Assembly (NCBI GenBank): GCA_012719355.1
Contig: JAAYAM010000018.1
Span: forward strand, 35,758 to 99,757
DNA length: 64,000 nt
Direction: 5' to 3'
DNA from: Acidobacteriota bacterium
GTDB taxonomy: Bacteria; Acidobacteriota; UBA6911
Shown: positions 1 through 64,000 of the stretch, one piece after another
Layout of the letters: each line of letters starts with the position of its first letter
Numbering within the stretch: the first letter of the stretch is position 1
The notes under the pieces: model-generated
Databases searched by the model: none
Seen by the model: the letters and a program-made list of their open reading frames with translations, nothing else
What the model was told of the DNA's origin: nothing
Translations under genes and position numbers: made by a program

Positions 1-112
1 TCTCTCGGTGGTTTCGCCCGGCGATTACAGAATCGACATGGTCGAGGGGCTCGATATGTTTCCCCAGACCTACCACTTCGAAACGGTCGTGCGGCTGACC
101 GCCGGCAGTTAA
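1..112 (+). CDS. 3' end (partial) of an upstream gene; the tail resembles RlmD/TrmA-type SAM-dependent RNA (uracil-5) methyltransferases
   Basis: The frame is open from the window edge (phase starts at nt 2). It reads ...SPGDYRIDMVEGLDMFPQTYHFETVVRLTAGS* with TAA at 110-112. The DMFPQT.H.E.V..L ending is typical of that family. Only 36 codons are visible. Confidence 0.45.
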   Translation, partial: LSVVSPGDYRIDMVEGLDMFPQTYHFETVVRLTAGS

Positions 113-136
113 CAGACGCAGCCACCGGACAAACCC

Positions 137-2800
137 GTGGCAGAATGCAATTTCCTACTGAATCAGTCACACAGGCCGCTCGCGGCCGTCGTTTTCTCGT
201 TTGCACTCGGAATAGCCGCGTCGCTCATGGTCGATGAATATGTATTCTCCGCCTTGGTCGCCGCAGATATCTGCCTCATCATCGCGTCGTTCGTGGCGCT
301 TGGGCGCAAAAGGCTCAACCTGTCCTGGATGCTCGGGATGGCTGCCGTTGCATCCGGCGGATTGCTGACAGCGCTTGCTCACCGGGATGGATTCGACGAA
401 TTCGACCTTCGGGCACATCTTGCCACGGGAGCCTTCCCGCTGGAGCAGCCGGTTTCGTTCGCAGCCTGCGTAGAGGAAAGCGAGCCGCGCGGAGAAGAGA
501 TTCTGGCCACGGTTGCACTGAAATCATTCCTGAAGAAAGACCGCTGGCTGCTCTGCAGCGGGAAGGTAATTCTGGGCATCCCGAAATCCACTGTCCACTA
601 TATGACTCCACAGCGCGGAGACGGGATCAGAGGATGGGCGACATGGCGGATTCCCCGCGACTTTCAGAACCCCGGATCGCTGCGAAGAGTGAACGTGCTG
701 AAGCGGCGCGAGATATTCGTCATCGGCAGAATGAAGTCGACTCTTCTGCTCGAGATCGTCCCCGGCGGCTGCCGCACCCCGCTGACGGAACTGGCAAATT
801 CCGCTCACAGACGAATGCAGAGAACAGTCAAGCCGCTGCAGGAAAAGGGTCTGGAACAGCCGGCTGCCATTCTCGCGAGCCTCGTCATCGGAGATTACTC
901 CGGGCTGAATGACGACACACGCGAAGCGTTCCAGAATTCAGGGACACTTCATGTCCTTGTCGTTTCCGGATTGCACGTAGCCTGGCTCTCATGGGTGGTT
1001 TTGCAGGTCTTAAGACTGGCCCGGCTGCCGGAAAGACTCAGGCTCCTGCTCACCGCTTTTCTGATCCTGTTGTACACGTGCATCGTCGGCTTTCAGGCAA
1101 GCATCAGCCGCTGCCTCTGGATGTTCCTCCTCTATCTGGCCGGCAGGATGATCCTGCGTCGGGCCGATCCAGTGAACATTCTCGTCGCCGCGGCCCTGAT
1201 TCTTCTTGCCATAGAACCGGACTGGCTGTTCGATACCGGTTTTCAGCTCTCTTTCCTTTCGGTCATGGCAATTGCGACCAATGCCGCAACTGCTGTGAAT
1301 ACGTTTCTCAAGCCGCTATGGAAACCTCTGCTGCATTGCGGGGATCAGGCTCGCCTTTTTCTCGAACCGGGCTTCTGGAATCAGAAGGGACGATACCTTC
1401 GCACCAGATGCGAAATTCTGATCGAAGCAATCGCCGATTCAAGGTTTGCTCCGGCAAGGAAAATCGCTGTCTATGGCTGCAGAATGGTCGCGACAGCGGG
1501 GCTCGCCGGGGGAAGCATGGTGCTTGTGACTGTCGTGGTCCAGCTCTGGCTGGAACCGATCCTCGCCTGCTCCTTCAACCGTCTATGCTGGATTTCGCCG
1601 TTGGCGAACCTGGTTATCGTTCCCCTCTCTTCCTTCGCACTGGCGTGCGGCATTGCAGCGACGCTTCTGGTAGACGTGCCCCTCATCGGACCCTCAATGA
1701 TTGACTTCGCAGGACAGACTGCAACCCTTCTTCTCTCCTGTGCAAACCGGATAACAATGATCCCGCTCGCCTGGGAGCGCTGCCCGACCCCTTCCGTCTT
1801 CTCCGTAGTGACTGCGGTTCTCCCACTCTCCGTCTGGAGCCTTGTCGGTTGGCGGAGATTATGGATTCCCTTCACCTATACCGCCGCTCTCCTGGCATGC
1901 TTATCCATAGGATCAGTACCACTTATAGGAGGCCTGTTTCCCGGCGACAGCGATGATCCGTGGCCGGAGGGGACGCCGCTGCTCGTATTCACCTTTCTCG
2001 ACGTAGGAGAGGGAGATTCCACCGTCATCACGTTTCCAGACAAGCGGATCTGGCTGGTCGATGCCGGCGGACTCCGGCAGGTTCCGCGAGAAGACGGAAG
2101 CAGTCCTTTCGATATCGGCGAGGCCGTCGTCAGCCGCTATCTCTGGCACCGCTGGATCAGCCGCGTTGACAGACTGATTGTTACGCACCCTGATATCGAT
2201 CACGCCGGAGGTGTACCCGCCGTGATGAACAATTTCGAAATAGGTCGGATCCATTCTCCAAGTCCAGGCCCGAATCGGATAATTGTTAAGATATTTGAAA
2301 TTGCTTCTGAGAAACTGGTCGACACAGGGATTGTCTATGCCGGCATGACTGAGCAATTAGGGCCGGTCACGGTAACAACACTCAATCCGCCGGCCGTCTC
2401 CACCGGGAATGCAAACAACGACGACTCCATAGTGTTGCGGTTTTCCTTCAACCGCTTTTCCGCCATCCTCATGGCAGATCTCGAAAAGAAGCGAGAGGCC
2501 CTGCTCGCCTCCGAGCCTGTGGAATTGAAGAGCCTGCTGCTGAAGGTGGCTCACCACGGAAGCCGCTGGAGCACTTCCGATCTCTTCCTTGAACGCGTGC
2601 AACCCACATGGGCTGTTGTTTCGGTGGGACGCAACCCGTTCGGCCATCCGTCAGAGGAGACACTCGGCCGGCTGGCGCGCCGCGGGGTTCGGACGTTTCT
2701 GACCCCAGATCAGGGGGCGGTGTCAGTGCAGACGGACGGTTTCCGGTATGTAATCAGAACCTACACCGGCGGGTTGGTTGAGCAGGGGATTCTGCCTTAG
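137..2800 (+). CDS. comEC: DNA internalization-related competence protein ComEC/Rec2 with C-terminal metallo-beta-lactamase domain
   Basis: 887-aa ORF with a GTG start. It has a polytopic membrane core carrying the ComEC signature SGTLHVLVVSGLHVAW. The C-terminal MBL motifs are VTHPDIDHAGG and KVAHHGS. Confidence 0.85.
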   Translation: MAECNFLLNQSHRPLAAVVFSFALGIAASLMVDEYVFSALVAADICLIIASFVALGRKRLNLSWMLGMAAVASGGLLTALAHRDGFDEFDLRAHLATGAFPLEQPVSFAACVEESEPRGEEILATVALKSFLKKDRWLLCSGKVILGIPKSTVHYMTPQRGDGIRGWATWRIPRDFQNPGSLRRVNVLKRREIFVIGRMKSTLLLEIVPGGCRTPLTELANSAHRRMQRTVKPLQEKGLEQPAAILASLVIGDYSGLNDDTREAFQNSGTLHVLVVSGLHVAWLSWVVLQVLRLARLPERLRLLLTAFLILLYTCIVGFQASISRCLWMFLLYLAGRMILRRADPVNILVAAALILLAIEPDWLFDTGFQLSFLSVMAIATNAATAVNTFLKPLWKPLLHCGDQARLFLEPGFWNQKGRYLRTRCEILIEAIADSRFAPARKIAVYGCRMVATAGLAGGSMVLVTVVVQLWLEPILACSFNRLCWISPLANLVIVPLSSFALACGIAATLLVDVPLIGPSMIDFAGQTATLLLSCANRITMIPLAWERCPTPSVFSVVTAVLPLSVWSLVGWRRLWIPFTYTAALLACLSIGSVPLIGGLFPGDSDDPWPEGTPLLVFTFLDVGEGDSTVITFPDKRIWLVDAGGLRQVPREDGSSPFDIGEAVVSRYLWHRWISRVDRLIVTHPDIDHAGGVPAVMNNFEIGRIHSPSPGPNRIIVKIFEIASEKLVDTGIVYAGMTEQLGPVTVTTLNPPAVSTGNANNDDSIVLRFSFNRFSAILMADLEKKREALLASEPVELKSLLLKVAHHGSRWSTSDLFLERVQPTWAVVSVGRNPFGHPSEETLGRLARRGVRTFLTPDQGAVSVQTDGFRYVIRTYTGGLVEQGILP

Positions 2801-2838
2801 GGCCACAGATTACAGGGGTGATGATGCGATCTGTGGCC
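2801..2838. terminator. Hairpin between convergent genes (candidate bidirectional terminator)
   Basis: Perfect 10-bp inverted repeat GGCCACAGAT (2801-2810) / ATCTGTGGCC (2829-2838) with an 18-nt loop. It lies in the 51-bp gap between comEC and the DHOD-like gene, and TATTTT follows a few nt later. Confidence 0.4.
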
Positions 2839-2851
2839 AGGATCTATTTTC

Positions 2852-3847
2852 CTATGCGGGCTTGCAGGACAGGAGGGTTTTCATGTACTGTGCGCGCTCG
2901 AACGCGGCGGGATCGGAGCAATACTTCTGACTCATGCTCCCCTGCAGCTGGCGTATTGACTGGTAGTCGTGTTCTGCCAGCCAGTCAGCCAGTTCATTCT
3001 CGATTTCCCGTATGATGCCAATTCCGTTCTTCAGCAGAACCGAACAGAGCATCGTGACATCCGCGCCGACCATCAGCATCTTCAGCACGTCCTGTGCGCT
3101 GTAGATCCCTCCCGTGGCCGCCATGTCGGCCTTGATTCGGCCGTAGAGAATGGCGAGCCAGCGCAGGGGAAGGCGGGCGTCCTGCGGGGTGCTGAGGTGA
3201 AAATCGGATCTGATCTCCAGTTCTTCAAGGTCGATATCCGGCTGATAGAAACGGTTGAAGAGCACGAGTCCGTTGATGCCTTCCTGATCGAGCCGTTTCG
3301 CCATGTTCGACATGTTGCTGAAGAACGGGCTCATCTTCATGGCCACCGGAATGCTGACCACGGATTTGACCGCCTTGGCGATATCGATATATGTCTGCTC
3401 AATCTCGACTGCAGTACGGTCCATCTCAGTCGGGATGTAGTATACGTTCAGCTCAATGGCATCGGCCCCCGCCTGCTGCATCTTCCTGGAATAATCGATC
3501 CAGCCGCCGATTGCCATGCCGTTCAGACTGGCGATAACGGGAATCCCCACCATTTCTTTCGCCCGGCGGATCTTGTTCAAATACTCTTCCGGACCCGATA
3601 TGAATTCGCCCGGCTGCGGGAAAAAAGTCTGGGCTTCCGCGAAGCTGTCCGTGCCGTACATCAGGTGATACTGGACCGCGTCGTATTCACTCCGGACCTG
3701 CTCCTCGAACAGAGAATGAAGCACCACGGCCGACGCACCCGCATCTTCCATTCGTTTGATGTTGTCCAACTCGTTCGAAAGAGGAGAAGCCGACGGCACC
3801 AATGGAGTGCGTAAGTTCAATCCCAAATATCTGGCAGTTAAATCCAT
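2852..3847 (-). CDS. Dihydroorotate dehydrogenase-like (PyrD/PreA family TIM-barrel flavoprotein)
   Basis: MDLTARYLGLNLRTPLVPSASPLS... is the typical N-terminus of DHOD-like proteins, and later motifs (IPVIASLNG, VSIPVAMKMSP, GLVLFNRF, ATGGI) fit the family. I trimmed the track ORF (to 3880) to the ATG at 3847, which has GGAG 7 nt upstream. Confidence 0.75.
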   Translation of the reverse strand: MDLTARYLGLNLRTPLVPSASPLSNELDNIKRMEDAGASAVVLHSLFEEQVRSEYDAVQYHLMYGTDSFAEAQTFFPQPGEFISGPEEYLNKIRRAKEMVGIPVIASLNGMAIGGWIDYSRKMQQAGADAIELNVYYIPTEMDRTAVEIEQTYIDIAKAVKSVVSIPVAMKMSPFFSNMSNMAKRLDQEGINGLVLFNRFYQPDIDLEELEIRSDFHLSTPQDARLPLRWLAILYGRIKADMAATGGIYSAQDVLKMLMVGADVTMLCSVLLKNGIGIIREIENELADWLAEHDYQSIRQLQGSMSQKYCSDPAAFERAQYMKTLLSCKPA

Positions 3848-3921
3848 AAATTTCTCCGGATGATTAAAGTCATGAATCAAGCCGTGCGACTTCGAGCCGA
3901 CGTTCGATTCCCGTAATGAAT

Positions 3922-6669
3922 TTACAGGTCTATCTCGGCTCTTACAACGCCCTCTTCCGCCAAATAACGGCGGCGGAATCCCAGCCGATCACATACCCTC
4001 AGCATATCCCGGTTTTCGGGCAGGACGTCTCCGAATATCCGGGTCAGTTTCTCTTTGCGCCCGATCTCAACCAGACGCTTCAGGAGTTCCCTTCCCAGCC
4101 CTCGGTGATGCCAGTTGTCACTGACAAGAACGGCAAATTCGCCTTCCCTCGTGCCGCGCAGCAGAATCAGGCGCCCGACGGCGAGGATCTGCTGTTCCTC
4201 CGTCGACGGATCCCGGTGCAGGACCACAAGCGCCATTTCACGCTCATAATCGATGAAACAGATGCGGGTAAGCCGCTCGTGCGCGATGCGCTGCGTCAGC
4301 CGCATTGCGTGAAAATAACGGAAATACACGCTGCGCTCCGAGAGTGTCTCGTGAAACTTGACCATCAGGGGCTCGTCCTCCGGCCGGATCGGACGGATCG
4401 TAACAGGCGTGCTGTCGGGCATGGTCCACTGAGAGACATATTGAGTCGGATAAGGGCGAATCGCCAGCTCAGGGATCGTCTTTGGATCAACATCGGCCGC
4501 ATGAACTATGATGCGCGCATCGAGTGCGAGCATCCTTTCGGGAGAAACCAGAAGCGGATTCACGTCGATTTCCCTGATCCATCTCTGTTCGACCACCAGA
4601 AGGCTGAACTGCACCAGGAGTTGTTCGAGTGCAGCCAGATCAATATCCGGCCGGTTGGCTTTCAAGGCCCGGTAGATCTGGGTCTGTTCCATGAGCCGAC
4701 GCGCAAGCGTTACGGTAAGAGGAGGAAGCCCGAGCGCACGGTCGCGGTAGAAATTGAGCACTCTTCCTCCGGATCCAAACAGCAACACCGGACCGAATTG
4801 CGGATCGAGGGTACTGCCTATGATAATGTCGTAACCGTCGAAACGTATCATCGGCTGCACCGTGACGCCCTGAAAGTCATCGCTTCCGAAGTGTTTCTCC
4901 ACCGTCGTCCTGATCTTACGGTAGGCCGAACGCACCGCGCCGGCATCGGTCAGATTCAGCAATACCCCGCCCGCCTGCGCCTTGTGCGCGATTGTGCTGG
5001 ACGCGAGTTTCAGTACCACCGGATATCCTATCTGCTCGGCAGCCCTGACCGCCTCATCCTCTTCCCGCATCATCAGGGTTTCGACCACCGGGATCCCATA
5101 CGACTCCAGTATTCTCTTGGAATCAAATTCATTGATCAGTTCACGCCCGGAATTGCGGGCTTCCTGGATCAGGCGTTCAGCCAGATCCCGGTCACGTACA
5201 GATTCCATCGCCTGGGAAAGGGTGGGAGTTTCGTACAGGCCACGCAGGTTGTAGGTGTAGCGCCACATGTAGTTGAAGATTCTTACGGCGGTATCAGGAT
5301 ACGGAAACGTCGGAATGTTGCTGCGATTGAGTATAGTCTCTCCCGTGGCCACATCGGCGCCTCCCATCCAGCTAGCAAGGATAGGTTTGCCGTCGAGTTT
5401 TGCCAGCGGTTTTAGCTGTTCCGCCGTACGCGTCGAATCGGTATTTGCCTGCGGGGTTAGTATCACCAGCACGCCGTCACTGTTCGGGTCTTTCGCCGCA
5501 ATCTCCACGCTGCTCTGGTACCGTTCGGGAGAAGCGTCTCCAAGAATGTCGATTGGATTGCTGTGGCTCCAGTGCTGGGGGAGGATACGATCCAGCGAGT
5601 CCATGGACTCCTGAGTAAGGGTTGCCAGTTCACCCCCGCTCCCTATCAGGGCATCAGTCGCAAGGACACCGAGTCCGCCTGCGTTTGTGACGATCGCCAG
5701 GCGGGGCCCTTTTGGCCGCGGCTGCTTCGCCAGCACTTCAGCCATGTCAAACAGATCCGAGATATCGTTGACGCGCAGGACTCCTCCTCTGCGGAATGCC
5801 GCGTCGAGAACGTCGTCGGATCCCGTGAGCGACCCTGTGTGAGAAGCGGCGGCCCTCCCGGCGGCTTCCGTCCGCCCCGCCTTCATAACGATTATGGGCT
5901 TGGTTAGCGCGACCTCGCGGGCGGCCGACAGGAATGACCTGGCGTCGCCGACCGATTCCATGTACATCACTATGCTGCGGGTCCTCTGGTCATCACCAAG
6001 GTAATCGATCAGGTCACCCCACCCGACATCAACCATAGATCCGATCGAGATAAAGCAGCTGAATCCGACCATTTCGCGAAGGCTCCAGTCGAGCACCGCA
6101 GTGCACAGGGCTCCGCTCTGGCTGATGAAGGCGACGTTCCCTGGCCTTGCCATTCCGACCGCGAAGGTCGCATTCAACCCGGTCAGGGGGCTCATGACTC
6201 CAAGGCAGTTCGGACCTATGACACGCATTCTCCCCCGCCTGGCATTCATCAGAATCACTTCTTCCAGCTGTGCCCCCGCGGGACCGGTCTCTCTGAAGCC
6301 GGCAGAGAGTATGATTGCTCCCTTCACCCCGGCATCTACGCACTCTGCGATAAGCCCTGGTACCGTCTCGGGCGGAGTTGCCACGACAGCAAGATCCACT
6401 TTTTCCGGAACTGCCGCTACGCTGGGGTATGCTTTGATGCCAAGGACACTGGCGCGGTTGGGATTGACGGGAAAAACCGTTCCGCCGAAAGGGTTGGTGA
6501 ACAGATTCCACAGGACCGTGCGTCCCATGCTGCCTGCGGTCTCGGTCGCCCCCAGCACGGCAACAGTCCTGGGGGAAAAGAAGACGCTTATCGGTTGATT
6601 CGTCGGCCTGAGGATATTATCCGAGAAGTCCAGCCGCGGAACAGATTTGGCATCTCTGTCGGAAATCAT
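3922..6669 (-). CDS. Bifunctional ADP-forming acetyl-CoA synthetase-like / GNAT N-acetyltransferase (Pat/PatZ-type protein lysine acetyltransferase architecture)
   Basis: The N-terminus has a CoA-binding domain ([21 protein letters not shown]), followed by succinyl-CoA-synthetase-like and ATP-grasp segments. The C-terminus is a GNAT domain ([19 protein letters not shown]). The track ORF extends to 6801; the ATG at 6669 (MISDRDAK...) fits the family N-terminus better. Confidence 0.8.
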
Positions 6670-6803
6670 AAAAGTCCTGGCTTCAACGACAAACTTACCG
6701 GCCCGCACCGGCCGGAACGAGGGGGAAGCATAATCAGCGAACCGATATTTTATTACCAATAGGCTGCTGACGCAAACTCCGCGAAGTCGTCTGCACCGCA
6801 CAA

Positions 6804-6817
6804 ACGTATATATACGT
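6804..6817. promoter_or_regulatory. Perfect 14-bp palindrome ACGTATATATACGT in a divergent promoter region
   Basis: Read directly from the sequence. It lies between the Pat-like gene (start 6669) and the secreted-protein gene (start 6943). Its TATATA core could equally be a -10 element. Confidence 0.3.
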
Positions 6818-6942
6818 AGTATCGTTCGACGGTTTCAGAAGGATTGTGCGCTCTCACGGCGAAAATTTGAACTATAGTGGTCCCGGACGAAATCTAATAC
6901 ATCAATAAGAGAGAGGCAGAAGGCGTTTGGGAGGAAGAATCG

Positions 6943-7737
6943 ATGCAAAGACGAGCGAATTTCCGGATCCTCTTTATTACGTTGCTTTTCTTTTCCGCGT
7001 TCTCGATCGGAATGTCTCAGGAAGTTCAAAAGTCCGAGCAGGAACATACATTCCGTGCCGTCGTACCGGAAGGGACGGTGATTCCCATAGTATTGACGGC
7101 GTACCTGAACAGCCGCAGCAGCCAGCCGGGAGACAGGTTGTACGCCGATACGACCTATCCTATCTGGATTGCTCAAAAGCTTGTAATTCCAAAAGGATCC
7201 ACCATCCGGGGGACGGTCACGGCAGTCAAGAGACCCGGACGCATCAAAGGCAAAGGCCAGATAGCGGTTCGGTTTGACGATATCCTGCTGCCCAACGGCG
7301 TCATGCGTAATCTTGTCGCGACGTTTCGTGGAATCCACGGCCCGGGAGAGGAGACTGTCGACCGCAGCAAGGAGTCTGTCGAGTCGGGTTCATCGACAGG
7401 GACAGACGCAGGAACGGTCGTGGGCACCGCCGGCACAGGCGCCGTAATAGGAGTGTTAGCGGGAAACGCCAAAGGAGCGGGAATCGGAGCCGGCGTAGGC
7501 GCCGCAGCAGGACTGGCAGCAGTGCTGTTCTCGCGCGGACGCGACCTTGTGCTCAGCCCGGGCACTCAGTTTGATCTGGAGCTCATGAGCGAGCTGAAAT
7601 TCGACTATAACGAACTCGATTTCAGTCAGTCACAACTTGAGAACGCGCAACGAAACATAAGGATGACCCCGCGACCGCCTCAGGAAGTGAGACCTCCCAC
7701 CACTATTCCGGGAGTGGGTTTGCCGCGCCCTTTTTGA
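6943..7737 (+). CDS. Secreted hypothetical protein with a glycine-zipper segment
   Basis: Signal peptide MQRRANFRILFITLLFFSAFSIGMSQE. A beta-rich region follows (VVPEGTVIPIVLTAYLNS...PKGSTIRGTV), then a Gly/Ala zipper GTAGTGAVIGVLAGNAKGAGIGAGVGAAAGLAAV. GGAGG lies upstream of the ATG. Confidence 0.6.
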   Translation: MQRRANFRILFITLLFFSAFSIGMSQEVQKSEQEHTFRAVVPEGTVIPIVLTAYLNSRSSQPGDRLYADTTYPIWIAQKLVIPKGSTIRGTVTAVKRPGRIKGKGQIAVRFDDILLPNGVMRNLVATFRGIHGPGEETVDRSKESVESGSSTGTDAGTVVGTAGTGAVIGVLAGNAKGAGIGAGVGAAAGLAAVLFSRGRDLVLSPGTQFDLELMSELKFDYNELDFSQSQLENAQRNIRMTPRPPQEVRPPTTIPGVGLPRPF

Positions 7738-7896
7738 CACCGTAAAGAGGAGTCACAGCCCGTTTACGATTTCTGCCACAGCTTCAATCTCCCCGGCCGG
7801 CGCTGCAGTCACGCCACTCCCGGCATCACTAAGATCATGTGTACTGTTTGAATTTACAGGTTGATTCTGTTTCCCACCTCGGTAAGAATATCGTCC

Positions 7897-10491
7897 ATGG
7901 ATTCTGCAATAATAGGTCGTATCGCACAGGACACCGCCATTCCGGAAAGCTCCGTCGCGGCTGCTGTCTCTTTGTTTGAAAAGGGTTGCACAGGCCCGTT
8001 CATCGTTCACTACCGCAAAGAAATAACCGGAAGCCTGGACGAAAACAAGGTGCGCGCCATTCAGGAGCGGATGATTTACTATCGGGAACTGCGCGACCAG
8101 CAGGAAGCCCTTTTGAAACTCATCGCAGAGCAGGGAAAACTGACGGATCAGCTGCGGGAAAAGGTGGAGAGTTGTTTCACAAGGGCCGAACTGGACGATC
8201 TGCATCACCAGTTCCGTCCCAGAAAGAAAAGCCGCGCAGCGGAAGCGATTGAAAAGGGGCTCGAGCCGCTGGCGGAGTATTTCTGGAACCAGGAAGTCGA
8301 CGCCTGGAGTGTGGAAGAGCACGTCAGCGTCTTCGTGGATCCCGAAAAAGGTGTCACGACACGCGAACAGGCTCTCCAGGGTGTCGTCGATATTATTGCC
8401 GAATGGATCTGGGGCAATCTCGATCACCGCAGGACCCTGCGGGAAATGCTCTGGAATGAAGGTTCTGTCGTTTCCTCCGTAGTTCCGGCCAAAGTCGGGC
8501 AGAAGACCAAGTACAACATGTACTACGAGCGCAGGGAGTCGGTAAAGACTATCCCCTCACATCGTGTTCTGGCCATCCGCCGGGGCTGTAAGGAAGGGAT
8601 TCTTATATCCTCCATCGAAGGGGACAACTCGCGGGCCATCGAGTTTCTGCTGAACTCGGTGATAAAGGACCGGGAATCAGTGTTTGCTCCGGTTCTGGAG
8701 GCCGCCGTGCGAGAGAGCTACAACCGCATCCTCCGGCCTATGGTAGAGACGAAGGTGCGGGCCCAGCTGAAAGAAAAAGCAGACAGGGAAGCGATTCGGG
8801 TCTTTCAGGAGAACCTGTCCAACCTGTTGCTCTCCCCTCCCGCCGGCCGGATAGTCGTGATGGGAGTGGATTGGGGAAAAGGGGATGAATGCAGCGTAGC
8901 TGTAGTCGATGAGTCAGGGAAATTCCTGGAGGCGGCGAAGGTAAAATTTACACCGAAGCAGGAAGCGGCCCCTCCAGTTGAGCCTCAGCCCGCTGATGAG
9001 ACGGAACCGTCGCCTGCAGAGCAGGAGCCCACGGCCGGTGAACCGACAGAGGCTTCCGGCGAGAACATGACTGAAGACGCGCCGGAGCCGCAGCGAACCG
9101 AAGATGCCCGCACCGAGCTGCGGCGCCTGATAACCACCCACAAAGTCCAGGCAATCGCTATCGGGACCGGAACCGGTGCCCGTGAACTTGAAACGGCACT
9201 GCGGGAGATCGTGGCCGAGGAAAACCTGGGAGAGGTTCTGATTGCGGCGGTTAATGACGCCGGCATCGCCATTTATTCCTCTTCCCGCATCGCCCGCGAG
9301 GAGTTTCCCGAATGGACCGCATCAGCGCGCTGCGCGGTCAGCCTTGCCCGCAGGCTTCAGGATCCCCTCTCCGAACTCGTCAAGATCGACCCAAAACTCA
9401 TAGGGGTCGGACAATACCAGCACGATGTAGACCAGAAGGAACTACACCGTGGCCTTGTCCAGACAGTCCAGTACTGCGTCAACAAAGTAGGGGTCAATCT
9501 GAATACGGCTGGCGAATCCCTGCTGCGCTATGTCTCCGGACTGAATGAGAAACTCGCGCGCAGGATCGTCTCCTGCAGGACGGCCCAGGGGCCGTTCCGC
9601 TCGCGCGAGTCGCTCAGATCGGCGGTGGGGATGGACGATCAGACATACCAGCAGTGCGCTGGCTTTCTGCGCATTTCCGACGGCGAGAACGCGCTCGATC
9701 GGACGGCGGTTCACCCGGAGACTTATCCTATCGTCGAAGGAATGGCTTCAGCGATCGGCAGCGGAATTCCCGAACTCATCGGCAACCGGGAACTCGTTTC
9801 CTCTTTGAAAATGGAGGAGTTCGTCACAGACACGGTCGGAATCCCGACATTGGAAGACATTCGCGAGGAACTCATACGACCGGGCCGCGATCCGAGAAAG
9901 ACCTTCAAGCTTCCCAAATTCAGAGCGGATGTGAAGGAGCTTGCAGACCTCAAGACCGGCATGACGCTCGAAGGAACCGTGACAAATGTAACGAACTTCG
10001 GCGCCTTCGTCGATATCGGGGTACGCCAGGATGGGCTGGTGCATCTGAGCCAGATGTCCAACCGCTTCATTCGGGATCCGAGGGAAGCTGTTAAGGTCGG
10101 GGATGTAGTGCAGGTCAAGGTGATCTCTGTTGAGCCGGAGACCAAGAGGATCGGGCTTTCGATGAAGGCTCTGCTGCCCGCAGTGCAGAGGCGGCGCAAG
10201 AAGCCACAGAGACGCACGGCAAAAGCGGCGGCGACATCCGCGGAAGAGACGACCTCGGCGGTGAATGCCGCCGAAACTGCATCGGCACCGGCGGTCGGAC
10301 CCCGCCCGAAACCGAACAGGCAGGTGGAGGGGGAGCATCGCCAGCGAAAGAAGAGCGTCAGAAAGCAGGAGAGAAAACCGGAGCGACCGGATGAGGGAGA
10401 ACCGGAGAGAGAAGCCGACCCTGGGGCACCCGAACCTTCGCTCCAGGAAAAGATCGCGATTCTTCAGTCCAAGTTTCGCAGAATCAATTAA
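7897..10491 (+). CDS. tex: Tex-family RNA-binding transcriptional accessory protein (S1 domain)
   Basis: The Tex N-terminus is IAQDTAIPESSVAAAVSLFEKGCTGPFIVHYRKE. A YqgF/RuvC-like core and HhH region (GVNLNTAGESLLRYVSGL) follow. The C-terminal S1 domain is GMTLEGTVTNVTNFGAFVDIGVRQDGLVHLSQM. I trimmed the track ORF (from 7861) to the ATG at 7897. Confidence 0.85.
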   Translation: MDSAIIGRIAQDTAIPESSVAAAVSLFEKGCTGPFIVHYRKEITGSLDENKVRAIQERMIYYRELRDQQEALLKLIAEQGKLTDQLREKVESCFTRAELDDLHHQFRPRKKSRAAEAIEKGLEPLAEYFWNQEVDAWSVEEHVSVFVDPEKGVTTREQALQGVVDIIAEWIWGNLDHRRTLREMLWNEGSVVSSVVPAKVGQKTKYNMYYERRESVKTIPSHRVLAIRRGCKEGILISSIEGDNSRAIEFLLNSVIKDRESVFAPVLEAAVRESYNRILRPMVETKVRAQLKEKADREAIRVFQENLSNLLLSPPAGRIVVMGVDWGKGDECSVAVVDESGKFLEAAKVKFTPKQEAAPPVEPQPADETEPSPAEQEPTAGEPTEASGENMTEDAPEPQRTEDARTELRRLITTHKVQAIAIGTGTGARELETALREIVAEENLGEVLIAAVNDAGIAIYSSSRIAREEFPEWTASARCAVSLARRLQDPLSELVKIDPKLIGVGQYQHDVDQKELHRGLVQTVQYCVNKVGVNLNTAGESLLRYVSGLNEKLARRIVSCRTAQGPFRSRESLRSAVGMDDQTYQQCAGFLRISDGENALDRTAVHPETYPIVEGMASAIGSGIPELIGNRELVSSLKMEEFVTDTVGIPTLEDIREELIRPGRDPRKTFKLPKFRADVKELADLKTGMTLEGTVTNVTNFGAFVDIGVRQDGLVHLSQMSNRFIRDPREAVKVGDVVQVKVISVEPETKRIGLSMKALLPAVQRRRKKPQRRTAKAAATSAEETTSAVNAAETASAPAVGPRPKPNRQVEGEHRQRKKSVRKQERKPERPDEGEPEREADPGAPEPSLQEKIAILQSKFRRIN

Positions 10492-10642
10492 TGCGCTGAG
10501 GGGACTCGTTCCGGGTCACGCTCTCCATCACTTGCCCGCGGAAGGTTTCTGATCTCTTTGCAGGTTGAAGTTGAAGCGGGTGGGATTGGTGGTTGTATCG
10601 ACTGACCTTCATGCTGTTTCAGGGACAGGGGAGCATGCTCTC

Positions 10643-11317
10643 ATGCGTGAAAAAGAAGTTCTTGATGCGCTCTGCAACACCGGCGATGCCGTATTCATTG
10701 TCGACGCTGACATGCGCATCGTTCGGTGGAACAAGGAAGCCGAGCGGGTCCTCAAGTACTCCGAACAGGAGGTTCTGAACCGGGAATGCTTCCGCGTCAT
10801 CTCCGGAAAATCTTCCCCCGACAGGCCGGTTTGCGGGCACAACTGCAGGGTGCACGGCAACCTGAGTAAGGGAGCTCTTCAGAAAAACTTCGACATTCTC
10901 AGCCAGACGGGAGAAGGTGAACCGTTGTGGCTGAACGTGAGCGTCATAGCGCCTTCTGACCCGGATCAGTCATTCGTCGCACACATCGTTCGCGATATCA
11001 CTCGAGAAAAGAATACAAGGCTGGCTCTCGATCAGTTTCTTGCCAACCTGGAAAGCCACAGCTGGATATTCGGGGACGCACCGGGCAGGCCGCCGCGGCA
11101 GCACACCGTACGAGAACGGCCTTCTGCCGCGCTCTCGAGCAGGGAGATAGAAGTTCTGACATTGCTGGCAGAAGGCCTTTCCACAAAGGGACTGGCCCAG
11201 AGGCTGAACATCAGCCACTTCACTGCACGGAACCATATCCAGAACATACTCGTAAAACTCGATTTACACAGCAAGGCGCAGGCTGTTTCGTACGCCTTCA
11301 AAAAAGGGATACTCTGA
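10643..11317 (+). CDS. PAS-domain / LuxR-family HTH transcriptional regulator (no receiver domain)
   Basis: PAS-like N-terminus (DAVFIVDADMRIVRWNKEAERVLKYSEQEVLNRECF). C-terminal LuxR HTH (LSSREIEVLTLLAEGLSTKGLAQRLNISHFTARNHIQNILVKLDLHSKAQAV). The ATG at 10643 has GGGGAG upstream; the track ORF starts at a TTG at 10565. Confidence 0.8.
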   Translation: MREKEVLDALCNTGDAVFIVDADMRIVRWNKEAERVLKYSEQEVLNRECFRVISGKSSPDRPVCGHNCRVHGNLSKGALQKNFDILSQTGEGEPLWLNVSVIAPSDPDQSFVAHIVRDITREKNTRLALDQFLANLESHSWIFGDAPGRPPRQHTVRERPSAALSSREIEVLTLLAEGLSTKGLAQRLNISHFTARNHIQNILVKLDLHSKAQAVSYAFKKGIL

Positions 11318-11331
11318 TCCCTTTTATCCGA

Positions 11332-13587
11332 ATGTACATGCAGGTGATGCCCTCGATAGGACTGTTGGCCGAGCTGCACCGTGACGCTTCCTGGAAACCG
11401 GACGCATCACGCACCCCCATCGAACATCTGGTGGAGTATCTCCTGACCGGGAGGCTTGCATCGAATGCTCCGGCAGGCATCAACGAGTTGACGGAACGTG
11501 TTCTGCAGTTTGACCCCACCGGAACCCGTGTTGTAGTTCTCGGCGGAGGGACAGGATTATCTACAATCATAGGCGGCAACTCGCAGATGCCGGAATGGCC
11601 CGAACAGCCCTTCCTCGGGCTGAAGGAGGAGTTCCCTCTTCTGGACGTCATCGTCTGCACCACCGACGATGGCGGCTCTACGGGCCGGTTCCTGAAATCT
11701 CTCCCCATGATCGGGATAGGAGATCTTAGGAAGCTCCTCATCTCATCCATCCGTTCGAATAACCTGGAAAAGAAATACGGCCTGGAGCAGGCCTCGCAAA
11801 GCGGTCTGATCCGCTTCATACACGCGCTTTTCAATTACCGCTTTCCGGGGGACCGGCAGGTCGATGCCGAACATTTGCGCGACCCGCTCCTTGTCGTCGA
11901 ACAGGAACTCAGATCCAGCTGCCCTGGGCCTCTCACAACCTCGTTGCGCCGTCTGGGAGAGTATATCTCGCCAGGAGGAGAAGGGCCTCTGATCGACCCG
12001 ACCGGGCACTCCATGGGCAACCTGCTGCTGGTTTCTGCGATTTTCATGGCGACAAAGGGAGCTTTTGGCCGGGCGCCGGCGCTTGGCGAGATTCAAAAAG
12101 GCGTCGATCACATTGCGGAACTGATAGGAACTCTCCCGGGAATCATACATGCCGCCACCGCCACCCCGGGACAGCTCAAGTTCCGATACGCCAACGGCGT
12201 GGAAGTCTATGGGCAGAGCAAGTCGGCCCAAACCGACCGAGACTCTCCGGTGGAACGCGTGGTTGCTGAGTTCGTTGATCAGCCGATAGTCGGCGACGAA
12301 ATTCTAAGCGCTATCGCTGCCGCCGACTTGATCATCTATGCGCCCGGGAGTCTGTACACCAGCATCATCCCGATACTGCAGCTGGAGCCGATCACCGATG
12401 CCATACGCGCCAACAGGGAGGCATTGAAAGTGCTCGGCGCAAATTCCTGGATGCAGAAAGGTGAAACCGATATTTCACTGAAGCACCAGGGGCGCGGCTT
12501 TCTCGTTTCCGAACTTATCGAGGCTTACGACAGGAACGTCCCTTCGGGCATAGACGGGCTCTTCGACGTGGTCCTCAGCGCCAATTTGGAGCATATCCCG
12601 GGGAATATACTGCGCAACTATGCGCTGGAAGGCAAGAGCCCGATACACCTCGACCGCCAACCGGTGGAAGAACTGGGGCTGCGTCCGGTGGAAGCAACCT
12701 TGTTTTCCTCTGAGCACTGGGAAAGGGCGCAGGTAATCCACCATGACCCTCGGCGATTTGTGCTGGCAGTTAGAACGCTGCTGTTTGCCGACAGATGCCT
12801 GAAACAACAGCAGGGGTTCGCTCTCCGGAAACTGCCTGCCCGGAAGCAGTCTGCGGCGACGCGCTTTGCCGTCGGCCACACCAAGGGGATCCTGCTCTGT
12901 GATTACCTGAAATCTGTGAAAGAGCCCCTGCAGGAAAAGGTATTCCAGCCGCCTGAGCTGAGGGATTTCCTACTCGAGGTGGCGTGGAACAATCGGGAAA
13001 TCAGACCGGCCCATCTCGAATTCTTCGAAGGAGTCGTTGTGATAGATTCCCGGTCCTGGGACCGGAACACCGAGTGGGACAACATCCTGGGCTACTATGA
13101 TCCATGCGACAGATACATCAAGCTTCATGAAGACCTTCTGTCTTCACGGTCCCGAACCTGCGAGGATCTGCTTGTCGCGCTCGGTGAGTCTCTGCTTGGA
13201 GACTACATCGCAAAGAGACGCTGGATCGAGTCTCACGGCGCGCGTACTTACGAGATTGTTCTAAGACCGCCGCAGGAACGAAACTGCTTTCTGGAAGACG
13301 CCCAGCTTCACAGCTATCTCAAGCTTGCCCGGATGACGCAGGACCAGACCGACAGCCTGACCTACAGAATCACGATAAACGATGACGAAGGATTCCTGCC
13401 GCCGGGACTGCTGTTCGGACTGCTTTACTCGTGGTATCTGACCGGAAGCGGCCTTACGATGGAATACGAGATGTCCCTCCTGCGCTGGCCGGTCAAGAGC
13501 CTCATACCGCTTCATGCCAAGGATCGGATCAGGAAAGAGAATCTGGTGACCTTTTTCCGAAGCCAGATCTTTGGACATACAGACTGA
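11332..13587 (+). CDS. YvcK/CofD-family (UPF0052, 2-phospho-L-lactate transferase-like) protein with a long C-terminal extension
   Basis: Family motifs VVVLGGGTGLSTIIGG and CTTDDGGSTGRFL are present, with LIIYAPGSLYTSIIP later. The protein is 751 aa, whereas canonical YvcK/CofD proteins are roughly 300-330 aa as I recall. Confidence 0.7.
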   Translation: MYMQVMPSIGLLAELHRDASWKPDASRTPIEHLVEYLLTGRLASNAPAGINELTERVLQFDPTGTRVVVLGGGTGLSTIIGGNSQMPEWPEQPFLGLKEEFPLLDVIVCTTDDGGSTGRFLKSLPMIGIGDLRKLLISSIRSNNLEKKYGLEQASQSGLIRFIHALFNYRFPGDRQVDAEHLRDPLLVVEQELRSSCPGPLTTSLRRLGEYISPGGEGPLIDPTGHSMGNLLLVSAIFMATKGAFGRAPALGEIQKGVDHIAELIGTLPGIIHAATATPGQLKFRYANGVEVYGQSKSAQTDRDSPVERVVAEFVDQPIVGDEILSAIAAADLIIYAPGSLYTSIIPILQLEPITDAIRANREALKVLGANSWMQKGETDISLKHQGRGFLVSELIEAYDRNVPSGIDGLFDVVLSANLEHIPGNILRNYALEGKSPIHLDRQPVEELGLRPVEATLFSSEHWERAQVIHHDPRRFVLAVRTLLFADRCLKQQQGFALRKLPARKQSAATRFAVGHTKGILLCDYLKSVKEPLQEKVFQPPELRDFLLEVAWNNREIRPAHLEFFEGVVVIDSRSWDRNTEWDNILGYYDPCDRYIKLHEDLLSSRSRTCEDLLVALGESLLGDYIAKRRWIESHGARTYEIVLRPPQERNCFLEDAQLHSYLKLARMTQDQTDSLTYRITINDDEGFLPPGLLFGLLYSWYLTGSGLTMEYEMSLLRWPVKSLIPLHAKDRIRKENLVTFFRSQIFGHTD

Positions 13588-13665
13588 TCTCCGCTTTTTT
13601 GCATTTCCCGACCCTTTGGTTTAAGCTGGGCACTTCAATCTAACTCTCATGTATGGAAGGTAATC

Positions 13666-14493
13666 ATGGAAATCCGCATCGCACACAGCCCCGACTCAGA
13701 CGACGCCTTTATGTTCTATGCCCTGGCAAAAGAGAAGCTGCCCACAGGAAAATTCCGTTTCAGCCACACGCTCCAGGATATCGAGACACTCAACCGGAAG
13801 GCCCTTTCCGGAGAGTACGAGATAACGGCCATATCTTTCCATGCCTATGTTCACATCGCCGACAGATATGTTCTGCTCCCTTCGGGAGCTAGCATGGGTG
13901 ACCGCTATGGGCCGATGATTGTGGCTCGTGAGCCGATCAGCCAGCAGGAACTGAAAGGAAAGAAGATAGCGGTCCCCGGAACGTTGACCACCGCGTACCT
14001 GGTACTGAAACTCTTCCAGCCGGAATTTGAAGCCGTAGTGATTCCGTTCGATCAGATCATGGATGCCGTGGAAAAGGGTGAGGCCGACGCCGGCCTGCTG
14101 ATCCACGAAGGTCAGCTCACCTACGCCAGCCGCGGGCTGCACAACATAATCGACTTCGGTGAATGGTGGTACCAGGCCACCGCACTTCCTCTCCCTCTCG
14201 GAGGCAACGTGATCAGGAGAGATCTCGGCCGCGAGAATATCAGCGAGATATCCAGACTTCTGCGTGAGAGCATCCAGTACTCGCTCGAACACAGGGAAGA
14301 GGCGCTGGAATACGCGATGCAGTTCGCCAGAGACTTGGATGCCAAAACTGCCGACCGGTTTGTGGGAATGTACGTCAATGAAAGAACGGTGGATTACGGA
14401 GACGAGGGCCGGCGGGCGGTCCAGACGTTGTTCGATCGCGCGTGGGAAGCCGGGCTCTTCCCGAAGCCTGTCGTCGTCGAATTCGCGGGATGA
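13666..14493 (+). CDS. MqnA/MqnD/SBP-family protein (menaquinone-via-futalosine-related periplasmic-binding-protein fold)
   Basis: The N-terminus [20 protein letters not shown] and the size (275 aa) match that family as I recall it. I cannot tell MqnA, MqnD and other paralogues apart by eye. Confidence 0.6.
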
Positions 14494-14579
14494 ACTCGAG
14501 ACGTTCGGCCACACTCTTATTTGACTGGACAGCGACTTGATACTATATTCACTCGTCATCTATTGAGGAGGTACAGACA

Positions 14580-14876
14580 GTGCCAATATATGAGTACCAG
14601 TGCACAAAGTGCGGCGAAGTTTTCGAGGCGTTCCAGAGGATCACCGACGAACCGCTTACCCAGTGCAAGTTCTGCAATGCAAGAGTTGAAAAGCTGATCA
14701 GTCAATCAAGCTTCCAGTTGAAAGGATCAGGGTGGTATCTTACGGATTATGCAAGAAGGTCCTCCAGCAGTGCGCTGGACAACCACAAGTCGAACGGCGA
14801 CGGCTCCGACAAGGCGGCTGGTACAACCTCTTCTGAATCAAAGAGTACGGAAACGAGTTCAGAAAGCAAGACATGA
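14580..14876 (+). CDS. FmdB-family zinc-ribbon protein with Ser/Thr-rich tail
   Basis: (GTG)[40 protein letters not shown] is the canonical CxxC...CxxC FmdB/zinc-ribbon signature. GAGGAGG lies upstream. Confidence 0.8.
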
Positions 14877-15376
14877 TCCCATATCGGGAAACACTCCGGT
14901 TTTCGGAATCAGAGCGAGGTCTCGTTCTGCGGGCTTTGAATGAAGCCGAAGAACGCACCTCGAAGTATTACTGTTTTCCGCCTTTTCGCTGGGAACAATT
15001 ACGCTATGATCTGTTGACGCAGGCGGACCACGGCTGGGAACCACTTCCCGATATCATGCTCGCCAGAGTGCGCCGCCTGCAGAGGATCAATCCTGAGCGA
15101 CCTTTCGATTTCTACCGCATCGAACTGAACGACAACAGCATACTGGCTGCCGCCGAGAGGGAAAACCTGCAGAGCCGCCTGTACCCGTTCTTCGTGTATA
15201 TCCTGACACACGAGATGATTCACATGGTCCGGATTAGCAGCATTCTCGAAGGAGAGGAAGAAGACCATCCTCCTGAAACTGAAGAATTGCGGGTGCAGCA
15301 GATATCACGCAGGATTCTGAACAAGTCATCGGATTTTCACCCGATTCTCGAGAGGTTTTGCACCGTTCCGTCCTAA
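14873..15376 (+). CDS. Hypothetical protein with an HExxH motif
   Basis: 167-aa ORF whose ATG overlaps the FmdB stop (ATGA), suggesting translational coupling. It contains [10 protein letters not shown] (HExxH). I recognise no family. Confidence 0.5.
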
Positions 15377-16491
15377 TCGTCGCGGTGCATCACCAGGGTT
15401 GCGAGTTCAAGGATGCGTGACAGATCCTCTTCTCCCTCACAACCCGAACATCCGACGCTGAGGTGGATCTTGCGTCTTTCGTCAGGCCGGTCGGCGCGCC
15501 AGCGCTCGAATGCCTCCCGCAGTCGGCGCATACGGCCGGGAAGCGAATCCTGCGGAACGCCGGGCATGAATACCAGCAACTCCCGCTCCCTGTAGAAACA
15601 CACCGATTCTCTTCCTTCCAGGGTCCTCTGGATGTGAAGCCGAATGCCGCGCACTTCTTCCTTCCCGAGGGGAACTCTCCTCCCGCAAGGATCATCCGTC
15701 TCGAACTCCATCAGGGCGATCGAGTAGGGCTCCGGGAGCGGCGTTGTGGACGCTTTCACAGGCGGGGCTTCCGCCGTGCAGGGGCCGATCCTGCCGCCAC
15801 GGTGCAGGAACACCAGGTGAGCGACTATCGCACCGAGAACCTTTAGTACCCGGACATGATCGTCGTGGAAGAAAGCAGGAAGGGAGTGGCTCAGGATGAT
15901 GAACCCGACATTCGTCTTGTGAAGCACGACAGGGAGGCAGAGGAGAGATCTTACCACCCCGGGGAAATCCACGGCGTTGAAGCGCGCTTCCTTATAGACA
16001 TCCTCGATGCTCAGGCAGTCTTGCGCCTGTTCCGCCATCCGGATCAGTTCATTTTCGAAGTCGCCGCCGGCAAGAAGGCTGTTTCTTGAATGTATCCTCA
16101 GGAATTCACGTTCCTCGCGGATCCCCTCCACACACAGGGAATCTGAATCCGCCTGAAAGAGCATGCTGCAGTAATCGGCGCCAAAGTCCTGCAGAATCCG
16201 GTCAACAATCCGGGAACAGATCTCCTGGAGATCTCCCTTTTCCTTGATGCTCTCTGCGATACGATAGAACCCGGAAAGCGAGTCGATATTCTGTTCAAGA
16301 AGCCGGTTGACCTGACTGAGAGCACTTCGATAGCCATTGATTATCCTGTGATACAGGTTCCTCTCGTCGGCAAGAATATCGGTTTCCAGCGGCTCGTCGG
16401 CTGCCGCCATCTTCTTAAGTTCGGAAAAGCTCCTGGCATCGTTGACCAGGATGGCTTCAATCCGAGTGCGGATTCTCTCCTCTATCTCCAT
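15373..16491 (-). CDS. GAF-domain signalling protein with a degenerate GGDEF-like C-terminal region
   Basis: The central region is GAF-like (ICSRIVDRILQDFGADYCSMLF...LLCLPVVLHKTNVGFIILSH). The C-terminal 110 aa resemble a cyclase fold but have no GGDEF/GGEEF motif. Confidence 0.6.
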   Translation of the reverse strand: MEIEERIRTRIEAILVNDARSFSELKKMAAADEPLETDILADERNLYHRIINGYRSALSQVNRLLEQNIDSLSGFYRIAESIKEKGDLQEICSRIVDRILQDFGADYCSMLFQADSDSLCVEGIREEREFLRIHSRNSLLAGGDFENELIRMAEQAQDCLSIEDVYKEARFNAVDFPGVVRSLLCLPVVLHKTNVGFIILSHSLPAFFHDDHVRVLKVLGAIVAHLVFLHRGGRIGPCTAEAPPVKASTTPLPEPYSIALMEFETDDPCGRRVPLGKEEVRGIRLHIQRTLEGRESVCFYRERELLVFMPGVPQDSLPGRMRRLREAFERWRADRPDERRKIHLSVGCSGCEGEEDLSRILELATLVMHRDD

Positions 16492-16503
16492 TGCAAGCCT
16501 CTA

Positions 16504-17367
16504 TCAGCGGATCCTGAAGAAACCCTCAATATTCTCCCGTTCGCGGGAAGCAAACGTCGTCAGGCGATCGTACTCCGCTTCTGATATATTCAATTTCGAT
16601 TGAAGCTCAGTTGCTTTTTCGTTCAGGCCGTCGTCGCCATCATAGCCGATCTTCAATTCCTTCGCCATGAAGTCGGCAAGCATAACTGCTTTGATCATGG
16701 GGATGTCCGACGCGAGCGGATCGTGATGCCGGCGGATCACGGCGACCAGTTCCTGGGGAAATCCCCACTGGCTGGCCAGCATCTCACCGATGACCGAATG
16801 GTCCGCACCGTAATTCTGGTTTTCATAGCTGGAAATCGCCGGGTCCGACTCCGATTTCCGAATGGCGAAAATCGAACCGTACTGTCCGGGATAAGCCCTG
16901 AACAGCACTACCTTGCCAAGATCGTGAAGAAGCCCGCAGAGAAAGGCAAACTCCGCTTCTTTGGTTTTGCGACTGCTTCCGGCCCAGATCTCCCTCACCA
17001 GGACCCCCACCCCGCATGAATGTGTCCATAGCCTGCTGATAAGCGCAGCTTCCGAGCTTCCTCCCCTGGAGAAGGAGTCGAAAATACTCACCCCTATGGC
17101 AAGGCTCGTCACCAGGTTTACTCCAAGCAGGGAAATTGCATGAGAGATGGTTTTGACCCTGGCCCGAAGCGAGTAGAAGGCAGAATTTGCGAGCCGGAGA
17201 ATCCGGGCAGAGAGAGCGGGATCATGCAATATCAGTTGTTCCAGTTCCTTCGCAGAACCGGAGTCGTCATCGAGCGTCTGTATGATCTTGATCAGGATCA
17301 GGGGAATGCTTGGGATCTCGAAATTGTTATTGAGGACAAAAGGCTTTGCAACTGTGAACGCGCACAT
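16504..17367 (-). CDS. HDOD domain-containing protein
   Basis: PSIPLILIKIIQTLDDDSGSAKELEQLILHDPALSARILRLANSAFY and LLHDLGK are classic HDOD motifs. It is followed 12 nt later by the GAF gene, with TGA TAG double stops. Confidence 0.85.
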   Translation of the reverse strand: MCAFTVAKPFVLNNNFEIPSIPLILIKIIQTLDDDSGSAKELEQLILHDPALSARILRLANSAFYSLRARVKTISHAISLLGVNLVTSLAIGVSIFDSFSRGGSSEAALISRLWTHSCGVGVLVREIWAGSSRKTKEAEFAFLCGLLHDLGKVVLFRAYPGQYGSIFAIRKSESDPAISSYENQNYGADHSVIGEMLASQWGFPQELVAVIRRHHDPLASDIPMIKAVMLADFMAKELKIGYDGDDGLNEKATELQSKLNISEAEYDRLTTFASRERENIEGFFRIR

Positions 17368-17447
17368 GGATTGTTAATTCCCCGGTGAAATCCTGCCCTT
17401 TCTACTTTTCGAATGGTTCGGGTAGAATCTTTAGGATTGGTTCAGCT

Positions 17448-17969
17448 ATGAAAACTGAGAAAAGCCTGGCATCGAAACCGAGAATTGGTGTTGTGGGTCC
17501 GGGATCCTGCCCGCAGGAGATAAGCGAACTCGCGTACCGCGTCGGACACGGGCTCGCGGCCGCGGGAGCAATACTGATCTGCGGCGGCAGAGGCGGCGTA
17601 ATGGAAGCCGCGGCGAAGGGGGCGAAAGAGGCCGGAGGGATAACGGTAGGAATTCTGCCCGGCGACTCTCCTTCCGAAGCCAATCCCTATATCGACATCC
17701 CTATCGTCACCGGTCTCGGAAACGCCCGCAATGTCATAAACGTGCTCACCAGCCAGGCGATTATTGCAGTGTGCGGCGAATACGGCACTCTTTCCGAAAT
17801 AGCTTTTGCGATGAAATGCGGCATTCCCATTGTCGGCCTCAACACATGGAAGCTGACAGCCCCAAACAACCGCCCGATTCCGATGACGCACGCATCCACC
17901 CCCGAGAAAGCGGTACGGGCTGCTCTCTCGATGAGAGTTTCGTGCGGAGTCACGCAACGACCGACATGA
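17448..17969 (+). CDS. TIGR00725-family (LOG/SLOG-like Rossmann fold) protein
   Basis: RIGVVGPGSC...LAAAGAILICGGRGGVMEAAAKGAKEAGGITVGILPG is typical of this family. I trimmed the track ORF (from 17385) to the ATG at 17448. Confidence 0.75.
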   Translation: MKTEKSLASKPRIGVVGPGSCPQEISELAYRVGHGLAAAGAILICGGRGGVMEAAAKGAKEAGGITVGILPGDSPSEANPYIDIPIVTGLGNARNVINVLTSQAIIAVCGEYGTLSEIAFAMKCGIPIVGLNTWKLTAPNNRPIPMTHASTPEKAVRAALSMRVSCGVTQRPT

Positions 17970-18056
17970 TAAGATGCTTTTTTGAGTTTGCGTCGGCTCT
18001 GAAACGCAGGACGCAGACATGGCATGATTCCAGTTCGTCCGGAGGAATTTGTTTTG

Positions 18057-18593
18057 ATGGCGAAACAGAAATTTGCAGATTCGGTTGCTGAACACAAGAG
18101 CAGATCGAAACGTAGTGCAGGAGTTGCCGTAATTACGCTCTCGACGTCCCGGACCCTGGACACGGACAAATCCGGCGATGTGATTCAGGAGATCCTGGAA
18201 CAGAACGGGCACAGAGTGTCTGTCAGGAATCTCATCCCCGACAGCCGCAGCGTTCTGCGCGCCACGCTGCGTGAACTTCTGCGTGACAAGAATGTGGATG
18301 CAATCGTAACGACCGGAGGGACGGGGCTGGCTCCGAGCGACATCACGATCGAGACCGTTCAGGGGATGATTGAAAAAGAACTTCCCGGGTTCAATGCTCT
18401 CTTCATGCTTCTCAGTTATCAGCAGGTAAAGAGCGCAGCCATGCTGTCGCGTGCTCTCGCGGGAACGGTCAAAGGAAAGGTGGTCTTCTGTCTTCCAGGG
18501 AGTCCCGGTGCATGCCAGCTGGCGCTGGAATCATTGATCCTGCCCGAACTCGGGCACATACTCATGCTCCTGGAAAGCGGGACATCGAAATGA
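18057..18593 (+). CDS. moaB: MogA/MoaB-family molybdenum cofactor biosynthesis protein
   Basis: AVITLSTSRTLDTDKSGDVI... and VDAIVTTGGTGLAPSDIT are the MoCF-biosynthesis domain signature. The start could be 18024 or 18057. Confidence 0.8.
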   Translation: MAKQKFADSVAEHKSRSKRSAGVAVITLSTSRTLDTDKSGDVIQEILEQNGHRVSVRNLIPDSRSVLRATLRELLRDKNVDAIVTTGGTGLAPSDITIETVQGMIEKELPGFNALFMLLSYQQVKSAAMLSRALAGTVKGKVVFCLPGSPGACQLALESLILPELGHILMLLESGTSK

Positions 18594-19270
18594 ACTGTGA
18601 CGGGATTTCACTGTTCCTTTTCGATCTTGACGGCACCCTGATCGATTCAAGAGCGGACATCACTTCGTCTTTGAATCTCGTGCTCGCGCGCATGAACATG
18701 CCTCCGCTGGAGGAAGCAGTCGTCAGCAGCATGATCGGGGCCGGCGTCCGCAAACTCATCGAGCGGGCACTGAGAGAAATTCAAGGGGGCCACGATCCGG
18801 AGGAGTCGCTCCTGCAGGAAGCGATGGATCAGTTCAGGCAAGAGTACCGAGACCACCTCCTGGACCGCACGCGGCTTTTCCCCGGAGTGGAAGAAGCCCT
18901 GGACCGTTTGTCCTGGGCTGATTTCGCCGTCGTTTCGAACAAACCCGAATCTTTCTCAAAAATCATACTCGATGGTCTGGGCATCGCGGATCGTTTCCGC
19001 ACAATTCTTGGCGGTGACAGCGCGTCGAAACGCAAGCCTGCTCCGGAACCGCTGATGATGGCAATGGGAATGTGCCGCAGTGAGCCGGCCGAAACCGTGA
19101 TGGTGGGAGATAGCGCCATCGATATCGAGGCGGGAAAGAACGCTGGAGTCACAACCTGCGGCGTGCTGGGCGGATTCCGGCCGAAAGAGGAACTGCAGGC
19201 GGCAGGAAGCGACTTCATCGTCAACAACCTTCTTGAACTGGCCGACATCTTCCGCGCTCCCGGCAATTGA
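18590..19270 (+). CDS. HAD-superfamily hydrolase, phosphoglycolate phosphatase-like
   Basis: HAD motif I is LFLFDLDGTLIDS, followed by VVSNK and MVGDSAIDIEAGKNAG. The ATG at 18590 overlaps the moaB stop (ATGA); the track ORF starts earlier at 18512. Confidence 0.75.
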   Translation: MNCDGISLFLFDLDGTLIDSRADITSSLNLVLARMNMPPLEEAVVSSMIGAGVRKLIERALREIQGGHDPEESLLQEAMDQFRQEYRDHLLDRTRLFPGVEEALDRLSWADFAVVSNKPESFSKIILDGLGIADRFRTILGGDSASKRKPAPEPLMMAMGMCRSEPAETVMVGDSAIDIEAGKNAGVTTCGVLGGFRPKEELQAAGSDFIVNNLLELADIFRAPGN

Positions 19271-19379
19271 TCTGCACGCCACCGGCCGAGCAGATACAGT
19301 TTTTTCGCGGGAGGGTTCAATTGAGGAAAAACGCGTGCTATCGTATGGTTGCCTCTCCTCAGAGGGAATACGAAATAGT

Positions 19380-20039
19380 ATGCGACCAACAGTCACGGTT
19401 TACGGATCGTCGATCGGACAGAAGATCATTTCAGCGATTACGGGACTCTTCCTCTGCCTCTTTCTGGTAGTGCATGTTTCCGGGAATCTGCTCCTTTTCA
19501 AGGGGGATGAGGGGAAGGCATTTAACGAGTATGTCATCGCCAATACGAACAGCCTTCTGATCCGGAGCATTGAAATCGTCCTCTTCGCCGGCTTCCTGAT
19601 TCACATCTTCTGGGGGATCCGGGTGTGGCTCTTCAACAGGCGCGCCCGACCGCTGGATTATGTGGAGAATCGTCCGTCGGAAAACAGCTCGCTTCCCTCT
19701 CGCATCATGTTCATAACCGGTATGCTCGTAATCCTGTTTCTGGTCGTGCATCTCAGGACTTTCTGGATTGCGATGCGTTTCACCGGAACGGGCGGACTTT
19801 CGGACTATGAACTTGTCCAGGCAACTTTTCAGAGCCCGCTGTATGACAGCTTCTATATCGTCTGCATGGCGATACTTGCCTATCACCTGCGCCAGGGATT
19901 CCAGTCAGCTTTCCAGACCCTGGGTCTGCGGCCCATATGGCGCAGGGCAATCGACTGGGTGGCAGTGATATTCTGGCTGATCATCCCGATCGGATTCGCC
20001 GCAATGCCAGTCTATTTCTTGATCAAAGGAGCCAGTTGA
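19380..20039 (+). CDS. sdhC: Succinate dehydrogenase/fumarate reductase cytochrome b subunit (single-subunit b558 type)
   Basis: About 220-aa polytopic protein with conserved His in its TM helices ([30 protein letters not shown]). It sits immediately upstream of sdhA. I trimmed the track ORF to the ATG at 19380. Confidence 0.8.
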
Positions 20040-21952
20040 TGGAACTGAACTCCAGGATACCGGCGGGACCTCTCGTGGAGAAGTGGGATTCCCACAGATT
20101 CAATCTGAAGCTGGTGAATCCGGCCAACAGGCGCAAGTATCACATTGTGGTTGTCGGAACGGGGCTTGCAGGGGCCTCGGCCGCTGCGACGCTGGCGGAA
20201 CTGGGCTACCGAGTGACCTCACTCTGCTATCACGAGTCTCCCCGCAGAGCGCACAGCATCGCGGCCCAGGGAGGGATCAACGCTCCGAAGAATTACGCAA
20301 ACGACGGCGACAGCATCTATCGCCTGTTCTACGATACGATCAAGGGCGGAGACTACAGATCACGCGAAGCGAACGTTTACCGGCTCGCGCAGGTCAGCAA
20401 CAACATCATCGACCAGTGTGTGGCACAGGGAGTTCCTCTTGCCCGCGACTACGGCGGACTGCTCGATACCCGCTCATTCGGGGGAGCCCAGGTATCGCGC
20501 ACGTTCTATGCGCAGGGACAGACCGGACAGCAGCTTCTGCTTGGAGCCTATCAGGCTCTTTCACGCCAAATAGGGATGGGGAATATCGTCTTCTATCCCC
20601 GCAGGGAAATGCTCGATCTTGTTGTCATTGACGGACAGGCGCGCGGTATCGTGGTCCGTAACATGATCAACGGCCAGATCGAATCGATCGCCTGCGATGC
20701 CGTGATCCTTGCGACGGGCGGATATGCGAATGTCTTCTTCCTGTCCACCAACGCAAGAATGTCCAACGCCACTGCCATTTGGCGGGCATACAAGAGAGGC
20801 GCCTGTTTCGCTAACCCCTGTTTCACCCAGATCCATCCGACGTGCATCCCGGTTTCAAGCGAGCATCAGTCGAAGCTGACGCTGATGAGCGAGAGCCTGC
20901 GTAATGACGGCCGCATCTGGGTCCCGATGATAAAGGGAGACAAGAGGGACCCGAACCTGATACCGGAGGTTGAACGGGACTACTACCTGGAAAGAATCTA
21001 TCCCTCCTTCGGTAATCTGTCTCCTCGCGATGTCTCTTCGCGCCGGGCCAAGGAGGTATGCGATGCAGGTTTCGGCGTAGGCCCGACCGGCAAGGCTGTG
21101 TATCTCGACTTCAGGGACACCATTCAGCGGAACGGCAGGGAGTGGATAAAGGAAAAGTACGGAAACCTCTTTGACATGTACCGTCAGATCACCGGGGAAA
21201 ATGCGTATGAAACCCCGATGCGCATCTATCCTGCACTGCACTACACCATGGGAGGACTGTGGGTCGACTATAACCTGATGAGCACTATCCCCGGCCTCTT
21301 CGTCCTGGGAGAGGCAAATTTCTCCGATCACGGCGCGAACCGACTCGGAGCATCCGCCCTGATGCAGGGACTTGCCGACGGTTATTTCATAATCTCGTAC
21401 ACGATAGGCGATTACTTCGCGAGCAACAAATTCCACAAGGTGGACACCTCGCACGAAGCTTTCAGGACGGCGGAAAAGGAGCTCAAGTCCACAATCGACA
21501 GGCTTCTGGGCATTCGCGGGAAACGGGCGGTGGACGACATTCACAAAGATCTCGGGCATATCATGTGGGAATACTGCGGAATGGCACGTAACGCCGCAGG
21601 TTTGAAGAAGGCTCTTGAGGCAATCCCGTCTCTGGAGGAGGAGTTCTGGCGCAATGTGAGCGTCCCGGGGAGGACGGACGATCTCAACCAGGAACTGGAA
21701 AAGGCTCAGCGTCTGATTGATTTCCTTGAACTCGGCAAGCTGATCGCCGAAGACGCGCTGCACCGCGAGGAGTCCTGCGGCGGCCATTTCCGCGAAGAGC
21801 ACGAAACCGAAGACAACGAGGCGAAACGCGACGATGAGAACTTCAGCTACGTCGCGGCCTGGGAGTACCGGGGGCCGGGGAATCCGCCCAAACTGAACAA
21901 GGAATCACTCAATTTCGAATACCTGAAGCCTTCTCAGAGAAGCTACAAGTAA
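20039..21952 (+). CDS. sdhA: Succinate dehydrogenase/fumarate reductase flavoprotein subunit
   Basis: FAD-binding motif [13 protein letters not shown] and the covalent-FAD histidine context [12 protein letters not shown] are present, along with HYTMGG and RLGASAL. The ATG at 20039 overlaps the sdhC stop (TGATG). Confidence 0.95.
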
Positions 21953-21962
21953 GGGTCGCTTT

Positions 21963-22703
21963 ATGCATATCACTCTCAGGATCTGGCGTCAGACAAACCC
22001 GGCGGGTCCCGGCAGGCTGGTTACCTATGAACTCTCCGATGTCACCGAAGATATGTCCCTCCTCGAAGTCCTCGACCTGCTGAACCTTCAACTTGCACGA
22101 AACGGGGAGGAGCCGATCGCGTTCGACAGCGACTGCCGTGAAGGGATTTGCGGCTCCTGCGGCCTTCAGATCAACGGCAGGCCGCATGGTCCGCTCAAGG
22201 GAGTCGCCAGCTGCCAGATACACATGCGGACCTTCAAGGAGAACGATACGATAACGATAGAGCCTTTCCGGGCTAAGGCCTTCCCGGTCGTTAAAGATCT
22301 CGTAATCGACCGCACAGCCTTCGACCGCATCATCCAGGCCGGCGGGTTTATTTCGGTCAACACGGGAGGGGCTCCCGATGCCAACGCGATCCCTATTCCG
22401 AAGAACACCGTCGATGCCGCCTTCGAAGCCGCCGCCTGCATCAGCTGCGGGGCCTGTGTGGCCGCATGTAAGAACGCTTCCGCCATGCTCTTCGTTGCAG
22501 CCAAAGTTGCACATCTCGGGCGGCTGCCGCAGGGAGAAGTGGAGCGAAAGGAGCGCTGCCTGTCAATGGTCGCCCAGATGGATGCGGAAAAATTCGGTGC
22601 CTGCTCAAATACATACGCCTGCGAAGCCGAGTGCCCGAAGGAGATCTCCGTTGACAATATCGCTTTCCTGAATCGGGAACTGCTTCGCGCAAAGGTATTC
22701 TAG
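21963..22703 (+). CDS. sdhB: Succinate dehydrogenase/fumarate reductase iron-sulfur subunit
   Basis: Three Cys clusters are present: [10 protein letters not shown] (2Fe-2S), [11 protein letters not shown] (4Fe-4S) and CEAECPKEI (3Fe-4S). Confidence 0.95.
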
Positions 22704-22791
22704 ACCCGTCCTCTACTTTCCGGCCTCAGACCCAGTTTTGGGTTGAAAAGAAAGACAGCAACGCGCAACCTGTCGATTCAGGGAATCCGAT

Positions 22792-23271
22792 ATGTCACGA
22801 CTTAGTGCAGGACTGATGATGTACCGTGTTCGCGAGGGAGATCTCCAGGTTTTCCTGGCGCATCCCGGCGGACCGCTTTACGCAAAGAAAGACGAAGGAG
22901 TCTGGACCATTCCCAAAGGAGAGCCTCCTGAAGGGGAAGCACTTCTCAATACCGCGATTCGTGAGTTCGAGGAGGAAACCGGCATAACGCCGCACGGTCC
23001 CTTTTTTGAGCTTGGTTGCATCAGGCAAAAAGGCGGTAAAATTGTTTATGCATGGGCATTTGAAGGGGACCACGGATCCGAGCCCATACGTAGCAATGAG
23101 TTTACAATGGAGTGGCCTCCAGGTTCTGGAAAGAAGCAGAGTTTTCCCGAAGTGGACAAGGGCGCGTTCTTTTCGCCGGCAGACGCGAAAAGGAAGCTGA
23201 GGGAATCGCAGTGGCCTCTGATCGAACGGCTGATGAAGTTGATAGAAGAGGGGGACGCGAGACGGGACTGA
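22792..23271 (+). CDS. NUDIX hydrolase
   Basis: NUDIX box GEPPEGEALLNTAIREFEEETGI. Confidence 0.85.
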   Translation: MSRLSAGLMMYRVREGDLQVFLAHPGGPLYAKKDEGVWTIPKGEPPEGEALLNTAIREFEEETGITPHGPFFELGCIRQKGGKIVYAWAFEGDHGSEPIRSNEFTMEWPPGSGKKQSFPEVDKGAFFSPADAKRKLRESQWPLIERLMKLIEEGDARRD

Positions 23272-23274
23272 ATT

Positions 23275-24552
23275 ATGCGGGTACTGCTTGTATCAGGCAA
23301 TAGGGAGGACATTCAGATACGGGTGCCGGCGCTGGGTCTGGCATGTATCGCGACGGCCACGGAACGTGCGGGACACGACGTACGGATGCTTGACCTGATG
23401 GCTGCCACGGATCCGCAATCTTCTGTGATTCAGGCAATCGAAGACTTTAATCCACAGATCATCGGGGTGTCGGTACGAAATATCGACGACCAGCGCATGT
23501 CCGGCACCAGATTCCTCCTCGAGCAGGCGCGCGAGACGGTGGCATGGTGCAGGAAGGCCTCGGGATCTCCCATCGTATTGGGGGGAGCGGGGTTCAGCAT
23601 ACTCCCGGGACCTGTTCTCGATTACGTCGATGCGGATATGGGTGTCCAGGGGGAAGGAGAGGTCGTTTTCCCCGAACTGTTGCGACGCCTGGAAGAAGCC
23701 GGAGTATCCCTGAACGGACTCCCGAATTTTTACGAAAGAGGGAGGGCTTCGACTCCCCGCCGGTCTTTCCCGAAAGATCTCGATGCATTGCCGCTGCCGG
23801 ATCCTTCACTTTTGGCCGCTGCCCTTGCCGGAGCTCATGACGCCCCTGTCCCGGTTCAGACCAGGCGGGGATGTCCCCTCTCGTGCAGCTACTGCTCAAC
23901 TCCGACCATAGAAGGAAAATCGGTGCGGCGCCGTTCTCCCGAGACTGTCGTGGCCTGGATGAGCCGATGGGTGGAGGAGGGATTCAGGGATTTCTATTTT
24001 GTGGACAATACATTCAATCTCCCACCCTCCTACTCGGCATCGCTCTGCTCCAAAATCGCCGCGTCGGGCATGGACATATCGTGGAGATGCATCCTTTTCC
24101 CGGGCGGAATTGACGGCAGACTGATCGAAATGCTTGCGCAGGCCGGGTGCAAGGAAGTCAGTCTTGGTTTCGAGAGTGGTTCGACCCGGATGCTCAACGG
24201 CATGAAGAAGTCGTACACGCTGCAGGAGGTGCGTAACGCCGCCGATCTGCTGCGCAGGAACCATATACGGGCTATGGGGTTCCTCCTCCTCGGAGGTCCG
24301 GGAGAAACCAGGGAGTCGGTCCGGGAGAGCCTTGCTTTTGCCGAGTCGCTCGACCTCGATTCGCTAAAGATCACCATCGGGGTGCGGATCTATCCGCATA
24401 CGGAAGTCGCTCTTCAGGCGGCCAGGGAAGGACTGATCACCGGAGAGCAAGATCTTCTGTTCCCAAGATTTTATGTGGCAAAGGGCCTTGAAAACTGGCT
24501 TCAAGAGACTGTATTAAATTGTTTGTCCAATAAAGATAATTGGACTGTGTAA
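23275..24552 (+). CDS. B12-binding-domain radical SAM protein
   Basis: The N-terminus is B12-binding-like (MRVLLVSGN...LGLACIATATERAGHDVRMLDL...IGVSVRN). The radical SAM cluster motif is CPLSCSYCS. Confidence 0.85.
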   Translation: MRVLLVSGNREDIQIRVPALGLACIATATERAGHDVRMLDLMAATDPQSSVIQAIEDFNPQIIGVSVRNIDDQRMSGTRFLLEQARETVAWCRKASGSPIVLGGAGFSILPGPVLDYVDADMGVQGEGEVVFPELLRRLEEAGVSLNGLPNFYERGRASTPRRSFPKDLDALPLPDPSLLAAALAGAHDAPVPVQTRRGCPLSCSYCSTPTIEGKSVRRRSPETVVAWMSRWVEEGFRDFYFVDNTFNLPPSYSASLCSKIAASGMDISWRCILFPGGIDGRLIEMLAQAGCKEVSLGFESGSTRMLNGMKKSYTLQEVRNAADLLRRNHIRAMGFLLLGGPGETRESVRESLAFAESLDLDSLKITIGVRIYPHTEVALQAAREGLITGEQDLLFPRFYVAKGLENWLQETVLNCLSNKDNWTV

Positions 24553-24716
24553 GCGATCCGGCATTCCACGAGGATGCGACTGTGCGAGACGTTGACTGTT
24601 GACCGGGCCACGATGCCGGCTTGGAAATCGAACTTCGCGGCAGTTGCCGATAGATCCCTCCCCCCTCCTATCTGCAATTCGTGTGAGGATAAGTTTCACA
24701 ACTCTGAGGGATAAGT

Positions 24717-26342
24717 ATGACGAAAAGTAATTCCCTGTCACAGGGCCATATTCTTGCACTCATGCAGGCGGACGACGGTATTCGGCTCAATACCATTCTG
24801 AAAGAAGAAGGCACGGAGGTCGTGAAATGTGAGGACATTCGCGATCTGTGCACGAGAATCAGCGACCGGACTGATGCGGCAGTGATAAGCGCAGCACTCC
24901 TTTCGGACCCGGCTGTTGATGCTGCGCGCAGTGCGCTGGAGGCGCAGCCGGAATGGTCGGACCTGCCGATTATCATCGCAGCCGAAGGGGGGCCCGACTC
25001 TCCCGTCTCGGCGCGGGCGGCAGAGGCTTTGGGTAATGTTCTTGTCGTGGATTCTCCTTTGAAAGCGTCGGAGGTGAAAAACGCCCTCCGCGGCGCATTC
25101 AGAACCAGGGAGACGCAACGACGGACGCGGGATTTGGCCGGAGAATGCGAGCGCATCGGCCGAGCCCTGCACGATTCCCGTGCTCAGATGGAAAGAGCTG
25201 TGCAGGAGCGCACCAGAGACCTTGCTGAGAGAGCTTCGCAGCTGCGCAGCCTGACCGGCGAGCTCATTCTGAGCGAGCAGAAAGAACGTCGGCGCATGGC
25301 TAAAATTTTGCACGACAACCTGCAACAGATTCTGGTCAGCATCAAATTCCGGATCGGGTCGGTGAGACGGATTGACGATCCTGAAATCAAGGTGGCGATA
25401 CAGGAGACGGAGGAACTGACAAACGAGGCGATCGCCGCGACCAGGTCCGTGACTGCGGAATTGATCCCACCGGTAGTGCATGAAGGCAGCCTGCGGACTG
25501 CCATGGAATGGCTGGTCAGCTACATGGCGGCCCAGAACGGACTCGAAATCGAACTGAAGCTCAAGGAGGATTTTGAGCGGCTCGACAGGAATACCAGGAT
25601 TTTCATGTTCGAATCGGCGCGGGAATTGTTGATGAATGTCGTCAAGCATGCCCGAACGACGTCGGCTGTGCTCGAGGTCAACCGTGCCGGGAGGGAGCAA
25701 CTGCAACTACAGGTCAAGGACAAGGGCGCAGGATTTGATCCCGCTGCGATCGAAGAAAAATCGGGTGTGGGATTGTTGAGGATCCGCGAACGCCTGCGCC
25801 TCATAGGCGGCCGGCTCCAGATAGACAGCACCCCAGGCAAAGGATCGCGGATATCAATTGTGATACCGATGGAGGAGCCTGTCCGGATCGTCACCGCCCC
25901 GGTCGAGAAGGCGGTCGAGACACCGATCGAAAAGAAAAAGCCTTTTAGTGGTATGATCAGGATCCTGATAGCCGATGACCACGCCGTTATGCGTCAAGGG
26001 CTTTCTTCCTCATTAAAGCAGGAACCTGACATCGTTATCGTAGGGGAGGCGGATAACGGGAAGATGGCCTTGGACAAGACCAGAAGTTTGAACCCTGATG
26101 TAGTCTTGATGGATTTGGGGATGCCCAAGATGAGCGGCATCGAAGCGACTCGCGTCATACATTCCGAGATGCCGAACGTGCGGATAATCGGCTTGTCGAT
26201 GTTCGAAGAAAAAGAACGCGCCGGCGCGATGTTCGAGGCCGGCGCAGTGGATTATCTCAGCAAGACCTGTTCCGTGGATGCGCTGACCACTGCCATACGC
26301 CGGTGCATCGGGAAACCCGAAGTACCGGTCGGAAGAAGCTGA
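24717..26342 (+). CDS. Hybrid sensor histidine kinase (pseudo-receiver, HisKA_3, HATPase, C-terminal NarL-type receiver)
   Basis: The HisKA_3 H-box is ERRRMAKILHDNLQQILVSIKF. HATPase motifs are LLMNVVKHA, DKGAGFD and GVGLLRIRERL. The C-terminal REC is IRILIADDHAVMRQG...DVVLMDLGMPKMSG. Confidence 0.85.
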   Translation: MTKSNSLSQGHILALMQADDGIRLNTILKEEGTEVVKCEDIRDLCTRISDRTDAAVISAALLSDPAVDAARSALEAQPEWSDLPIIIAAEGGPDSPVSARAAEALGNVLVVDSPLKASEVKNALRGAFRTRETQRRTRDLAGECERIGRALHDSRAQMERAVQERTRDLAERASQLRSLTGELILSEQKERRRMAKILHDNLQQILVSIKFRIGSVRRIDDPEIKVAIQETEELTNEAIAATRSVTAELIPPVVHEGSLRTAMEWLVSYMAAQNGLEIELKLKEDFERLDRNTRIFMFESARELLMNVVKHARTTSAVLEVNRAGREQLQLQVKDKGAGFDPAAIEEKSGVGLLRIRERLRLIGGRLQIDSTPGKGSRISIVIPMEEPVRIVTAPVEKAVETPIEKKKPFSGMIRILIADDHAVMRQGLSSSLKQEPDIVIVGEADNGKMALDKTRSLNPDVVLMDLGMPKMSGIEATRVIHSEMPNVRIIGLSMFEEKERAGAMFEAGAVDYLSKTCSVDALTTAIRRCIGKPEVPVGRS

Positions 26343-26404
26343 CCTGAAAGGACGCCAATGGACATGCCGGACACGAACACCGGGTTCATTCGCAGGGGAA
26401 ATCT

Positions 26405-26800
26405 ATGACCAGAGTTGTGCTCGCGGACGATCACAGGATGCTTCGCAGCATCCTCAAAGGTTTTCTTGAGTCTGAGCCTGAAATCGAGGTGGTAGCTGAA
26501 GCCGAAGACGGGCTGCAGGCACTGCAGGCGGCTGCTGAATTCAAGCCGGACGTTGTTATCAGCGATCTGAGGATGGAAAAGATGGACGGTCTGGAGCTGG
26601 CGAGAGAGATCCAGGAGACTCTGCCGGCAACCAGGGTCATCATCCTCAGCATGCATAATGACCCTGCTGTCATATCGCAGGCTATGGAGGCAGGGGCCTC
26701 CGGGTACGTTTTGAAAGGCACTGATCTGGGAGATCTCCTCAGAGCGATCGAGCAGGTATCGTCGGGACAGCGGTACCTGAGCCCTGCTCTGAGTGTGTGA
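26405..26800 (+). CDS. Receiver-only response regulator (NarL-type REC ending at the linker, no HTH)
   Basis: RVVLADDHRMLRS...DVVISDLRMEKMDG...GYVLKG...GQRYLSPALSV*. It stops where NarL-family proteins normally continue into the LuxR HTH. Confidence 0.85.
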   Translation: MTRVVLADDHRMLRSILKGFLESEPEIEVVAEAEDGLQALQAAAEFKPDVVISDLRMEKMDGLELAREIQETLPATRVIILSMHNDPAVISQAMEAGASGYVLKGTDLGDLLRAIEQVSSGQRYLSPALSV

Positions 26801-26818
26801 AGAACTGCAGCTCTCGTA

Positions 26819-29800
26819 TTATCCGTGCTTCAGAAACACGAAGGGCCGGCTATCGAGCAGGCGGTCAAGAACCGGGTGCTCATCTGTTTCAACCTGACCC
26901 AGGATCCGGGTTTGGCCGTTTTCGATAGCGGCCACCGGGACCCCATCACGATAGACAATCCGATTACCGAGAATCGCGGCTATCCGGTCGCCCGGCAGCA
27001 GGATGCCGACCAGATTGAGAGGGTCGCATGCGGAAACCCTCATGTACTCCCGCGCAGGCTCTTTGCGGCGCATTGCTCTGAGTGCGTCGACGGCTTCCGG
27101 GAGCGCAAACTGCTCGCCGTTGAGTCCGGCGATGAAGCGTCCGCCCCGAATTTCGCCTCTCGCCTCCAGGCGGCGCAGAACCCGGATCAGGTCTCTCCAG
27201 GGAGGCGCCGAAGATTCCCTTGCGAGCAATTCCCTGCAGAAAACGCCATACCGCCTCAGATACTGCAATGCCCACGACTCGGCTTTATTCTCCGGCGCGG
27301 TCCCTCCGTTCTGTAGAAGCGACCATCTTCCCTCTCGCGTACGTCTGGGTTGCCTCCTGCGACGCCTGGAATGCTCCTGTCTCTTTGTCTCGCCGGTGAC
27401 CAGTGAGCGGAGCGCGGCAAAGGAATCTGCGGTCACGAGCCCGGCGGCCACCAGCTGCCAGAGGGCTTCTTCGATCTCAGAAGGTAGATGCCGGATTCCC
27501 GCCATGATCTCCGGAAAGAAGGAGGCTCCGCGTCGCCGAAGAAAGTCAAGAACGCTTCTGGCCGGCACCGAGAGGGCGGTCTCATCGGCCGGAGTCTCGT
27601 CGAGCAGCCAGTGTATGTCGTCCCGTATTCCGAGACCGAGTGGAGCCGTCCGGGTCAACCCGGGCCTTCGTGAAGGGACTTCAGCCTGCGTGGCGCGCCG
27701 CCGCCACCTGCCCCAAACGACATCTCCGCCGAGGCAAAGGCTGTCGAGAAGCGCGGGCCGGTAATCCCTGATACGCGCCTGGAGAATTTCAGCCTCCCAG
27801 GCAGCGGCCGCAGTCTCAAATCCCTGCAGTTGGTCAATTACCTCAAGAAGGCCGAGTTCTCCCTCGAGCTGTGTCCCCGGAGCAAGGTGCTGCCAGCTGA
27901 AAAGAAACCTGAGGAAAAGCGCGGGAGCCACGGGTTCGATCTCGCGGCGAAGATGTGCGATGGTGGCTCGGTGAATCCTGGCCAGAATTCGCCTGTCACA
28001 GAACTCAGTTTCGCCTTTTTCCGAAAACGACCCCTGCAACACCAGTCCTTCCCCTTCGAGCGCAGTCAGGACGGTGAGCACATCATCTTCGTCGAACCCA
28101 AGCAGTGAGGAGACTTCCGACGGGGTGACAGGACCACTCACTTCGACCCATCCCCTGACGGCCCTGACCATGCAATCGCCATCTGAAACCTCTTTCATTT
28201 CTGATGCGGCCCAGTAGCGGCGGCCATTCTGCTCACGGACATACGCCAGTCCCTCAGAGATGAGCTGGTCCATCCATGAAGAAGCCTGTTCGGGCAGCCG
28301 TTTCGTTTCGGTCTCCGGAAGCAGGATCAATCCGAGCAATGCGTCGTGCAGTTCGTCGCCATCACGTATAACGGGCCACGTGTCCTCTGCTGCACTGCGG
28401 ATCGCATCCGGATCCAGCCTGCCCAATTCGTCCGCCCTTTCAGGAAGCGCTCTGCGCAGAACAACGGCCCGTGCCCGCCTCTCTTCAAGAGGGGCATCAT
28501 CGAGAAACGCATAAGGCATCGCATTCAGGATCTCGTGTGAAAATGCCGACGGCATGGGAGTGTCTTTGGCGGAAAACCGGATAAGGCCGCGTTCTATGCA
28601 CTGCAGCACGCGGCGCAAACCGTCAACATCCATGGCTTCGTGCAGGCAGTCCCTCAGGGTTTCAAACACCAGGGGGTGGTCGGGCACCTCGACATCGAGC
28701 GTCATCCGGTTATCCTGGCACTGCGCCTGAGCCGGAAATACCGCGGCCAGCATATCGTCCGAACGCATTCGCTGCACGGGAGCCGGAATTCGCTTCCCGC
28801 CGGAAAAGCGCAGAAGGGCGAGTGAACGGGTGAGGGTCCAACGCCATCTGGTGACGAACACCGGCGACGCCAATACCGCCTGGGTGAGGACCTCATCGAG
28901 CTTCTGCGGCCGTAGAAACAGCAGAAGGTCGTTCAGAGGAAATGAATGCTGGGGTCCAAGCGAGAGATTGATGCCGTCATCGGTGGCGGAAGCCTGCAGT
29001 TCGAAATCGAAACTGCGACAGAAACGCTTGCGCAGTGCAAGTCCCCACGCCTTATTGATTCTTGCGCCGAAAGGCGCGTGCAGTACAAGCTGCATGCCGC
29101 CTGTTTCATCGAAAAAACGCTCCGCGACAATATGGGTATCGGAGGGAACGGCCCCGAGGACGCGCTTCCCTTCCGCAACGTACTCGTATGCCTGCTCGGC
29201 TGCCGCTTGCGAGAGGCCCGGCTCCTTCATCAGCCACTGCAGGCATTCTCTTCGGTCAGCGATTCTTTCTTCGATTCCCTCCCGTACTTCCGAGACCAGC
29301 TTCGACAGTTCGGTTGTTCTGCCTGGCGCTTCACCAAGCCAGAAAGGAACATTCGGCGCCTGGCCGTGAGCATCCTCAACCCGCACCTTTCCCTTCTCGA
29401 TGCGCCGTATCCGCCACGACGAGTTGCCCAGCAGGAATACATCCCCGGCGAGACTCTCGACCGCGAAATCCTCATTCACGCTCCCGACATATGTGCCCTC
29501 CGGCTCGGCGATCACGTCGTAATCGGCATTGTCCGGAATGGCACCGCCGCTTGTTATCGCGGCAAGCCTCGCACCACGGCGGCCGCGCAGCACCTTGTGA
29601 ACCCTGTCGTGGTGCAGATATGCGGATCTTCGGCCCAGGCGTGCCGAAATCCCTTCGGAGAGCATCCGCACCACCGCATCGAACGCTTCGCGCGGGAGGT
29701 CGCGGTATGGATATGCGCCGCGGACAACCTCAAACAGCTCGTCAACACTCCACTCCTGCGCAGCGCACATGGCCACGAGCTGCTGAGAAAGGATGTCGAG

Positions 29801-31036
29801 AGGCCATGGTGGAATACTGAGCCGATCCAGTTCCCCTTTTCGAACCGCGTAAATCAGTCCTGCGCACTCGACGAGTTCGTCTCTCGTGAGAGGAAAAACG
29901 CGTCCCACGGGAAGCCCGCCCTGGCTGTGTCCCGATCTCCCGACCCGCTGCAGCAGGACGCCGATCGAACGCGGCGACCCGATCTGGCAGACAAGGTCTA
30001 CGGCCCCGATATCTATCCCCAGCTCGAGCGAAGAAGTCGCCACGCAAACCTGCACTTCGCCGTTCTTGAGCCGCTGTTCGGCTTTCAGTCTCGTCTTGCG
30101 CGAGAGGCTCCCGTGATGAGCCACGATGTTTTCCTCGCCGATCTTCTGTGACAGCAGGTGTGCCACGCGCTCGACCAGTCGACGGGTATTGACGAAGAGA
30201 ATCGTCGTCCTGTGGGCGCTTGTCAGGGCGGCAATGCGCGAAATCGTCTCATCCCAGAGCTCGTGTGTGGCAATCGGCCCCAGCTCAGCATCGGGCATCT
30301 CAATCTGAAGGTCCATCTCGCGCTGGTGCCCGATGTTGACAATCGCGCAGTCAGGATTTCCCGCGGAATCGAGTCCTCGGCTGCCGGAGAGGAACCGGGC
30401 CGCTTCTTCGACAGGACGCAATGTGGCACTCAGCCCTATCCGGGTGACCTGCTCGCCGGCCAGTGCGCACAGCCGTTGCATCGAGATGGAAAGATGGGAA
30501 CCTCGTTTGCTGCCGGCAATCGAATGTATTTCGTCCAGAATGACGGTGCGCACGCCCGCAAGACCGCGCCTGCCGCTCTCGGATGTAAGGAGAATATAGA
30601 GCGATTCCGGAGTCGTGATCCAGATATGGGGCGGCTTACGCGCAGTGGATTGACGCTCATTTGCCGGAGTATCGCCCGTACGCAACGCCACCCGGAGCGG
30701 CGTCGGCACCAGCCCCTTCGCCTTCGCCAGTTCCATGATCTCCTGGAGTGGAATCGAAAGGTTGCGGTGCACATCATTAGAGAGCGCTTTCAGCGGCGAG
30801 ACGTATACCACATGAGCCGAGTCACCCAGCGACCCGTCGATTGCGGCACGCAGCAACCTGTCTATGCACAACAGAAAGGCGGCAAGCGTTTTTCCTGATC
30901 CGGTGGGCGCGCAGATAAGGGTGCGTCGATTCCGCGCAATCGCGGGCCAGCCGAGCGCCTGCGCCTCGGTCGGCGCAGTGAACCTGCGCTCAAACCACTC
31001 TGCTACAATCGGGTGAAACAGGGATAGCGGACTCAT
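26819..31036 (-). CDS. lhr: Lhr-like large ATP-dependent DEAD/DEAH-box helicase
   Basis: The N-terminus is FHPIVAEWFERRFTAPTEAQALGWPAI. Walker A is APTGSGKT and the DEIH box is VILDEIHS, with a helicase C domain and a long Lhr-type C-terminal region. The track ORF start (31132) overlaps the divergent cobB ATG, so I prefer the ATG at 31036 (MSPLSLFHP...). Confidence 0.9.
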   Translation of the reverse strand: MSPLSLFHPIVAEWFERRFTAPTEAQALGWPAIARNRRTLICAPTGSGKTLAAFLLCIDRLLRAAIDGSLGDSAHVVYVSPLKALSNDVHRNLSIPLQEIMELAKAKGLVPTPLRVALRTGDTPANERQSTARKPPHIWITTPESLYILLTSESGRRGLAGVRTVILDEIHSIAGSKRGSHLSISMQRLCALAGEQVTRIGLSATLRPVEEAARFLSGSRGLDSAGNPDCAIVNIGHQREMDLQIEMPDAELGPIATHELWDETISRIAALTSAHRTTILFVNTRRLVERVAHLLSQKIGEENIVAHHGSLSRKTRLKAEQRLKNGEVQVCVATSSLELGIDIGAVDLVCQIGSPRSIGVLLQRVGRSGHSQGGLPVGRVFPLTRDELVECAGLIYAVRKGELDRLSIPPWPLDILSQQLVAMCAAQEWSVDELFEVVRGAYPYRDLPREAFDAVVRMLSEGISARLGRRSAYLHHDRVHKVLRGRRGARLAAITSGGAIPDNADYDVIAEPEGTYVGSVNEDFAVESLAGDVFLLGNSSWRIRRIEKGKVRVEDAHGQAPNVPFWLGEAPGRTTELSKLVSEVREGIEERIADRRECLQWLMKEPGLSQAAAEQAYEYVAEGKRVLGAVPSDTHIVAERFFDETGGMQLVLHAPFGARINKAWGLALRKRFCRSFDFELQASATDDGINLSLGPQHSFPLNDLLLFLRPQKLDEVLTQAVLASPVFVTRWRWTLTRSLALLRFSGGKRIPAPVQRMRSDDMLAAVFPAQAQCQDNRMTLDVEVPDHPLVFETLRDCLHEAMDVDGLRRVLQCIERGLIRFSAKDTPMPSAFSHEILNAMPYAFLDDAPLEERRARAVVLRRALPERADELGRLDPDAIRSAAEDTWPVIRDGDELHDALLGLILLPETETKRLPEQASSWMDQLISEGLAYVREQNGRRYWAASEMKEVSDGDCMVRAVRGWVEVSGPVTPSEVSSLLGFDEDDVLTVLTALEGEGLVLQGSFSEKGETEFCDRRILARIHRATIAHLRREIEPVAPALFLRFLFSWQHLAPGTQLEGELGLLEVIDQLQGFETAAAAWEAEILQARIRDYRPALLDSLCLGGDVVWGRWRRRATQAEVPSRRPGLTRTAPLGLGIRDDIHWLLDETPADETALSVPARSVLDFLRRRGASFFPEIMAGIRHLPSEIEEALWQLVAAGLVTADSFAALRSLVTGETKRQEHSRRRRRQPRRTREGRWSLLQNGGTAPENKAESWALQYLRRYGVFCRELLARESSAPPWRDLIRVLRRLEARGEIRGGRFIAGLNGEQFALPEAVDALRAMRRKEPAREYMRVSACDPLNLVGILLPGDRIAAILGNRIVYRDGVPVAAIENGQTRILGQVETDEHPVLDRLLDSRPFVFLKHG

Positions 31037-31130
31037 CGATCGAAATATAGACCATGAGACGGGCAAAGACAAAAAGCCGAAGCCAAAAGCCGGGCCCCCG
31101 ACGACGGAAAGTTCATGATATAACTCTGTC

Positions 31131-31895
31131 ATGAGCGATCATGGCAACATCAGCAGAGTTGCACAACTCATCGAAGAATCATCGAATACCATCGCTTTTA
31201 CCGGCGCCGGAATCAGCACCGAAAGCGGCATTGCGGATTTTCGCAGCCCGGGAGGCGTCTGGACCAGGTACCGGCCCGTGCTTTATCCTGATTTCCTGGC
31301 GAACGAAGATGCGCGCCGCCGCTACTGGCAGATGAAGAAGGAAGGCTATTACGAACTGAAACGGGCCGAACCCAACGCAGGTCACCAGGCTCTCGCCCGG
31401 CTCGAAAAGGCCGGAAAACTCCTGGCGGTCATCACACAGAATATCGACGGATTGCATCAGGATGCCGGAAGCCGGAAAGTCCTTGAACTGCACGGCACAA
31501 GCCGCTTCTGCATCTGTCTTGACTGCGATGCCCGATTCTCCTCCGACGAAATCCAGCAACGGCTGGAATCAGGAACGGAAATACCGCTGTGCGAGCATTG
31601 CGGCGGACTGGTAAAGTCTGCGACGGTTTCTTTCGGCCAGGCCCTGCCGGTGGACGTTCTGACTGAAGCGGTCAATCTCTCGTTGGCCGCCGAACTGTTC
31701 CTTGCCATCGGGTCCTCGCTGGTCGTCGAACCTGCCGCGTCGTTGCCATTGCACGCGAAGAACAACGGTGCACGGCTCGTAATAATCAACCGCACCCAGA
31801 CCCCGCTGGATCATCTCGCGGATATCGTGATCCGCGACCCGATCGGCGCAACACTGTCCCAGGCTATCGGGATGTTTGAAGCCGGTACCTCATGA
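31131..31895 (+). CDS. cobB: NAD-dependent protein deacylase, SIR2 family
   Basis: FTGAGISTESGIADFRSPGGVW, QNIDGLH and the Zn-ribbon cysteines CLDC...CEHCGG are present. Confidence 0.9.
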   Translation: MSDHGNISRVAQLIEESSNTIAFTGAGISTESGIADFRSPGGVWTRYRPVLYPDFLANEDARRRYWQMKKEGYYELKRAEPNAGHQALARLEKAGKLLAVITQNIDGLHQDAGSRKVLELHGTSRFCICLDCDARFSSDEIQQRLESGTEIPLCEHCGGLVKSATVSFGQALPVDVLTEAVNLSLAAELFLAIGSSLVVEPAASLPLHAKNNGARLVIINRTQTPLDHLADIVIRDPIGATLSQAIGMFEAGTS

Positions 31896-32482
31896 ATAAC
31901 CTTCTCCTGGAACGGCATCGCCGACTGGTGCAGCTTCTCGACCAACGGCTGCGGACCATCCGGAGCAGGCATGCCGCACACCTGCGCTGCGCACCCGGAT
32001 GCGCAGGCTGCTGTCATGGCCTTTTTGATGTATCGCTGTCGGATGCGGCCATGGTCCGCGAAGGACTGTCGGAACTGCCGGCTGAAACACGTGCGGCAGT
32101 TCTCGAAAGAGCGCTCCCGATCCAGCGCAGCCTGGAGGCGGCGTTTCCCGAACTTGACCCTCCATATCTTCTGGCAGGCATCTCGGAAGACAGAGTGGAC
32201 CAGTTCATCGATCAGGTGGGAAAAGCGCGTTGTCCTTTTCTTGACGGGAAAGACTCGTGCCTGATCTACCAATACAGGCCTCTCGCATGCCGCCTTGAAG
32301 GGATTCCGATGGTGGATGCGAAAGACGGCCTTTTCGCAGACTGGTGCGAGTTGAACTATAAAGGCGGCCTTACTGCTCAGTTGATCGATGATCTGCGTCT
32401 CGACTACTACGAAATCGAGGAAATCGAAGGAGGCCCCACAGTATTCATACCCTCTGTCATAGTCTGCCCAGCATTTCCGTGA
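31892..32482 (+). CDS. YkgJ-family cysteine-cluster (zinc/iron-chelating) protein
   Basis: CAPGCAGCCHG and CPFLDGKDSCLIYQYRPLACR are the UPF0153/YkgJ signature. Its ATG overlaps the cobB stop (ATGA). Confidence 0.8.
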   Translation: MNNLLLERHRRLVQLLDQRLRTIRSRHAAHLRCAPGCAGCCHGLFDVSLSDAAMVREGLSELPAETRAAVLERALPIQRSLEAAFPELDPPYLLAGISEDRVDQFIDQVGKARCPFLDGKDSCLIYQYRPLACRLEGIPMVDAKDGLFADWCELNYKGGLTAQLIDDLRLDYYEIEEIEGGPTVFIPSVIVCPAFP

Positions 32483-33296
32483 GCACTTCCTCGGGAGTCC
32501 ACTTGTTGCCGGGATAGAGACGCATGATCCTGCCTTCCGGACTGATATAGGCCGTCATCAGCGAATGTATGATCTGGTCCGATTCGCGCCAGTAACTGAG
32601 CCCGAAGTAGGTCGCGATTTCTTTTATTTCTTCCGGCGAACCCGTCACAAACTCCCAATCCTCGAAACGAACGGGATTCATGTAGCGTGCGGCGTATTCC
32701 CGCAGGACAGGAGGTCTGTCGTGTTCCGGATCAATCGTGATTGTCAGCAGGCGGGGCCGTTCACGCTCCGGTCTCGACTGCAGTTCACGATAAATCTTCG
32801 AGAAATTGCTGCTCGTCAATGGGCAATAATCCGGAAGGGGGCAACGGGTGTAGATGAAGGTAAGAAGTAAGGGCCGCTTGCGGTATGCTTTCAGACTCAC
32901 CTTCCGGTCATCCTGGTTTATCAAAGTGAAATCGGGAACCTCGTGGCCGATTTTGGGCACTGAACCCGTGACAGGCTCCTCGCGCTCATCCTGCTTGCTT
33001 ATCACGAGTCCTTCTATCCACGAACGGTCCTGCAGCACCACAAGCGTGGCTTCGACGTGCTGACCCGGAGCCAATACCGACATCGCCCATTCGTCCCGCA
33101 CGTTGAAGGGCATCGTCATCGCATCCATATACCCTTTGATTGCCTCGTGCGCCATCGTAACGGTACCGTGATCCCTGTCTACTGAAACTACTTTTCCTTT
33201 CACCTCGAAACGGCGCTCCGGCGCTTTCCGGCAACCTGCAGCCGCAACAACAAGGGATAGAGCTGCAATCAGAAGAATAGGACAGTAGTCTCGCAT
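32457..33296 (-). CDS. SCO/SenC-family copper chaperone lipoprotein with an N-terminal Met/His-rich copper-binding-like domain
   Basis: Lipobox LVVAAAGC. The N-terminal segment is GKVVSVDRDHGTVTMAHEAIKGYMDAMTMPF. A thioredoxin-fold SCO motif TFIYTRCPLPDYCP follows, with TIDPEHD later. Confidence 0.8.
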   Translation of the reverse strand: MRDYCPILLIAALSLVVAAAGCRKAPERRFEVKGKVVSVDRDHGTVTMAHEAIKGYMDAMTMPFNVRDEWAMSVLAPGQHVEATLVVLQDRSWIEGLVISKQDEREEPVTGSVPKIGHEVPDFTLINQDDRKVSLKAYRKRPLLLTFIYTRCPLPDYCPLTSSNFSKIYRELQSRPERERPRLLTITIDPEHDRPPVLREYAARYMNPVRFEDWEFVTGSPEEIKEIATYFGLSYWRESDQIIHSLMTAYISPEGRIMRLYPGNKWTPEEVLTEMLGRL

Positions 33297-33315
33297 GTGA
33301 ATACTCCGCGGTTGT

Positions 33316-35823
33316 TTAATGCGAAGCCTGATGAGCGGCGCCCCGTATTGCCTTTACGACTTCACCGGACTCAGCGCTTTTTGAAATGTATGAGACCGCG
33401 CCCGCAGCCCTCATCTGGGCCGCCCTCTCAGCCTCATCAAACATCGAAAGCCCTACCACTTTGACTTCGGGAAGCTCAGAACTGAGCATACGGGTCGCTT
33501 CGATGCCGTTCATGTTGGGCATGCTCACATCCATCAGGACGACATCCGGAAGGAGCTCCCGCGCAAGTGTGAGAGCCTGTTCGCCGTCTGACGCTTCGCT
33601 GATGACTTCTATATCGGGTTCGTTGCGCAGCAGGTGGGTCAAACCGTGCCTGACAACTGCATGATCGTCGGCAAGGAGTACCCGTATCTTCCGCCCGCCG
33701 TTGCGCTGATCGGCCTCCGTGGGAATCTCTGAGGCCGGCCTGTGAATGGGCACCTGCAGGACAAAGCGGCTTCCGTTTCCCGGACGGCTGTCGATAGAAA
33801 ACGACCCGCCGAAAGATTCAATACGCTCCCGTACGCCAAACAGACCGTGGCCCCCGGAAAGTCCCCTGGTTGTCAGCTGCGAAGGATCGAAGCCCTTCCC
33901 TCCGTCTTTGACCGCAACCTCGAGCGCACCACAGTGATCACTGATGTGAACCTGCACGAGCGGTGCACCGGAATGTTTGACTGCATTCAGCAGAAGTTCA
34001 CGAACGGACTCGAAGAGAAGGATCCGGACATCGTCGGGCTCATCCTCGTTCCGGTACTGGTCGGATATAACCTGCACATTTAAGCCGTGTTTCTGGTGCG
34101 TCCAGCGTGCCAGCCACTGAAGCGCCGGAACAAGTCCCCTCTCGTATAGGATAGGCGGACTCAATTCGCTGGTAAGGGTACGGGAGATCTCGACCGACTG
34201 GCCAAGCAGATCATTGACCGTTCTGACCACCCCCTGAACTGTGCCGCTGTTGAATCGCTGCAGGGGAGAAAGCTGAAACCTGGCTCCGACCAGAAGCTGC
34301 TGGAGTTCGTCATGCAGTATCTTGGCCATGCGCCTGCGTTCGCGCTGTTCCGCCATCGTGAGTTCGGAAGCAAGTTCGCGCAGCTTGTGTGATCTCTCCA
34401 GCAGGGCCTGTTCGGCAAGTATCCGCCCCTCCACCTCCATCTGAAGCGAATCGATGGCCCGGGACAGATCGGCGGTACGTTCGAGCACTCGCTGTTCCAG
34501 TTCCTGCTTGGCTTTCTCGAGCGCTTCCTCGGCACGTTTCCGCTTGAGCGCCAGCCCGGCCTGGTTGACAAGCGCTTCAATCATCCTGCGATTCTTCAGA
34601 CCTTCCGATCTGTCGGTCAGGACGGCAGTCATTCCGAGAAAATCCTGATCCAGCACGAAAGGCATCGCAAAGGCGCTTCCCAGCGACAGCTCCTCTTCGA
34701 GTTTACGGCACAGGGTTTGCGACAGCTGGCCGAAGGCAAGGCCGTGCAATCCACCCTCGACCGGCGCAAGCTGCCCCCTGATCAGGAGGTCTCTCGTTTC
34801 TTCGACGAAATCGAATGAAAGCCCCACCGGGTCGCGGCTGAGGATTTCGGTCATGCATCGCAGTTTTTCCCTGGGACCGGTAACGGCCTGAACGACGAGG
34901 GTGTTCTCGACGGCCACGTATTCGCTTACCGCGACGATCGCGGCGCCTGCGATTCTCTCCAGCTGTTCAGCAGTAAAGCGGAGAAGATCGTGGAAAGGCA
35001 TCGGTTGCAGAAGCCGTGTAGCCGTGCCCGAGAGTTGCTCCAGGCTCCTCATATGTTCCGCCAGCAGCCGTTCGGCACGCCGCCTTTCGGTAATGTCGAT
35101 TCCCGCACTGATCAGGCCGGTTGCCGCACCGTTGCCGTTCTTCAGCACGGAATTGGCCCAGGCAATGAGTCTCTGCTCACCATGCCTGGTCACCCAGTAC
35201 ATTTCATAGGAGGCGTTTGAGAGAAATTCCGAGTAGTTCTGCTTCACAGACTCGGCATCCTGAGGCAACAGGAGAAACTCCCAGGGCCTTCTTCCAACGA
35301 CCTCTCCAAAGCTATACCCGGTAGTCTGCTGACAGGCCCGGTTGAAACGGATGATCCTTCCGTCGGCGTCCAGCACAACTACAAGCGAACCGGCGGTGTC
35401 GAGGACCGTTGACACGAAGTCTCTCTCGGTTCGCAGGACTTCCTGCGCCTGTTTGCGGTCAATGGCATACCGGATTGTCCTCAGAATGACACGTTCATCA
35501 TTCTGTCCCTTGACGAGATAGTCCTGTGCACCGAGAGAGACAGCCTTCATGGCGGCTTCTTCATCTTCCATTCCGGTAAGGACGATTATCGGGATGTCAT
35601 GCAGGGTTTGCGCCGCCCGCGAGATCGTTGCAAGTCCAAGGGAGTCAGTGAGATTGAGGTCGAGCAGTGCCGCATCGAAAGAATCGTTGGAAGCAACGTC
35701 CGCCGCTTCAGCAAGCGAGGACGCCCAGACTATCCGGACGTCATGAAACGCGAGCACCTCCTGCAGCAGCGTCGCGTCCGCGGGATTGTCTTCGATCAGA
35801 AGAATCTTCAGTGCTCTCGACAC
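33316..35823 (-). CDS. Hybrid sensor kinase/response regulator (REC, PAS, GAF-like, HisKA_3, HATPase, REC)
   Basis: N-terminal REC is ILLIEDNPADATLL...AALLDLNLTDSLG. The PAS region is SLVVVLDADGRIIRFNRACQQTTGYSFGEVVGR. The H-box is ERRRMAKILHDELQQLLVGARF. HATPase motifs are LLLNAVKHS, DGGKGFD and GHGLFGVRERI. The C-terminal REC is VLLADDHAVVRHG...DVVLMDVSMPNMNG. Confidence 0.9.
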   Translation of the reverse strand: MSRALKILLIEDNPADATLLQEVLAFHDVRIVWASSLAEAADVASNDSFDAALLDLNLTDSLGLATISRAAQTLHDIPIIVLTGMEDEEAAMKAVSLGAQDYLVKGQNDERVILRTIRYAIDRKQAQEVLRTERDFVSTVLDTAGSLVVVLDADGRIIRFNRACQQTTGYSFGEVVGRRPWEFLLLPQDAESVKQNYSEFLSNASYEMYWVTRHGEQRLIAWANSVLKNGNGAATGLISAGIDITERRRAERLLAEHMRSLEQLSGTATRLLQPMPFHDLLRFTAEQLERIAGAAIVAVSEYVAVENTLVVQAVTGPREKLRCMTEILSRDPVGLSFDFVEETRDLLIRGQLAPVEGGLHGLAFGQLSQTLCRKLEEELSLGSAFAMPFVLDQDFLGMTAVLTDRSEGLKNRRMIEALVNQAGLALKRKRAEEALEKAKQELEQRVLERTADLSRAIDSLQMEVEGRILAEQALLERSHKLRELASELTMAEQRERRRMAKILHDELQQLLVGARFQLSPLQRFNSGTVQGVVRTVNDLLGQSVEISRTLTSELSPPILYERGLVPALQWLARWTHQKHGLNVQVISDQYRNEDEPDDVRILLFESVRELLLNAVKHSGAPLVQVHISDHCGALEVAVKDGGKGFDPSQLTTRGLSGGHGLFGVRERIESFGGSFSIDSRPGNGSRFVLQVPIHRPASEIPTEADQRNGGRKIRVLLADDHAVVRHGLTHLLRNEPDIEVISEASDGEQALTLARELLPDVVLMDVSMPNMNGIEATRMLSSELPEVKVVGLSMFDEAERAAQMRAAGAVSYISKSAESGEVVKAIRGAAHQASH

Positions 35824-35969
35824 ATTTTCACTCTATTCGAGTGGATCATGTCAGCTAACTGATGCGTCGTCAAGGACTGCGGACAATTTTGATCGAATCT
35901 GACTTAATTGCGGAGCGAGGTGGAATCCGGTTCGGTCTTCCACAACCGAACCGGATTATATGTGATTTC

Positions 35970-36608
35970 CTACAGGGCCCGGAGTCTCCTCAACACTTCG
36001 GAAGCGGCAACGAACCCAAGTCCCAGCAGTCCGACGAGCGGCAGATTGCTGGCAGTTCGGGGCAGTTCTTCGACCGGGGCAGGTGGAGGTGGTGGAGGCT
36101 CAGCCTGCGCAATTTCCGGTTCCGGGGCAGGAGGAGGTGGCGGAGGTGGAGGTTCGACGGCCGGAGGAGGTGGCGCTTGCGCTACAGCAGGAGGCGCCGG
36201 CGGAGGCGGAGGAGCCGCCACTACCTGTGCCGGTTCCGGCTGCGTGAACTGCAGACCAAGCATTTCTCCCGGGTAATGCCAGTTCTTTATCGCCGGCGGA
36301 GTCACTGCCGGAGTCTCCCAGAAATCCAGCTGACTCTCGTTTGCCGGCTCCAGCTGGTAATGCGGCATTCCCACAACGGTGGCAATCACCTCTGTTTCAT
36401 CCTCGTTCATGATGCGGACAATGTGGCGATCGGCCATCGAATTAAACAATTTGAAAACATACGTCCCCGGTTGCAGCGTCACCCCTTCTATCTGCATCGG
36501 CTCCGTAAGTTTCATTATTGTTTTCTTGTTCCACTCGTTGCCGAATGATGCAATGGCGAGAGTAAGTACTACTACCCACGCAATTGAAAGTAGTTTGAGA
36601 ATTCTCAT
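35970..36608 (-). CDS. Secreted proline-rich protein with a C-terminal sorting-signal-like tail
   Basis: Signal peptide MRILKLLSIAWVVVLTLAIASFG. About 100 aa of globular domain are followed by a poly-Pro linker (PPPPPAPPAVAQAPPPPAVEPPPPPPPPAPEPE...). The tail is ELPRTASNLPLVGLLGLGFVAASEVLRRLRAL. GGAGG lies before the ATG. Confidence 0.65.
   Translation of the reverse strand: MRILKLLSIAWVVVLTLAIASFGNEWNKKTIMKLTEPMQIEGVTLQPGTYVFKLFNSMADRHIVRIMNEDETEVIATVVGMPHYQLEPANESQLDFWETPAVTPPAIKNWHYPGEMLGLQFTQPEPAQVVAAPPPPPAPPAVAQAPPPPAVEPPPPPPPPAPEPEIAQAEPPPPPPAPVEELPRTASNLPLVGLLGLGFVAASEVLRRLRAL
36075..36240 (-). repeat. Low-complexity GGAGG/GGTGG-rich DNA encoding the poly-proline linker
   Basis: GGAGGTGG, GGCGGAGG and GGAGGAGG units recur on the plus strand, which reads as CCN codons on the coding strand. 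Confidence 0.6.
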
Positions 36609-36829
36609 CTTGCCTCCTAACTAATTGCTAAATAGCTAGCAATAGCCATGCCAGTTCCCACATCCACGGCCGGTGTCCCCCGGCGGACCGCTTCTCTACT
36701 GACCGGCAAAGCCAAGGATCTGTACAGAATTCAGCCGGGAGGAACCCGCGGTGAGCCGGCAAGTCCACGGCTCCGGAAGACTCGTTTCAGAGGTAGAAAG
36801 GACGAGGAATATTTCCCTCGCAAACCGTA

Positions 36830-37678
36830 TCAGCGCAGCCATGCCGGCGACAGGTTGTACGCGGCGGCAAGCCTGATAAGATCATTTCTCACCCTGATCC
36901 AGCTTTCCTGGGCAGATGCCGGCAGGGGATGCGTTCTCATGAAACTGTCGATCGGTTCCGCTGTGCGGAAAACCTCACCCACGGTTTCGCTTGTGATATT
37001 CGCCGTGTTCAGCCTCGCTACCGAAACCCTGAATTCGTTGATGTACTGACTTACAATTCTCGATGTGCCGGCATCCATCGCAGCGGAGCTGCTCAAAGCA
37101 GTCGCCATGCTGGTCTGAAAGGCATCGGTGCTTAGATGCAGATCCTGGGTCAAGTTCTTCAGATTTTGGGTTCCCTGCCGTTCCGGAACGATCACCACAA
37201 CGGTGTTCTCCGGGGGCCGTATTTCGGCGCGGGCGAGAGCGGTTGGCCAGTACTGAGTCAGGTTGTATGCGATTGCCAGCCTGTCTAGGTCAGGACGCAT
37301 CGCTCCCCACTGGCTCTGTACCCGTGGAGAGACTCCGTGCTGCGCCACAAACCGGTCGATCTCGGCAGCCTGTTTCAATAACTCAGTTGCATCGGAGATA
37401 GCAGGGTTGTCTTTGCTGTGCCTGTTGTCCAGTACTTCGGCAGTATCTTCAAAGCGTTCGACCATCCTTTCAGCACGGTCTCGGACGTCTGAGTCCACCG
37501 CAGTGTCGTCGACGTCATCCTTGAACATGTGTTGGAACAGTTCGCTCCGCTCCCTGATACGCTCAATCGCGTCCTCCGTGTCCGAATAGCTGATCTGCTG
37601 AACTGCTTCGGTGTTTCCGGCCGGCGCAAGGACAAACAGAACCAGCAGAACTCCCGGCGCAAACATACGATGGCGCAT
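36830..37678 (-). CDS. Secreted hypothetical protein with an internal tandem duplication
   Basis: Signal peptide MRHRMFAPGVLLVLFVLAPAGNTEA. The two halves end in similar blocks: IDRFVAQHGVSPRVQSQWGAMRPDLDRLAIAYNL and IDSFMRTHPLPASAQESWIRVRNDLIRLAAAYNL. I trimmed the track ORF (37825) to the ATG at 37678. Confidence 0.55.
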   Translation of the reverse strand: MRHRMFAPGVLLVLFVLAPAGNTEAVQQISYSDTEDAIERIRERSELFQHMFKDDVDDTAVDSDVRDRAERMVERFEDTAEVLDNRHSKDNPAISDATELLKQAAEIDRFVAQHGVSPRVQSQWGAMRPDLDRLAIAYNLTQYWPTALARAEIRPPENTVVVIVPERQGTQNLKNLTQDLHLSTDAFQTSMATALSSSAAMDAGTSRIVSQYINEFRVSVARLNTANITSETVGEVFRTAEPIDSFMRTHPLPASAQESWIRVRNDLIRLAAAYNLSPAWLR

Positions 37679-37966
37679 TCGTGTCACCTCTTCTGACTCC
37701 CTGCGCCGCCCTTGGGGGGAAACCAGACAGCTCAGTTCTCTGCAATTATGCAAAGCAAATGGTATTCCGGACGCGTTCCGACACTTGCGCCTGCCACTGC
37801 GAGGACACGCCATCCAGCAGGGCATTTTTCCCGGGCAAAAAACCTTTTTCTACAATGAGAGGCAAAAATACAGTTTATTAGTATTTTGAAAATGGTTTTC
37901 TTATTGCATACTTCTACTATCAAACACCTTTTCACAGCTGAAAAGGGAAGAAAACAGGAGCGCAAT

Positions 37967-38512
37967 GTGAAAACAACGACTTATATATTTGCGGCGGTTC
38001 TGGGGTTGCTGAGCCTGAGTTGCTCTCAGAACTATGATTCTGTCCGGGCCAACAGGTCAGGGGCGGAGCTGGAGCTCAACCACCCTACAGCATGGGGGAT
38101 GATTGGTGACAGAACTGAGGATGGTCAGGTCGCTCTGCGACGCCTGGAATCGATTACGTGGGATTCCGTAAAACACGAACTCACATGGGATGTCTCAAGG
38201 GGAGAGAAGAAGGGAGAGACGTATCAGCCTACAGGAACCGACAGATACGAGATTAAAATGGACTCTGCGACCATGACGGTCAACGGCGAAAGCCGGCGCT
38301 TCAGTGAAGAAGAAGCGCAGAACGTGAGGACATTGATGGATTTCATTTCCAGATATGCCCTCGAGTCGACAGTATGGTGGGAAAACGGCGAGGGCGAGCC
38401 GGTTGATGGCTCCGGAACACCAAAGCCGGGGAAACAGCAGGAACGCAATAATTACCGCAATAATGGCGAGGTTAAGGGCAAGAATATCCACGTTATATCG
38501 CTCAGAGAATAA
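37967..38512 (+). CDS. Hypothetical lipoprotein
   Basis: The GTG at 37967 is preceded by AGGAG (37956-37960). Lipobox AAVLGLLSLSCSQ. The upstream part of the track ORF (from 37886) is AT-rich and looks non-coding. Confidence 0.5.
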   Translation: MKTTTYIFAAVLGLLSLSCSQNYDSVRANRSGAELELNHPTAWGMIGDRTEDGQVALRRLESITWDSVKHELTWDVSRGEKKGETYQPTGTDRYEIKMDSATMTVNGESRRFSEEEAQNVRTLMDFISRYALESTVWWENGEGEPVDGSGTPKPGKQQERNNYRNNGEVKGKNIHVISLRE

Positions 38513-38550
38513 GAGAGCGACACCACCCCCCGTCGCCCTCCCCGGTTCTT

Positions 38551-39702
38551 CTACAAACGGCGACTGTGGCCGTACCCTTCCATATCGAGCTTAGCGGAAA
38601 GAAACCCAAGCAGGTCTTTGACTGATATGATTCCGAGAAGCCTGTCCTGCTCGACCACCATGAGCCGGCTCTGTCCGGACTTCGTCATCTTGGAAAGCGC
38701 CTGTTGTGCATCGATCTCGGAAGATACGGTGTTTTCACCCGTGCAGGGGCGCAGGATTTCCCGAACGGTTGTGCTGGCCCATTCCTGCCGCGGAAGACTC
38801 TTGACCTCTTCCGTGGTGACACATCCGACCAGGCTGCTCGTGTCCGATACAACAGGAAACATCTTGTGGTGGTGCCGGTAGATGTAGTCCTCCACCAAAT
38901 CTATAACGGGAAGGTCAGGCGTGACGGTGACGGGGTCCGACTTCATAAAGCGCTGGATAGCCTCACCCGTCAGCACTGTTTTCATCAGGACCTGCTGGTA
39001 AGACGCCTGAGAGGCGCCGCGCAGGAACATTCCGATCAGAAACCACCAGACGGCTCCGATCAGATCCGCCATGAAGAGCCTGACGATTCCCAGCATGATC
39101 AGGATGATTCCAAATCCTGATCCGATTTTCGACGCGATTCTCGTAGCCCTCGGTAGATCACCCTTCCAGTTCCAGAGCGCGGAACGGAGGACCCGTCCTC
39201 CATCGAGCGGAAAAGCGGGCAGCATGTTGAAAACCGCAAGAACCCAGTTGATGAAGAACAGGTATCCCATGATTCCCTGCACCTGCACCGGCCAGCCGAG
39301 TGCACTACCGACGAGATAGAGCAGGTAAAAGAGCAGGCCTATGAGAACGCTGGCAACGGGGCCGGCAATCGCCATCATGAACTCCGCCCTGGCGCTCGGC
39401 GGTTCGTCCTCCATTTCGGCGACTCCTCCGAAGACGAAGAGGGTAATTCCCTTCATGGGCAAACCGAAGCGCCGGGCCACAAGGGAGTGAAAGAGTTCGT
39501 GGACAATGACGGAGGCGAACAGCGCCAGGGCTCCTATGATTCCCATGATCCAGTAGTCTGGGGCCGGAAGCCCGGGATATCTTCTTTGAAACACTCCCGC
39601 CGCGAGGGTCCAGACAAGCAGGACGAGGATGATGAACCAGCTGGCATCCAGCCGGATTGCAAATCCAAACAATCTGAACAGAGTAATGCGTTTTCCGAAC
39701 AT
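38551..39702 (-). CDS. Site-2 protease (peptidase M50) with C-terminal CBS pair
   Basis: The HExxH motif sits in a TM helix (VIVHELFHSLVARRFG). NMLPAFPLDGGR is the second M50 motif. The C-terminal CBS-like repeats are VTVTPDLPVIDLV... and RLMVVEQDRLLGIISVKDLL. I prefer the start at MFGKRITLF (39702). Confidence 0.85.
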   Translation of the reverse strand: MFGKRITLFRLFGFAIRLDASWFIILVLLVWTLAAGVFQRRYPGLPAPDYWIMGIIGALALFASVIVHELFHSLVARRFGLPMKGITLFVFGGVAEMEDEPPSARAEFMMAIAGPVASVLIGLLFYLLYLVGSALGWPVQVQGIMGYLFFINWVLAVFNMLPAFPLDGGRVLRSALWNWKGDLPRATRIASKIGSGFGIILIMLGIVRLFMADLIGAVWWFLIGMFLRGASQASYQQVLMKTVLTGEAIQRFMKSDPVTVTPDLPVIDLVEDYIYRHHHKMFPVVSDTSSLVGCVTTEEVKSLPRQEWASTTVREILRPCTGENTVSSEIDAQQALSKMTKSGQSRLMVVEQDRLLGIISVKDLLGFLSAKLDMEGYGHSRRL

Positions 39703-39780
39703 CTGATCTTCCGTGCACAGGGGAAATGCCTGGAGGGGGCTCAAGCCTAAAGCAATGATAGAGACGGGTTCACAACGGCG

Positions 39781-40263
39781 TCAATACGAATCGGGAGGGA
39801 ATGTCCTGCCTGCAAGGCACTCCCAGTCGCTGGGCAGGCTCGCCACCTCGAGCCAGAAATGCTCAATCAGGCGCACCACCCGGACGAACTGCTCGAACTC
39901 GACGGGTTTGGATATGTAGCAGTTGGCCTGAAGCTGATAGGCGCGGGCTATGTCCTGATCGGACCTCGAAGTCGTCAGCACCACAACAGGAATCGTCCTC
40001 AGCTCCGGGTCTTTTTTCAGTTCCGCGAGCACTTCCCTGCCATCCTTCTGCGGCAGGTTCAAATCGAGCAGAATCAGATCCGGCCTTGGCGCCTGCGAAT
40101 ACGGCTGCCTGCGACCCAGAAAACTGAGCGCCTCGACCCCGTCTTCCACATGACTCAAATGGCTCTCGACACTCCCTTCGCGAAAAGCTTCCATCGTCAG
40201 TTCCGTGTCACTCGGACTGTCCTCCACGAGGAGTATCTCGATCGGCCGGTTTTTCATGATCAT
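39781..40263 (-). CDS. Single-domain (CheY/Rcp1-like) response regulator
   Basis: IEILLVEDSPSDTELT...PDLILLDLNLPQKDGREVL...PVVVLTTS...NCYISKP. Confidence 0.9.
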   Translation of the reverse strand: MIMKNRPIEILLVEDSPSDTELTMEAFREGSVESHLSHVEDGVEALSFLGRRQPYSQAPRPDLILLDLNLPQKDGREVLAELKKDPELRTIPVVVLTTSRSDQDIARAYQLQANCYISKPVEFEQFVRVVRLIEHFWLEVASLPSDWECLAGRTFPPDSY

Positions 40264-40417
40264 AACCTAAATTTGAAGATAACCCGAAAGCGGTGAAATT
40301 TGAATAGGAGGAGTGATTTCAAAAAACTTCTGGCCCAATCGTTTCGTATGGGGTATTGATGTATATTCGTTCAGCTGCCCACGGCACGGTCAAAGAAGGC
40401 AAAAAAGGAAGGAAGTC

Positions 40418-41518
40418 ATGTATCCTCAGGTCAGTCGTATAATGGAAGAAGGTGAAACGATAGCGGTTGCGACTATCGTTTCCACACTCGGTTCGACTCC
40501 AAGGGAAGTCGGAGCAAAGATGGTGGTTACGAGGTCCGGCGAGATAATCGGCACTGTCGGAGGCGGATGCGGAGAAGCAGAAGTTGTACGTTCCGCAGTT
40601 CAGGCAATCCGGGAGAGGAAGCCGGCCCTGGTAAGGGTCGAACTGATGGACGACATCGAATCGGACAGTCCGGCCGTGTGTGGCGGCATCCTCAATGTTT
40701 TCGTCGATCCGTGGTGGAAGGATGACGACGCGTCGATTCCCGCACGGATTGCGGATGAACTGGCCAGGGTAAGCGAGACCGGCGAGTCAGCGGTAGTCGC
40801 AACAGTTCTGGGCTCGGCCGGCGGCGCCATCGCTCCCGGACAGAAATGCGTCATACGGGACGGCAGCGTTCTGATCAGCAGCATCAGAAACGAAGCATTG
40901 CTGCAGGCCATCATCAGGGAATCTGATGAGCGAATGGTCAATGAACAGAGCCGGCAGGTCGCACTGTCCCTCCCGGACACAGGCGATAAAGTTGAAGTCT
41001 TTTTCGACGTTATCACCGCAGTTCGCAAAGTCATTATTGTCGGCGCGGGGCATCTGGCAGTCCCGCTGGCGCAATTTGCGAAGATCCTGGGCTTCCATAT
41101 TACGGTACTCGATGACCGAGTGATCTACGCCAATAGAGACAGGTTCCCCGATGTCGATGAAGTCATCGTCGGCGATATGGCTGAGACCCTTGGGAATCTC
41201 GAAATCACACCTCAGACCTACATAGTCCTGATCACCAGGGGGCATCAATTCGATGAACCGTGCCTGCGGCGAGTAATCAACAGCCCTGCGAAATACATCG
41301 GGATGATCGGAAGCAGACGGCGGATCAAGGCCTGTTTCATAAGGTTCAGGGATGAAGACGGGATCCCGGAGGAACTTCTGAAGAGAGTCTATGCTCCCAT
41401 CGGGCTGGATATCAAAGCGGAATCTCCCGAAGAGATTGCTCTTTCGATTGTTGCCGAGATGGTGAAAGTGCGTCGAGGCGGAAGTGCGCAATCCCTCGCC
41501 GGACTGCAGCTTGCCTGA
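40418..41518 (+). CDS. XdhC/CoxI-family accessory protein
   Basis: The N-terminal XdhC_CoxI motif is IAVATIVSTLGSTPREVGAKMVV...GTVGGGCGE. The C-terminal Rossmann motif is VIIVGAGHLAVPLAQFAKILGF. I trimmed the track ORF (40313) to the ATG at 40418. Confidence 0.85.
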   Translation: MYPQVSRIMEEGETIAVATIVSTLGSTPREVGAKMVVTRSGEIIGTVGGGCGEAEVVRSAVQAIRERKPALVRVELMDDIESDSPAVCGGILNVFVDPWWKDDDASIPARIADELARVSETGESAVVATVLGSAGGAIAPGQKCVIRDGSVLISSIRNEALLQAIIRESDERMVNEQSRQVALSLPDTGDKVEVFFDVITAVRKVIIVGAGHLAVPLAQFAKILGFHITVLDDRVIYANRDRFPDVDEVIVGDMAETLGNLEITPQTYIVLITRGHQFDEPCLRRVINSPAKYIGMIGSRRRIKACFIRFRDEDGIPEELLKRVYAPIGLDIKAESPEEIALSIVAEMVKVRRGGSAQSLAGLQLA

Positions 41519-41531
41519 TACGGGACGTCAG

Positions 41532-42056
41532 ATGACGACAGGCCGAAAAAAGCAAAATGTAATACTCTGCGGATTCATGGGCACCGGGAAATCGTCCGTG
41601 GGAAGGAGACTCGCCGAACTGACCGGGTACGGTTTTCTCGACATGGACGCCGTGATCGAAAGCGAGGAACGGATGTCGATCCCTGACATCTTTGCCACCC
41701 GCGGAGAACCTGCGTTCCGCGCTCTGGAGTCCGGGCTGGTGGACCGCATCTGCCGGATGGTCAGGCAAGTCGTTGCAACCGGAGGTGGGACAGTTGCAAA
41801 CCCGGAGAACCTCGCGAAGCTGAAGCGGTGTGGAACCGTCGTTGCCTTGACGGCGGACATCGAAACGATCTTCGCGCGTGTCGGGTCAGGCGAAGGCCGC
41901 CCGATGCTGAAACAGGGAGATACGGAGGAAAGGATCCGCACTCTGCTGCAGAAGCGCGCCGAGGCATATGCGCAGGCGGACCTTACGATCGACACATCGC
42001 AGCGGACAATCGAAGAGGTCGCGCGGCGGATTATGACTCTGCTGCAGGGGGATTGA
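41532..42056 (+). CDS. aroK: Shikimate kinase
   Basis: [30 protein letters not shown] (Walker A) is followed by FRALE and GGG motifs. Size is about 175 aa. Confidence 0.9.
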
Positions 42057-42495
42057 CCTCCCGGTCCCTGAGTATTCCTATGAGCGCTTCAATACCGAAA
42101 AGATAACTGCGCCAGCCGAAGCCGGCGATGCACCCTGCCGCCACCGCCGAAATCACAGAATGACGGCGGAACTCCTCACGCGCATAGATGTTCGAAAGGT
42201 GAACTTCAACCGCCGGAAGCCGCACGGAGGCAATAGCGTCCCGGAGCGCATAGGAATAGTGCGAGTATGCTCCCGGGTTGATGACGATGCCGTCCGCCCA
42301 CTCCGAAGCCTGATGGATGGCGTCGATAAGGGCGCCTTCGCTGTTGGACTGGAAGCAGCGCAGCTCGGCGCCGTTTTCCAGGGCAACCCTGCTTACGCGC
42401 CCGTTGATTTCCTCCAGTGTCAGCGCTCCGTAAATCCCGGGTTCCCGCTTCCCGAGAAGGTTCAGATTTGGTCCGTGAATGAGCAGTATCTTCAT
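42031..42495 (-). CDS. aroQ: Type II 3-dehydroquinate dehydratase
   Basis: [23 protein letters not shown]...[15 protein letters not shown]...VEVHLSNI. Confidence 0.95.
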
Positions 42496-42513
42496 AGCCG
42501 CCCCCCGATATGG

Positions 42514-43509
42514 CTATTTCATCGTAACGTGGACTTTCCCCGCTTCGCCGGAGCCGGCCGTATTCAACGCCGTTGCTATTGAATCGAATGAGTAGGTGTG
42601 GGTTACCACACTTCCGGGATGCAGAGTTCCTCTGGCAACCATGTCGATCACATAAGCAAAATCGCCGGGATGGTCGTAAATCATGGAAGTACGGATGTCG
42701 ATCCCTTCACGGACGATTCGCATTGGAATGAAGCTGGCCGGCGCCGAGGCTAGTCCCAGCAGGATGACCTCTGCTCCCCGGGGGGCCGATTTCAGTGCCA
42801 GCTCAACAGTTACAGACGCACCGGCACATTCAAAGACGGTCACGACCTCCTCCCCGTCCCATACCTGTTCCAGTTCATCCTGGTCTGCAATCGCCATGGC
42901 TCCAAGATCGCGGGCCATCTGCAGTTTCTCGGCAAGCCTGTCGTGTGCGATTACACGCACGCCGCGCGCGACCGCCGCATGTATCAGGAGGAGACCGACG
43001 ACCCCGCATCCGAGAACCGCAACCGTATCGCCCGACTTGACTCCGGATTTCAGCAGCCCGTGGACAGAGACTGCAAGCGGTTCAATCGTCGCTGCGTCCC
43101 GGTCCGAAATGCTGTCGGGAATGGCCCACACAAATTCGGCAGGAGCGGTTGCCTGCAGCGCGAAACATCCCGGCACGTTGACCCCCATGCTCTCCTTGTC
43201 CTGACATACGGCCCCTCTCCCGGTTCGGCACAGACGGCACGAGCCGCACGGATAGTTCGGCTCAACAATGACCCTCTGGCCGGGTTTGAATTTCGTCACT
43301 CCGGCTCCCACCGCCGTTATGTGACCGAAGAGTTCATGGCCGAGTATGAACGGATACGGAACGACCCGACGGCCCGCGTAAAACGAAAGGTCGGTGCCAC
43401 AAACTCCGGTGATTGCAGGCTGGATCATCACGTGTCCGGGCTCAATCTGAGGAAGAGAGACCTCCTCAACCGACACAGTCCCGGGGGAGATAAGCAGAGC
43501 GGCCTTCAT
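42514..43509 (-). CDS. Zinc-dependent medium-chain alcohol/polyol dehydrogenase family protein
   Basis: GVCGTDLSFYAG, GHELFGHI, the structural-Zn Cys cluster CGSCRLCRTGRGAVC and the Rossmann motif VAVLGCGVVG are all present. Confidence 0.85.
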   Translation of the reverse strand: MKAALLISPGTVSVEEVSLPQIEPGHVMIQPAITGVCGTDLSFYAGRRVVPYPFILGHELFGHITAVGAGVTKFKPGQRVIVEPNYPCGSCRLCRTGRGAVCQDKESMGVNVPGCFALQATAPAEFVWAIPDSISDRDAATIEPLAVSVHGLLKSGVKSGDTVAVLGCGVVGLLLIHAAVARGVRVIAHDRLAEKLQMARDLGAMAIADQDELEQVWDGEEVVTVFECAGASVTVELALKSAPRGAEVILLGLASAPASFIPMRIVREGIDIRTSMIYDHPGDFAYVIDMVARGTLHPGSVVTHTYSFDSIATALNTAGSGEAGKVHVTMK

Positions 43510-43666
43510 TGTTCCTCCTTCTTTCGTAATACGGCACAGTAGCCTATCACAGAGGCCGGCATTTCCGTGCCTCCAACTTTGAACAGGTGCGATTGTACTA
43601 ATACAAACTCACTAAAAAATTATAGGGCGTAAGTTGACGAAGCGTGCTAAAATTCGGTCGGCAGCA

Positions 43667-43685
43667 GGAAATTCTAAGAATTTCC
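43667..43685. promoter_or_regulatory. Perfect 19-bp palindrome GGAAATTCTAAGAATTTCC upstream of the ferredoxin gene
   Basis: 9-bp arms around a single central base, read directly. It lies between a TTGACG...TAAAAT stretch and the GGAGG RBS at 43702-43706. Confidence 0.35.
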
Positions 43686-43715
43686 GAGACATCAAATTGT
43701 TGGAGGAAAATGAAG

Positions 43716-44018
43716 ATGGCATTTAAGATAACGGAAGACTGCATCAGCTGCGGCGCGTGCCAGCCGGAATGCCCGAATGAAGCTATTGTTGTCGGCGGTG
43801 AAGAGTACGAGGTGAATGGCAAGACGTATCCGGCTCTCGCGGAAGACACCTACTATATCGCTCCCGAGAGATGCACCGAATGCGTTGGATTCAATGATGA
43901 ACCGATGTGTGTGTCAGTCTGCCCGACCGATTCGCCAGTGAGAGACGAAAGCAATCCGGAATCCAAGGAAGCCCTGTTGGAAAAGGCAAAAGCTCTCCAT
44001 CCAGACAAACAGTTTTAG
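43716..44018 (+). CDS. 4Fe-4S dicluster ferredoxin
   Basis: MAFKITEDCISCGACQPECPNEAI and CTECVGFNDEPMCVSVCPTD. The ATG at 43716 is 9 nt from the GGAGG; the ATG at 43710 is an alternative start. Confidence 0.85.
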   Translation: MAFKITEDCISCGACQPECPNEAIVVGGEEYEVNGKTYPALAEDTYYIAPERCTECVGFNDEPMCVSVCPTDSPVRDESNPESKEALLEKAKALHPDKQF

Positions 44019-44034
44019 CTTTACTGAGCCGGGA

Positions 44035-44068
44035 AGCTCGCAGTGGACATGCTGCACAGCTGCGAGCT
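44035..44068 (+). terminator. Hairpin downstream of the ferredoxin gene
   Basis: AGCTCGCAG (44035-44043) / CTGCGAGCT (44060-44068) gives a 9-bp stem. There is no clean T tract afterwards. Confidence 0.3.
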
Positions 44069-44385
44069 GTGAGCTTCTAGCTCGTTTCGTACTTCTCCTC
44101 TTCTTGCAGTCACTTTCCCATCAAAAGAAAATTTGATCTGTACTCAGTCTCGTCTCTGCCGTACTATCAGACGAACGATATTCGAAATATGTTATTTTCA
44201 TCACAATCCTGCCGATACGTACTATTACGGACCACCGGTTGGCTAATGACGCCTACCTTGGATTGAGTAGTTTGGCTGATTGATTCACAAGCATGATGAA
44301 GGTTCAATAGGAGCATCCAAGCGCAATTGTGCATGGACCGGAAGACCGGCTGTTCCTGACTCGGAATATACTTGTGGGGGTTGTT

Positions 44386-44577
44386 ATGAACGTATGCAGC
44401 TTCAAGAAATTGGTCAAATTGCTTGACCGGCAACTGAATCTGGACGAGAAACTCGAGGTCCTCGATCATCTGGAATCGTGCCCGATCTGCAGGGACGCGG
44501 TTTACCAGATCTCCCGTGATCGGGATGAGGCGCTTTTCGTCCGGCGGCCTTTCAACGTTGAAAAGAACGTAGCGTAG
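44386..44577 (+). CDS. Small zf-HC2 (anti-sigma-factor-type zinc finger) protein
   Basis: 63-aa protein MNVCSFKKL... carrying the HLESCPIC (H-x3-C-x2-C) ZAS motif. It has no TM or output domain. Confidence 0.5.
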   Translation: MNVCSFKKLVKLLDRQLNLDEKLEVLDHLESCPICRDAVYQISRDRDEALFVRRPFNVEKNVA

Positions 44578-44646
44578 CTCTTCGCCGGGTTGTTGCAGGG
44601 ACGCAGGCTTTCCCCTCCTCGAGCCGACTCTGCCGGCGGTAGAGTA

Positions 44647-44892
44647 TCAGGCTATCCGATTCACCCGATCCCTTATTGTACTCACGCCCATCTCGTCGGC
44701 ACAGTGTGCGCAGCAGTAGAACTCGTTCTCAGATTCGACCCCATGACCGATAATTCTGCAGCCGCAGTGGTGGCACGGAGGGGCCAGCAGGTGGATCGCA
44801 CATTCAAAACAGTCGAAGGTGTGAATCTCTCCCTCCAGCCGTACTTCCATGCACTTGTCATATTCGTTTCCGCAGGTCTCACACCTGATCAT
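44647..44892 (-). CDS. Small cysteine-rich (11 Cys in 81 aa) putative metal-binding protein
   Basis: MIRCETCGNEYDKCMEVRLEGEIHTFDCFECAIHLLAPPCHHCGCRIIGHGVESENEFYCCAHCADEMG. GAGGGGGGGAGG lies upstream of the ATG. Confidence 0.6.
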   Translation of the reverse strand: MIRCETCGNEYDKCMEVRLEGEIHTFDCFECAIHLLAPPCHHCGCRIIGHGVESENEFYCCAHCADEMGVSTIRDRVNRIA

Positions 44893-45028
44893 ATTCCATT
44901 CCTCCCCCCCTCAACGAAGATGCAACTCGCGTTCCACCCGTCACTTGACAGGTCGCGTGCAATCAGTGATCGGCGGCCGGGTCAATCTATAGTAAAATCG
45001 CCCTGGTTACGCAGCCCATGGACGGGTA

Positions 45029-48000
45029 ATGACGTATCAAGGACGTATGAAGAAGCGCTGGATCAGATTTGCCCTCTTACTGCCCGCATCACTTGTCGCC
45101 ATCCTGGTGGCATTTCTGCTATTTGTCCAGACTCCGTTCGCGGGACGGCTGATCGCCCGTCAGGTCCGCAGCTATCTGATCGAAAAGTACGGTGCCGATC
45201 TGCGGTGCACGGGACTCAGACTGAACCTCCTGAACACTTCCGTCGAGATCGACGATGTTGCAGTTCATTCCACTTCTACGCCGGGACTGCCGCCTGTTTT
45301 TCAGGCCGACACGGTTCGGGTGAAAGTCGGACTGGGCGGCATCCTGCGTGGAGTGACCGATCTCGAGCGGATTGAAATTGGGAGACCGCAGGTCAGCTAC
45401 GTTATCGGGAAAGACGGCCGAAGCAACATCCCTGAAATTCCTCCCTCTTCGGGCGAAAAGACTTCGCGGTTCCTCATCTCCCAGGCGATCGCCGAGAACG
45501 GATCGTTCCGGTATGAAGATGCCCGTGACGCCACTACCGTGATCTTTCCTTACTGGCAACTGTCGATCGCCGGAAATCGCGAGACGTTCGATCATGAAAT
45601 CAGCCTCACGGCGGGCCCTGTGGAGAAATTCCAGATTCAGGGACGTGTGATCCCGCTCGAAAGCTTAACGTTTTCGGGGCTCCTGCAGCCGGATGATCTC
45701 AGGATCAGGCTCGCCGAATTCCGTTTTCCCGGATCGATTGTAGCTGTATCCGGATCCATCACCGACTTGGATGCCCCCGGACTGGAACTGCAAATCAGCC
45801 CGGATCTTGATCTCGGCAGAATTATCAGCAGCGCGGGACTAAACTGGCCCGTTAAGGGGCGTGTTGCCGGCACCATCTCGGTTGTCGGCGCTTCCACCGC
45901 TCCTTCCATCAATGGACGACTGACGGGACGCAATATCGACGCCGGCCGCTACCGCAAAACCCGGTTCGATCTCCGGACCTCGGCAGAGATCACTTCAGAA
46001 GAGATTCTCCTCCGCGATGTCCGCCTTGTATCTCCGGAGGGCTCTCTGAACGCCAGCGGACGATTGTCCCTGTCACCTGAAGGTTCCAGTACCCTCGATG
46101 TCGGGATCAGGGACTTCAACCTGTACGGACTCGGGAAACAGCTCGATGCGCCGTTTGATATCGCAAGCCTTGTGACGGGAAGGGTCGCGCTGCGCTGGAA
46201 GGGGGCTTTCGCTCTTTCCCGAATCCGCGCAAATGCCAACCTCGACATGAGGACCTCGACAGACGTGCATGCTCCTGATCTTCTGCCGCTTTCCGGGACG
46301 CTGCATGCCAGGATGCAGTCAGACCGCATCGACGGTGAACTCCGGGACTTTTCGGTGATGGGGAGCCGTATCGCCGGCAGCTTTTCGCTCGATTCGCTGG
46401 AAACGCTGCAGGCTAATCTTGAAGGAACGATACCGGAAATTGATTCGACTGCGGCCCGCCTTGCGAAATTCCTCGGCGACTCGGGCGACGATCTCGCCGG
46501 ACTGGAACTCGGCGGAGCCGCCCATTTTCAAGTCCAGGCCGCAGGGCAGCTGCAAAACCCTGCCCTCACGGTCTCACTCGAAGCTTCTGAGCTGCGGGCA
46601 AGCGAATTCAAACACCTCAAGGCGCAGGTTAACGCCGCCATCGAAGGCCCTCACATTGAACTCGATACTGCGGTGACGTTTCCCCAGGAATCCACTCTGA
46701 ACGCACATGCGACTTTGGACACGCAGGGGGAGAAGACCCTGCTGGACTTGAACGCCTCCATCCGGGCAATGCCTGTCTTGTCGTTGCTGGCATCTCTGGA
46801 AAAAGACATCGAAGGATCCGGGACTTTCACCTCGGAATTGCACGTCAGCGGACCGATGGATGCCCCCGAGGCAAGCCTTGAGGTCACGAGCGATCCTATC
46901 TGGATAGAAGAGCAGCCTGTCGGGCAACTTGATCTTGCGTTGCACCTCTCCGAGGGCCGGCTCCGGTCCGAGCGGTTCCGAATCGTGAGAGACCGGACGG
47001 ATCCTGACCAGGACTATCTCGACGCGCGCATCACGTACGTTCCGAAATCGAGAGAATTCAGTTTCCAGGCAAACGGCAAGGCGCTCGACATGGGTCGGCA
47101 TACCTTCGGAGGGACAAAGGTAGAGGGCAGGATCAACCTCACGGCGTCTGGAAAAGGAACGATCGATAACCCGTCCATCGCAGCGGTGATCGAATCAGAC
47201 GACATCCGGGTACAGCAGAGATCGCTCGGGCCTGTGACCGTCACGGCTGACTTGTTGAACCAGGATCTGTCCGTCAAAACGACGGCGCCGCGCCTGAACC
47301 TTGCGTCGAACGTCCATATGGAGAACCGATCACCTTTCCCGTTCCAGGGTTCGGTGGAAGCCCGGAACCTTCAATTGGCGCTCTTCGAAATCGGGCTCGC
47401 GAAAGATGAATTGCTGGCCGGAGCCATCTCCGCCCTGGTCAAGGGTTCGGGAAACCTGGAGGATCTGTCCAAATCACGAGTTACGGCGCACATCGAGAAT
47501 GTGCATCTGGAAAGCGGCGCACTCAAGATAAACAGCCAGGGCCCGATAGATGCCGAATACCGGGACAACACGATCGAATTGAAGCGGCCGGCGATCATAG
47601 CAAGCGGAGATTCACGACTCGAATTGGCCGGCAGAGTGCCGCTTGAGAAGTCGAGTTCAGAGGGAACCCTGACCATCAGGGGAGAGATCGATCTTGAGCA
47701 GGCTGCCGGCTTTCTGCCTCCCCAACGGCAACTCGCTGCAGCGGGAAAGATGTATCTCAATGTGGCACTCTCGGGTGCCATGGATTTTCTGGCCGCTGCA
47801 GGAGTAATCACGGTACAGAACGGGCGTCTGCAGCATGCCGGTCTGCCGGTACCGCTGACGGGGATTGAAATCAGGAGTGCCATCGAGGGCGGTGCCCTGA
47901 CGCTGCAGAGAGCCGAGGCGAGTTTTGGAGAGGCGGCGATCAGCGCTAGAGGAGAGTTGCCGTTCGGTTTGCTGCCAGGGAATCTGCCGGTGCAGTTCTA

Positions 48001-51000
48001 CCGCAAGCAGGGTCCTGCGCAGCTTGTGCTCGACGTTGACAACCTCAGGCCCGAAGCTACGGAAATGCTTCCGGAAGGAATCAGCGGCCTTCTCTCGCTG
48101 CACGCAGAAGGAGAAGCGAAAAGTTTTGACCTGGAGGGAATCAGGGCAACTGCGGCCTTCCAGGACCTGCGCTTCAAAGCCAATCAGATCGAGATAGCAC
48201 AGCAGGGGGCATCCACGATCGTGCTGCAAGACGGAGTCGCCTCCGTCGCCCGATTCACGCTGACGGGGACAGGAACGAATATTGACATCACCGGTTCATT
48301 CGGACTCCTTCCCGGAAGCCCTGTGGATCTCAGGCTTGCGGGCGACTTCAATGCCGGATTGCTCACATTCGTCGACCAGAATCTCAAGGCCGCCGGAAGA
48401 ACGGACGTCAGGGTGGTGGTCGGTGGAACCCGGGAGGATCTGAAATTTGCGGGGATCGCGGAGATGAACGGAGGCCGGGTCACGCTTGTGAGTCCGCGGC
48501 TTGTCGCCGACAGCCTGACCGTAAGGTTGAGCCTTACTCCGGAACAGCTGACTCTCCAGGAGTTGAAGGGAACGCTCAACGGCGGTTCCGTTACGGCCGA
48601 AGGCACGGTCGCATCAAAGCGAAGCACCTTTGATGACTTCGACCTCAAAATGCGTGTTCAGGATGTTTTCTTCGACTATCCGCAAGGGCTGAAATCATCC
48701 TCGAGCGGCGATCTCACATTTACCTCACAGGATGACTTCCTTGTTGTAGGCGGGACTGTCCGGATACAGGAGAGTTCGTACCGGGAAGACTTCACAGTCA
48801 CCGGACAGCTGATGAATTTTCTCAAGTCACAGGGTTTCGAAGAAGAAGTGGAACCAAACCCGTTTCTGGACCGCATCCGTTTCAACGTTGCGGTCAGGAC
48901 CGTCACGCCGCTCCAGGTGCAGAACAATGTGGCGAGCATAGAAGCCACGGCAAATCTGAGGCTTGTCGGAACCGTTAACGACCCGTCGGTCACCGGCAGG
49001 ATAACCCTGAACGAAGGGGGCGAGATAATATTGAACAATCGGTCGTACTTTCTCGACCGCGGCAGCATAACCCTGACCGATCAAACACGGATAAGGCCGG
49101 AACTGGACCTGCAGGCCCAAACCAAGGCCCACGATTATCAGATAATTCTTGAACTGACAGGCACGCCGGACAAACTCACGACAACGTTGCGGGACGAATC
49201 GCAGGTACTGACGGAGCGACAGATCATCTCGCTCCTCCTTACCGGCAAGACCGACACCGACACCCAGGACACGGGAGCGAACGGAACCTCCACCGCCGGA
49301 AGCACGATGAAGACTCAGGCGCTTTCGCTTTTGGCCGGACAGGCGGGAGAACAGCTCACCCGTGAAGCACGGCAGGCGCTACGCCTCAGCACGTTCAGAA
49401 TAGACCCGGGAATGATCCAGTCCGAATCCGAGACAGCCGGACCCAGACTTACGCTCGGGGATGACATAACCAGCAAGCTCGGCATCCTTTACTCCATGAG
49501 CCTGGAAGGCGGCGGCAAAGAGATTGTCAGCGCCCGCTACGATATCGCACGCAGGCTTAGTGTGCAGACTACGAAACAGGAAGACAACATCTTCAGGTTC
49601 CAGATGCTTCACGATCTGCGCTTCGGTGGTGCCACAAGGCAAAGATCGGGCGGCCAGAGACGGGAGAGATTCGAGATCGGGTCAATAGAGTTCAAAAGCC
49701 CCACCCCCTCGGAAACGCTGCTGGGCAAGTTCAAGGCAAAGCCCGGAGACAAGTATGATTTTCCGAAGATCCAGAAGGGACTGGATAATCTGCAGGAGTA
49801 CTACAGAGCCGAGAAGCGGCTCGAAGCAGACATCCGGCTTGAAAGAGAGACCAGCCGGAACAAGGTCAATCTGGATATCTCGGCTGTCCCCGGGCCGGTC
49901 GTGTCGTTCGTTTTCGAAGGCGTGCCCCTGCCGCAGCGTCTGAAAAAGGAGGTCGAGGAAGCCTGGACAAGCGGCGTGTTCGATGTCGAACGACTTGACG
50001 ATGCGGTCAGCGCAATACGCTTCTATCTGCTCAGCGAGGGTTACCTGCAGGCGGCAATCTCTCACAGGATCGAAACCGACACCGACAGCAAGACCGTTTA
50101 TTTCAACGTCGAGCCCGGAGTGCGCTATGCCGGAGTCTCCAGGATTTTCCCCGGAGCTTCGCGCATCAAGGACTGGGTTTTGAACGAAGCTATCGACCGG
50201 GCCGGTCTTGGAATGGACGTTTACACGAATCCACGTAAGGTCTCCGATTTTCTCAAACGATACTATCAGCAGCGTGGCTATCTTCAGACAAAGGTGAGCC
50301 TTCCCCTGCCCGAACTCGACCCGGAAACCGGAACCGGTAAGGTCGTCATAACGATCGACGAAGGGCCCCAGTTTCTGGTTGGCGAACTGGAGTTCACCGG
50401 AAACGCCTCTTTCGAGTATGACGAACTCTGGAGCATCATTCCCACGTCGATCGGGAGCATCTTTAATACCGGCAGCATGCAGGATGCAGTGAAGGCGCTG
50501 GAGGATTTTTACCGTGCACGGGGCTACAATGAAGTCACCGTAACATACCGCGTTTCGCATGATCCTGCGAAGGCACTTGCTAATGTCCTCTTCCAGATCA
50601 CCGAGCGCAGGAAGTCCGTCATCCGCGAAATCGTGGTGGAGGGAAATCAGAGAACGAGCCAGAGCTTTGTCCTTAGCCAGCTGGACTTCCAGGTCGGAGA
50701 CGTGCTCGATGTCGCAAAAATCAACGAGAGCAGGAGGCGTTTCTACGCCACGCGAGTATACAGCTCGGTCGATTTTATAACAGAGGAGACACCGGGCGCC
50801 CAGAATCCACAGGTGAAGAACGTCCGCATCCGCGTAAGACTCCGGGAAGTCCAGCCCTACCGGTTCCAGTACGGCTTCCTCGTTGATACCGAGGGAAAGC
50901 GGGGGGGCTTGGTGGAGCTTCAGAATCTCAACTTACTGGGGAGAGCCTCGGCTCTCGGAATGAGGTTGCGGATTGATTCCGAGTTCAAGGAAGGCCGGCT

Positions 51001-51925
51001 CTACTTCAGCCAGCCGTTTGTGACAAAAATCCATCTCAAAATGGACGCTACGGCGTTTTACCAGGAAGAGAGCCGTGACAGCTTCTGGGCAAGAAGGATA
51101 GGCTTTTCCATATTCAGGGAAAAAGAGCTTCCCGGGAACATGGTTCTCAACTACGGATACCGCTACGACAATGTCAAATGGAGTGACGACTTCTCGCCGG
51201 ATCCTACCATCTTCCATGCGGATGTTCCGGTAGCACGCCTGATTACTTCGATAACGCGCGATACGCGCGACAGCGCTCTGGACGCCACCCGCGGAGACTT
51301 CACATCCCATAGTATGGAGTTCGGACCGAAGTGGCTGGGATCTGACATCGGATTCGCCCGCTACTACGGTCAGTTCCTCAAGTATGTGCCGCTCGAGAAG
51401 TACTTCGGGATGCGCACGGAAGATGAAGAGGGGAAGCCTGTGCCGAGCTCTTTCGTTTTTGCCAGTGCGCTGCGGCTGGGACTTACGTCCGCCTTCGGCT
51501 CCCCACCCCCGGACGATCCGTCACCTATCATTTCGCCCGAACGCTTCTTTGCCGGCGGCGGGACCACAATGCGTGGCTTCCCGCAGGATCTTCTGGGCCC
51601 CACCGAAATCGTGCCCGTCAAGAAGGAGGATGGAACAATCAAACCCGTGGAAAAGCCGAAAGGAGGGGAGGGGCTCTTCCTGTTCAACAACGAATTACGT
51701 TTTCCGCTCTTCAGCATCTTCCAGGGAGTGGTCTTCCTTGACGTCGGCAATGTCTACCCACGGCTCGCCGATTTCGACTTCACGCTGCGGAAGACGGCAG
51801 GAGCAGGGCTCCGGGCCAAGATCAAGTTCATTCCCCTTCGCTTCGATTATGGCTGGAAACTCGATCGCCTCAGGCCGGGCGAGAGCGCGGGCGAGTTCTT
51901 CTTCAGTATCGGGCAGGCTTTCTAG
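45029..51925 (+). CDS. Giant fusion protein: TamB/AsmA-like translocation-and-assembly module protein fused to a 5-POTRA Omp85/BamA-type outer-membrane beta-barrel
   Basis: The N-terminal anchor is WIRFALLLPASLVAILVAFLLF. About 1500 aa of repetitive beta-rich sequence end in a DUF490/TamB-type block (NDPSVTGRITLNEGGEIILNNRSYFLDRGSITL...ILELTGTPDKLTTTLRDESQVLTERQIISLLLTGKT). After a Gly/Arg linker (about 49630-49665) come five POTRA-like repeats (about 49670-50850). An Omp85 barrel follows (about 50850-51925), ending ...FFFSIGQAF*. Confidence 0.85.
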   Translation: MTYQGRMKKRWIRFALLLPASLVAILVAFLLFVQTPFAGRLIARQVRSYLIEKYGADLRCTGLRLNLLNTSVEIDDVAVHSTSTPGLPPVFQADTVRVKVGLGGILRGVTDLERIEIGRPQVSYVIGKDGRSNIPEIPPSSGEKTSRFLISQAIAENGSFRYEDARDATTVIFPYWQLSIAGNRETFDHEISLTAGPVEKFQIQGRVIPLESLTFSGLLQPDDLRIRLAEFRFPGSIVAVSGSITDLDAPGLELQISPDLDLGRIISSAGLNWPVKGRVAGTISVVGASTAPSINGRLTGRNIDAGRYRKTRFDLRTSAEITSEEILLRDVRLVSPEGSLNASGRLSLSPEGSSTLDVGIRDFNLYGLGKQLDAPFDIASLVTGRVALRWKGAFALSRIRANANLDMRTSTDVHAPDLLPLSGTLHARMQSDRIDGELRDFSVMGSRIAGSFSLDSLETLQANLEGTIPEIDSTAARLAKFLGDSGDDLAGLELGGAAHFQVQAAGQLQNPALTVSLEASELRASEFKHLKAQVNAAIEGPHIELDTAVTFPQESTLNAHATLDTQGEKTLLDLNASIRAMPVLSLLASLEKDIEGSGTFTSELHVSGPMDAPEASLEVTSDPIWIEEQPVGQLDLALHLSEGRLRSERFRIVRDRTDPDQDYLDARITYVPKSREFSFQANGKALDMGRHTFGGTKVEGRINLTASGKGTIDNPSIAAVIESDDIRVQQRSLGPVTVTADLLNQDLSVKTTAPRLNLASNVHMENRSPFPFQGSVEARNLQLALFEIGLAKDELLAGAISALVKGSGNLEDLSKSRVTAHIENVHLESGALKINSQGPIDAEYRDNTIELKRPAIIASGDSRLELAGRVPLEKSSSEGTLTIRGEIDLEQAAGFLPPQRQLAAAGKMYLNVALSGAMDFLAAAGVITVQNGRLQHAGLPVPLTGIEIRSAIEGGALTLQRAEASFGEAAISARGELPFGLLPGNLPVQFYRKQGPAQLVLDVDNLRPEATEMLPEGISGLLSLHAEGEAKSFDLEGIRATAAFQDLRFKANQIEIAQQGASTIVLQDGVASVARFTLTGTGTNIDITGSFGLLPGSPVDLRLAGDFNAGLLTFVDQNLKAAGRTDVRVVVGGTREDLKFAGIAEMNGGRVTLVSPRLVADSLTVRLSLTPEQLTLQELKGTLNGGSVTAEGTVASKRSTFDDFDLKMRVQDVFFDYPQGLKSSSSGDLTFTSQDDFLVVGGTVRIQESSYREDFTVTGQLMNFLKSQGFEEEVEPNPFLDRIRFNVAVRTVTPLQVQNNVASIEATANLRLVGTVNDPSVTGRITLNEGGEIILNNRSYFLDRGSITLTDQTRIRPELDLQAQTKAHDYQIILELTGTPDKLTTTLRDESQVLTERQIISLLLTGKTDTDTQDTGANGTSTAGSTMKTQALSLLAGQAGEQLTREARQALRLSTFRIDPGMIQSESETAGPRLTLGDDITSKLGILYSMSLEGGGKEIVSARYDIARRLSVQTTKQEDNIFRFQMLHDLRFGGATRQRSGGQRRERFEIGSIEFKSPTPSETLLGKFKAKPGDKYDFPKIQKGLDNLQEYYRAEKRLEADIRLERETSRNKVNLDISAVPGPVVSFVFEGVPLPQRLKKEVEEAWTSGVFDVERLDDAVSAIRFYLLSEGYLQAAISHRIETDTDSKTVYFNVEPGVRYAGVSRIFPGASRIKDWVLNEAIDRAGLGMDVYTNPRKVSDFLKRYYQQRGYLQTKVSLPLPELDPETGTGKVVITIDEGPQFLVGELEFTGNASFEYDELWSIIPTSIGSIFNTGSMQDAVKALEDFYRARGYNEVTVTYRVSHDPAKALANVLFQITERRKSVIREIVVEGNQRTSQSFVLSQLDFQVGDVLDVAKINESRRRFYATRVYSSVDFITEETPGAQNPQVKNVRIRVRLREVQPYRFQYGFLVDTEGKRGGLVELQNLNLLGRASALGMRLRIDSEFKEGRLYFSQPFVTKIHLKMDATAFYQEESRDSFWARRIGFSIFREKELPGNMVLNYGYRYDNVKWSDDFSPDPTIFHADVPVARLITSITRDTRDSALDATRGDFTSHSMEFGPKWLGSDIGFARYYGQFLKYVPLEKYFGMRTEDEEGKPVPSSFVFASALRLGLTSAFGSPPPDDPSPIISPERFFAGGGTTMRGFPQDLLGPTEIVPVKKEDGTIKPVEKPKGGEGLFLFNNELRFPLFSIFQGVVFLDVGNVYPRLADFDFTLRKTAGAGLRAKIKFIPLRFDYGWKLDRLRPGESAGEFFFSIGQAF

Positions 51926-51943
51926 GAGATTTGTGCAGGCACT

Positions 51944-51975
51944 GTGACGGGTGCAGGCGAACCTTCACCCGTCAC
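51944..51975. terminator. Hairpin between convergent genes (candidate bidirectional terminator)
   Basis: GTGACGGGTG (51944-51953) / CACCCGTCAC (51966-51975) gives a perfect 10-bp stem with a 12-nt loop. Confidence 0.45.
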
Positions 51976-51997
51976 GGATGCATGGATCAGACGGGAC

Positions 51998-52570
51998 CTA
52001 CTGATAAAGCTTGAAGAACAGGGTCTTTCCGCGTCCCGTGGCCCCTCCGGTATCCGGATCGAATACCATGATCGGTTTGGTTTCTTTCTTGTCCACCACA
52101 AATGCAACCCAGCCTTCCAGCGACTTGCCGGGATCGACTCTGCCTACCAGCGCAGGTTCCGGCACCGTGACCGACGGTTTGGTGAACTCGGTCAGATCCG
52201 ATCCCAGAGCAATCCACTGAAGCGGCGCTTTTCCGATATCGATGGACATCTTGTCACTGACATAGCGTCCCTTGATCTCGAATTTCACGCGGGCGAGAAT
52301 GTACTCCGAATCTGCAGCCGGCGCCGGATTTGTCGCGCTCGCAGCCTTCAGCCGATCCATCGCCTCTTTGCCGCGAACCACTTCGAGAGTGGTCACAGTA
52401 ATGTCGTAGATGTTCGAGCTAACGGAACCGAGTTCGACCATGGACCGCACCGGCGCCCCGATAGCCGCCGGATTGGTCGGAGAGTTGTCCTGTGCCCCCG
52501 CTGGAAGGAGAAAGCCGACGAAAACAAATGCAAACAATACCATGAAAAGCACTACCATTTTGTTTCTCAT
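51998..52570 (-). CDS. Secreted hypothetical protein, DUF4352-like Ig-fold
   Basis: Signal peptide MRNKMVVLFMVLFAFVFVGFLLPAGAQD. The body (ITVTTLEVVRG...YILARVKFEIKG...GKSLEGWVAFVVDKKETKPIMVFDP) resembles DUF4352. The ATG at 52570 has GAGGAG upstream and lies 13 nt after the preceding stop. Confidence 0.6.
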   Translation of the reverse strand: MRNKMVVLFMVLFAFVFVGFLLPAGAQDNSPTNPAAIGAPVRSMVELGSVSSNIYDITVTTLEVVRGKEAMDRLKAASATNPAPAADSEYILARVKFEIKGRYVSDKMSIDIGKAPLQWIALGSDLTEFTKPSVTVPEPALVGRVDPGKSLEGWVAFVVDKKETKPIMVFDPDTGGATGRGKTLFFKLYQ

Positions 52571-52583
52571 TGCTCTTCTCCTC

Positions 52584-54362
52584 TTATCTCCAATGGTCCA
52601 CGGACGCGCTGCCAATGTAACCGAAATCTCCACCGGCCCAGAAGGTGTTTGTTCCTCCTCCTGTGACGACGATCTCAATGGTAGTGGCGGTATTGCCGCC
52701 CAGGGAGGTGAAGCCTGAGCCGCTTCCGGCCCTTCTGCCGCCGCCCTTATAGCGTGAAACCGGAACCACCACGTCTTTGCCCCGTTTCAGCCAGCTCGCA
52801 TAGGGCTCCACTCCGGACTCAGCCTGCTTCAAGGCCGTACGGTTCTGAGACCAGAATAACCAGCCCGGCGTCCCTGTGTTATCCGCAAGGTACCTGGCGA
52901 ACTCTTCCTTCGACTTGTAGCCGTTGTTGGCGATATCGGCGGCGACAATCGGGTCGATAACCAGCGTCGCCTGCCTGGTGCCGTACGAGAAGAAGTTTTC
53001 CAGCCATCCCCGGATGACTTCATGAATCGGCAGCGGGGAATACCATGCGATGTTGCTGAAGCTCCAGCCGTTGAAGAAGCTGACAACGCTGTCGTTCTTT
53101 TTGAATCCTTTCTGCACGTGCAGCGGGGTCCAGCCTGCAGGCAGGTTGTCCTCGTTTTCCGGCATGCAGAGATTGTTGTAGTTGATTGGATTCCCGAGGC
53201 TGCCGAGGTAGGTTTCTCCCGGCTTCCCGGATCCACCCAGGTTCTTGGAAATCAGCGTCCAGCATCTGCCGATGGAGGAATTGGCCTGATTGAACGGACC
53301 CAAAGCGCCGATGCCGGTGTTCATGCCGATCTCTTTGACCACCGGACCGTTAACCACAACCATGCGGCCAAACGACGATGTTGAACTGATCATAGATGTG
53401 ACACCTTTGGAAGCCATGGCCAGGATCGTCGGGAAATACTCAGGCTTTACTCCAGCCATGACTGCATTCACCGCTACCATTTCCACCGTGTAATACCATG
53501 CTTCATGCGGAGGAGACGGGCGCATCTGCCCGACCCACTCATCCGGCTTGCGGCTCGTCGCCTTCAGCATCTCGGCAACTTTCTTCTCGGTCGGGAGAAT
53601 GATGGGATTGCCGTCGGTGAAGTTCTGCTCATGGAAAAACTGCATCAGCCTGTCGGGCGTGTCTGGCGGCAAAAGTCTCGGCCGGGGATCGCGTTTGAGG
53701 TATCCGGACTTGGCGTCTTCCGCCGAAAGCTTCCCTGTCAGACTGTCATAAATCTGTTCCAGCATAGGCTTGCCCGAAATCGGGTCGTTGCCCGCCACGT
53801 ATTTCCGGCACAGCTCCGCAGGTCTGTCCGTGATGGGATGAGGCGTGAAGGTAATCCGCATGTTCGGGATTCCCTTCTTGTAAGCGATGGTCGTGACAAG
53901 TTCCTGGAATCTGCGAGTGATCATCGGTACGGACGGGACTCCCATTCTCTCCAAAGTCACTGCATGGCCGACGACCGCCGGCGCGCAGCTGCTTCAATGG
54001 CCTACCAGAACAATCGATCCCGCAGCCTTCTCTTTGACCTCCTTCCACAGGTTTGGATCATCATCCATGTACATCCCGAACTTCTCGCGCAATACCCATG
54101 TCGTCTTCGGGTATTTTGCCTGAAGCGCGGAGTGAAGCTCAGTGACGAATGGCTTCGTCATGGCGTATTTGGTATCCACGATGTACACAGTCTTGCCGTC
54201 AAGCGTGGGCTGCCGCGGCGCCATCGGAATCTTGCGAATCTCAGGCTGAACACCGCGAGGATTCATAACTACTATCTTCCCTTCGTCGGCCGCCCATCCT
54301 GAGAATGAGGCGAACGACGCGATCAGAATGGCAATCATCATGCCAATCGTCCTAATTTTCAC
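52584..54362 (-). CDS. Candidate selenoprotein of unknown function (two track ORFs joined through an in-frame TGA at 53994-53996; U-x-x-C motif; N-terminal signal peptide)
   Basis: ORFs 53994..54362 and 52584..53960 share a frame. Only TGA plus 11 sense codons separate them. A SECIS-like hairpin follows the TGA. The upstream GTG start has AGGAGG 7 nt upstream, while the downstream GTG has no RBS. Read-through gives ...SIVLVGH-U-SSCAPAVVGHAVTLERMGVPSV... Confidence 0.6.
53960..53988 (-). promoter_or_regulatory. SECIS-like stem-loop immediately 3' of the in-frame UGA
   Basis: The mRNA reads UGA AGCAG-CUGC-GC-GCCGGC-GGUC-GUCGGC-CAU-GCAG. It forms a 6-bp upper stem (one G-U pair) capped by a GGUC tetraloop at nt 21-24 from the U of UGA. 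A 4-bp lower stem sits across a small internal loop. Confidence 0.55.
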
Positions 54363-54512
54363 AACACCACCTCCTGTGGTAAAACATTTCAGTTTGGCCC
54401 CCTCAACTCTGACAAACGAACTTTACTCTCCGTCCGGGATCTTCATACTCCCGGAACCTCAGTAAAAATCGACCGTGTCTATTATGCGATATCACATCTC
54501 GTATAGGCGGAC

Positions 54513-54542
54513 AGTGTAGGTCGAATTCAACGACAGGGTCAA
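54513..54542 (-). promoter_or_regulatory. Sigma-70-like promoter candidate for the selenoprotein operon
   Basis: On the minus strand there is TTGACC (54542-54537), an 18-nt spacer, then TACACT (54518-54513). It lies about 150 nt upstream of the GTG start. Confidence 0.35.
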
Positions 54543-54596
54543 GGAAAAGTTGTTTGCGGTTTTCTCGAGTATGTGGATGGAAACAGCGCGAGTGAC

Positions 54597-54633
54597 CGCG
54601 ACGCGCCGGGCATGATTGCAAGGGCGCGTCGCG
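54597..54633 (-). terminator. GC-rich hairpin just downstream of gcvP
   Basis: 11-bp perfect stem CGCGACGCGCC / GGCGCGTCGCG with a 15-nt loop, beginning 11 nt after the gcvP TAA. Only a weak T run follows. Confidence 0.4.
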
Positions 54634-54644
54634 TTGTATGGGGC

Positions 54645-57533
54645 TTATCCTGCGTATTCCTTCACGGGCGGGCAGAGGCAAACGAGGTTTCGATCTCCAT
54701 AGGCGCTGTCGATGCGGCCGACGGAAGGCCAGAACTTATGCGTCCGCGTCCATGGCGCGGGGAATGCGGCCTCTTCTCTGGAATAGGGATGCCTCCACTC
54801 CTCGACCAGTAACGCTTCAATCGTGTGAGGAGCATTCTTGAGCAGATTATCGACCGGATCGGCTTTACCCAGTTCTATCGCCGAAATTTCGCTGCGTATG
54901 GAAATCATCGCCTCACAAAACCGGTCGAGTTCCTCCAGAGACTCGCTTTCGGTCGGCTCGATCATCATTGTACCGGGCACCGGGAAAGACACGGTTGGAG
55001 CATGGAACCCGTAATCCATGAGGCGCTTGGCCACGTCTTCCACCTCGATGCCGGCCGTTTTCTTCAGGTTCCGCAGATCAAGGACGCATTCGTGCGCCAC
55101 AAATCCATGGGAGCCCCTGAAAAGGACGGGATAGAACGGATCCAGCTGTTTTGCAATATAGTTTGCGTTGATGATGGCATAGCAGGTCGCTTCTCTCAGT
55201 CCTTGTGATCCCATCAGTCGTATATACGCCCATGAAATCGGCAGTATACTCGGGCTTCCCCATGGGGCTGAAGATACAGGGCCTACGCTTTCGCCGGTTC
55301 CAATCGAGACTACCGGATGACCCGGCAGAAACGGCGCCAGGTGAGACGCGACCGCTATCGGACCGACCCCGGGCCCACCGCCGCCGTGCGGGATACAGAA
55401 GGTCTTGTGCAGATTCAGATGGCATACATCGGCCCCTGCTTCCGCGGGCCGGCAGATCCCGACCTGCGCATTCATGTTCGCGCCGTCCATGTAAACCTGT
55501 CCTCCATGTTCATGCACGATCCCGCAGATTTCCCTGATCGCCTCTTCAAACACCCCATGGGTTGACGGGTAAGTCACCATCAGTGCTGCAAGCCTGTCTC
55601 TATGTTGTTCGGCTTTCTCCCTCAGGTCGGTCACGTCTATGTTGCCGTTTTCGTCGCATCGGACGACCACGACTTTGAACCCGGCCATCACCGAACTCGC
55701 CGGGTTTGTCCCATGTGCCGATTCAGGGATAAGGCAGATGTTGCGGTGTCCCTGCCCCTTCGATTCGTGATACTTGCGGATCACCAGCAGTCCCGAATAC
55801 TCTCCCTGCGATCCGGCGTTCGGCTGCAGGGAAACGGCCGGCAGTCCGGTGATCTCGCCAAGCCACGCCTGCAGCTGGCGGAATATCTGCTGGTATCCTT
55901 CGACCTGTTCCACGGGAGCGAATGGATGAATACGGGCAAAGCCCGGCCACGAGACCGGCATCATCTCCACGGTCGCGTTGAGTTTCATAGTGCACGACCC
56001 GAGAGGAATCATCGAAGTGTTGAGAGCCAGGTCTTTTGACTCCAGACGATGCAGGTAGCGCAGGAATTCCGTTTCCGAGTGATAGCTGTTGAAGACGGGG
56101 TGAGAAAGGTAGGGGCTCTTGCGCGCAAGCGGAGCAGGCAACTGCGCCGCGGAGACCTTTTCAATCAGTCTCCCGACATCGAACGGCTGTGCCGCTCCGG
56201 CAAACACCAGAAGCAGATCTTCGACATCGCCGGCCGTCGTGGTCTCGTTGAGGCTTATCCCCACCGAATCCGAATCGATGCGGCGCAGATTGATTCCGCG
56301 TTTCCGGGCGGCTTCAATTACCTTTCCCGCTCCCGACGCTCCCGTCTCTACCCGCAGGGTGTCAAAGCAGGGATCCGGACCGGCGTCGAATCCGGCTTGA
56401 TTGAGACCCTCGCGGAGCGCAGAAGCAAGGAGATGAATCCGTTTTGCTATGTTTCTGAGACCTTCAGGCCCATGATAAACGGCGTACATGCCCGACATCA
56501 CGGCAAGCAGCACCTGCGCGGTGCAGATGTTGCTGGTGGCTTTGTCGCGCCGTATATGCTGCTCGCGGGTCTGAAGAGCAAGCCGGAGCGCAGGCTTGCC
56601 GAGAGAATCCTTTGACAGTCCGACGATGCGGCCCGGCATCTGCCTTCTGTACTCTGCACGTGTTGAGAAAAAGCCTGCATGAGGCCCCCCATACCCGAGC
56701 GGCACTCCGAATCGCTGGGAATTCCCCACGGCAATGTCGGCGCCGAATTCTCCGGGAGCGCGCAGCAGAGTCAGCGAGAGAAGATCTGCCGCGACTGTGA
56801 CCAGTGCGTTGTTCTGGTGTGCGCGCTCGATAAACTCCGAGTAGTCATATATGCGGCCGTCGCTTGCCGGATACTGCACCAGGGCGCCGAAGACCGGTTG
56901 AGCGAAGTCGAATGTCTCGTGATTTCCGATGATGAGGTCGATCCCGCGCGCCCGTGCTCTTGTTTCCACCACTGCAATTGTTTGCGGATGGCAGTTCTCG
57001 GACACGAAGTAGTTCCCTGCCCCGGTCTTGCACAGCCCGAAGCTCATGCTCATGGCTTCGGCGGCGGCCGTCCCTTCATCGAGAAGAGATGCATTTGCAA
57101 TCTCCAGGCCTGTGAGATCGGCGATCATGGTCTGGAAATTGAGGAGCGCTTCCAGCCTGCCCTGTGATATTTCCGCCTGATACGGCGTGTAGGCGGTATA
57201 CCACCCGGGATTCTCCAGGATGTTCCGCTGAATGACAGGGGGAACAATACAGTCGTGATACCCCATGCCTATGAAAGAGCGAAAAATCCGGTTCCTGCCG
57301 GCAAGCTCCCTGAGTTCGGCCAAAATTGCATTTTCAGTGCTCCCGTCACCTATGTCCGGCGGCTGCTGCAGCCTGATCGAAACCGGGACGGTCTTTTCCA
57401 TCAGCTCGTCCATCCCGCTCAGACCGAGAACCTCCAGCATTCTCCGGCCGTCCAGCGGCCGAGGCCCTATGTGCCGCCGGACAAATGAATATGAATCTGG
57501 GAGTACCGGGTCAGTTCTTCTGGTAGATGCCAT
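54645..57533 (-). CDS. gcvP: Glycine dehydrogenase (aminomethyl-transferring), single-chain P protein
   Basis: 962 aa. The N-terminus FVRRHIGP, then [16 protein letters not shown], and the PLP-lysine context [16 protein letters not shown] are present. Confidence 0.95.
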
Positions 57534-57598
57534 TGGTTCCTATCCTGTATTGATGTAGAGGGTAAACTGTAGAGTGTAACTCCGGGACGGGAAGACTC

Positions 57599-58414
57599 TC
57601 AATAGCGGTCAGGACCTGCACGACCGCCCGCCGCGGTTATCCAGCAGAAAACCGGGTCATGGGCTTCTTCTGCGGGACGCCTTCGGCTGCGCAGCTCCGC
57701 AAGGGAATCACTCATTATCTGGAAGACGTCTTCCATGAGCCGGTGCTTTTCTCCCCTGGCATAGCCCGACAGATCTATGGGCGCCCCGATCCTGATCCTG
57801 ATCGTTACTCCGGGAGTCACCTGCAGCGTTCCCGGAACTATGACACGGCTGCTGCCGTCGAGTGTTATCGGAACCAGCGGCACACCGGTGCGCAGCGCAA
57901 GGGCAAACGCACCGCTGCGGAATTCCCCCAGTTCCCCCGTTCGACTCCGGGTCCCTTCCGGAAAAGCGATTGCGCTCACCCCGCCGCGAATCTCCTCCGC
58001 GGCCTGTATGATTGTCTTTGCCGCTTCCCTGGGATTTTCACGGTCTATCGGGATGTAGCCGGAGCGACGCATGTGCCATCCCATGAACGGAATCCGGAAG
58101 AGCGACTTCTTCGCAATCCAGCGAAACTGAATCGGAAGGAATGCCGCGAGCGAAAGGATATCGTGCAGTCCGCTGTGATTTGCCACGAGTATCTGGGGAC
58201 GGGTGCGATCGATGTTTTCGATGCCTTCAATCTCGACGCGGGCCCGGCTCAGCCACAGGTTGTCCTTCGACCACCTGCGCATGCAGTAATGCTGCAGCTT
58301 TCCCGTGCCCGAGACCAGGCTCCCGAGTATCGAGACAGTTCCCCAAAACACCGTGCTCACTGCGCATCCGGTCCAGCACCAGGTCGTGAAAATTCCGGCT
58401 CTCAGTCTTTTCAT
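57599..58414 (-). CDS. plsC: 1-acyl-sn-glycerol-3-phosphate acyltransferase
   Basis: An N-terminal TM segment is followed by the acyltransferase motifs VANHSGLHD (H-x4-D) and FPEGTRS. Confidence 0.85.
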   Translation of the reverse strand: MKRLRAGIFTTWCWTGCAVSTVFWGTVSILGSLVSGTGKLQHYCMRRWSKDNLWLSRARVEIEGIENIDRTRPQILVANHSGLHDILSLAAFLPIQFRWIAKKSLFRIPFMGWHMRRSGYIPIDRENPREAAKTIIQAAEEIRGGVSAIAFPEGTRSRTGELGEFRSGAFALALRTGVPLVPITLDGSSRVIVPGTLQVTPGVTIRIRIGAPIDLSGYARGEKHRLMEDVFQIMSDSLAELRSRRRPAEEAHDPVFCWITAAGGRAGPDRY

Positions 58415-58530
58415 CCGGAAGAATGTACATAAAAAGGGTTCCCGGTTTCCAGTTCAGAGTTCCGGCTCTTGGTTGAAAATCAGTGGAAGGGTATTGCAGA
58501 TGATTTGAAAAAGAGTTCCAGTTTTCCCCG

Positions 58531-58565
58531 GAGAGCCGGCACCCGTTGTCCCGATCCCGGCTCTC
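58531..58565 (-). terminator. Hairpin downstream of the dodecin gene
   Basis: GAGAGCCGG / CCGGCTCTC gives a 9-bp stem with a 17-nt loop, about 20 nt after the stop. A TCTTTTTC run follows about 20 nt later on the coding strand. Confidence 0.3.
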
Positions 58566-58584
58566 TTGCGGCGGTATCTGGTTC

Positions 58585-58791
58585 TTAATGCTCGATTTTG
58601 AATCCCGCTTTGAGCACGACTTGAAATTCCGCAACCTTGTCGTCCTTCAGGTTACCCCGCTGCTCAACCACTTCAAACCAGTCAATGTGACGAACGGTCT
58701 TGGCGGCTTCGGCAAGCGCCGATTTGACTGCTTCCGAAAAGCTTACGGGCGAAGTCCCGACAAGTTCGATCTTCTTGTATGTTCCAGGCAT
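58585..58791 (-). CDS. Dodecin-family flavin-binding protein
   Basis: 68 aa. YKKIELVGTSPVSFSEAVKSALAEAAKTVRHIDWFEVVEQRG matches the dodecin (DUF1458) pattern. Confidence 0.85.
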   Translation of the reverse strand: MPGTYKKIELVGTSPVSFSEAVKSALAEAAKTVRHIDWFEVVEQRGNLKDDKVAEFQVVLKAGFKIEH

Positions 58792-58860
58792 CGGTCGAAC
58801 CTCCTTTACTTAGGATCTAGCATAGAAACCCGGGCTTTTCGAGGTCTGGTCGGAAATATT

Positions 58861-59331
58861 TCACGGAGCGGCCTGACGCTTGCGCTCTTCCGCCTCCTGC
58901 AACCAGCCGCGGCGCAGCTTGTCCTGCGGCACGCTGGACATGTACGGCTTGATGTCGAGTACAGGAGTTCCGTCAAGCATGTCGACTCCATGCAGATACA
59001 GAGTTGCGCCTTCACGCCGCACCAGCTCGACCACCGTCAGTCCTATGCTATTCGGCCTGCGGGGAGAACGTGTCGCGAAGACTCCGTGGGGACGGTCGTC
59101 AGCAGGCGTGACCCCTATAAGCTCGCAGTCCTCATCCTTCGACTGGTGGAAAACCCAAACGACAAACAAATGCGAGAAGCCCTCGATATCCTGGAGTCCG
59201 GCTGCAAACTCCGGCAGCACTTCCAGGCGCCCGTCCATCGTATGGGTCGCCCCGAGTCCCTTGGGTATCTGGCCGGTATCTGTATAGGAACTGCGGATGT
59301 ATCCTATTGCCTGCATTCTGAATTCTTCCAT
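58861..59331 (-). CDS. trmO: tRNA (N6-threonylcarbamoyladenosine(37)-N6)-methyltransferase TrmO (TsaA/YaeB family)
   Basis: IGYIRSSY...GRLEVLPEFAAGLQDIEGFSHLFVVWVFHQ...RPNSIGLTVVELV...LDGTPVLDIKPY. The ATG at 59331 has GGAGGA upstream; alternative starts are 59346 and 59316. Confidence 0.85.
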   Translation of the reverse strand: MEEFRMQAIGYIRSSYTDTGQIPKGLGATHTMDGRLEVLPEFAAGLQDIEGFSHLFVVWVFHQSKDEDCELIGVTPADDRPHGVFATRSPRRPNSIGLTVVELVRREGATLYLHGVDMLDGTPVLDIKPYMSSVPQDKLRRGWLQEAEERKRQAAP

Positions 59332-59369
59332 ATCTCCTCCGGGCATCGATGCACTATTATTAGACTATT

Positions 59370-60170
59370 ATGACACCCGATGTTGCAGATGCGCGGGAAA
59401 GAATTCAAATCATCGCCCACAGGGGAGCATCAGGCGACGCTCCGGAAAGCACGCTGGAGGCATATCGTCTCGCCCTCGCACTGCAGGCCGACTTCATCGA
59501 GATGGATGCCCACAGGCTGAAAGACGGGACAATCGTGATCATTCATGACTCCGACGTCGCCCGTACGACAGATCGCAGGGGAAAACTCTCCCGTTTCACG
59601 CTGTCTGAGCTGAAAACGCTGGATGCAGGGAGCTGGTTCAACAAGTCGTTCCCGGAGAAGGCCCGACCCGAGTACGAGGGACTCAGGATCCCTACTCTCG
59701 ACGAAGTTATCGATATCGTCGCAGGAAGCGACACGGGTTTTTACATTGAAATCAAGGAGCCCGAGCACTACCCGCCCGATTTTGAGTCGCTGCTCCTTTC
59801 CATTATCCACAACAGGCGGATCAGAGAACGGACGACCGTCTTTTCGTTCAGCGCGCGTTCAATAATGAAAATCAAGGCGCTCGATCCGGGAATGAGAACG
59901 GCCCTCCTGGTGTCCGGCAGACGCATCGATCCGATCGCCTCTGCGATCCGCGTAAACGCCGAAGAGCTCTCGCTCAGGCACGACCTGGTTACTCGCGCGC
60001 TCGTCAGCGCAGCGCGCGAAAACGAGCTTGCGATCTCGGCATGGACGGTGGACAAAAAGCCCGACATGCAACAGATCATACAACTCGGCGTGGACCGCGT
60101 TGTCACCAATTATCCCGGACGGCTCAGACAGCTGCTCAATTCCCGTGTGTCAGCTGCTCGGCGGTCGTGA
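59370..60170 (+). CDS. Glycerophosphodiester phosphodiesterase
   Basis: IIAHRGASGDAPESTLEAY, FIEMDAH, IIHDSD and YIEIK are GDPD-family motifs. Confidence 0.85.
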   Translation: MTPDVADARERIQIIAHRGASGDAPESTLEAYRLALALQADFIEMDAHRLKDGTIVIIHDSDVARTTDRRGKLSRFTLSELKTLDAGSWFNKSFPEKARPEYEGLRIPTLDEVIDIVAGSDTGFYIEIKEPEHYPPDFESLLLSIIHNRRIRERTTVFSFSARSIMKIKALDPGMRTALLVSGRRIDPIASAIRVNAEELSLRHDLVTRALVSAARENELAISAWTVDKKPDMQQIIQLGVDRVVTNYPGRLRQLLNSRVSAARRS

Positions 60171-61818
60171 ACCGCGGTTCGATATCAACAGGAATTCCGT
60201 CGAGCCGGGCAAGAGCTTTCTGCACTTCCGGGCGAACAACCGCCAGCCGGGAAAGAAGCTCGCCGGCTTCGTCATAGCTCCCCTCGGCCTCGAGTGTCAG
60301 GAGTTCTCTGGTGAGCGCCTCGACCCCTTCCCCGATTTTCCCGCGGTCAACTGAAAATGTGCCGTCCCTCTCCATCCTGAGAGCGCCGTAATCGAGCAGG
60401 AAGTTAAGCTGCAGCGCCATCCCGCGCCCATGAGCTTCATTGATCCCGAAGCGCATCGAACGGAAAGCGGACGCAAGATACGTTACATACATACTCTCCT
60501 GCAGTTCCTTGGCGAGAACACCCTTGTCGACCAGGTACTGGAGCGCAAAGAGCCCCGAGATATCGGCCTTGGCTTCTTCTATCGCACTATAATTTCCCCC
60601 GAGCTCCTGTCTGACAGTGCTGGCGCGTCCCTCACGCACGATATCGTGCGGCCCCAGCCCGTGCATCAATTCATGCATCACTATGTGGGTGAAGAAGGCA
60701 TCGAAGGAGACGTATGATTGATCGGCCGCCGACAGCACCCTGCGTGAAATCGGGAGCAGAACAATTCTGAATTTCGCCTCCTGCACGTTCTTCAGCATGA
60801 CCCGTTTGGCACCTTTTTCCCGTATGACGCGCTCGTCGTTCGGCAGATTGAAGGCGGCGGTCTGAACTCCCCGGTTGGCGTCACCGGCGGCAAATATCTC
60901 GTTTACGACCCGGATGGGTGCCATCGATCCGATTTTCGGATTCCTGTACTTCGGATCGACGGGCAGATTGTTCTCTATTTCCTGAAGACAGGAACCGAGT
61001 TTCGAAAGCTTCGCAGTCTCAGGGTCATCGCGCACGGTGATAAATGCCTCGAACGCAGCCTTGGCGTTGAACCACTCGTCTTCGTACACCTCATAGGGGC
61101 CGATTGTCGGTTCAACACTCGAATCGAGCTCCATCCATGCAAGATCGCTGTCGTAGTAATCGTTGTTCAAAAAAGCATCGGCGCGTTTTATGAGATAGGC
61201 TTTCAGGGTAGGCTGCGCCGTCAGGGAAGCGGCCTCCCTCAGCAGGGCCGCCGCTTCTGCAAGTTCTCCCTGGTATTCGAGACTATACGGAACGGTCAGG
61301 AATCTGCCCGGCGACGTCCTTTCGTGGCGGATAGTGGTAAAGAACCCCATCGCCCTGGAACGTTCGGATGCGTTCAACGTGTTGAGCCACGCTTCGATTT
61401 CCTTCTTGTCAATTCCGGCCGGATAGAAGTTGGCTCCCGCAGGCTTCTCCGGAGTTCCCGGAATGAAGGGAAGGTCATTATCCAGGCGCGACCAGGGTCC
61501 TTTGTTAAGCAGGAAATAGTGCAGCCGCGCTTTCCCGACAGGAGAATCACTCTGCCGCACCAGATCCAGCAGCATCGTTTCATTGCCTGCCCACACCTGG
61601 CGCAGGAAGATCGCGTCCATTATCCTTGCCGCCTTCACAAGGCGGGCCAGCGCCTCGCGTTCCTGCACAGGGAGATGCGAGATGTCGGCCGAGATCTCAA
61701 CCGGAGCAAACCGTTCCGCCATTTTTCGGATTTCTGCCGCATCGGGCATTCTCACCTCCTGTGATTGCAGCGGGATTACAGTCAGAACGAGAAGGAACAG
61801 TGCCGTTCGAACTTTCAT
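60136..61818 (-). CDS. Secreted zinc metallopeptidase, dipeptidyl-peptidase III (M49)-like
   Basis: Signal peptide MKVRTALFLLVLTVIPLQSQ. The metal motifs are VMHELMHGLGPH and IEEAKADISG. Its 3' end overlaps the convergent GDPD gene by 35 nt. Confidence 0.65.
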   Translation of the reverse strand: MKVRTALFLLVLTVIPLQSQEVRMPDAAEIRKMAERFAPVEISADISHLPVQEREALARLVKAARIMDAIFLRQVWAGNETMLLDLVRQSDSPVGKARLHYFLLNKGPWSRLDNDLPFIPGTPEKPAGANFYPAGIDKKEIEAWLNTLNASERSRAMGFFTTIRHERTSPGRFLTVPYSLEYQGELAEAAALLREAASLTAQPTLKAYLIKRADAFLNNDYYDSDLAWMELDSSVEPTIGPYEVYEDEWFNAKAAFEAFITVRDDPETAKLSKLGSCLQEIENNLPVDPKYRNPKIGSMAPIRVVNEIFAAGDANRGVQTAAFNLPNDERVIREKGAKRVMLKNVQEAKFRIVLLPISRRVLSAADQSYVSFDAFFTHIVMHELMHGLGPHDIVREGRASTVRQELGGNYSAIEEAKADISGLFALQYLVDKGVLAKELQESMYVTYLASAFRSMRFGINEAHGRGMALQLNFLLDYGALRMERDGTFSVDRGKIGEGVEALTRELLTLEAEGSYDEAGELLSRLAVVRPEVQKALARLDGIPVDIEPRFTTAEQLTHGN

Positions 61819-62009
61819 GATCTTCAGAATACCGCACTTTTCAATCAGGATCGCGGCAGATTGCGTCTTTTGCTGAGTCGCAGCTATGCAATTTGTTGAA
61901 TTGGCTTTTGGTATTCTCTATTATTCCAGATTTCAGCTCATGGGTGAACGTGTCTGCAGAAGCAACCAAAACTGTAACTCCACCAAAGTCCAGGGCGACC
62001 GCCGAAAGC

Positions 62010-63557
62010 ATGGCGACCCGCCAGCGTGAAATTTCCATCTCTGAATTCTTCAGCAAGAATCGTCATCTCTTAGGATTCGATAACCCTCAGAAGGCGCTCC
62101 TGACGGCCGTGAAAGAAGCCGTCGACAACTCTCTGGACGCCTGTGAGGATGCCGGGATCCTGCCCACGCTTAAGATCGAAATCCGTCAGCTGGAGGACGA
62201 CCGCTTCCGCATCGCGGTCGAAGACAACGGCCCCGGCATCGTGAAATCCCAGATACCGAAAATCTTCGGCAAGCTTTTATATGGGTCGAAGTTTCACACT
62301 CTTAAACAGGCGCGCGGCCAGCAGGGCATCGGGATTTCGGCCGCCGGCATGTACGGGCTGCTCACGACGGGCAAGTCCATTGCTGTCACATCCCGCACAG
62401 GAGCAGGGAAACCGGCGCATTACTACGAGATCCAGATCGACACCCGGAAGAATGCGCCGCAGATCATTACGGACAAGGTCGTAGATTGGGAGGCGGAACA
62501 TGGAACGCGGGTCGAGATCGAGCTGATCGGGACCTACAAGAAAGGACGCCACTCGGTCGATGACTATGTGCGCCAGACAGCGATAGCCAATCCGCATTGC
62601 GAGATTTTCTACACCCCGCCGGATGCTGCTGAACCATTTCATCTGCAGCGGGGATCCGAAATGCTCCCTGCGGAACCGAAAGAGATCAAGCCGCATCCTT
62701 ACGGCGTCGAGCTCGGCGTTCTTATCAGGATGATGAAGGAGAGTTCTTCGCGTCAGCTCAGCGCCGCACTTCAAAAGGACTTCTCGAGGGTGAGCAGTCG
62801 CGTGGCCGCCGAGATCTGCCATGCCGCCGGGCTCAGGCCAAGCGCCAATCCGCACACTATCGTAGTGCATGAGGCTGAACAGCTGTTCAAGGCAATCAAC
62901 AGTGTCAAAATCATGAGCCCGACGACCAACTGTCTTTCTCCGATCGGAGAAGAACAGATTCTGTCGGGACTGAAAAAAGAAATCGATGCTTCTTTCTACA
63001 CCGCCATAACGCGTGCGCCTGCCGTCTACCGGGGGAATCCTTTCCAGGTGGAAGTCGGTCTCGCGTACGGCGGCAGCCTCAAGAGCGAAGAGCTCATCGA
63101 TCTGTTGCGTTTTGCCAACCGCGTGCCGCTGCAGTATCAGCAGTCCGGTTGCGCCATGACCAAAGCCGTTCTGGGAATTGACTGGCGCAATTACGGACTG
63201 TCTCAATCCAAAGGAGCACTCCCGACAGGTCCCGTGGTCCTTTTCGTCCATATCGCGTCGGTCTGGGTGCCCTTCACTTCGGAAAGCAAGGAAGCGGTAG
63301 CCGCCTATCCGGATATCATGCGTGAACTGAGGCTGGCATTGCAGGAATGCGGCCGCAAACTCTCGATGCACGTCCGGGCGCACAGAAGAGCGGTCGACGA
63401 GCAGAAGAAGCGGTCTTACATAGAGAAATACATACCGCACATCGGCATCGCGCTTCGAGAGATTCTCGGATTGAGCGACCAAGCCGAGAAGGATCTCGTG
63501 GTGACGCTCAAGGACGTACTCGAGCGTAGCCGCTCACGCGAACAGTTCACGGACTGA
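62010..63557 (+). CDS. top6B: DNA topoisomerase VI subunit B
   Basis: QREISISEFFSKNRHLLGFDNPQKALLTAVKEAVDNSLDA is the Bergerat-fold N box and VEDNGPGIV is the G1 box. A transducer domain follows. The start could instead be an upstream GTG within the track ORF (61893). Confidence 0.9.
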   Translation: MATRQREISISEFFSKNRHLLGFDNPQKALLTAVKEAVDNSLDACEDAGILPTLKIEIRQLEDDRFRIAVEDNGPGIVKSQIPKIFGKLLYGSKFHTLKQARGQQGIGISAAGMYGLLTTGKSIAVTSRTGAGKPAHYYEIQIDTRKNAPQIITDKVVDWEAEHGTRVEIELIGTYKKGRHSVDDYVRQTAIANPHCEIFYTPPDAAEPFHLQRGSEMLPAEPKEIKPHPYGVELGVLIRMMKESSSRQLSAALQKDFSRVSSRVAAEICHAAGLRPSANPHTIVVHEAEQLFKAINSVKIMSPTTNCLSPIGEEQILSGLKKEIDASFYTAITRAPAVYRGNPFQVEVGLAYGGSLKSEELIDLLRFANRVPLQYQQSGCAMTKAVLGIDWRNYGLSQSKGALPTGPVVLFVHIASVWVPFTSESKEAVAAYPDIMRELRLALQECGRKLSMHVRAHRRAVDEQKKRSYIEKYIPHIGIALREILGLSDQAEKDLVVTLKDVLERSRSREQFTD

Positions 63558-63603
63558 GTCCGGCGCAGTGGTGTACCATTCTCAGAGAACACAGGGTTTG
63601 CAC

Positions 63604-64000
63604 ATGCCAAAGAAGACGGATTCCAGAAAGACGGCACAGAAAGCCGTGAAAAGCGTCCTGAGCGCAATCCAGGATTCGGCAAAGGATATTCACGGCAAAA
63701 TCATGGCGCGGAAAAAGCCGACCATGAAGCTCCCGGTGCGATCGCTCTCGAATGTGCGCTATCAACCTCAGCGCGGCTTCTTTGAAATGGCGGGCCAGAA
63801 GAAAGAAAGGACGCTTACGGTCAATACGGTCAAGACGTTCGCCCAAACGCTCCGCATGGTCGCACTTTCGAAAGAGCTGATCGAGAACGACGATATCGCG
63901 ACCAAGAGGGAGGCATACTACGTATCAAAGAACTGGGAAGATGCACGTTTCAGCGAACAGCCGGAGTCCGACACCGTGATGGATGACGTCGAAGCGTATT
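63604..64000 (+). CDS. top6A: DNA topoisomerase VI subunit A (Spo11-like), 5' part; runs off the window
   Basis: My own translation from the ATG at 63604 is MPKKTDSRK...LPVRSLSNVRYQPQRGFFEMAGQKKERTLTVNTVKTFAQTLRMVALSKELIENDDIATKREAYYVSKNWEDARFSEQPESDTVMDDVEA. The KREAYYV block carries the catalytic-Tyr context. It is absent from the ORF track because no stop lies within the window. Confidence 0.85.
   Translation, partial: MPKKTDSRKTAQKAVKSVLSAIQDSAKDIHGKIMARKKPTMKLPVRSLSNVRYQPQRGFFEMAGQKKERTLTVNTVKTFAQTLRMVALSKELIENDDIATKREAYYVSKNWEDARFSEQPESDTVMDDVEAY

Follow-up and report, generated by a model that had tools for sequence, protein, structure and literature searches.

Can a TamB protein and its outer-membrane partner of the Omp85 superfamily be made as one polypeptide and, if so, how would such a chain be arranged across the envelope? 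The question is raised by a gene on the forward strand of a 64-kb stretch of DNA from an Acidobacteriota bacterium (hereafter the window), which the sequence-only reading had interpreted as TamB, POTRA repeats and a β-barrel encoded in a single ORF. The ORF listing and the translation show one unbroken ORF of 2298 aa, in which the peptides quoted in that reading are all present and follow one another in the order ...RLSVQTTKQEDNIFRFQMLHDLRF, GGATRQRSGGQRRE and ...FFFSIGQAF, the last directly before the stop codon. Two start codons are available, ATG 45029 and ATG 45047 (Met7); one JGI gene call from the same cluster, of 2292 aa, is consistent with the second. The encoded chain holds a full-length TamB, from the signal-anchor to its natural Phe, a short linker that varies very little in length across the family and, with five POTRA domains, an Omp85 of the BamA-like type (Table 1). 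With somewhat better than even confidence, we favour the reading that this fusion is a single-chain TAM-like envelope bridge, which would form a hybrid barrel within its own chain and would have arisen from an abutting tamB-omp85 pair.

Table 1. Features of the fusion gene, with nucleotide positions in the window
Feature	Residues	Positions	Strand	Basis or remark
Whole TamB-Omp85 fusion gene	1-2298	45029..51925	+	2298 aa plus stop; alternative start ATG 45047
N-terminal signal-anchor, FALLLPASLVAILVAFLLFV, preceded by basic KKRWIR	~13-34	45065..45130	+	Hydrophobicity, AF2 helix, TamB alignment
TamB/AsmA-like β-rich body, periplasm-spanning	~35-1395	45131..49213	+	hhalign, AF2, Pfam, NCBIfam
Pfam TamB/DUF490 (PF04357)	1179-1516	48563..49576	+	Pfam; profile positions 3-365 of 381
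DUF490 helical segment, low-confidence prediction	~1396-1451	49214..49381	+	AF2 helices at model 246-301, pLDDT < 50 in part
Six TamB C-terminal β-strands	~1455-1532	49391..49624	+	AF2 strands at model 305-382
Linker, GGATRQRSGGQRRER	1533-1547	49625..49669	+	pLDDT < 50 (AF2)
Five POTRA domains	~1548-1621, 1624-1695, 1704-1773, 1783-1858, 1862-1940	49670..50848	+	Pfam, AF2, Foldseek
Omp85 β-barrel	~1944-2298	50858..51922	+	Pfam PF01103 at 1968-2298
Loop-6 RGF motif	2182-2184	51572-51580	+	R2182, G2183 and F2184 near-invariant in family
Barrel C-terminus, FFFSIGQAF		51896-51922	+	F2298 near-invariant in family

Such an ORF could result from an assembly or sequencing error that merged two adjacent genes through loss of a stop codon or through a frameshift, and the existence of a split relative in which just TAG-ATG separates the two genes (see below) fits this explanation. 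Against it, the junction (nt 49625-49669) is crossed without a stop or a change of frame, and the 2298-aa product is identical on 13 contigs from at least six independent samples (ENA, JGI, Logan). Moreover, dozens of orthologues, including one in the finished genome of a cultured strain, remain unbroken at identities down to ~21%, and in the fusions a linker occupies the position that a signal peptide takes in the split form. The independent samples, the GTDB scans and the clusters spanning the junction rule out an artefact, whose probability we consider practically nil; the stop or frameshift between DUF490 and POTRA1 that would have made this locus two genes does not exist.

The fusion is common across Acidobacteriota, being neither rare nor unique to the window. 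A genome scan with patterns derived from the single fusion protein alone found no relative; with patterns built from two narrower alignments (A3 and A8), a first GTDB scan recovered ~24 unbroken fused ORFs, and in a second 65 of the 74 informative loci were fused without interruption. Unbroken fused ORFs are found in at least 65 species-representative Acidobacteriota genomes. Clusters at 50% identity that span the junction number at least ~140, and the best 150 representatives of 50%-identity clusters all give a single continuous match over the junction. One carrier, Terriglobus roseus DSM 18391, is a cultured strain with a finished genome (I3ZKV7 in UniProt, AFL89875.1, WP_169315317.1). The survey of fused versus split relatives that the sequence-only reading had proposed thus shows the fused form to be widespread in the phylum, alongside one split tamB-omp85 locus, L035, described below. 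The fusion is ancient and natural. A further candidate for a split version, consisting of P0121 (1265 aa) and P0122 (876 aa), was rejected: its frameshift is at about residue 985, inside the body of TamB, and its junction is fused.

Searches with AsmA/TamB, POTRA and Omp85 models, also proposed beforehand, were run against Pfam and found all three domain types. Starting from the N-terminus, the predicted signal-anchor helix coincides with the only segment of the protein having KD19 ≥ 1.6. Exactly one such hydrophobic segment occurs in 41 of the 45 family members, N-terminal every time, the AF2 model places a helix at residues 7-33, and this region aligns with the TamB N-terminus in hhalign. 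By homology with TamB, we infer that the helix is an uncleaved anchor in the inner membrane.

The claim that TamB-like homology extends over the N-terminal ~1500 aa, well beyond DUF490, is confirmed by the profile comparison with stand-alone TamBs, that of E. coli among them (hhalign probability 100%, E 5e-126). Residues 18-1515 of the fused protein align with residues 14-1325 of 1326 of TamB, so that the homology is end-to-end. The AF2 models of the body are almost all β (pLDDT 86.7 and 78.6), Pfam DUF748 is found at residues 6-214, and the NCBIfam TamB models give partial matches; the score against the TamB equivalog NF047952 is 56.3 bits, far from its cut-off of 825. Foldseek comparison of the N-terminal model with the PDB gives weak results, with TamB fragments at E 0.15-0.23 and, as the top match, the β-belt of ApoB100 at a low TM-score. 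Therefore, the homology of this part rests on hhalign. Upstream of the linker, the expected DUF490 block is recovered as PF04357 with 128.4 bits (gathering cut-off 22.4; E 5.5e-37). A family profile matches residues 846-1246 of the E. coli TamB chain 9xdc_B and is required for this match, as phmmer with residues 1151-1545 as a single sequence found nothing among the PDB sequences.

The end of the TamB part is of particular importance for the arrangement of the chain. The helical segment within DUF490 corresponds in position to the C-terminal helices of TamB in the cryo-EM structures (PMC12800296, PMC13119328). The six strands that follow end with RFQMLHDLRF, the last residue of which is Phe1532, and the last three strands are predicted with moderate to good confidence (pLDDT ~77-85). 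At this position, 122 of the 147 family members have Phe, and a further 24 have L, W or I. Stand-alone TamBs, including that of E. coli (...LDLLYQFEF), terminate at the residue aligned with F1532. The join is, from the alignment, exactly at the natural C-terminal Phe of TamB; the terminal strand and its Phe are conserved, yet internal, with the linker and the Omp85 part after them. In the E. coli cryo-EM structures, it is this strand that pairs with β1 of TamA (PMC12800296, PMC13119328).

The short Gly/Arg linker described in the sequence-only reading comprises 15 residues, equal to the family median, and measures 13-18 aa in 143 of the 147 members. Across the family it is rich in G, R, P and A and non-hydrophobic, while its sequence is not conserved. 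These properties bear on the possibility that the fusion is a polyprotein, which would be exported in one piece before cleavage within the Arg-rich linker gives an ordinary two-subunit complex of TamB and Omp85. The only benefits of the fusion would then be joint export and a 1:1 ratio of the subunits, and it would stand in for the lost signal peptide of Omp85. The predicted disorder of the linker and its Arg/Gly-rich composition would suit such a cut. So would the hydrophobicity scan of the family members, which detects no signal peptide ahead of POTRA1 inside the fusions; lacking a signal peptide of its own, the Omp85 part must be exported within the fusion. However, no cleavage motif is conserved across the family, in which only the composition and the length of the linker are kept, and a spacer meant for cutting needs no constraint to 13-18 aa. 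Nor is a free TamB C-terminus obviously needed, because the strand would exit to the periplasm. We consider processing at the linker quite unlikely.

Downstream of the linker, the prediction of five POTRA repeats is matched by five Pfam POTRA stretches (137.9 bits, E 1.9e-40) and by five β-α-α-β-β units in the AF2 model. The predicted barrel ending in FFFSIGQAF is likewise recognized by PF01103 (120.3 bits, E 1.6e-34), and its terminal Phe is near-invariant. The loop-6 motif reads MRGF (residues 2181-2184), in agreement with the (V/I)RG(F/Y) pattern of the Omp85 superfamily, whose defining features (POTRA domains, PF01103 barrel, loop-6 motif and C-terminal aromatic residue) are all present. 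The POTRA and barrel part is, as previously suggested, closer to BamA than to TamA: the top structural matches in Foldseek are to full-length BamA over ~830 aligned columns, and sequence profiles give ~300 bits for BamA in the PDB against ~160-177 bits for TamA. Among named families the BamA equivalog TIGR03303 scores best, yet its 249.1 bits lie below the cut-off of 297.15. The five POTRA domains are as in BamA, whereas the place of the signal peptide that should immediately precede POTRA1 is taken by TamB and a non-hydrophobic linker. For the TamA model NF047950 the score is 48.6 bits with a cut-off of 625, and the POTRA domains are five instead of three. The barrel of the fusion shows ~23-27% identity to the stand-alone Omp85s with which it was compared, as in a divergent, paralogue-like lineage.

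This resemblance raises the possibility that the fused Omp85 is the sole, essential BamA of the organism, which would hard-wire general outer-membrane protein assembly to a TamB anchored in the inner membrane. BamA being the best-scoring named family (TIGR03303, PDB profiles and Foldseek), the five POTRA domains, and the absence of another omp85/bamA from the 64-kb window all agree with it. On the other hand, the score remains under the equivalog cut-off, 64 kb tells little of a whole genome, stand-alone Omp85 genes are abundant in Acidobacteriota, and a canonical BamA together with a second copy has been reported in Acidobacteria (Heinz et al., 2015; PMC4494059). A role as the only BamA appears highly unlikely. 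A stand-alone BamA would be required for insertion of the fused barrel.

Among the closest known systems is the E. coli TamA-TamB complex (9xdc/9xdd; nanodisc structures in PMC13119328). The TamB parts are homologous end to end, with DUF490, six terminal strands and an aromatic residue at the end of the last strand in common, and in both cases the partner is an Omp85 with POTRA domains and a barrel carrying the RGF motif in loop 6. By analogy, the fusion would be expected to tether a lipid-conducting bridge at the outer membrane and/or to assemble outer-membrane proteins. In contrast, E. coli uses two polypeptides and has tamA before tamB, whereas the fusion is one polypeptide with TamB first; E. 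coli TamA has three POTRA domains and the fusion five; the barrel sequence resembles BamA more than TamA, and both halves score far under the NCBI equivalog cut-offs for TamA and TamB. As a single conserved ORF, the fusion falls outside the TAM complex as defined by Selkrig et al. (2012). Borrelia burgdorferi BB0794-BB0795 is another of these systems; there, tamB lies directly upstream of a five-POTRA, BamA-type Omp85. [quoted passage not shown] However, the Borrelia proteins are separate and this BamA is the only one of the cell and the housekeeping one, while here the two parts are joined covalently by ~15 aa.

How would the two halves be engaged? The sequence-only reading assumed docking through the POTRA domains and the C-terminus of DUF490. 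The participation of the C-terminal strands stands, while the POTRA domains are not the sole route, as docking occurs chiefly through entry of the TamB C-terminal strands into the opened barrel of TamA (2026 cryo-EM; PMC12800296, PMC13119328). Docking by strand insertion poses a geometric question for a fusion. In the arrangement that we favour, based on homology to E. coli TamAB and on the Borrelia TamB-BamA models, the N-terminal helix would remain in the inner membrane and the β-groove of ~1500 residues would cross the periplasm. The six C-terminal strands would then enter the lateral gate of the barrel of their own chain, the last of them pairing with its β1. As six is an even number, both ends of the TamB insert would lie in the periplasm; the chain would leave the last strand on the periplasmic side, so that the 15-residue linker would turn the five POTRA domains into a covalently closed ring beneath the barrel. 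Inner and outer membrane would be permanently bridged at a 1:1 ratio of the two parts, and the fusion would act as TAM does, delivering phospholipids to the outer membrane and/or assembling outer-membrane proteins.

The linker can reach ~50 Å at most, and the POTRA arm would therefore have to curl, which counts against closure within one chain. Modelling of the five-POTRA Borrelia BamA, with POTRA1 beside POTRA5 and the TamB strands completing the barrel (PMC13382580), makes such closure feasible. Alternatively, the TamB strands could enter another Omp85 barrel, either that of the canonical BamA of the cell or that of another fusion molecule; the barrel of the chain itself would be a tethered insertase or anchor, and dimers or chains would result. 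This would follow if the five-POTRA arm is extended, since the linker may then not reach from its own gate to POTRA1 (a geometric argument), and Borrelia TamB does pair with a housekeeping five-POTRA BamA (PMC13382580). Yet the constraint on the linker would be unchanged, because POTRA1 would still have to stay close to the engaged barrel; moreover, interacting partners that become fused usually keep their interaction within the chain, and the Borrelia models bring POTRA1 near POTRA5 (PMC13382580). Docking between chains is in our view unlikely, and the TamB/Omp85 hybrid barrel probably forms inside one chain. The complete picture of an intact chain, with an inner-membrane helix, a lipid groove, a hybrid barrel of ~22 strands formed within itself and a covalent POTRA ring closed by the linker, is advanced tentatively, its chances being slightly short of even.

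Information on the origin of the fusion comes from the split locus L035 (PAWT01000012.1), found in a marine Vicinamibacterales-type acidobacterium. Here tamB ends with ...RHAF-TAG and the ATG of omp85 follows immediately in the same frame. The gene order is that of the fusion, and RHAF stands where the TamB part of the fusion ends. The differences are the stop codon and a longer Omp85, of 990 aa, which has kept its own hydrophobic signal peptide and belongs to a cluster of 66 members. It is plausible that L035 pictures the state before the fusion; alternatively, it could be a secondary split. Most likely, the fusion would have originated when an abutting tamB-omp85 pair of this kind lost its stop codon, the signal peptide of Omp85 being replaced by the linker.

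A second type of locus in the phylum, the operon of a "second BamA" and TamB (Heinz et al., 2015), also encodes both protein families together. In a representative, L034, a 976-aa omp85 with at least six POTRA matches is followed by a 259-aa ORF and a 1327-aa tamB, and loci of this type occur in at least 495 GTDB species. They differ from the fusion in that omp85 precedes tamB, that two individual proteins with an export signal each are made, and that the POTRA domains are more numerous; their identity to the fused parts is only ~23%. No genome is shared between the best-80 lists for the operon and the fused type, each list being the best 80 of ~500 or more species. In the tentative picture of an intact chain given above, the fusion may replace the separate omp85-tamB operon in the lineages that carry it.

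The freely accessible literature yielded no description of a natural TamB-Omp85 fusion. The architecture is missing from Heinz and Lithgow (2014), from Heinz et al. (2015; PMC4494059), from a 2024 review of TAM and from the DUF490 length classes (PMC13119328). It extends the range of architectures in the Omp85 and AsmA-like families. A textbook example of a single polypeptide that sits in the inner membrane and reaches through the outer one is VirB10 of type IV secretion, which is unrelated in sequence and fold and crosses the outer membrane with α-helices in a 14-mer, not with a monomeric β-barrel. If our reading is true, the fusion would be, to our knowledge, the first described polypeptide with both an inner-membrane helix anchor and an outer-membrane β-barrel anchor.

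Two 2026 cryo-EM studies disagree on a central point, the TamB-TamA hybrid barrel being permanent and functional according to one (PMC13119328) and one of two interchanging states according to the other (PMC12800296). The fusion bears directly on this point, because the join ends the β1-pairing strand and the length of the linker is fixed. Should our reading be correct, it would be natural evidence that machines of the TAM type work with a stable, non-transient hybrid barrel as their working state. In this fusion, evolution has tolerated, and may even have favoured, the permanent tethering of the TamB C-terminus to its Omp85 partner at 1:1. For any structural model, the linker sets a hard distance restraint of ~50 Å or less between the last TamB strand and POTRA1. 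Structural work may profit from a construct in which one gene fixes the stoichiometry at 1:1, and the cultured host T. roseus DSM 18391 allows the presence of one chain in both membranes to be tested.

As for the genomic surroundings, promoter and terminator scans gave results at chance level, no tRNA or Rfam match was obtained across the 64-kb window, and no conserved envelope-related neighbour or operon partner was found at the flanks. Products encoded at the flanks are oligopeptidase F, a protein of the AIM24 family and GcvP. In the window, the neighbouring genes are divergent and convergent.

The sequence-only reading had placed TamB and an Omp85/BamA-type barrel in one polypeptide encoded by a single unbroken ORF. 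ORF listing and translation agree with it: the gene runs through 2298 codons to its stop (see table), all the peptides quoted in that reading are found in the translation, and GC content is even along its length (0.54–0.59). There are two in-frame start candidates, ATG 45029 (Met1) and ATG 45047 (Met7), neither of them with convincing Shine-Dalgarno spacing; a JGI gene call of 2292 aa in the same 90% cluster matches the Met7 start. The flanking genes are divergent and convergent, no conserved envelope-related neighbour was found, and the 64-kb window contains no other Omp85 or TamB gene. The other assemblies also have a gene call for the small zf-HC2 ORF, which lies ~450 nt upstream of the fused gene; there was no sign of an ECF sigma factor gene beside it.

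Coordinates of the fused gene, of a split relative and of other genes in the window
Feature	Position	Strand	Description
Fused gene	window 45029..51925	+	2298 codons plus stop, uninterrupted ORF
L035 split pair	PAWT01000012.1, 5382-12470		marine Acidobacteria MAG; tamB, then omp85
zf-HC2 ORF	window 44329-44577	+	82 aa; zf-HC2 (putative anti-sigma factor zinc-finger) Pfam match, E 1e-5
Topoisomerase VI B ORF	window 61893-63557	+	554 aa; topoisomerase VI B transducer and GHKL ATPase domains, Pfam E 4e-60
Acyl-CoA synthetase	window 3922-6801	-	959 aa; ADP-forming, fused to a GNAT domain
Lhr-type helicase	window 26819-31132	-	1437 aa
CofD-family protein	window 11332-13587	+	751 aa, unusually long

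The identical 2298-aa protein occurs, with the same neighbours, on 13 contigs; these come from six or more independent samples (ENA, JGI, Logan). An artefact has next to no chance of being the explanation. A first scan of GTDB species representatives gave ~24 unbroken fused ORFs of 2058–2360 aa. In a second, which returned more than 544 related stretches, 65 of the 74 informative loci among the best 80 were unbroken across the whole match, and the other nine had breaks at varied positions. A word-indexed search yielded ~50 clusters (90% identity) with the full architecture (1965–2437 aa, down to ~21% identity), and for 146 family proteins one BLAST alignment extends across the junction. An exhaustive search of representatives at 50% identity gave at least 150 matches, each of those listed aligning in one stretch with the 1148-aa query, which spans the junction. 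As an architecture, the fusion is well supported.

Record titles place fused genes in Terriglobus, Bryobacterales, Solibacter, Vicinamibacterales, Aminicenantes, Acidiferrales and Polarisedimenticolia, that is, in several Acidobacteriota classes; the closest GTDB relatives of the window's lineage, all of them from uncultured Acidobacteriota, share only 44–48% identity with it. A cultured type strain, Terriglobus roseus DSM 18391, has a 2086-aa version, annotated as 'outer membrane protein/protective antigen OMA87' (GenBank AFL89875.1, UniProt I3ZKV7) and, in RefSeq, as 'translocation/assembly module TamB domain-containing protein' (WP_169315317.1). Fused genes of acidobacterial type also lie on contigs of MAGs titled Cyanobacteriota (JAIEMQ010000031.1, loci L022/L156), Bifidobacteriaceae (CAZDLW010000008.1, L147) and Eubacteriales (CAYOSH010000017.1, L169). 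The L022 gene is closest to one of Solibacter type (40% identity), and these titles probably stem from mis-binning or mislabelling, not from spread between phyla. The Bryobacteraceae MAG SBS.BIN.82 has a fused gene on each of two contigs, 97 (L129) and 126 (L133), which could be paralogous copies or strain heterogeneity.

The N-terminal ~1500 aa had been described as TamB-like. Pfam detects DUF748 (6–214), a weak AsmA N-terminal match and TamB/DUF490 (1179–1516, E 5.5e-37), while the NCBIfam TamA, TamB and TamL equivalogs all score far under their cut-offs. A profile-profile comparison of 45 fused proteins with stand-alone TamBs, including that of E. coli, aligned positions 18–1515 of the fusion with 14–1325 of 1326 of TamB (probability 100%, E 5e-126, 1267 columns). 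Because this alignment is end to end, the N-terminal part is a complete TamB, extending beyond the DUF490 block. Against E. coli TamB (9xdc_B), the family profile gives E 9.6e-42 across residues 846–1246. The AlphaFold2 model of residues 1–1150 (pLDDT 86.7) consists of a helix at 7–33, as expected from the proposed N-terminal helix, a second helix and ~80 beta-strands. The PDB structure that matches it best is human apolipoprotein B100, over its beta-belt, with E 1e-8 and a low TM-score; that belt is likewise a very long, lipid-binding amphipathic beta-sheet, and the resemblance is probably one of kind only.

The C-terminal half contains five POTRA stretches (Pfam E 1.9e-40) and an Omp85 domain at 1968–2298 (E 1.6e-34), and its assignment to the BamA type holds as well. 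The top NCBIfam family is BamA TIGR03303 (249 bits, under the cut-off of 297), the family profile scores ~300 bits against BamA and 158–177 bits against TamA in the PDB, and Foldseek with the model of residues 1151–2298 (pLDDT 78.6) retrieves full-length BamA chains as top matches (E ~1e-43, ~830 aligned columns). This likeness might suggest that the fused Omp85 serves as the sole BamA, which we consider very improbable. The window's Omp85 part is about equally far from deltaproteobacterial BamA and from the stand-alone Omp85 proteins of loci L034 and L035 (23–27% identity, ~150 bits), and nearer to its counterpart in the fusion of T. roseus (30%, 307 bits).

In the same model, beta-strands, a low-confidence helical segment and six further beta-strands lead up to residue 1532, followed by a disordered linker and, at the end, the barrel. 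The residue aligned with Phe1532 is the terminal residue of stand-alone TamBs (E. coli ...LDLLYQFEF-COOH, L034 ...KFKKRFK, L035 ...FRVRHAF); therefore, the join is located at the natural TamB C-terminus. In the window, ...FQMLHDLRF is followed by GGATRQ..., in T. roseus ...EIRQKFRF by GGGP..., and the position is Phe in 122 of 147 family members and Leu, Trp or Ile in 24. The short Gly/Arg linker of the sequence-only reading recurs across the family: rich in Gly, Arg, Pro and Ala, it has no conserved sequence and a median length of 15 residues up to the first POTRA strand (13–18 in 143/147). Such a segment might be cut, separating the two halves, and we regard this as quite unlikely. Exactly one strongly hydrophobic segment, always N-terminal, is present in 41 of 45 members; a second is absent in most and never lies at the junction, so that no internal signal peptide was retained. 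Two distant members, P0044 (2405 aa) and P0046 (2437 aa), are exceptions to the linker length, with a ~170-residue insertion before POTRA1 that resembles an extra POTRA domain.

Split forms exist beside the fused one. At L035, the 1371-aa TamB ends in ...RHAF-TAG, and the next codon, in the same frame, is the ATG of a 990-aa Omp85 with its own signal peptide (MNPLNHSSCAEGRKLWFAVRHLASLVLAGWVTCVSLGA); ambiguous bases recorded in the 3′ part of tamB translate to several X residues. As this Omp85 is one of 66 clustered sequences of ~990 aa, the split state is real. L035 likely represents the pre-fusion state and pictures a route by which loss of the stop codon and replacement of the signal peptide would have produced the fusion. 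At L034 the order is reversed (976-aa omp85 with at least six POTRA matches, 259-aa ORF, 1327-aa tamB), as in the 'BamA-TamB' operon of Acidobacteria (Heinz et al., 2015; PMC4494059). This operon type is found in at least 495 GTDB species. The best 80 genomes with it, mostly Acidiferrales and other Terriglobia, and the best 80 with the fused type, mostly Bryobacterales, Solibacter and Vicinamibacterales, have none in common, which may reflect sampling or complementary distribution. Two proteins on one 9.1-Mb contig (P0121 and P0122, 90% cluster of P0021) were rejected as a split version: a frameshift near residue 985 interrupts the TamB body, which points to a pseudogene or to an error in sequencing, and the junction is intact.

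In cryo-EM structures of E. coli TamAB, the opened barrel is occupied by C-terminal TamB strands, the last of which (residues 1251–1259, with a beta-signal-like motif) pairs with TamA beta1 (PMC13119328, PMC12800296). According to one study this state is stable and functional (PMC13119328), whereas the other describes two states that interchange (PMC12800296). Modelling of the five-POTRA BamA of Borrelia, whose gene lies downstream of tamB, predicts that its barrel is completed in the same way and that its POTRA domains close into a ring, bringing POTRA1 close to POTRA5 (PMC13382580). The fusion retains this last TamB strand together with the aromatic residue at its end. The six TamB strands would both start and end in the periplasm, the last running antiparallel to beta1 and ending at the periplasmic rim, by analogy with BAM substrates. 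The conserved ~15-residue linker (~50 Å or less) would then have to reach POTRA1, which is possible only with the POTRA arm curled back as in the Borrelia model. From the kept docking strand, the periplasmic strand ends and the short linker we infer a hybrid barrel formed within one chain. That the strands dock into another barrel is unlikely. We lean towards the fusion being a permanent 1:1 TAM-like bridge, presumably intact in vivo and with a presumptive cargo, in which the intra-chain hybrid barrel would be joined by a covalently closed POTRA ring, and the N-terminal helix would stay in the inner membrane.

Public databases have listed fused proteins since 2012, under generic names. Full-text searches, together with targeted reading of the paper on TAM evolution, the survey of the Omp85 superfamily, the 2024 review of TAM and the structural papers of 2026, turned up no account of a natural TamB-Omp85 fusion. 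A 2026 preprint gives only 1250–1300, 1450–1500 and 1650–1700 aa as length classes of bacterial DUF490 proteins (PMC13119328). The fusion bears, in a testable way, on the working of TAM-type machines.

Elsewhere in the window, the table lists three further large genes and an ORF for a Topo VI subunit B of archaeal type, here in bacterial DNA.

Follow-up and report, generated by a model that had tools for sequence, protein, structure and literature searches.

A predicted exported, long-form UGSC-family selenoprotein encoded across an in-frame TGA in an Acidobacteriota genome

Comparative analysis of a 64-kb stretch of Acidobacteriota DNA (the window) gives good support to a core reading of one minus-strand gene, selenocysteine (Sec) at its in-frame TGA, and membership in the UGSC family. 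The locus appears, again with good support, to encode a secreted long form of this known but functionally uncharacterised selenoprotein family. Taken as a whole, the data are very probably best explained by an exported UGSC selenoprotein precursor of 592 residues, in which a SECIS hairpin directs Sec insertion and a redox-active U-x-x-C acts together with a C-terminal substrate domain. The elements of the gene and its upstream region are as follows.

52584 to 54362, minus strand: complete predicted selenoprotein gene, 592 codons plus TAA, with U123 as the Sec encoded by TGA
54370 to 54375, minus strand: Shine-Dalgarno sequence AGGAGG, a sequence reading, with a 7-nt spacer to the GTG start
53994 to 53996, minus strand: predicted Sec codon TGA (U123), in a column conserved in orthologues and occupied by Cys or TGA in a related clade
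54513 to 54542, minus strand: weak match to a sigma-70-like promoter (TTGACC-18-TACACT), about 150 nt 5' of the start codon within the 280 nt that follow gcvP

The two ORFs at 54362–53994 and 53960–52584 lie in the same frame of the minus strand and together make up one gene of 592 codons. From the GTG start codon at 54362–54360, 122 sense codons lead to the TGA at 53996–53994. Eleven further sense codons (SSCAPAVVGHA) separate this TGA from a nominal GTG start at 53960, past which the frame is uninterrupted as far as the TAA at 52586–52584. The read-through product contains ...GSIVLVGH-U-SSC-APAVVGHAVTLERMGVP..., with GH-U-SSCAPAVVGHAVTLER as the UGA-spanning peptide. While AGGAGG precedes the upstream GTG, the nominal GTG at 53960 has no Shine-Dalgarno sequence and is located in the 3' arm of a hairpin. 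A preliminary description of this DNA had reported the same-frame ORFs parted by TGA and 11 sense codons, the AGGAGG 7 nt before the GTG, the downstream GTG lacking a Shine-Dalgarno sequence within a hairpin, and the U-x-x-C after a hydrophobic strand (GSIVLVGH-U-SSC); all of these, coordinates included, were found again in the sequence. The promoter match is a consensus match only (3 found versus 1.4 expected) and is no evidence of function.

About 90 same-frame ORF pairs split by TGA occur in the G+C-rich window, and the selenoprotein pair ranks 14th among them; thus, the pair by itself is not beyond chance. The gene is considered real because a Pfam domain extends across the TGA, the TGA column is kept in 37 of 37 orthologous loci with conservation on its flanks, and synonymous-codon entropy reaches its minimum there. 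A search of the window for other TGA-split selenoprotein genes found no convincing case.

The domain that bridges the two ORFs is the UGSC domain of Pfam.

53796 to 54269, minus strand: UGSC domain PF24696, residues 32–189, spanning the TGA and containing U123-S-S-C126

The match has an E value of 1.7e-27 and a score of 97 bits against a cut-off of 25, and covers profile positions 2–159 of 172. All 15 diverse long-form homologues are matched by PF24696 as well. This result bears out the suggested kinship with the "UGSC family (seleno)protein" and, together with the 37/37 TGA column, the earlier reading as one gene with a recoded TGA. The NCBIfam model NF041046 scored 66.6 bits (E = 2.4e-18), below its equivalog cut-off of 125, a value made for proteins of about 147 aa (the model has 147 positions); the long Cys homologue P0273 likewise stays under it at 57.4. 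Long homologues are nevertheless named "UGSC family (seleno)protein" by NCBI despite such scores. In aquatic metagenomes, few predicted selenoprotein families are more abundant than UGSC. As in other family members, Sec stands first in a U-x-x-C that follows a hydrophobic strand, and Sec and Cys exchange at this position. However, the window protein carries U-S-S-C rather than U-G-S-C, and its length is increased by a signal peptide and an additional domain of some 400 aa. The sister clade carries U/C-S-T-C with position and U-x-x-C spacing kept, and the canonical U-G-S-C is present in a tandem paralogue at 6 related loci. The family has been known since 2005–2008 (Zhang & Gladyshev; GOS study, PMC2398784; NF041046), and the GOS UGSC/Unknown_1 fusion (PMC2398784, Fig. 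S1A) shows a UGSC domain joined to a conserved domain of unassigned function. Neither of the motifs NAVMAG and TDGLP occurs in the examined part of the sequence supplement of that study. The designation "new selenoprotein" in the preliminary description thus stands for this subclade, but not for the family or the long two-domain architecture, which are already in databases.

The identity of the residue at the TGA was addressed by comparison of orthologues. TGA occupies the identical column in 37/37 orthologous loci, with the motif GH-U-SSC and protein conservation on both sides. These are all the orthologous loci with an upstream region, and they come from independent assemblies of Acidobacteriota and Desulfobacterota MAGs. 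Purifying selection is strong on either side of the TGA, and the 11 codons between it and the nominal GTG show protein-level conservation in all orthologues. In a related cytoplasmic long-form clade, 56 loci have Cys in the same column and 26 have TGA, and the homologues P0135, P0136, P0146, and P0149 have CSTC or CPGC here. Columns in which Cys and TGA replace each other are the classic sign of Sec. The preliminary description had expected Cys homologues to align unbroken across the TGA column and other homologues to have TGA at the same place; both were observed, the latter in the 37/37 orthologous loci and the 26 of the related clade. Among the 120 closest database clusters, all entries are 393–460 aa long and cut at the TGA (0/120 full length), and the window clade comprises Sec forms only. 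Comparative evidence shows UGA123 to be a codon that would be decoded as selenocysteine.

If the TGA were an ordinary stop, two proteins would be made, an exported fragment of 122 aa and a 458-aa protein starting at GTG 53960. Public gene calls are split in this way (e.g., genes of 122 and 453 aa at locus L044), as are all 120 closest clusters, and no other stop codon is as frequent in the window as TGA. However, the UGSC domain requires both halves, the 11 codons from TGA to GTG are conserved as protein, and the Cys-column homologues are single proteins of 545–567 aa. Moreover, GTG 53960 lies inside a hairpin with no Shine-Dalgarno sequence, and the second product would lack a signal peptide, though the product of the partner gene described below has one. 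We therefore regard two separate proteins as very improbable. An assembly or sequencing error, or a pseudogene, is less credible still and is effectively refuted by the comparative data: in one orthologue (L011), an extra in-frame TAA could mark a pseudogene or an error, but the TGA is present in 37/37 independent assemblies and 26 sister-clade loci and is flanked by strong purifying selection.

Directly 3' of the TGA, the transcript can form a hairpin.

53959 to 53989, minus strand: SECIS-like hairpin, assessed by folding, synonymous entropy, covariation, and comparison with fdhF

The hairpin begins about 8 nt 3' of the UGA. Its upper stem, GCCGGC/GUCGGC, pairs 53982–53977 with 53972–53967 above a weaker lower stem, and the apical loop GGUC at 53976–53973 occupies positions +21 to +24 counted from the U of UGA. 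Its fold energy of -26.7 kcal/mol is not unusual for G+C-rich sequence (z = -0.23 relative to shuffles); because this value is uninformative, the support for a SECIS is comparative and not thermodynamic. In the hairpin alignment, 96% of the cells are paired, and the loop-closing pair covaries from G:C to A:U. Over the 139 codons examined, synonymous-codon entropy is lowest in the 13 codons from the TGA onward (about 0.47–0.6 bits), compared with 1.16 bits upstream and 1.27 bits downstream. In the related clade, GGTC at +21 to +24 with a 4-bp stem is present in 20–21 of 22 distinct Sec forms but in only 1 of 56 Cys forms, and the mean MFE is -14.5 kcal/mol for the Sec forms versus -6.6 kcal/mol for the Cys forms. 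The Sec loci L084 and L090 have a wholly different stem (CCCCAC/GTGGGG) and the same loop. No Rfam model, SECIS included, matched the window at the gathering threshold.

The hairpin is similar to the SECIS of Escherichia coli fdhF, as both lie directly 3' of the UGA and present GGUC in the apical loop, at +21 to +24 here and at +22 to +25 in fdhF (sequence verified), with the loop GU at +22/23 and +23/24, respectively. Likewise, the stem of the related clade has 4 bp and a 5' bulged pyrimidine, as in fdhF. However, the stem sequence differs from that of fdhF, and the upper stem in the window clade consists of six continuous pairs without a bulge. The comparative evidence shows a bacterial SECIS hairpin that would direct Sec decoding of UGA123.

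The genes selA, selB, selC, and selD were found neither among the 34 ORFs scanned in the window nor in related loci; there are no tRNA genes in the window and no tRNA-Sec genes in 126 related loci. Acidobacteria and Deltaproteobacteria are known Sec users (PMC1794560, Table 2). The lack of sel and tRNA-Sec matches in this DNA would suit a UGA that is read as another amino acid (Trp, Cys, or Gly), be it through near-cognate decoding or through reassignment of the code. This is difficult to reconcile with TGA ending 15 of the 30 confident window genes, with long ORFs that lack in-frame TGA, with a GGUC hairpin like that of fdhF, at a similar distance, that is lost in the Cys forms, and with the Cys/TGA exchange at one column; the chance that another amino acid is inserted seems to us slight.

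Two features point to a location of the selenoprotein outside the cytoplasm.

54291 to 54362, minus strand: predicted Sec-type signal peptide, residues 1–24, VKIRTIGMMIAILIASFASFSGWA followed by ADEG
51998 to 52570, minus strand: putative co-transcribed partner gene immediately 3', encoding a Cys-free, predicted exported protein of 190 aa

Judged from its layout, the N terminus opens with a positive n-region, continues with a hydrophobic core, and presents small residues at -3/-1. This layout is present in 33/33 orthologue N termini, while the sequence itself is variable. The signal peptide is probably of the cleavable Sec type and would direct the protein to the periplasm. The partner gene has its own Shine-Dalgarno sequence (GAGGAG, 52583–52578), starts with an ATG 13 nt past the selenoprotein stop, and lies directly downstream in 38/38 related loci. 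Its product has a predicted signal peptide of its own (...LLPAGA before QD) and only a sub-threshold match to DUF4352 (E = 0.008). We infer a beta-rich, Cys-free partner of 190 aa that is probably exported together with the selenoprotein. A 183-aa gene that follows the non-redox relative P0378 was considered as a partner homologue and found not to be homologous.

Fold predictions were made with AF2 for the C-terminal domain of the window protein alone and for the full-length Cys homologue P0273, which is 42% identical. The P0273 model has a two-domain fold (pLDDT 91, pTM 0.90), with the N domain in the order b-a-b-a-b-(CxxC)a-b-a-b. Foldseek matches of this domain in the PDB are flavodoxin-like, Rossmann-like, or periplasmic-binding-protein-like, and no thioredoxin is among the 50 matches listed. 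The UGSC domain is thus likely to be a flavodoxin/Rossmann-like alpha/beta domain, with U-x-x-C predicted between a beta-strand and the N terminus of a helix. Redox-active selenol/thiol pairs that cycle via a selenenylsulfide are typically located in this way. A thioredoxin-like fold was proposed for UGSC previously (PMC2398784); the model, which is of the homologue and not of the window protein, is flavodoxin/Rossmann-like around C/U-x-x-C instead.

The second domain has no recognisable relative in Pfam, NCBIfam, or the PDB.

52587 to 53687, minus strand: C-terminal domain, fold and function unassigned, residues ~226–592 (~370 aa)

Its motifs are TDGxPxxxPT, VAVNAVMAG, VNGP, MNxGxGAxGP, IGR, ENE, VVGG, and a terminal D-x-W-R. 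The invariant polar residues are D250, E294, S326/S330, R366, E402, H415, and D589, in addition to the D-x-W-R carboxy terminus. Other Cys residues are invariant in the window clade (C185 and C399), and C367 is present in 29/33. No match was found for this domain in Pfam or NCBIfam, in the PDB by sequence (with the single protein or a 74-sequence profile), or, with any consistency, when 15 diverse members were compared with Pfam at relaxed thresholds. The AF2 model (pLDDT 82.7, pTM 0.83) likewise had no Foldseek match in the PDB (best E 0.025, TM below 0.25); class I fumarase, IRG1/PrpD, and Toblerone-fold hydrolases appeared only as noise (E of at least 0.025, TM <0.25). The preliminary statement that this domain is like no characterised enzyme is in keeping with these searches of Pfam, NCBIfam, PDB, and Foldseek. 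In the close relatives P0122, P0378, P0125, and P0129, C/U-x-x-C is lost entirely and both domains are retained, which indicates that the redox pair is not essential to the role of the C-terminal domain.

Comparing the window protein with the cytoplasmic long forms, it becomes clear that both are built alike. The latter (GVGH-C/U-STC-AP, ~545–567 aa; "UGSC family (seleno)protein" or "UGSC-like domain-containing protein" in NCBI and UniProt) have the same two domains with 38–43% identity end to end, the same invariant residues and D-x-W-R end in the C-terminal domain, and, in Sec members, an equivalent SECIS with GGUC at +21 to +24. However, they have no signal peptide and no 190-aa partner, and Cys forms are common. 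A thioredoxin reductase (TrxR)-like gene with CA[ST]CDG is adjacent to them, often overlapping, in 41/80 loci, which hints at a redox-driven enzyme. Cytoplasmic CSTC homologues beside a TrxR-like gene come, for example, from Aquamicrobium sp. LC103 and Pseudonocardia, and operon neighbours that may hint at substrates include Bug/TctC-type and ABC substrate-binding proteins, GntR/FCD regulators, and malonyl-CoA synthetase and decarboxylase. In contrast, the window clade has no TrxR neighbour, the partner is present throughout, and only Sec forms occur among its 120 closest clusters. The selenoprotein gene of the window is neighboured by gcvP, an acyltransferase gene, and the partner gene. Beyond the two-gene unit of the 38 loci, no conserved cluster is shared by more than about 7 loci, antisense ORF artefacts aside, and the surroundings of the exported-clade genes contain no gene for a reductant.

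In GrdB/PrdB, a U-x-x-C subunit forms a selenenylsulfide that is re-reduced via a thioredoxin-reductase-type system, and a second module binds the substrate. These glycine and D-proline reductases may serve as a working analogy for a U-x-x-C selenoprotein with a substrate module, although they are cytoplasmic and the window protein is predicted to be exported. The closer resemblance to GrdB/PrdB put forward earlier was not upheld: the GRDB/Gly_reductase Pfam families gave no match at E up to 1–5, and no grdA/E, prdA, or pyruvoyl-protein genes are near the selenoprotein gene.

In the proposed mechanism, bases 54362–52584 of the minus strand would be expressed as one gene giving the 592-residue selenoprotein precursor of about 62 kDa. 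By extension from homologues, U-x-x-C would pass reducing equivalents to, or attack, a substrate held by the C-terminal domain. While cytoplasmic homologues may receive electrons from the adjacent TrxR-like flavoprotein, candidate reductants for the exported clade are a DsbD/CcdA-type relay, environmental thiols, or sulfide. Alternatively, the same selenoprotein could use U-x-x-C to bind a soft metal or metalloid (Hg, As, Cu, Ni, or Se) in non-catalytic periplasmic binding or detoxification. Predicted export without an adjacent reductant gene, the non-redox relatives in which the fold works without the pair, and the extra Cys residues C185, C399, and C367 (29/33) are compatible with a metal site, and several predicted bacterial selenoproteins are metal-binding (PMC13188914). 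However, the TrxR-like reductases beside cytoplasmic homologues argue for redox cycling, and no conserved metal-resistance or metal-transport genes are nearby; we consider metal binding improbable. More speculatively, the long UGSC proteins might constitute a new enzyme class, with a fold-novel catalytic domain of ~370 residues driven by a flavodoxin-like C/U-x-x-C domain and recharged in the cytoplasm by the TrxR-like protein. On this view, the window clade would represent a Sec-only version in the periplasm that acts with a Cys-free beta-sandwich partner on an extracytoplasmic substrate. This is a tentative proposal that we hold to be possible rather than likely; if true, anaerobic members of the Acidobacteriota and Desulfobacterota would possess a novel selenoenzyme activity in the periplasm.

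Gene callers routinely split this gene, and its N-terminal half is annotated apart or lost. None of the 120 closest entries extends across the Sec codon, so that the clade goes unrecognised as a selenoprotein; the signature of TGA and GGUC loop would permit its re-annotation. The two-domain architecture, the TrxR-like partner, and a confident C-terminal-domain model with no solved relative provide functional leads for UGSC. The clade is multi-copy in some genomes, with five gene copies in one Acidobacteriota chromosome (OY761556.1). Overall, the existence of such an exported, Sec-only clade points to an activity in the periplasm that depends on selenium and serves in anoxic habitats.

The reading frame under study lies on the minus strand of the window and has a single in-frame TGA at codon 123:

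54362, minus strand: GTG start codon, preceded by AGGAGG (54375-54370) with a spacer of 7 nt
From 54362, minus strand: upstream ORF of 122 sense codons, ending in TGA (53996-53994)
Same frame, minus strand: downstream part of 469 further codons after the TGA, ending in TAA (52586-52584)
53960, minus strand: nominal GTG start of the second ORF, 11 codons past the TGA

Translation through the TGA gives ...AAGSIVLVGH-U-SSC-APAVVGHAVTLERMGVP..., and re-reading the sequence bore out everything that the preliminary description had stated about the ORF pair, its Shine-Dalgarno sequence, the TGA and the frame. Same-frame pairs of ORFs (at least 60 codons) split by TGA are common in this G+C-rich window (about 90, among which this gene ranks 14th), so the case rests on the domain, orthologue, Sec/Cys and SECIS evidence.

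With U replaced by C for profile searches, the Pfam UGSC domain PF24696 spans residues 32-189 and thus crosses position 123 (E 1.7e-27, 97 bits against a cut-off of 25), in agreement with the proposed kinship to the 'UGSC family (seleno)protein'. The NCBIfam equivalog of that name, NF041046 (147 positions), matched at 66.6 bits (E 2.4e-18), under its cut-off of 125. The remaining ~400 residues gave no Pfam or NCBIfam match, and sequence and profile searches of the PDB with the C-terminal domain were likewise without a match, in line with the earlier remark that it resembles no characterized enzyme. The suggested resemblance to GrdB/PrdB is an analogy only, as no feature of membership in those families was found.

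The 120 closest clusters in the database search (65-98% identity, 393-460 aa, 66-77% of the query covered) include no full-length protein, every one being cut at the TGA codon. We fetched 38 loci of this exported clade from Acidobacteriota and Desulfobacterota MAG genomes. The upstream region is present in 37 of them, and in every one the first in-frame stop met on reading upstream from the called gene is a TGA, placed exactly 12 codons ahead of the match. The protein preceding the TGA is conserved in the orthologues, with a signal-peptide-like N terminus and the pattern KIVVMNPRGIQPEIRKIPMA...YMDDDP.LW.E.K...IVL.GH-U-SSC-[SA]P[AS]VVGH, and public annotation cuts the gene in two, for example into 122-aa and 453-aa genes in a 7.4-Mb genome. 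Because 63 independent assemblies have the TGA in common, an assembly or sequencing error is excluded; nor is TGA a sense codon of a reassigned code, since it terminates 15 of the 30 confident window genes. No tRNA genes were found in the window, no sel genes among the 34 ORFs scanned, and no tRNA-Sec in any homologous locus examined; use of Sec is documented for Acidobacteria and Deltaproteobacteria (PMC1794560, Table 2).

One orthologous locus, L011, carries an extra in-frame TAA at ~4399-4401 (IYAGLT*PLS), where other orthologues have Arg or Lys; this is likely a pseudogene or an assembly error in that MAG. The complete 6.9-Mb Acidobacteriota chromosome OY761556.1 holds at least five GH-U-SSC copies (L020, L022, L023, L025, and L031), each followed by its own 190-aa partner, which points to paralogue expansion.

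A representative library at 50% identity supplied full-length homologues (545-622 aa) with Cys at the Sec column, as CSTC in proteins P0135, P0146, and P0149 and CPGC in P0136. The redox pair is lost in P0122 and P0378 (HMDT), P0125 (HTVT), and P0129 (QSST). In the related cytoplasmic clade, sampled by fetching 80 loci, the column reads GVGH-C-S[TN]C-[AS]P at 56 loci, from Alpha- and Betaproteobacteria and Actinobacteria, and GVG[HL]-TGA-STC-[AS]P at 26, from Chloroflexota, Rokubacteria, Binatia, Methylomirabilia, and others, so that Cys homologues align through the column and others carry TGA there, as had been anticipated.

Six related loci contain, close to the main gene, a further selenoprotein gene that is a long-form paralogue and of which the window has no copy:

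L005, 3811-5511
L015, 281-1993
L027, 8005-9720
L030, 8023-9732
L037, 5429-7144
L035, 2171-3862, minus strand

It has the canonical motif VVGD-U-GSC-TKFL with TGA in frame in 6/6, a signal- or lipoprotein-like N-terminal peptide, a post-TGA sequence that differs from that of the main gene, and a C-terminal domain of the same type ending in ...VPxYxxY in place of D-x-W-R.

The RNA following the UGA forms a hairpin with an upper stem GCCGGC/GUCGGC and a GGUC loop at +21..24 counted from the U of UGA, compared with +22..25 in Escherichia coli fdhF (sequence verified). Across 36 distinct orthologues, synonymous-codon entropy falls to ~0.47-0.6 bits in the 13 codons that begin at the TGA, against 1.16 upstream and 1.27 downstream, the minimum of all 13-codon windows in the 139 codons examined. 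In the stem 96% of cells are paired, the pair that closes the loop switches from G:C to A:U in five sequences with no intermediates, and the covariation score exceeds those of 500/500 shuffles and of every slid control. Among distinct cytoplasmic-clade sequences, 20-21 of 22 Sec forms but 1 of 56 Cys forms carry GGTC at +21..24 flanked by a 4-bp stem (mean MFE -14.5 versus -6.6 kcal/mol), and loci L084 and L090 keep the same loop at the same distance on a wholly different stem (CCCCAC-GGTC-GTGGGG). The thermodynamic z-score of the hairpin is by itself unremarkable (-0.23), and an Rfam scan gave no match to it. The comparative evidence shows UGA123 to be recoded through an fdhF-like SECIS, in a predicted SelB-type manner, to give a single UGSC-plus-C-domain protein; the finding is real and the preliminary description had read it correctly.

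Residues 1-24 (VKIRTIGMMIAILIASFASFSGWA|AD) are laid out like a Sec-type signal peptide, an arrangement that recurs with varied sequence in all 33 reconstructable orthologue N termini, none of which has a lipobox or twin-arginine motif, whereas the cytoplasmic clade lacks this segment. U123, C126, C185, and C399 never vary in the exported clade, and 29/33 sequences have C367; C399 stands three residues ahead of E402, the residue of the ENE motif that is invariant throughout the family. In the confident AF2 model of P0273, a full-length Cys homologue (~42% identical; pLDDT 91.2, pTM 0.90), the CxxC sits after strand 3 and before helix 3 of a predicted b-a-b-a-b-a-b-a-b domain. Against the PDB this model gives weak, generic fold matches (flavodoxin-like, Rossmann-like or periplasmic-binding-protein-like), with no thioredoxin among those listed, and the thioredoxin-like fold proposed for UGSC in 2008 does not fit this model or its matches. 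The modeled C-terminal domain of the window protein (pLDDT 82.7, pTM 0.83) had no PDB fold match (best E 0.025, TM <0.25). Among the residues of this domain that never vary in 75 sequences are D250, T258, E294, S326, S330, R366, E402, H415, D589, W591, and the C-terminal R592, and they are retained also in homologues without the redox pair.

gcvP precedes the gene at a gap of 280 nt, and the partner follows it directly in 38/38 loci:

51998-52570, minus strand: partner gene, 13 nt past the selenoprotein stop codon, own Shine-Dalgarno GAGGAG, 190 aa with a signal peptide and zero Cys

The partner matches DUF4352 below threshold, and no other conserved neighbors surround the pair in exported-clade loci. 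Features specific to this clade are probable export, Sec as the sole form, a U-S-S-C motif, and an obligate partner. In the cytoplasmic clade, a low-molecular-weight thioredoxin-reductase-like gene with a CA[ST]CDG active site adjoins in 41/80 loci (downstream in 37, upstream in 4), often overlapping by a few bases. Further recurrent neighbors, as read from their sequences, appear to be Bug/TctC-type and ABC substrate-binding proteins, an AMP-dependent ligase, and a malonyl-CoA-decarboxylase-like gene. At the locus of the non-redox P0122 (L043, 3571-13102), its gene and a second non-redox long UGSC-family gene (582 aa, GVGDSGIG) are interleaved with genes for two glycyl-radical enzymes, the radical-SAM activase of these enzymes, and an amino-acid permease, which may hint at the function of the C-terminal domain.

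Elsewhere in the window, a peptidase M49 gene (60136-61818, minus) and an acyltransferase gene (57599-58414, minus) lie near the selenoprotein pair, as they do at L044 (11202-16386); this proximity in the window and the 7.4-Mb Acidobacteriota genome suggests shared synteny and hence a related lineage. Convergent with the partner gene is a 2298-aa ORF (45029-51925, plus) with DUF748/AsmA-like and TamB domains, four POTRA repeats, and an Omp85 barrel, which looks like a TamB-TamA/BamA-type fusion in a single polypeptide. The ORF at 61893-63557 (plus) matches the transducer domain of the topoisomerase VI B subunit (E 4e-60) and also a GHKL ATPase domain; bacteria with Topo VI are known but uncommon. 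The 751-aa ORF at 11332-13587 (plus) matches the CofD family (E 4.6e-47) at residues 67-457 only and so extends well past the matched domain. An XdhC/CoxI-family gene (molybdenum hydroxylase maturation; 40313-41518, plus) is followed by shikimate kinase, and no selenium link was seen for this pair.

The protein is probably exported, and U123 and C126 may act as a selenol/thiol redox pair serving a substrate site in the C-terminal domain. The analogy for this role is the cytoplasmic homologues, with their TrxR-like to CxxC arrangement. The partner, being Cys-free, would be a binding or scaffolding subunit. The main mechanistic rival to the redox pair is that U-x-x-C forms a metal-binding site.

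UGSC-containing proteins are an established predicted selenoprotein family, with 255 Sec and 21 Cys sequences in GOS data (PMC2398784), and a 2026 review lists the UGSC family with NF041046 (PMC13188914). The GOS paper also mentions a 'UGSC/Unknown_1 fusion', whose Unknown_1 may be the C-terminal domain described here (PMC2398784). Since full-length Cys homologues already go by 'UGSC family (seleno)protein' or 'UGSC-like domain-containing protein' in NCBI and UniProt, what had been put forward as a new selenoprotein is a new member of a known family, and a mis-annotated one. With the family already known, the novelty is modest, and the literature searched assigns the family no function; the interest is moderate because the family, and above all its C-terminal domain, is still without one. 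The present data offer concrete handles for finding the function of UGSC.

Follow-up and report, generated by a model that had tools for sequence, protein, structure and literature searches.

The SECIS element of E. coli fdhF (Rfam RF01988, SECIS_2) is the textbook bacterial example and the closest described counterpart of the element considered here. Its minimal form is a 17-nt stem-loop comprising nt 15-31 (PMC8659212), counted, as throughout this text, from the U of the UGA codon. A more general description is provided by the bSECIS consensus (bSECISearch, Zhang and Gladyshev), taken here as summarised in PMC13188914: an upper stem of 4-16 bp closing a loop of 3-9 nt, of whose first two positions one or both are G, the next being usually G or U, a distance of 16-37 nt from UGA to loop, and an energy of -7.5 kcal/mol or better (PMC13188914). 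On the protein side, the UGSC family was recorded in the GOS data mainly in its Sec form (255 Sec versus 21 Cys), and a thioredoxin-like fold has been predicted in the literature for the UGSC domain.

The window, i.e. the whole 64-kb stretch of DNA that was analysed, carries on its minus strand an in-frame UGA followed directly by a hairpin. On sequence evidence, this hairpin is very probably (probability about 0.93) a bacterial SECIS lying within the coding sequence of a selenoprotein gene of the UGSC family. Since it would then direct Sec insertion, the two ORFs into which gene callers split the region very probably represent one gene encoding a selenoprotein of 592 residues. The following features, all on the minus strand, were distinguished:

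52584..54362, minus strand: predicted complete selenoprotein gene, 592 residues (GTG at 54362 behind GGAGG; TAA at 52584-52586)
54291..54362, minus strand: signal-peptide-like N-terminus, MKIRTIGMMIAILIASFASFSGWA followed by ADEG, with a predicted cleavage after GWA (judged by a hydrophobicity heuristic in place of a dedicated predictor)
53796..54269, minus strand: UGSC-family domain, spanning the Sec codon (match to Pfam PF24696)
53994..53996, minus strand: in-frame UGA, predicted Sec, residue 123 of 592, in the motif G-H-U-S-S-C (TGA conservation, Cys alignment)
53961..53999, minus strand: suppressed synonymous variation in codons -1 to +11 (codon entropy)
53967..53982, minus strand: predicted upper SECIS hairpin, nt 15-30 (MFE and centroid folds, pair probabilities, covariation)
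53973-53976, minus strand: GGUC tetraloop, with G22 at 53975 and U23 at 53974
53959..53989, minus strand: lower helix, nt 8-13/33-38 (seen in folds of the window, without support as a selected feature)
52587..53795, minus strand: C-terminal domain of ~400 residues, without a Pfam or PDB relative
51998..52570, minus strand: conserved downstream partner gene, encoding a small protein (synteny; weak, sub-threshold hint of DUF4352)

The minus strand around the UGA reads GGC CAU UGA AGC AGC UGC GCG CCG GCG GUC GUC GGC CAU GCA GUG. The hairpin lies where the original prediction had placed it, with the U of UGA at 53996 and nt 37 at 53960, and both the sequence and its fold agree with the upper helix described there, in which nt 15-20 (GCCGGC) pair with nt 25-30 (GUCGGC) through five Watson-Crick pairs and one G-U pair; the loop is G21 G22 U23 C24, as claimed. 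When 51-61 nt are folded, both the MFE and the centroid structure contain this 6-bp helix, and its pairs have probabilities of 0.89-1.0 in contexts ranging from 51 to 250 nt. The energy of the hairpin alone is -9.0 kcal/mol, and that of the 51-nt fold -21.6 kcal/mol. The self-pairing of GCAGCUGC, named in advance as a possible competitor, loses to the helix in this window (helix probability 0.89-1.0) but wins the MFE in two orthologues with an AGUU loop (L022 and L033). A lower pairing had also been proposed, between nt 9-12 and nt 34-37. It is present in the fold of this window, within a helix formed by nt 8-13 and 33-38, but was rejected as a selected feature: in a fixed register 45% of its cells are paired across homologues, and its stability is no better than that obtained with a shuffled 5' flank.

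The resemblance to fdhF, on which the original prediction relied, was found to be partial. The GGUC given for nt 22-25 is correct, the fdhF genes of over 5400 E. coli genomes all having the identical sequence (100%), and so is the offset of one nucleotide, the G-U being G22/U23 here and G23/U24 in fdhF. Both elements lie inside an ORF directly after the UGA. Each has an upper helix that starts at nt 15, 11 nt past the UGA, and carries a GGUC tetraloop with an exposed G-U. The lower pairing looks dispensable in both (PMC8659212). In contrast, the helix in the window comprises six uninterrupted base pairs, compared to 4+2 in fdhF, and the loop is therefore one nucleotide closer to the UGA. The bulged U17 on the 5' arm of fdhF, needed by E. 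coli SelB, is absent from the window element, in which C14, beneath the helix, is the closest unpaired base on the 5' side. Neither SECIS_2 nor SECIS_3 of Rfam matched the element at E-values up to 10 (81 nt and 2 kb were scanned); the fdhF positive control, which scored 87.1 bits with SECIS_2 and 36 bits with SECIS_3, shows that these models are narrow. Reciprocally, a covariance model built from the family of the window element did not find fdhF. The term "fdhF-like" thus holds for the GGUC loop, the positions of the G-U and the start of the helix, and not for the bulged U or an Rfam match. Given the missing bulge and the lack of an Rfam or reciprocal link, the element would function like that of fdhF while standing outside that RNA family.

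The window element agrees with the bSECIS consensus on all four counts, with a 4-nt loop on a 6-bp stem, the loop sequence GGUC, a distance of 17 nt (nt 4-20) and an energy of -9.0 kcal/mol, and differs from it in nothing, although the model is permissive, as 4.2% of the 2143 TGA trinucleotides of the window are followed by a hairpin fitting it at -7.5 kcal/mol or better. A hairpin as good as -9.0 kcal/mol follows 1.8% of them. By itself, the hairpin is therefore only moderately unusual. Among the TGAs of the window, the UGA at 53996-53994 is the only one followed by a stem of at least 5 bp that carries GGUC as its tetraloop at nt 20-24. The shuffle z-score of the hairpin is weak (-0.86 to -1.6) and uninformative, because the authentic SECIS of E. 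coli fdhF itself obtains +0.10. The covariance model of the element detected no second copy in the window. The only further in-frame TGA of the window that combines long open frames with a well-folding hairpin, at 41530 on the minus strand, was considered as a selenoprotein candidate and rejected, since it lies in a shadow frame of the plus-strand XdhC and shikimate kinase genes.

Across homologues, codons -1 to +11 have an entropy of 0.2-1.0 bit, compared to 1.1-2.3 bits in flanking codons of 4- or 6-fold degeneracy (Mann-Whitney U=0, p=4e-6), and the drop is limited to these codons. The upper helix is conserved as a G+C-rich stem of 5-6 bp at a constant distance from the UGA. Within 125 unique sequences, 87.7% of its cells are paired, and compensatory changes occur at pairs 15-30, 16-29 and 18-27. 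Pair 16-29 is C-G in 98 sequences, U-A in 7 and U-G in 4; pair 18-27 is G-C in 104 and A-U in 7. Cells in which both partners have changed number 27, compared to 7.6 +/- 2.6 in shuffled data, and none of 500 shuffles reached 27. In distant members the change extends to the peptide, Pro...Gly being replaced by Ser...Glu/Asp, and pair 16-29 stays paired, as U-A.

The loop is conserved at its centre. The 89 helices that are in register have the loops GGUC (73), AGUU (13) and GGUU (3), so that the central GU is invariant in 89/89, and in out-of-register variants the GU is still found within a loop of 3-5 nt at nt 20-26. Loop nt 21 and 24 occur as G/C (61), A/U (11) and G/U (2), and never as A/C. 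The covariation of G21/C24 to A21/U24 could indicate a loop-closing pair; the same change equally improves an alternative 9-bp hairpin, formed by nt 5-13 and 18-26, which is the MFE winner in L022 and L033. In the most distant subgroup, with the peptide P-A-T-V-G-H, the helix of nt 15-20/25-30 is broken and a shifted one must be invoked. Altogether, a hairpin at -5 kcal/mol or better was found in 106 of 123 Sec types.

It should be noted that the helix is partly imposed by the protein, because four of its core pairs fall on first and second codon positions of the conserved P-A-V-V-G. Codons for Pro (CCN) and Gly (GGN), and for Ala (GCN) and Val (GUN), are complementary, which by itself would generate pairs 16-29, 17-28, 19-26 and 20-25. 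The hairpin might consequently be for the most part a side effect of encoding C-x-P-A-V-V-G-H, with the Sec signal residing elsewhere or in a looser structure. Such a view would account for pairs 17-28 and 20-25, at which compensatory change is absent in the 125 sequences, and for the hairpin being retained in a Cys-type homologue (L090) and, at the same place, in both Met-type homologues (L091 and L092). It does not account for the third codon positions, nt 15, 18, 21, 24, 27 and 30, which are frozen or covary while flanking ones are free, nor for the compensatory changes at 15-30, 16-29 and 18-27, some of which alter the peptide. Moreover, most forms with Cys, Leu, Thr or Ser do not conserve the peptide, and the hairpin is absent from all 8 unique sequences of the Leu type. 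The Cys forms, of which there are three loci only, are divided: besides L090, one has no hairpin and one has a different hairpin. We therefore consider the by-product explanation very unlikely, and the SECIS reading is retained. Conservation, covariation and the Leu types devoid of the hairpin constitute indirect evidence that the window element may bind SelB and be needed for Sec insertion.

The UGA itself is conserved. TGA is kept at the aligned codon in 136/136 mappable UGA-type homologues, comprising 76/76 genome loci, mainly from Acidobacteriota and Desulfobacterota with some from Gammaproteobacteria and others (46-82% identity), and 60 metagenome loci with varied UxxC motifs. There are no indels between codons -15 and +50, and the frame is open for 469 codons past the UGA. 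In distant full-length homologues the first Cys of a CxxC motif (GHCSTC, CPGC or CGSC) aligns with the UGA; a CxxC at this position was found in P0255, P0269, P0266, P0256, P0343 and P0359. A conserved in-frame TGA with conserved coding sequence on both sides, together with Cys-aligned homologues, is what is expected of a selenoprotein gene. The statement that this is not a chance nonsense codon was upheld by the TGA conservation, the Sec/Cys pairs, the synonymous constraint, the helix covariation and the negative controls.

If the UGA were instead a true stop, the region would contain two genes, encoding a 122-aa UGSC fragment and a 446-aa protein initiated at an ATG located 12 codons downstream of the UGA. 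This is how the locus appears in public annotation: gene callers report proteins of 122 aa and 446 aa on every public contig inspected, and hundreds of relatives are likewise entered in databases as two unrelated hypothetical proteins, of 122 aa and about 450 aa. Accordingly, all 120 best database matches start past the UGA, and the N-terminal matches end there. The Pfam UGSC domain, however, runs across the UGA (E 1.7e-27, 97.1 bits versus a gathering threshold of 25), and the 11 codons between the UGA and the ATG are better conserved than the rest of the gene and always in frame. TAA or TAG occupies the aligned codon in 0/136 loci, although these two make up 60% of the stops in the window, and the full-length Cys homologues are single polypeptides. 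Two genes separated by a stop are thus a highly improbable arrangement. Least probable of all is a pseudogene or sequencing error, or a UGA read as Trp, Cys or Gly through suppression or an altered code, since 20 independent contigs of the source organism and 136 homologous loci share this TGA, 10 of the 25 supported ORFs of the window use TGA as an ordinary stop, and the two database entries with another residue at this position (P0121 with W, P0136 with R) are fragmentary or frameshifted and come from contigs of ~1 kb.

With the UGA read as Sec, the window protein shares with the known UGSC family the UxxC redox motif and the match to PF24696. Its motif is U-S-S-C, as opposed to U-G-S-C, and it is about four times longer, with a signal peptide and the additional domain of ~400 residues. 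NCBIfam NF041046 scores 66.6 bits, under its curated cut-off of 125, and by these profile scores the protein is a related subfamily, not the NF041046 equivalog. By the same hydrophobicity heuristic, 71/72 Sec-type genome loci encode a comparable signal segment, and the product is probably exported. The C-terminal domain, with the conserved motifs PPHEAW, SSTSSF, GETYLG, HVQKG and GGGTN, gave no Pfam match, and sequence-profile searches of the PDB returned nothing. A first AlphaFold model, built from a shallow alignment, was of low quality (pLDDT 62), and the fold search with it yielded nothing meaningful. The AlphaFold2 model obtained from a deeper alignment reached a pLDDT of 90.5 and a pTM of 0.88; Foldseek against the PDB with this model gave no significant match (best E 1.2, TM at most 0.23), the recurrent non-significant ones being Toblerone-fold cyclic amide hydrolases (E >=1.2, TM <=0.23). 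The combination of a UGSC domain containing U-S-S-C, a ~400-residue domain and a signal peptide suggests a periplasmic selenol/thiol oxidoreductase. The partner gene is 65% identical to the gene downstream of one homologue and was found in 54 of 77 loci, mostly immediately downstream; its match to DUF4352 is sub-threshold (Pfam E 0.008).

A 'UGSC/Unknown_1 fusion' among GOS reads is noted in PMC2398784 (Fig. S1A). Like the window protein, it joins UGSC to a conserved domain of unknown function, a possible counterpart of the window's C-terminal domain, whose motifs do not occur in the examined part of the sequence supplement of that paper. Single genomes of Acidobacteriota and Desulfobacterota carry 4-6 paralogues, each with its own predicted SECIS; the complete acidobacteriotal genome OY761556.1, for instance, has five copies. 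These loci may together form a large, almost obligately Sec-containing family of exported (Sec/Tat-signal) proteins composed of UGSC and the ~400-residue domain, perhaps undescribed as such, in which the SECIS helix and the peptide stretch that follows the Sec residue evolve together (Pro...Gly to Ser...Glu/Asp); we give this wider interpretation slightly less than an even chance.

No selA, selB, selC or selD was seen in the examined parts of the window or in the flanks of related loci. A tRNA search of the window detected none of any kind, including tRNA-Sec, and none of 60 related loci contained tRNA-Sec. From these data we can therefore only infer the Sec competence of the source organism; for Acidobacteria and Deltaproteobacteria, published work records the Sec trait (PMC1794560, PMC12013277, PMC5029168).

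By analogy with the established E. coli fdhF-SelB system, a ribosome positioned at the UGA would hold ~11 nt of downstream sequence in its mRNA channel. The lower pairing would be melted, and the upper hairpin, starting at nt 15, would sit at the channel entrance. SelB carrying GTP and Sec-tRNA(Sec) could then bind loop G22-U23 and the helix through its C-terminal domain and, competing with release factor 2, would bring Sec-tRNA(Sec) into the A site.

The SECIS itself introduces no new principle, as it follows the consensus bacterial model and has the loop of the textbook E. coli element. With over 120 distinct sequences, the family offers clean natural material for studying how protein coding and a SECIS embedded in it limit each other, amino-acid substitutions being among the changes that compensate in the RNA. 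The practical value lies in annotation, where split genes can be rejoined and where the curated NCBIfam model misses this gene and its relatives. The joined halves point to a multi-copy, probably periplasmic selenoprotein family of Acidobacteriota and Desulfobacterota with an uncharacterised catalytic domain. Because every inspected gene call splits these genes, the selenoproteome sizes of Acidobacteriota and Desulfobacterota would be underestimated, should the wider family interpretation be true.

The minus-strand UGA at 53996-53994, candidate codon for selenocysteine (Sec) at residue 123 of 592, is followed by a hairpin that is very probably a SECIS element (probability about 0.93). This reading, put forward in the original prediction, was supported by TGA conservation, Sec/Cys pairs, synonymous constraint and covariation. 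The 5' part of the gene is laid out as follows:

53994-54362, minus strand: upstream ORF of 122 aa, terminating at the UGA
54362, minus strand: GTG start codon, with a GGAGG site in front
54291-54362, minus strand: signal-peptide-like N-terminus (MKIRTIGMMIAILIASFASFSGWA followed by ADEG), first segment of the 592-residue product

Downstream of the UGA the frame is open for 469 more codons, to a TAA at 52584, and read-through gives a product of 592 residues. The match to the UGSC-family domain (Pfam PF24696, E 1.7e-27) extends across the UGA; the C-terminal ~400 residues had no match in Pfam. The protein scored 66.6 bits against NCBIfam equivalog NF041046, below the cut-off of 125, and is therefore related, but not identical, to the classical UGSC (seleno)protein. 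The gene is split in every public gene call inspected, and likewise on 20 contigs carrying the source organism's copy. The best 120 database matches of the whole protein all begin downstream of the UGA, and those found with the N-terminus end at it. The upstream neighbour in the window is gcvP. The small gene directly downstream (51998-52570, minus strand) accompanies the selenoprotein gene as a conserved partner at 54 of 77 related loci, and its product gave only a weak, sub-threshold DUF4352 hint. Further along the window, an ORF of 2298 residues (45029-51925, plus strand) joins DUF748/AsmA and TamB regions to an Omp85 barrel with four POTRA repeats, and would unite TamB-like and TamA/BamA-like proteins in a single polypeptide. 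Positions 61893-63557 (plus strand) encode a bacterial protein homologous to the B subunit of topoisomerase VI, with Topo-VIb transducer and GHKL ATPase domains.

A scan of one genome per species yielded the 77 related loci (46-82% identity), the majority in Acidobacteriota and Desulfobacterota and a small number in Gammaproteobacteria and other phyla. TGA was found at the aligned codon in all 76 mappable genome loci, in which codons -15 to +50 are gap-free and the motif is G-H-U-S-[ST]-C. Several genomes are multi-copy (OY761556.1, five copies; bin JASFHE01, six; bins CAWEJX01 and CAYYTC01, four each). Another 60 TGA loci, with the motifs U-S-T-C, U-D-G-C, U-D-V-C, U-D-P-C, U-P-G-C and U-I-G-C, came from a metagenome scan that started from a non-Sec relative, as did 14 loci with Leu and two with Met at the Sec position. 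The 25 well-supported ORFs of the window stop at TGA (10), TAA (9) or TAG (6); TGA thus serves as a normal stop codon in this genome, with no reassignment of the code, and one would expect a true stop to change to TAA or TAG over time. An exhaustive search over 50%-identity cluster representatives identified full-length homologues of 540-620 residues, with the Pfam UGSC domain in all those aligned. The window Sec aligns with the first Cys of a CxxC in the homologous proteins P0255 (GHCSTC), P0269, P0266, P0256 (CPGC), P0343 and P0359 (CGSC), which constitutes the standard Sec/Cys-pair criterion; further full-length homologues have Met, Thr, Ser or Leu in this column. A second selenoprotein candidate, TGA 41530 (minus strand), flanked on either side by long open frames and accompanied by a hairpin of -11 kcal/mol, was rejected as a false positive, because its frame is a shadow of the XdhC and shikimate kinase genes on the plus strand.

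The minus strand around the UGA reads GGC CAU UGA AGC AGC UGC GCG CCG GCG GUC GUC GGC CAU GCA GUG, with the U of the UGA (53996) as nt 1. Exactly as predicted, the upper helix pairs GCCGGC (nt 15-20) with GUCGGC (nt 25-30) around the loop G21 G22 U23 C24, and it was present in both the MFE and centroid structures of 51-61 nt. Its six pairs had probabilities of 0.89-1.0 in contexts of 51 to 250 nt, and hence the self-pairing of GCAGCUGC, feared as a competitor, loses in the window. The proposed pairing of nt 9-12 with 34-37 falls inside a folded lower helix (nt 8-13/33-38). As a selected feature the lower stem found no support: only 45% of cells across the homologues are paired in the fixed register, and shuffling of the 5' flank gave the same energy and count of enclosing pairs.

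Taken alone, the hairpin is only moderately special. Among the 2143 TGA trinucleotides of the window, 4.2% precede a hairpin fitting the published bacterial SECIS model and 1.8% one of equal or better stability (-9.0 kcal/mol), and this TGA alone is followed by a stem of at least 5 bp capped with a GGUC tetraloop at nt 20-24. Z-scores against shuffled sequences are weak, from -0.9 to -1.6; the genuine Escherichia coli fdhF SECIS scores +0.10, and the measure is therefore non-discriminating.

Part of the helix is imposed by the peptide P-A-V-V-G (CCN with GGN, GCN with GUN), which makes the synonymous positions the informative ones. Codon entropy at codons -1 to +11 was 0.2-1.0 bit (74 unique sequences), compared to 1.1-2.3 bits at the flanking four- and six-fold codons, with zero overlap (Mann-Whitney U=0, p=4e-6). 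Covariation was analyzed across 125 unique sequences with the TGA, aligned without gaps. In the upper helix 87.7% of cells were paired, compared to 8-74% in slid registers. The compensatory changes sought in orthologues were found: 27 double-change cells were observed, compared to 7.6 +/- 2.6 in column shuffles (0/500 as high). Pair 16-29 occurs as C-G (98), U-A (7) and U-G (4), and pair 18-27 as G-C (104), A-U (7), G-U (2) and U-G (1); pair 15-30 takes six pair types, and at pair 19-26 G-U alternates with G-C. In seven distant loci (L135, L137, L142, L153, L154, L159, L160), Ser(UCG)...Glu/Asp(GAA/GAC) takes the place of Pro(CCG)...Gly(GGC) at nt 16-29 downstream of the TGA, and pair 16-29 is retained as U-A; there, amino acid substitutions compensate at the RNA level.

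All five core pairs are in register in 89 of the 125 sequences, with eight distinct stem sequences and the loops GGUC (73), AGUU (13) and GGUU (3), in which the central G-U is invariant. In the remaining 36 the helix has one mismatch, is shortened to 4 bp or is shifted (e.g., CGGCGA-GUA-UCGCCG, or GACC-GUC-GGUC in the P-A-T-V-G-H subgroup), and GU still lies at nt 20-26, within a loop of 3-5 nt. The first and fourth loop positions (window 53973-53976, minus strand, and homologues) co-vary (G/C 61, A/U 11, G/U 2, A/C 0). The co-variation fits a loop-closing pair and also strengthens a 9-bp alternative hairpin (nt 5-13/18-26), the MFE winner in the related loci L022 and L033.

A hairpin of at least -5 kcal/mol stability was present in 106 of 123 Sec types; the eight unique Leu-type sequences have no hairpin of any kind at the SECIS position (0/8). 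The negative controls are imperfect: both Met types retain a 6-bp helix with an 8-nt loop, and the Cys types, only three loci, are divided: the first lacks any hairpin, the second forms a different one, and the third, L090, keeps an 8-bp version. The latter (L090:858-911, plus strand; TGC; GGCSTCCPAVVGH) carries UGUCCGGC-AGUU-GUCGGACA in the place of the SECIS, reaches 39 bits against the family model, and may be a fossil SECIS from a recent Sec-to-Cys change.

The hairpin lies within all limits of the bSECIS model, i.e., 3-9 nt in the loop, 4-16 bp in the stem, G within the first two loop positions, a UGA-to-loop distance of 16-37 nt and an energy of -7.5 kcal/mol or better (PMC13188914). The fdhF element (UGACACGGCCCAUCGGUUGCAGGUCUGCACC...), 100% identical in fdhF of >5400 E. 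coli genomes, has GGUC at nt 22-25, as the original prediction stated. The likeness to it holds for the GGUC loop and for the start of the upper helix at nt 15, 11 nt past the UGA in both (PMC8659212). It does not extend to the bulged U17, whose absence from the 5' arm of the window element brings the loop one nucleotide nearer the UGA, nor to the Rfam covariance models: fdhF scored 87 bits with SECIS_2 and 36 bits with SECIS_3, whereas neither matched the window element at E up to 10. A covariance model of the window's family did not match fdhF and detected no further copy in the window. The element falls outside the fdh-type RNA families; by analogy it would be fdhF-like in its working, yet of a different lineage of bacterial SECIS.

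The analysis shows a conserved in-frame UGA and a covarying GU-loop hairpin at a fixed distance. By analogy with E. coli, once the UGA occupies the A site, ~11 following nucleotides would be held within the mRNA channel, so that the lower pairing would be melted and the hairpin from nt 15 positioned at the channel entrance. SelB with GTP and Sec-tRNA(Sec) would use its C-terminal domain to bind the G-U of the loop, delivering Sec in competition with release factor 2. No tRNAs were detected in the window, no sel genes among the neighbours examined, and no tRNA-Sec across 60 related loci. The Sec trait is documented in Acidobacteria and common in Deltaproteobacteria (PMC1794560, PMC12013277, PMC5029168).

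UGSC-containing proteins are a known selenoprotein family, abundant in aquatic metagenomes, with a predicted thioredoxin-like fold; the metagenome survey GOS contained 255 Sec and 21 Cys forms, and a 'UGSC/Unknown_1' fusion (PMC2398784). A signal-peptide-like N-terminus was found in 71 of 72 Sec-type genome loci (among L001-L077), being twin-arginine-like (MKINRRKLLSL) in the P-A-T-V-G-H subgroup (L055, L057, L059-L061, L063, L064, L067, L073-L075), and was absent from the inspected, cytoplasmic-looking Cys forms. These N-terminal segments suggest that the Sec forms are periplasmic. A sequence-profile search of PDB with the C-terminal domain found no relatives. Its AlphaFold2 model from a deep alignment (pLDDT 90.5, pTM 0.88) gave nothing significant with Foldseek against PDB (best E 1.2, TM at most 0.23); weak matches recur among Toblerone-fold cyclic amide hydrolases. 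In one clade (metagenome loci L094-L111, L118, L133) L-D-T-C (GQ-L-DTC-APSVIIFC) stands in place of UxxC, with neither redox pair nor hairpin; the C-terminal domain thus evidently works without a Sec/Cys centre in some lineages.

A consensus-type bacterial SECIS within a UGSC-family selenoprotein gene is of a kind already known. Modest added interest lies in the fused subfamily itself, which is large, predicted to be exported, almost always Sec-containing and split throughout by gene callers, and which carries an uncharacterised putative catalytic domain.
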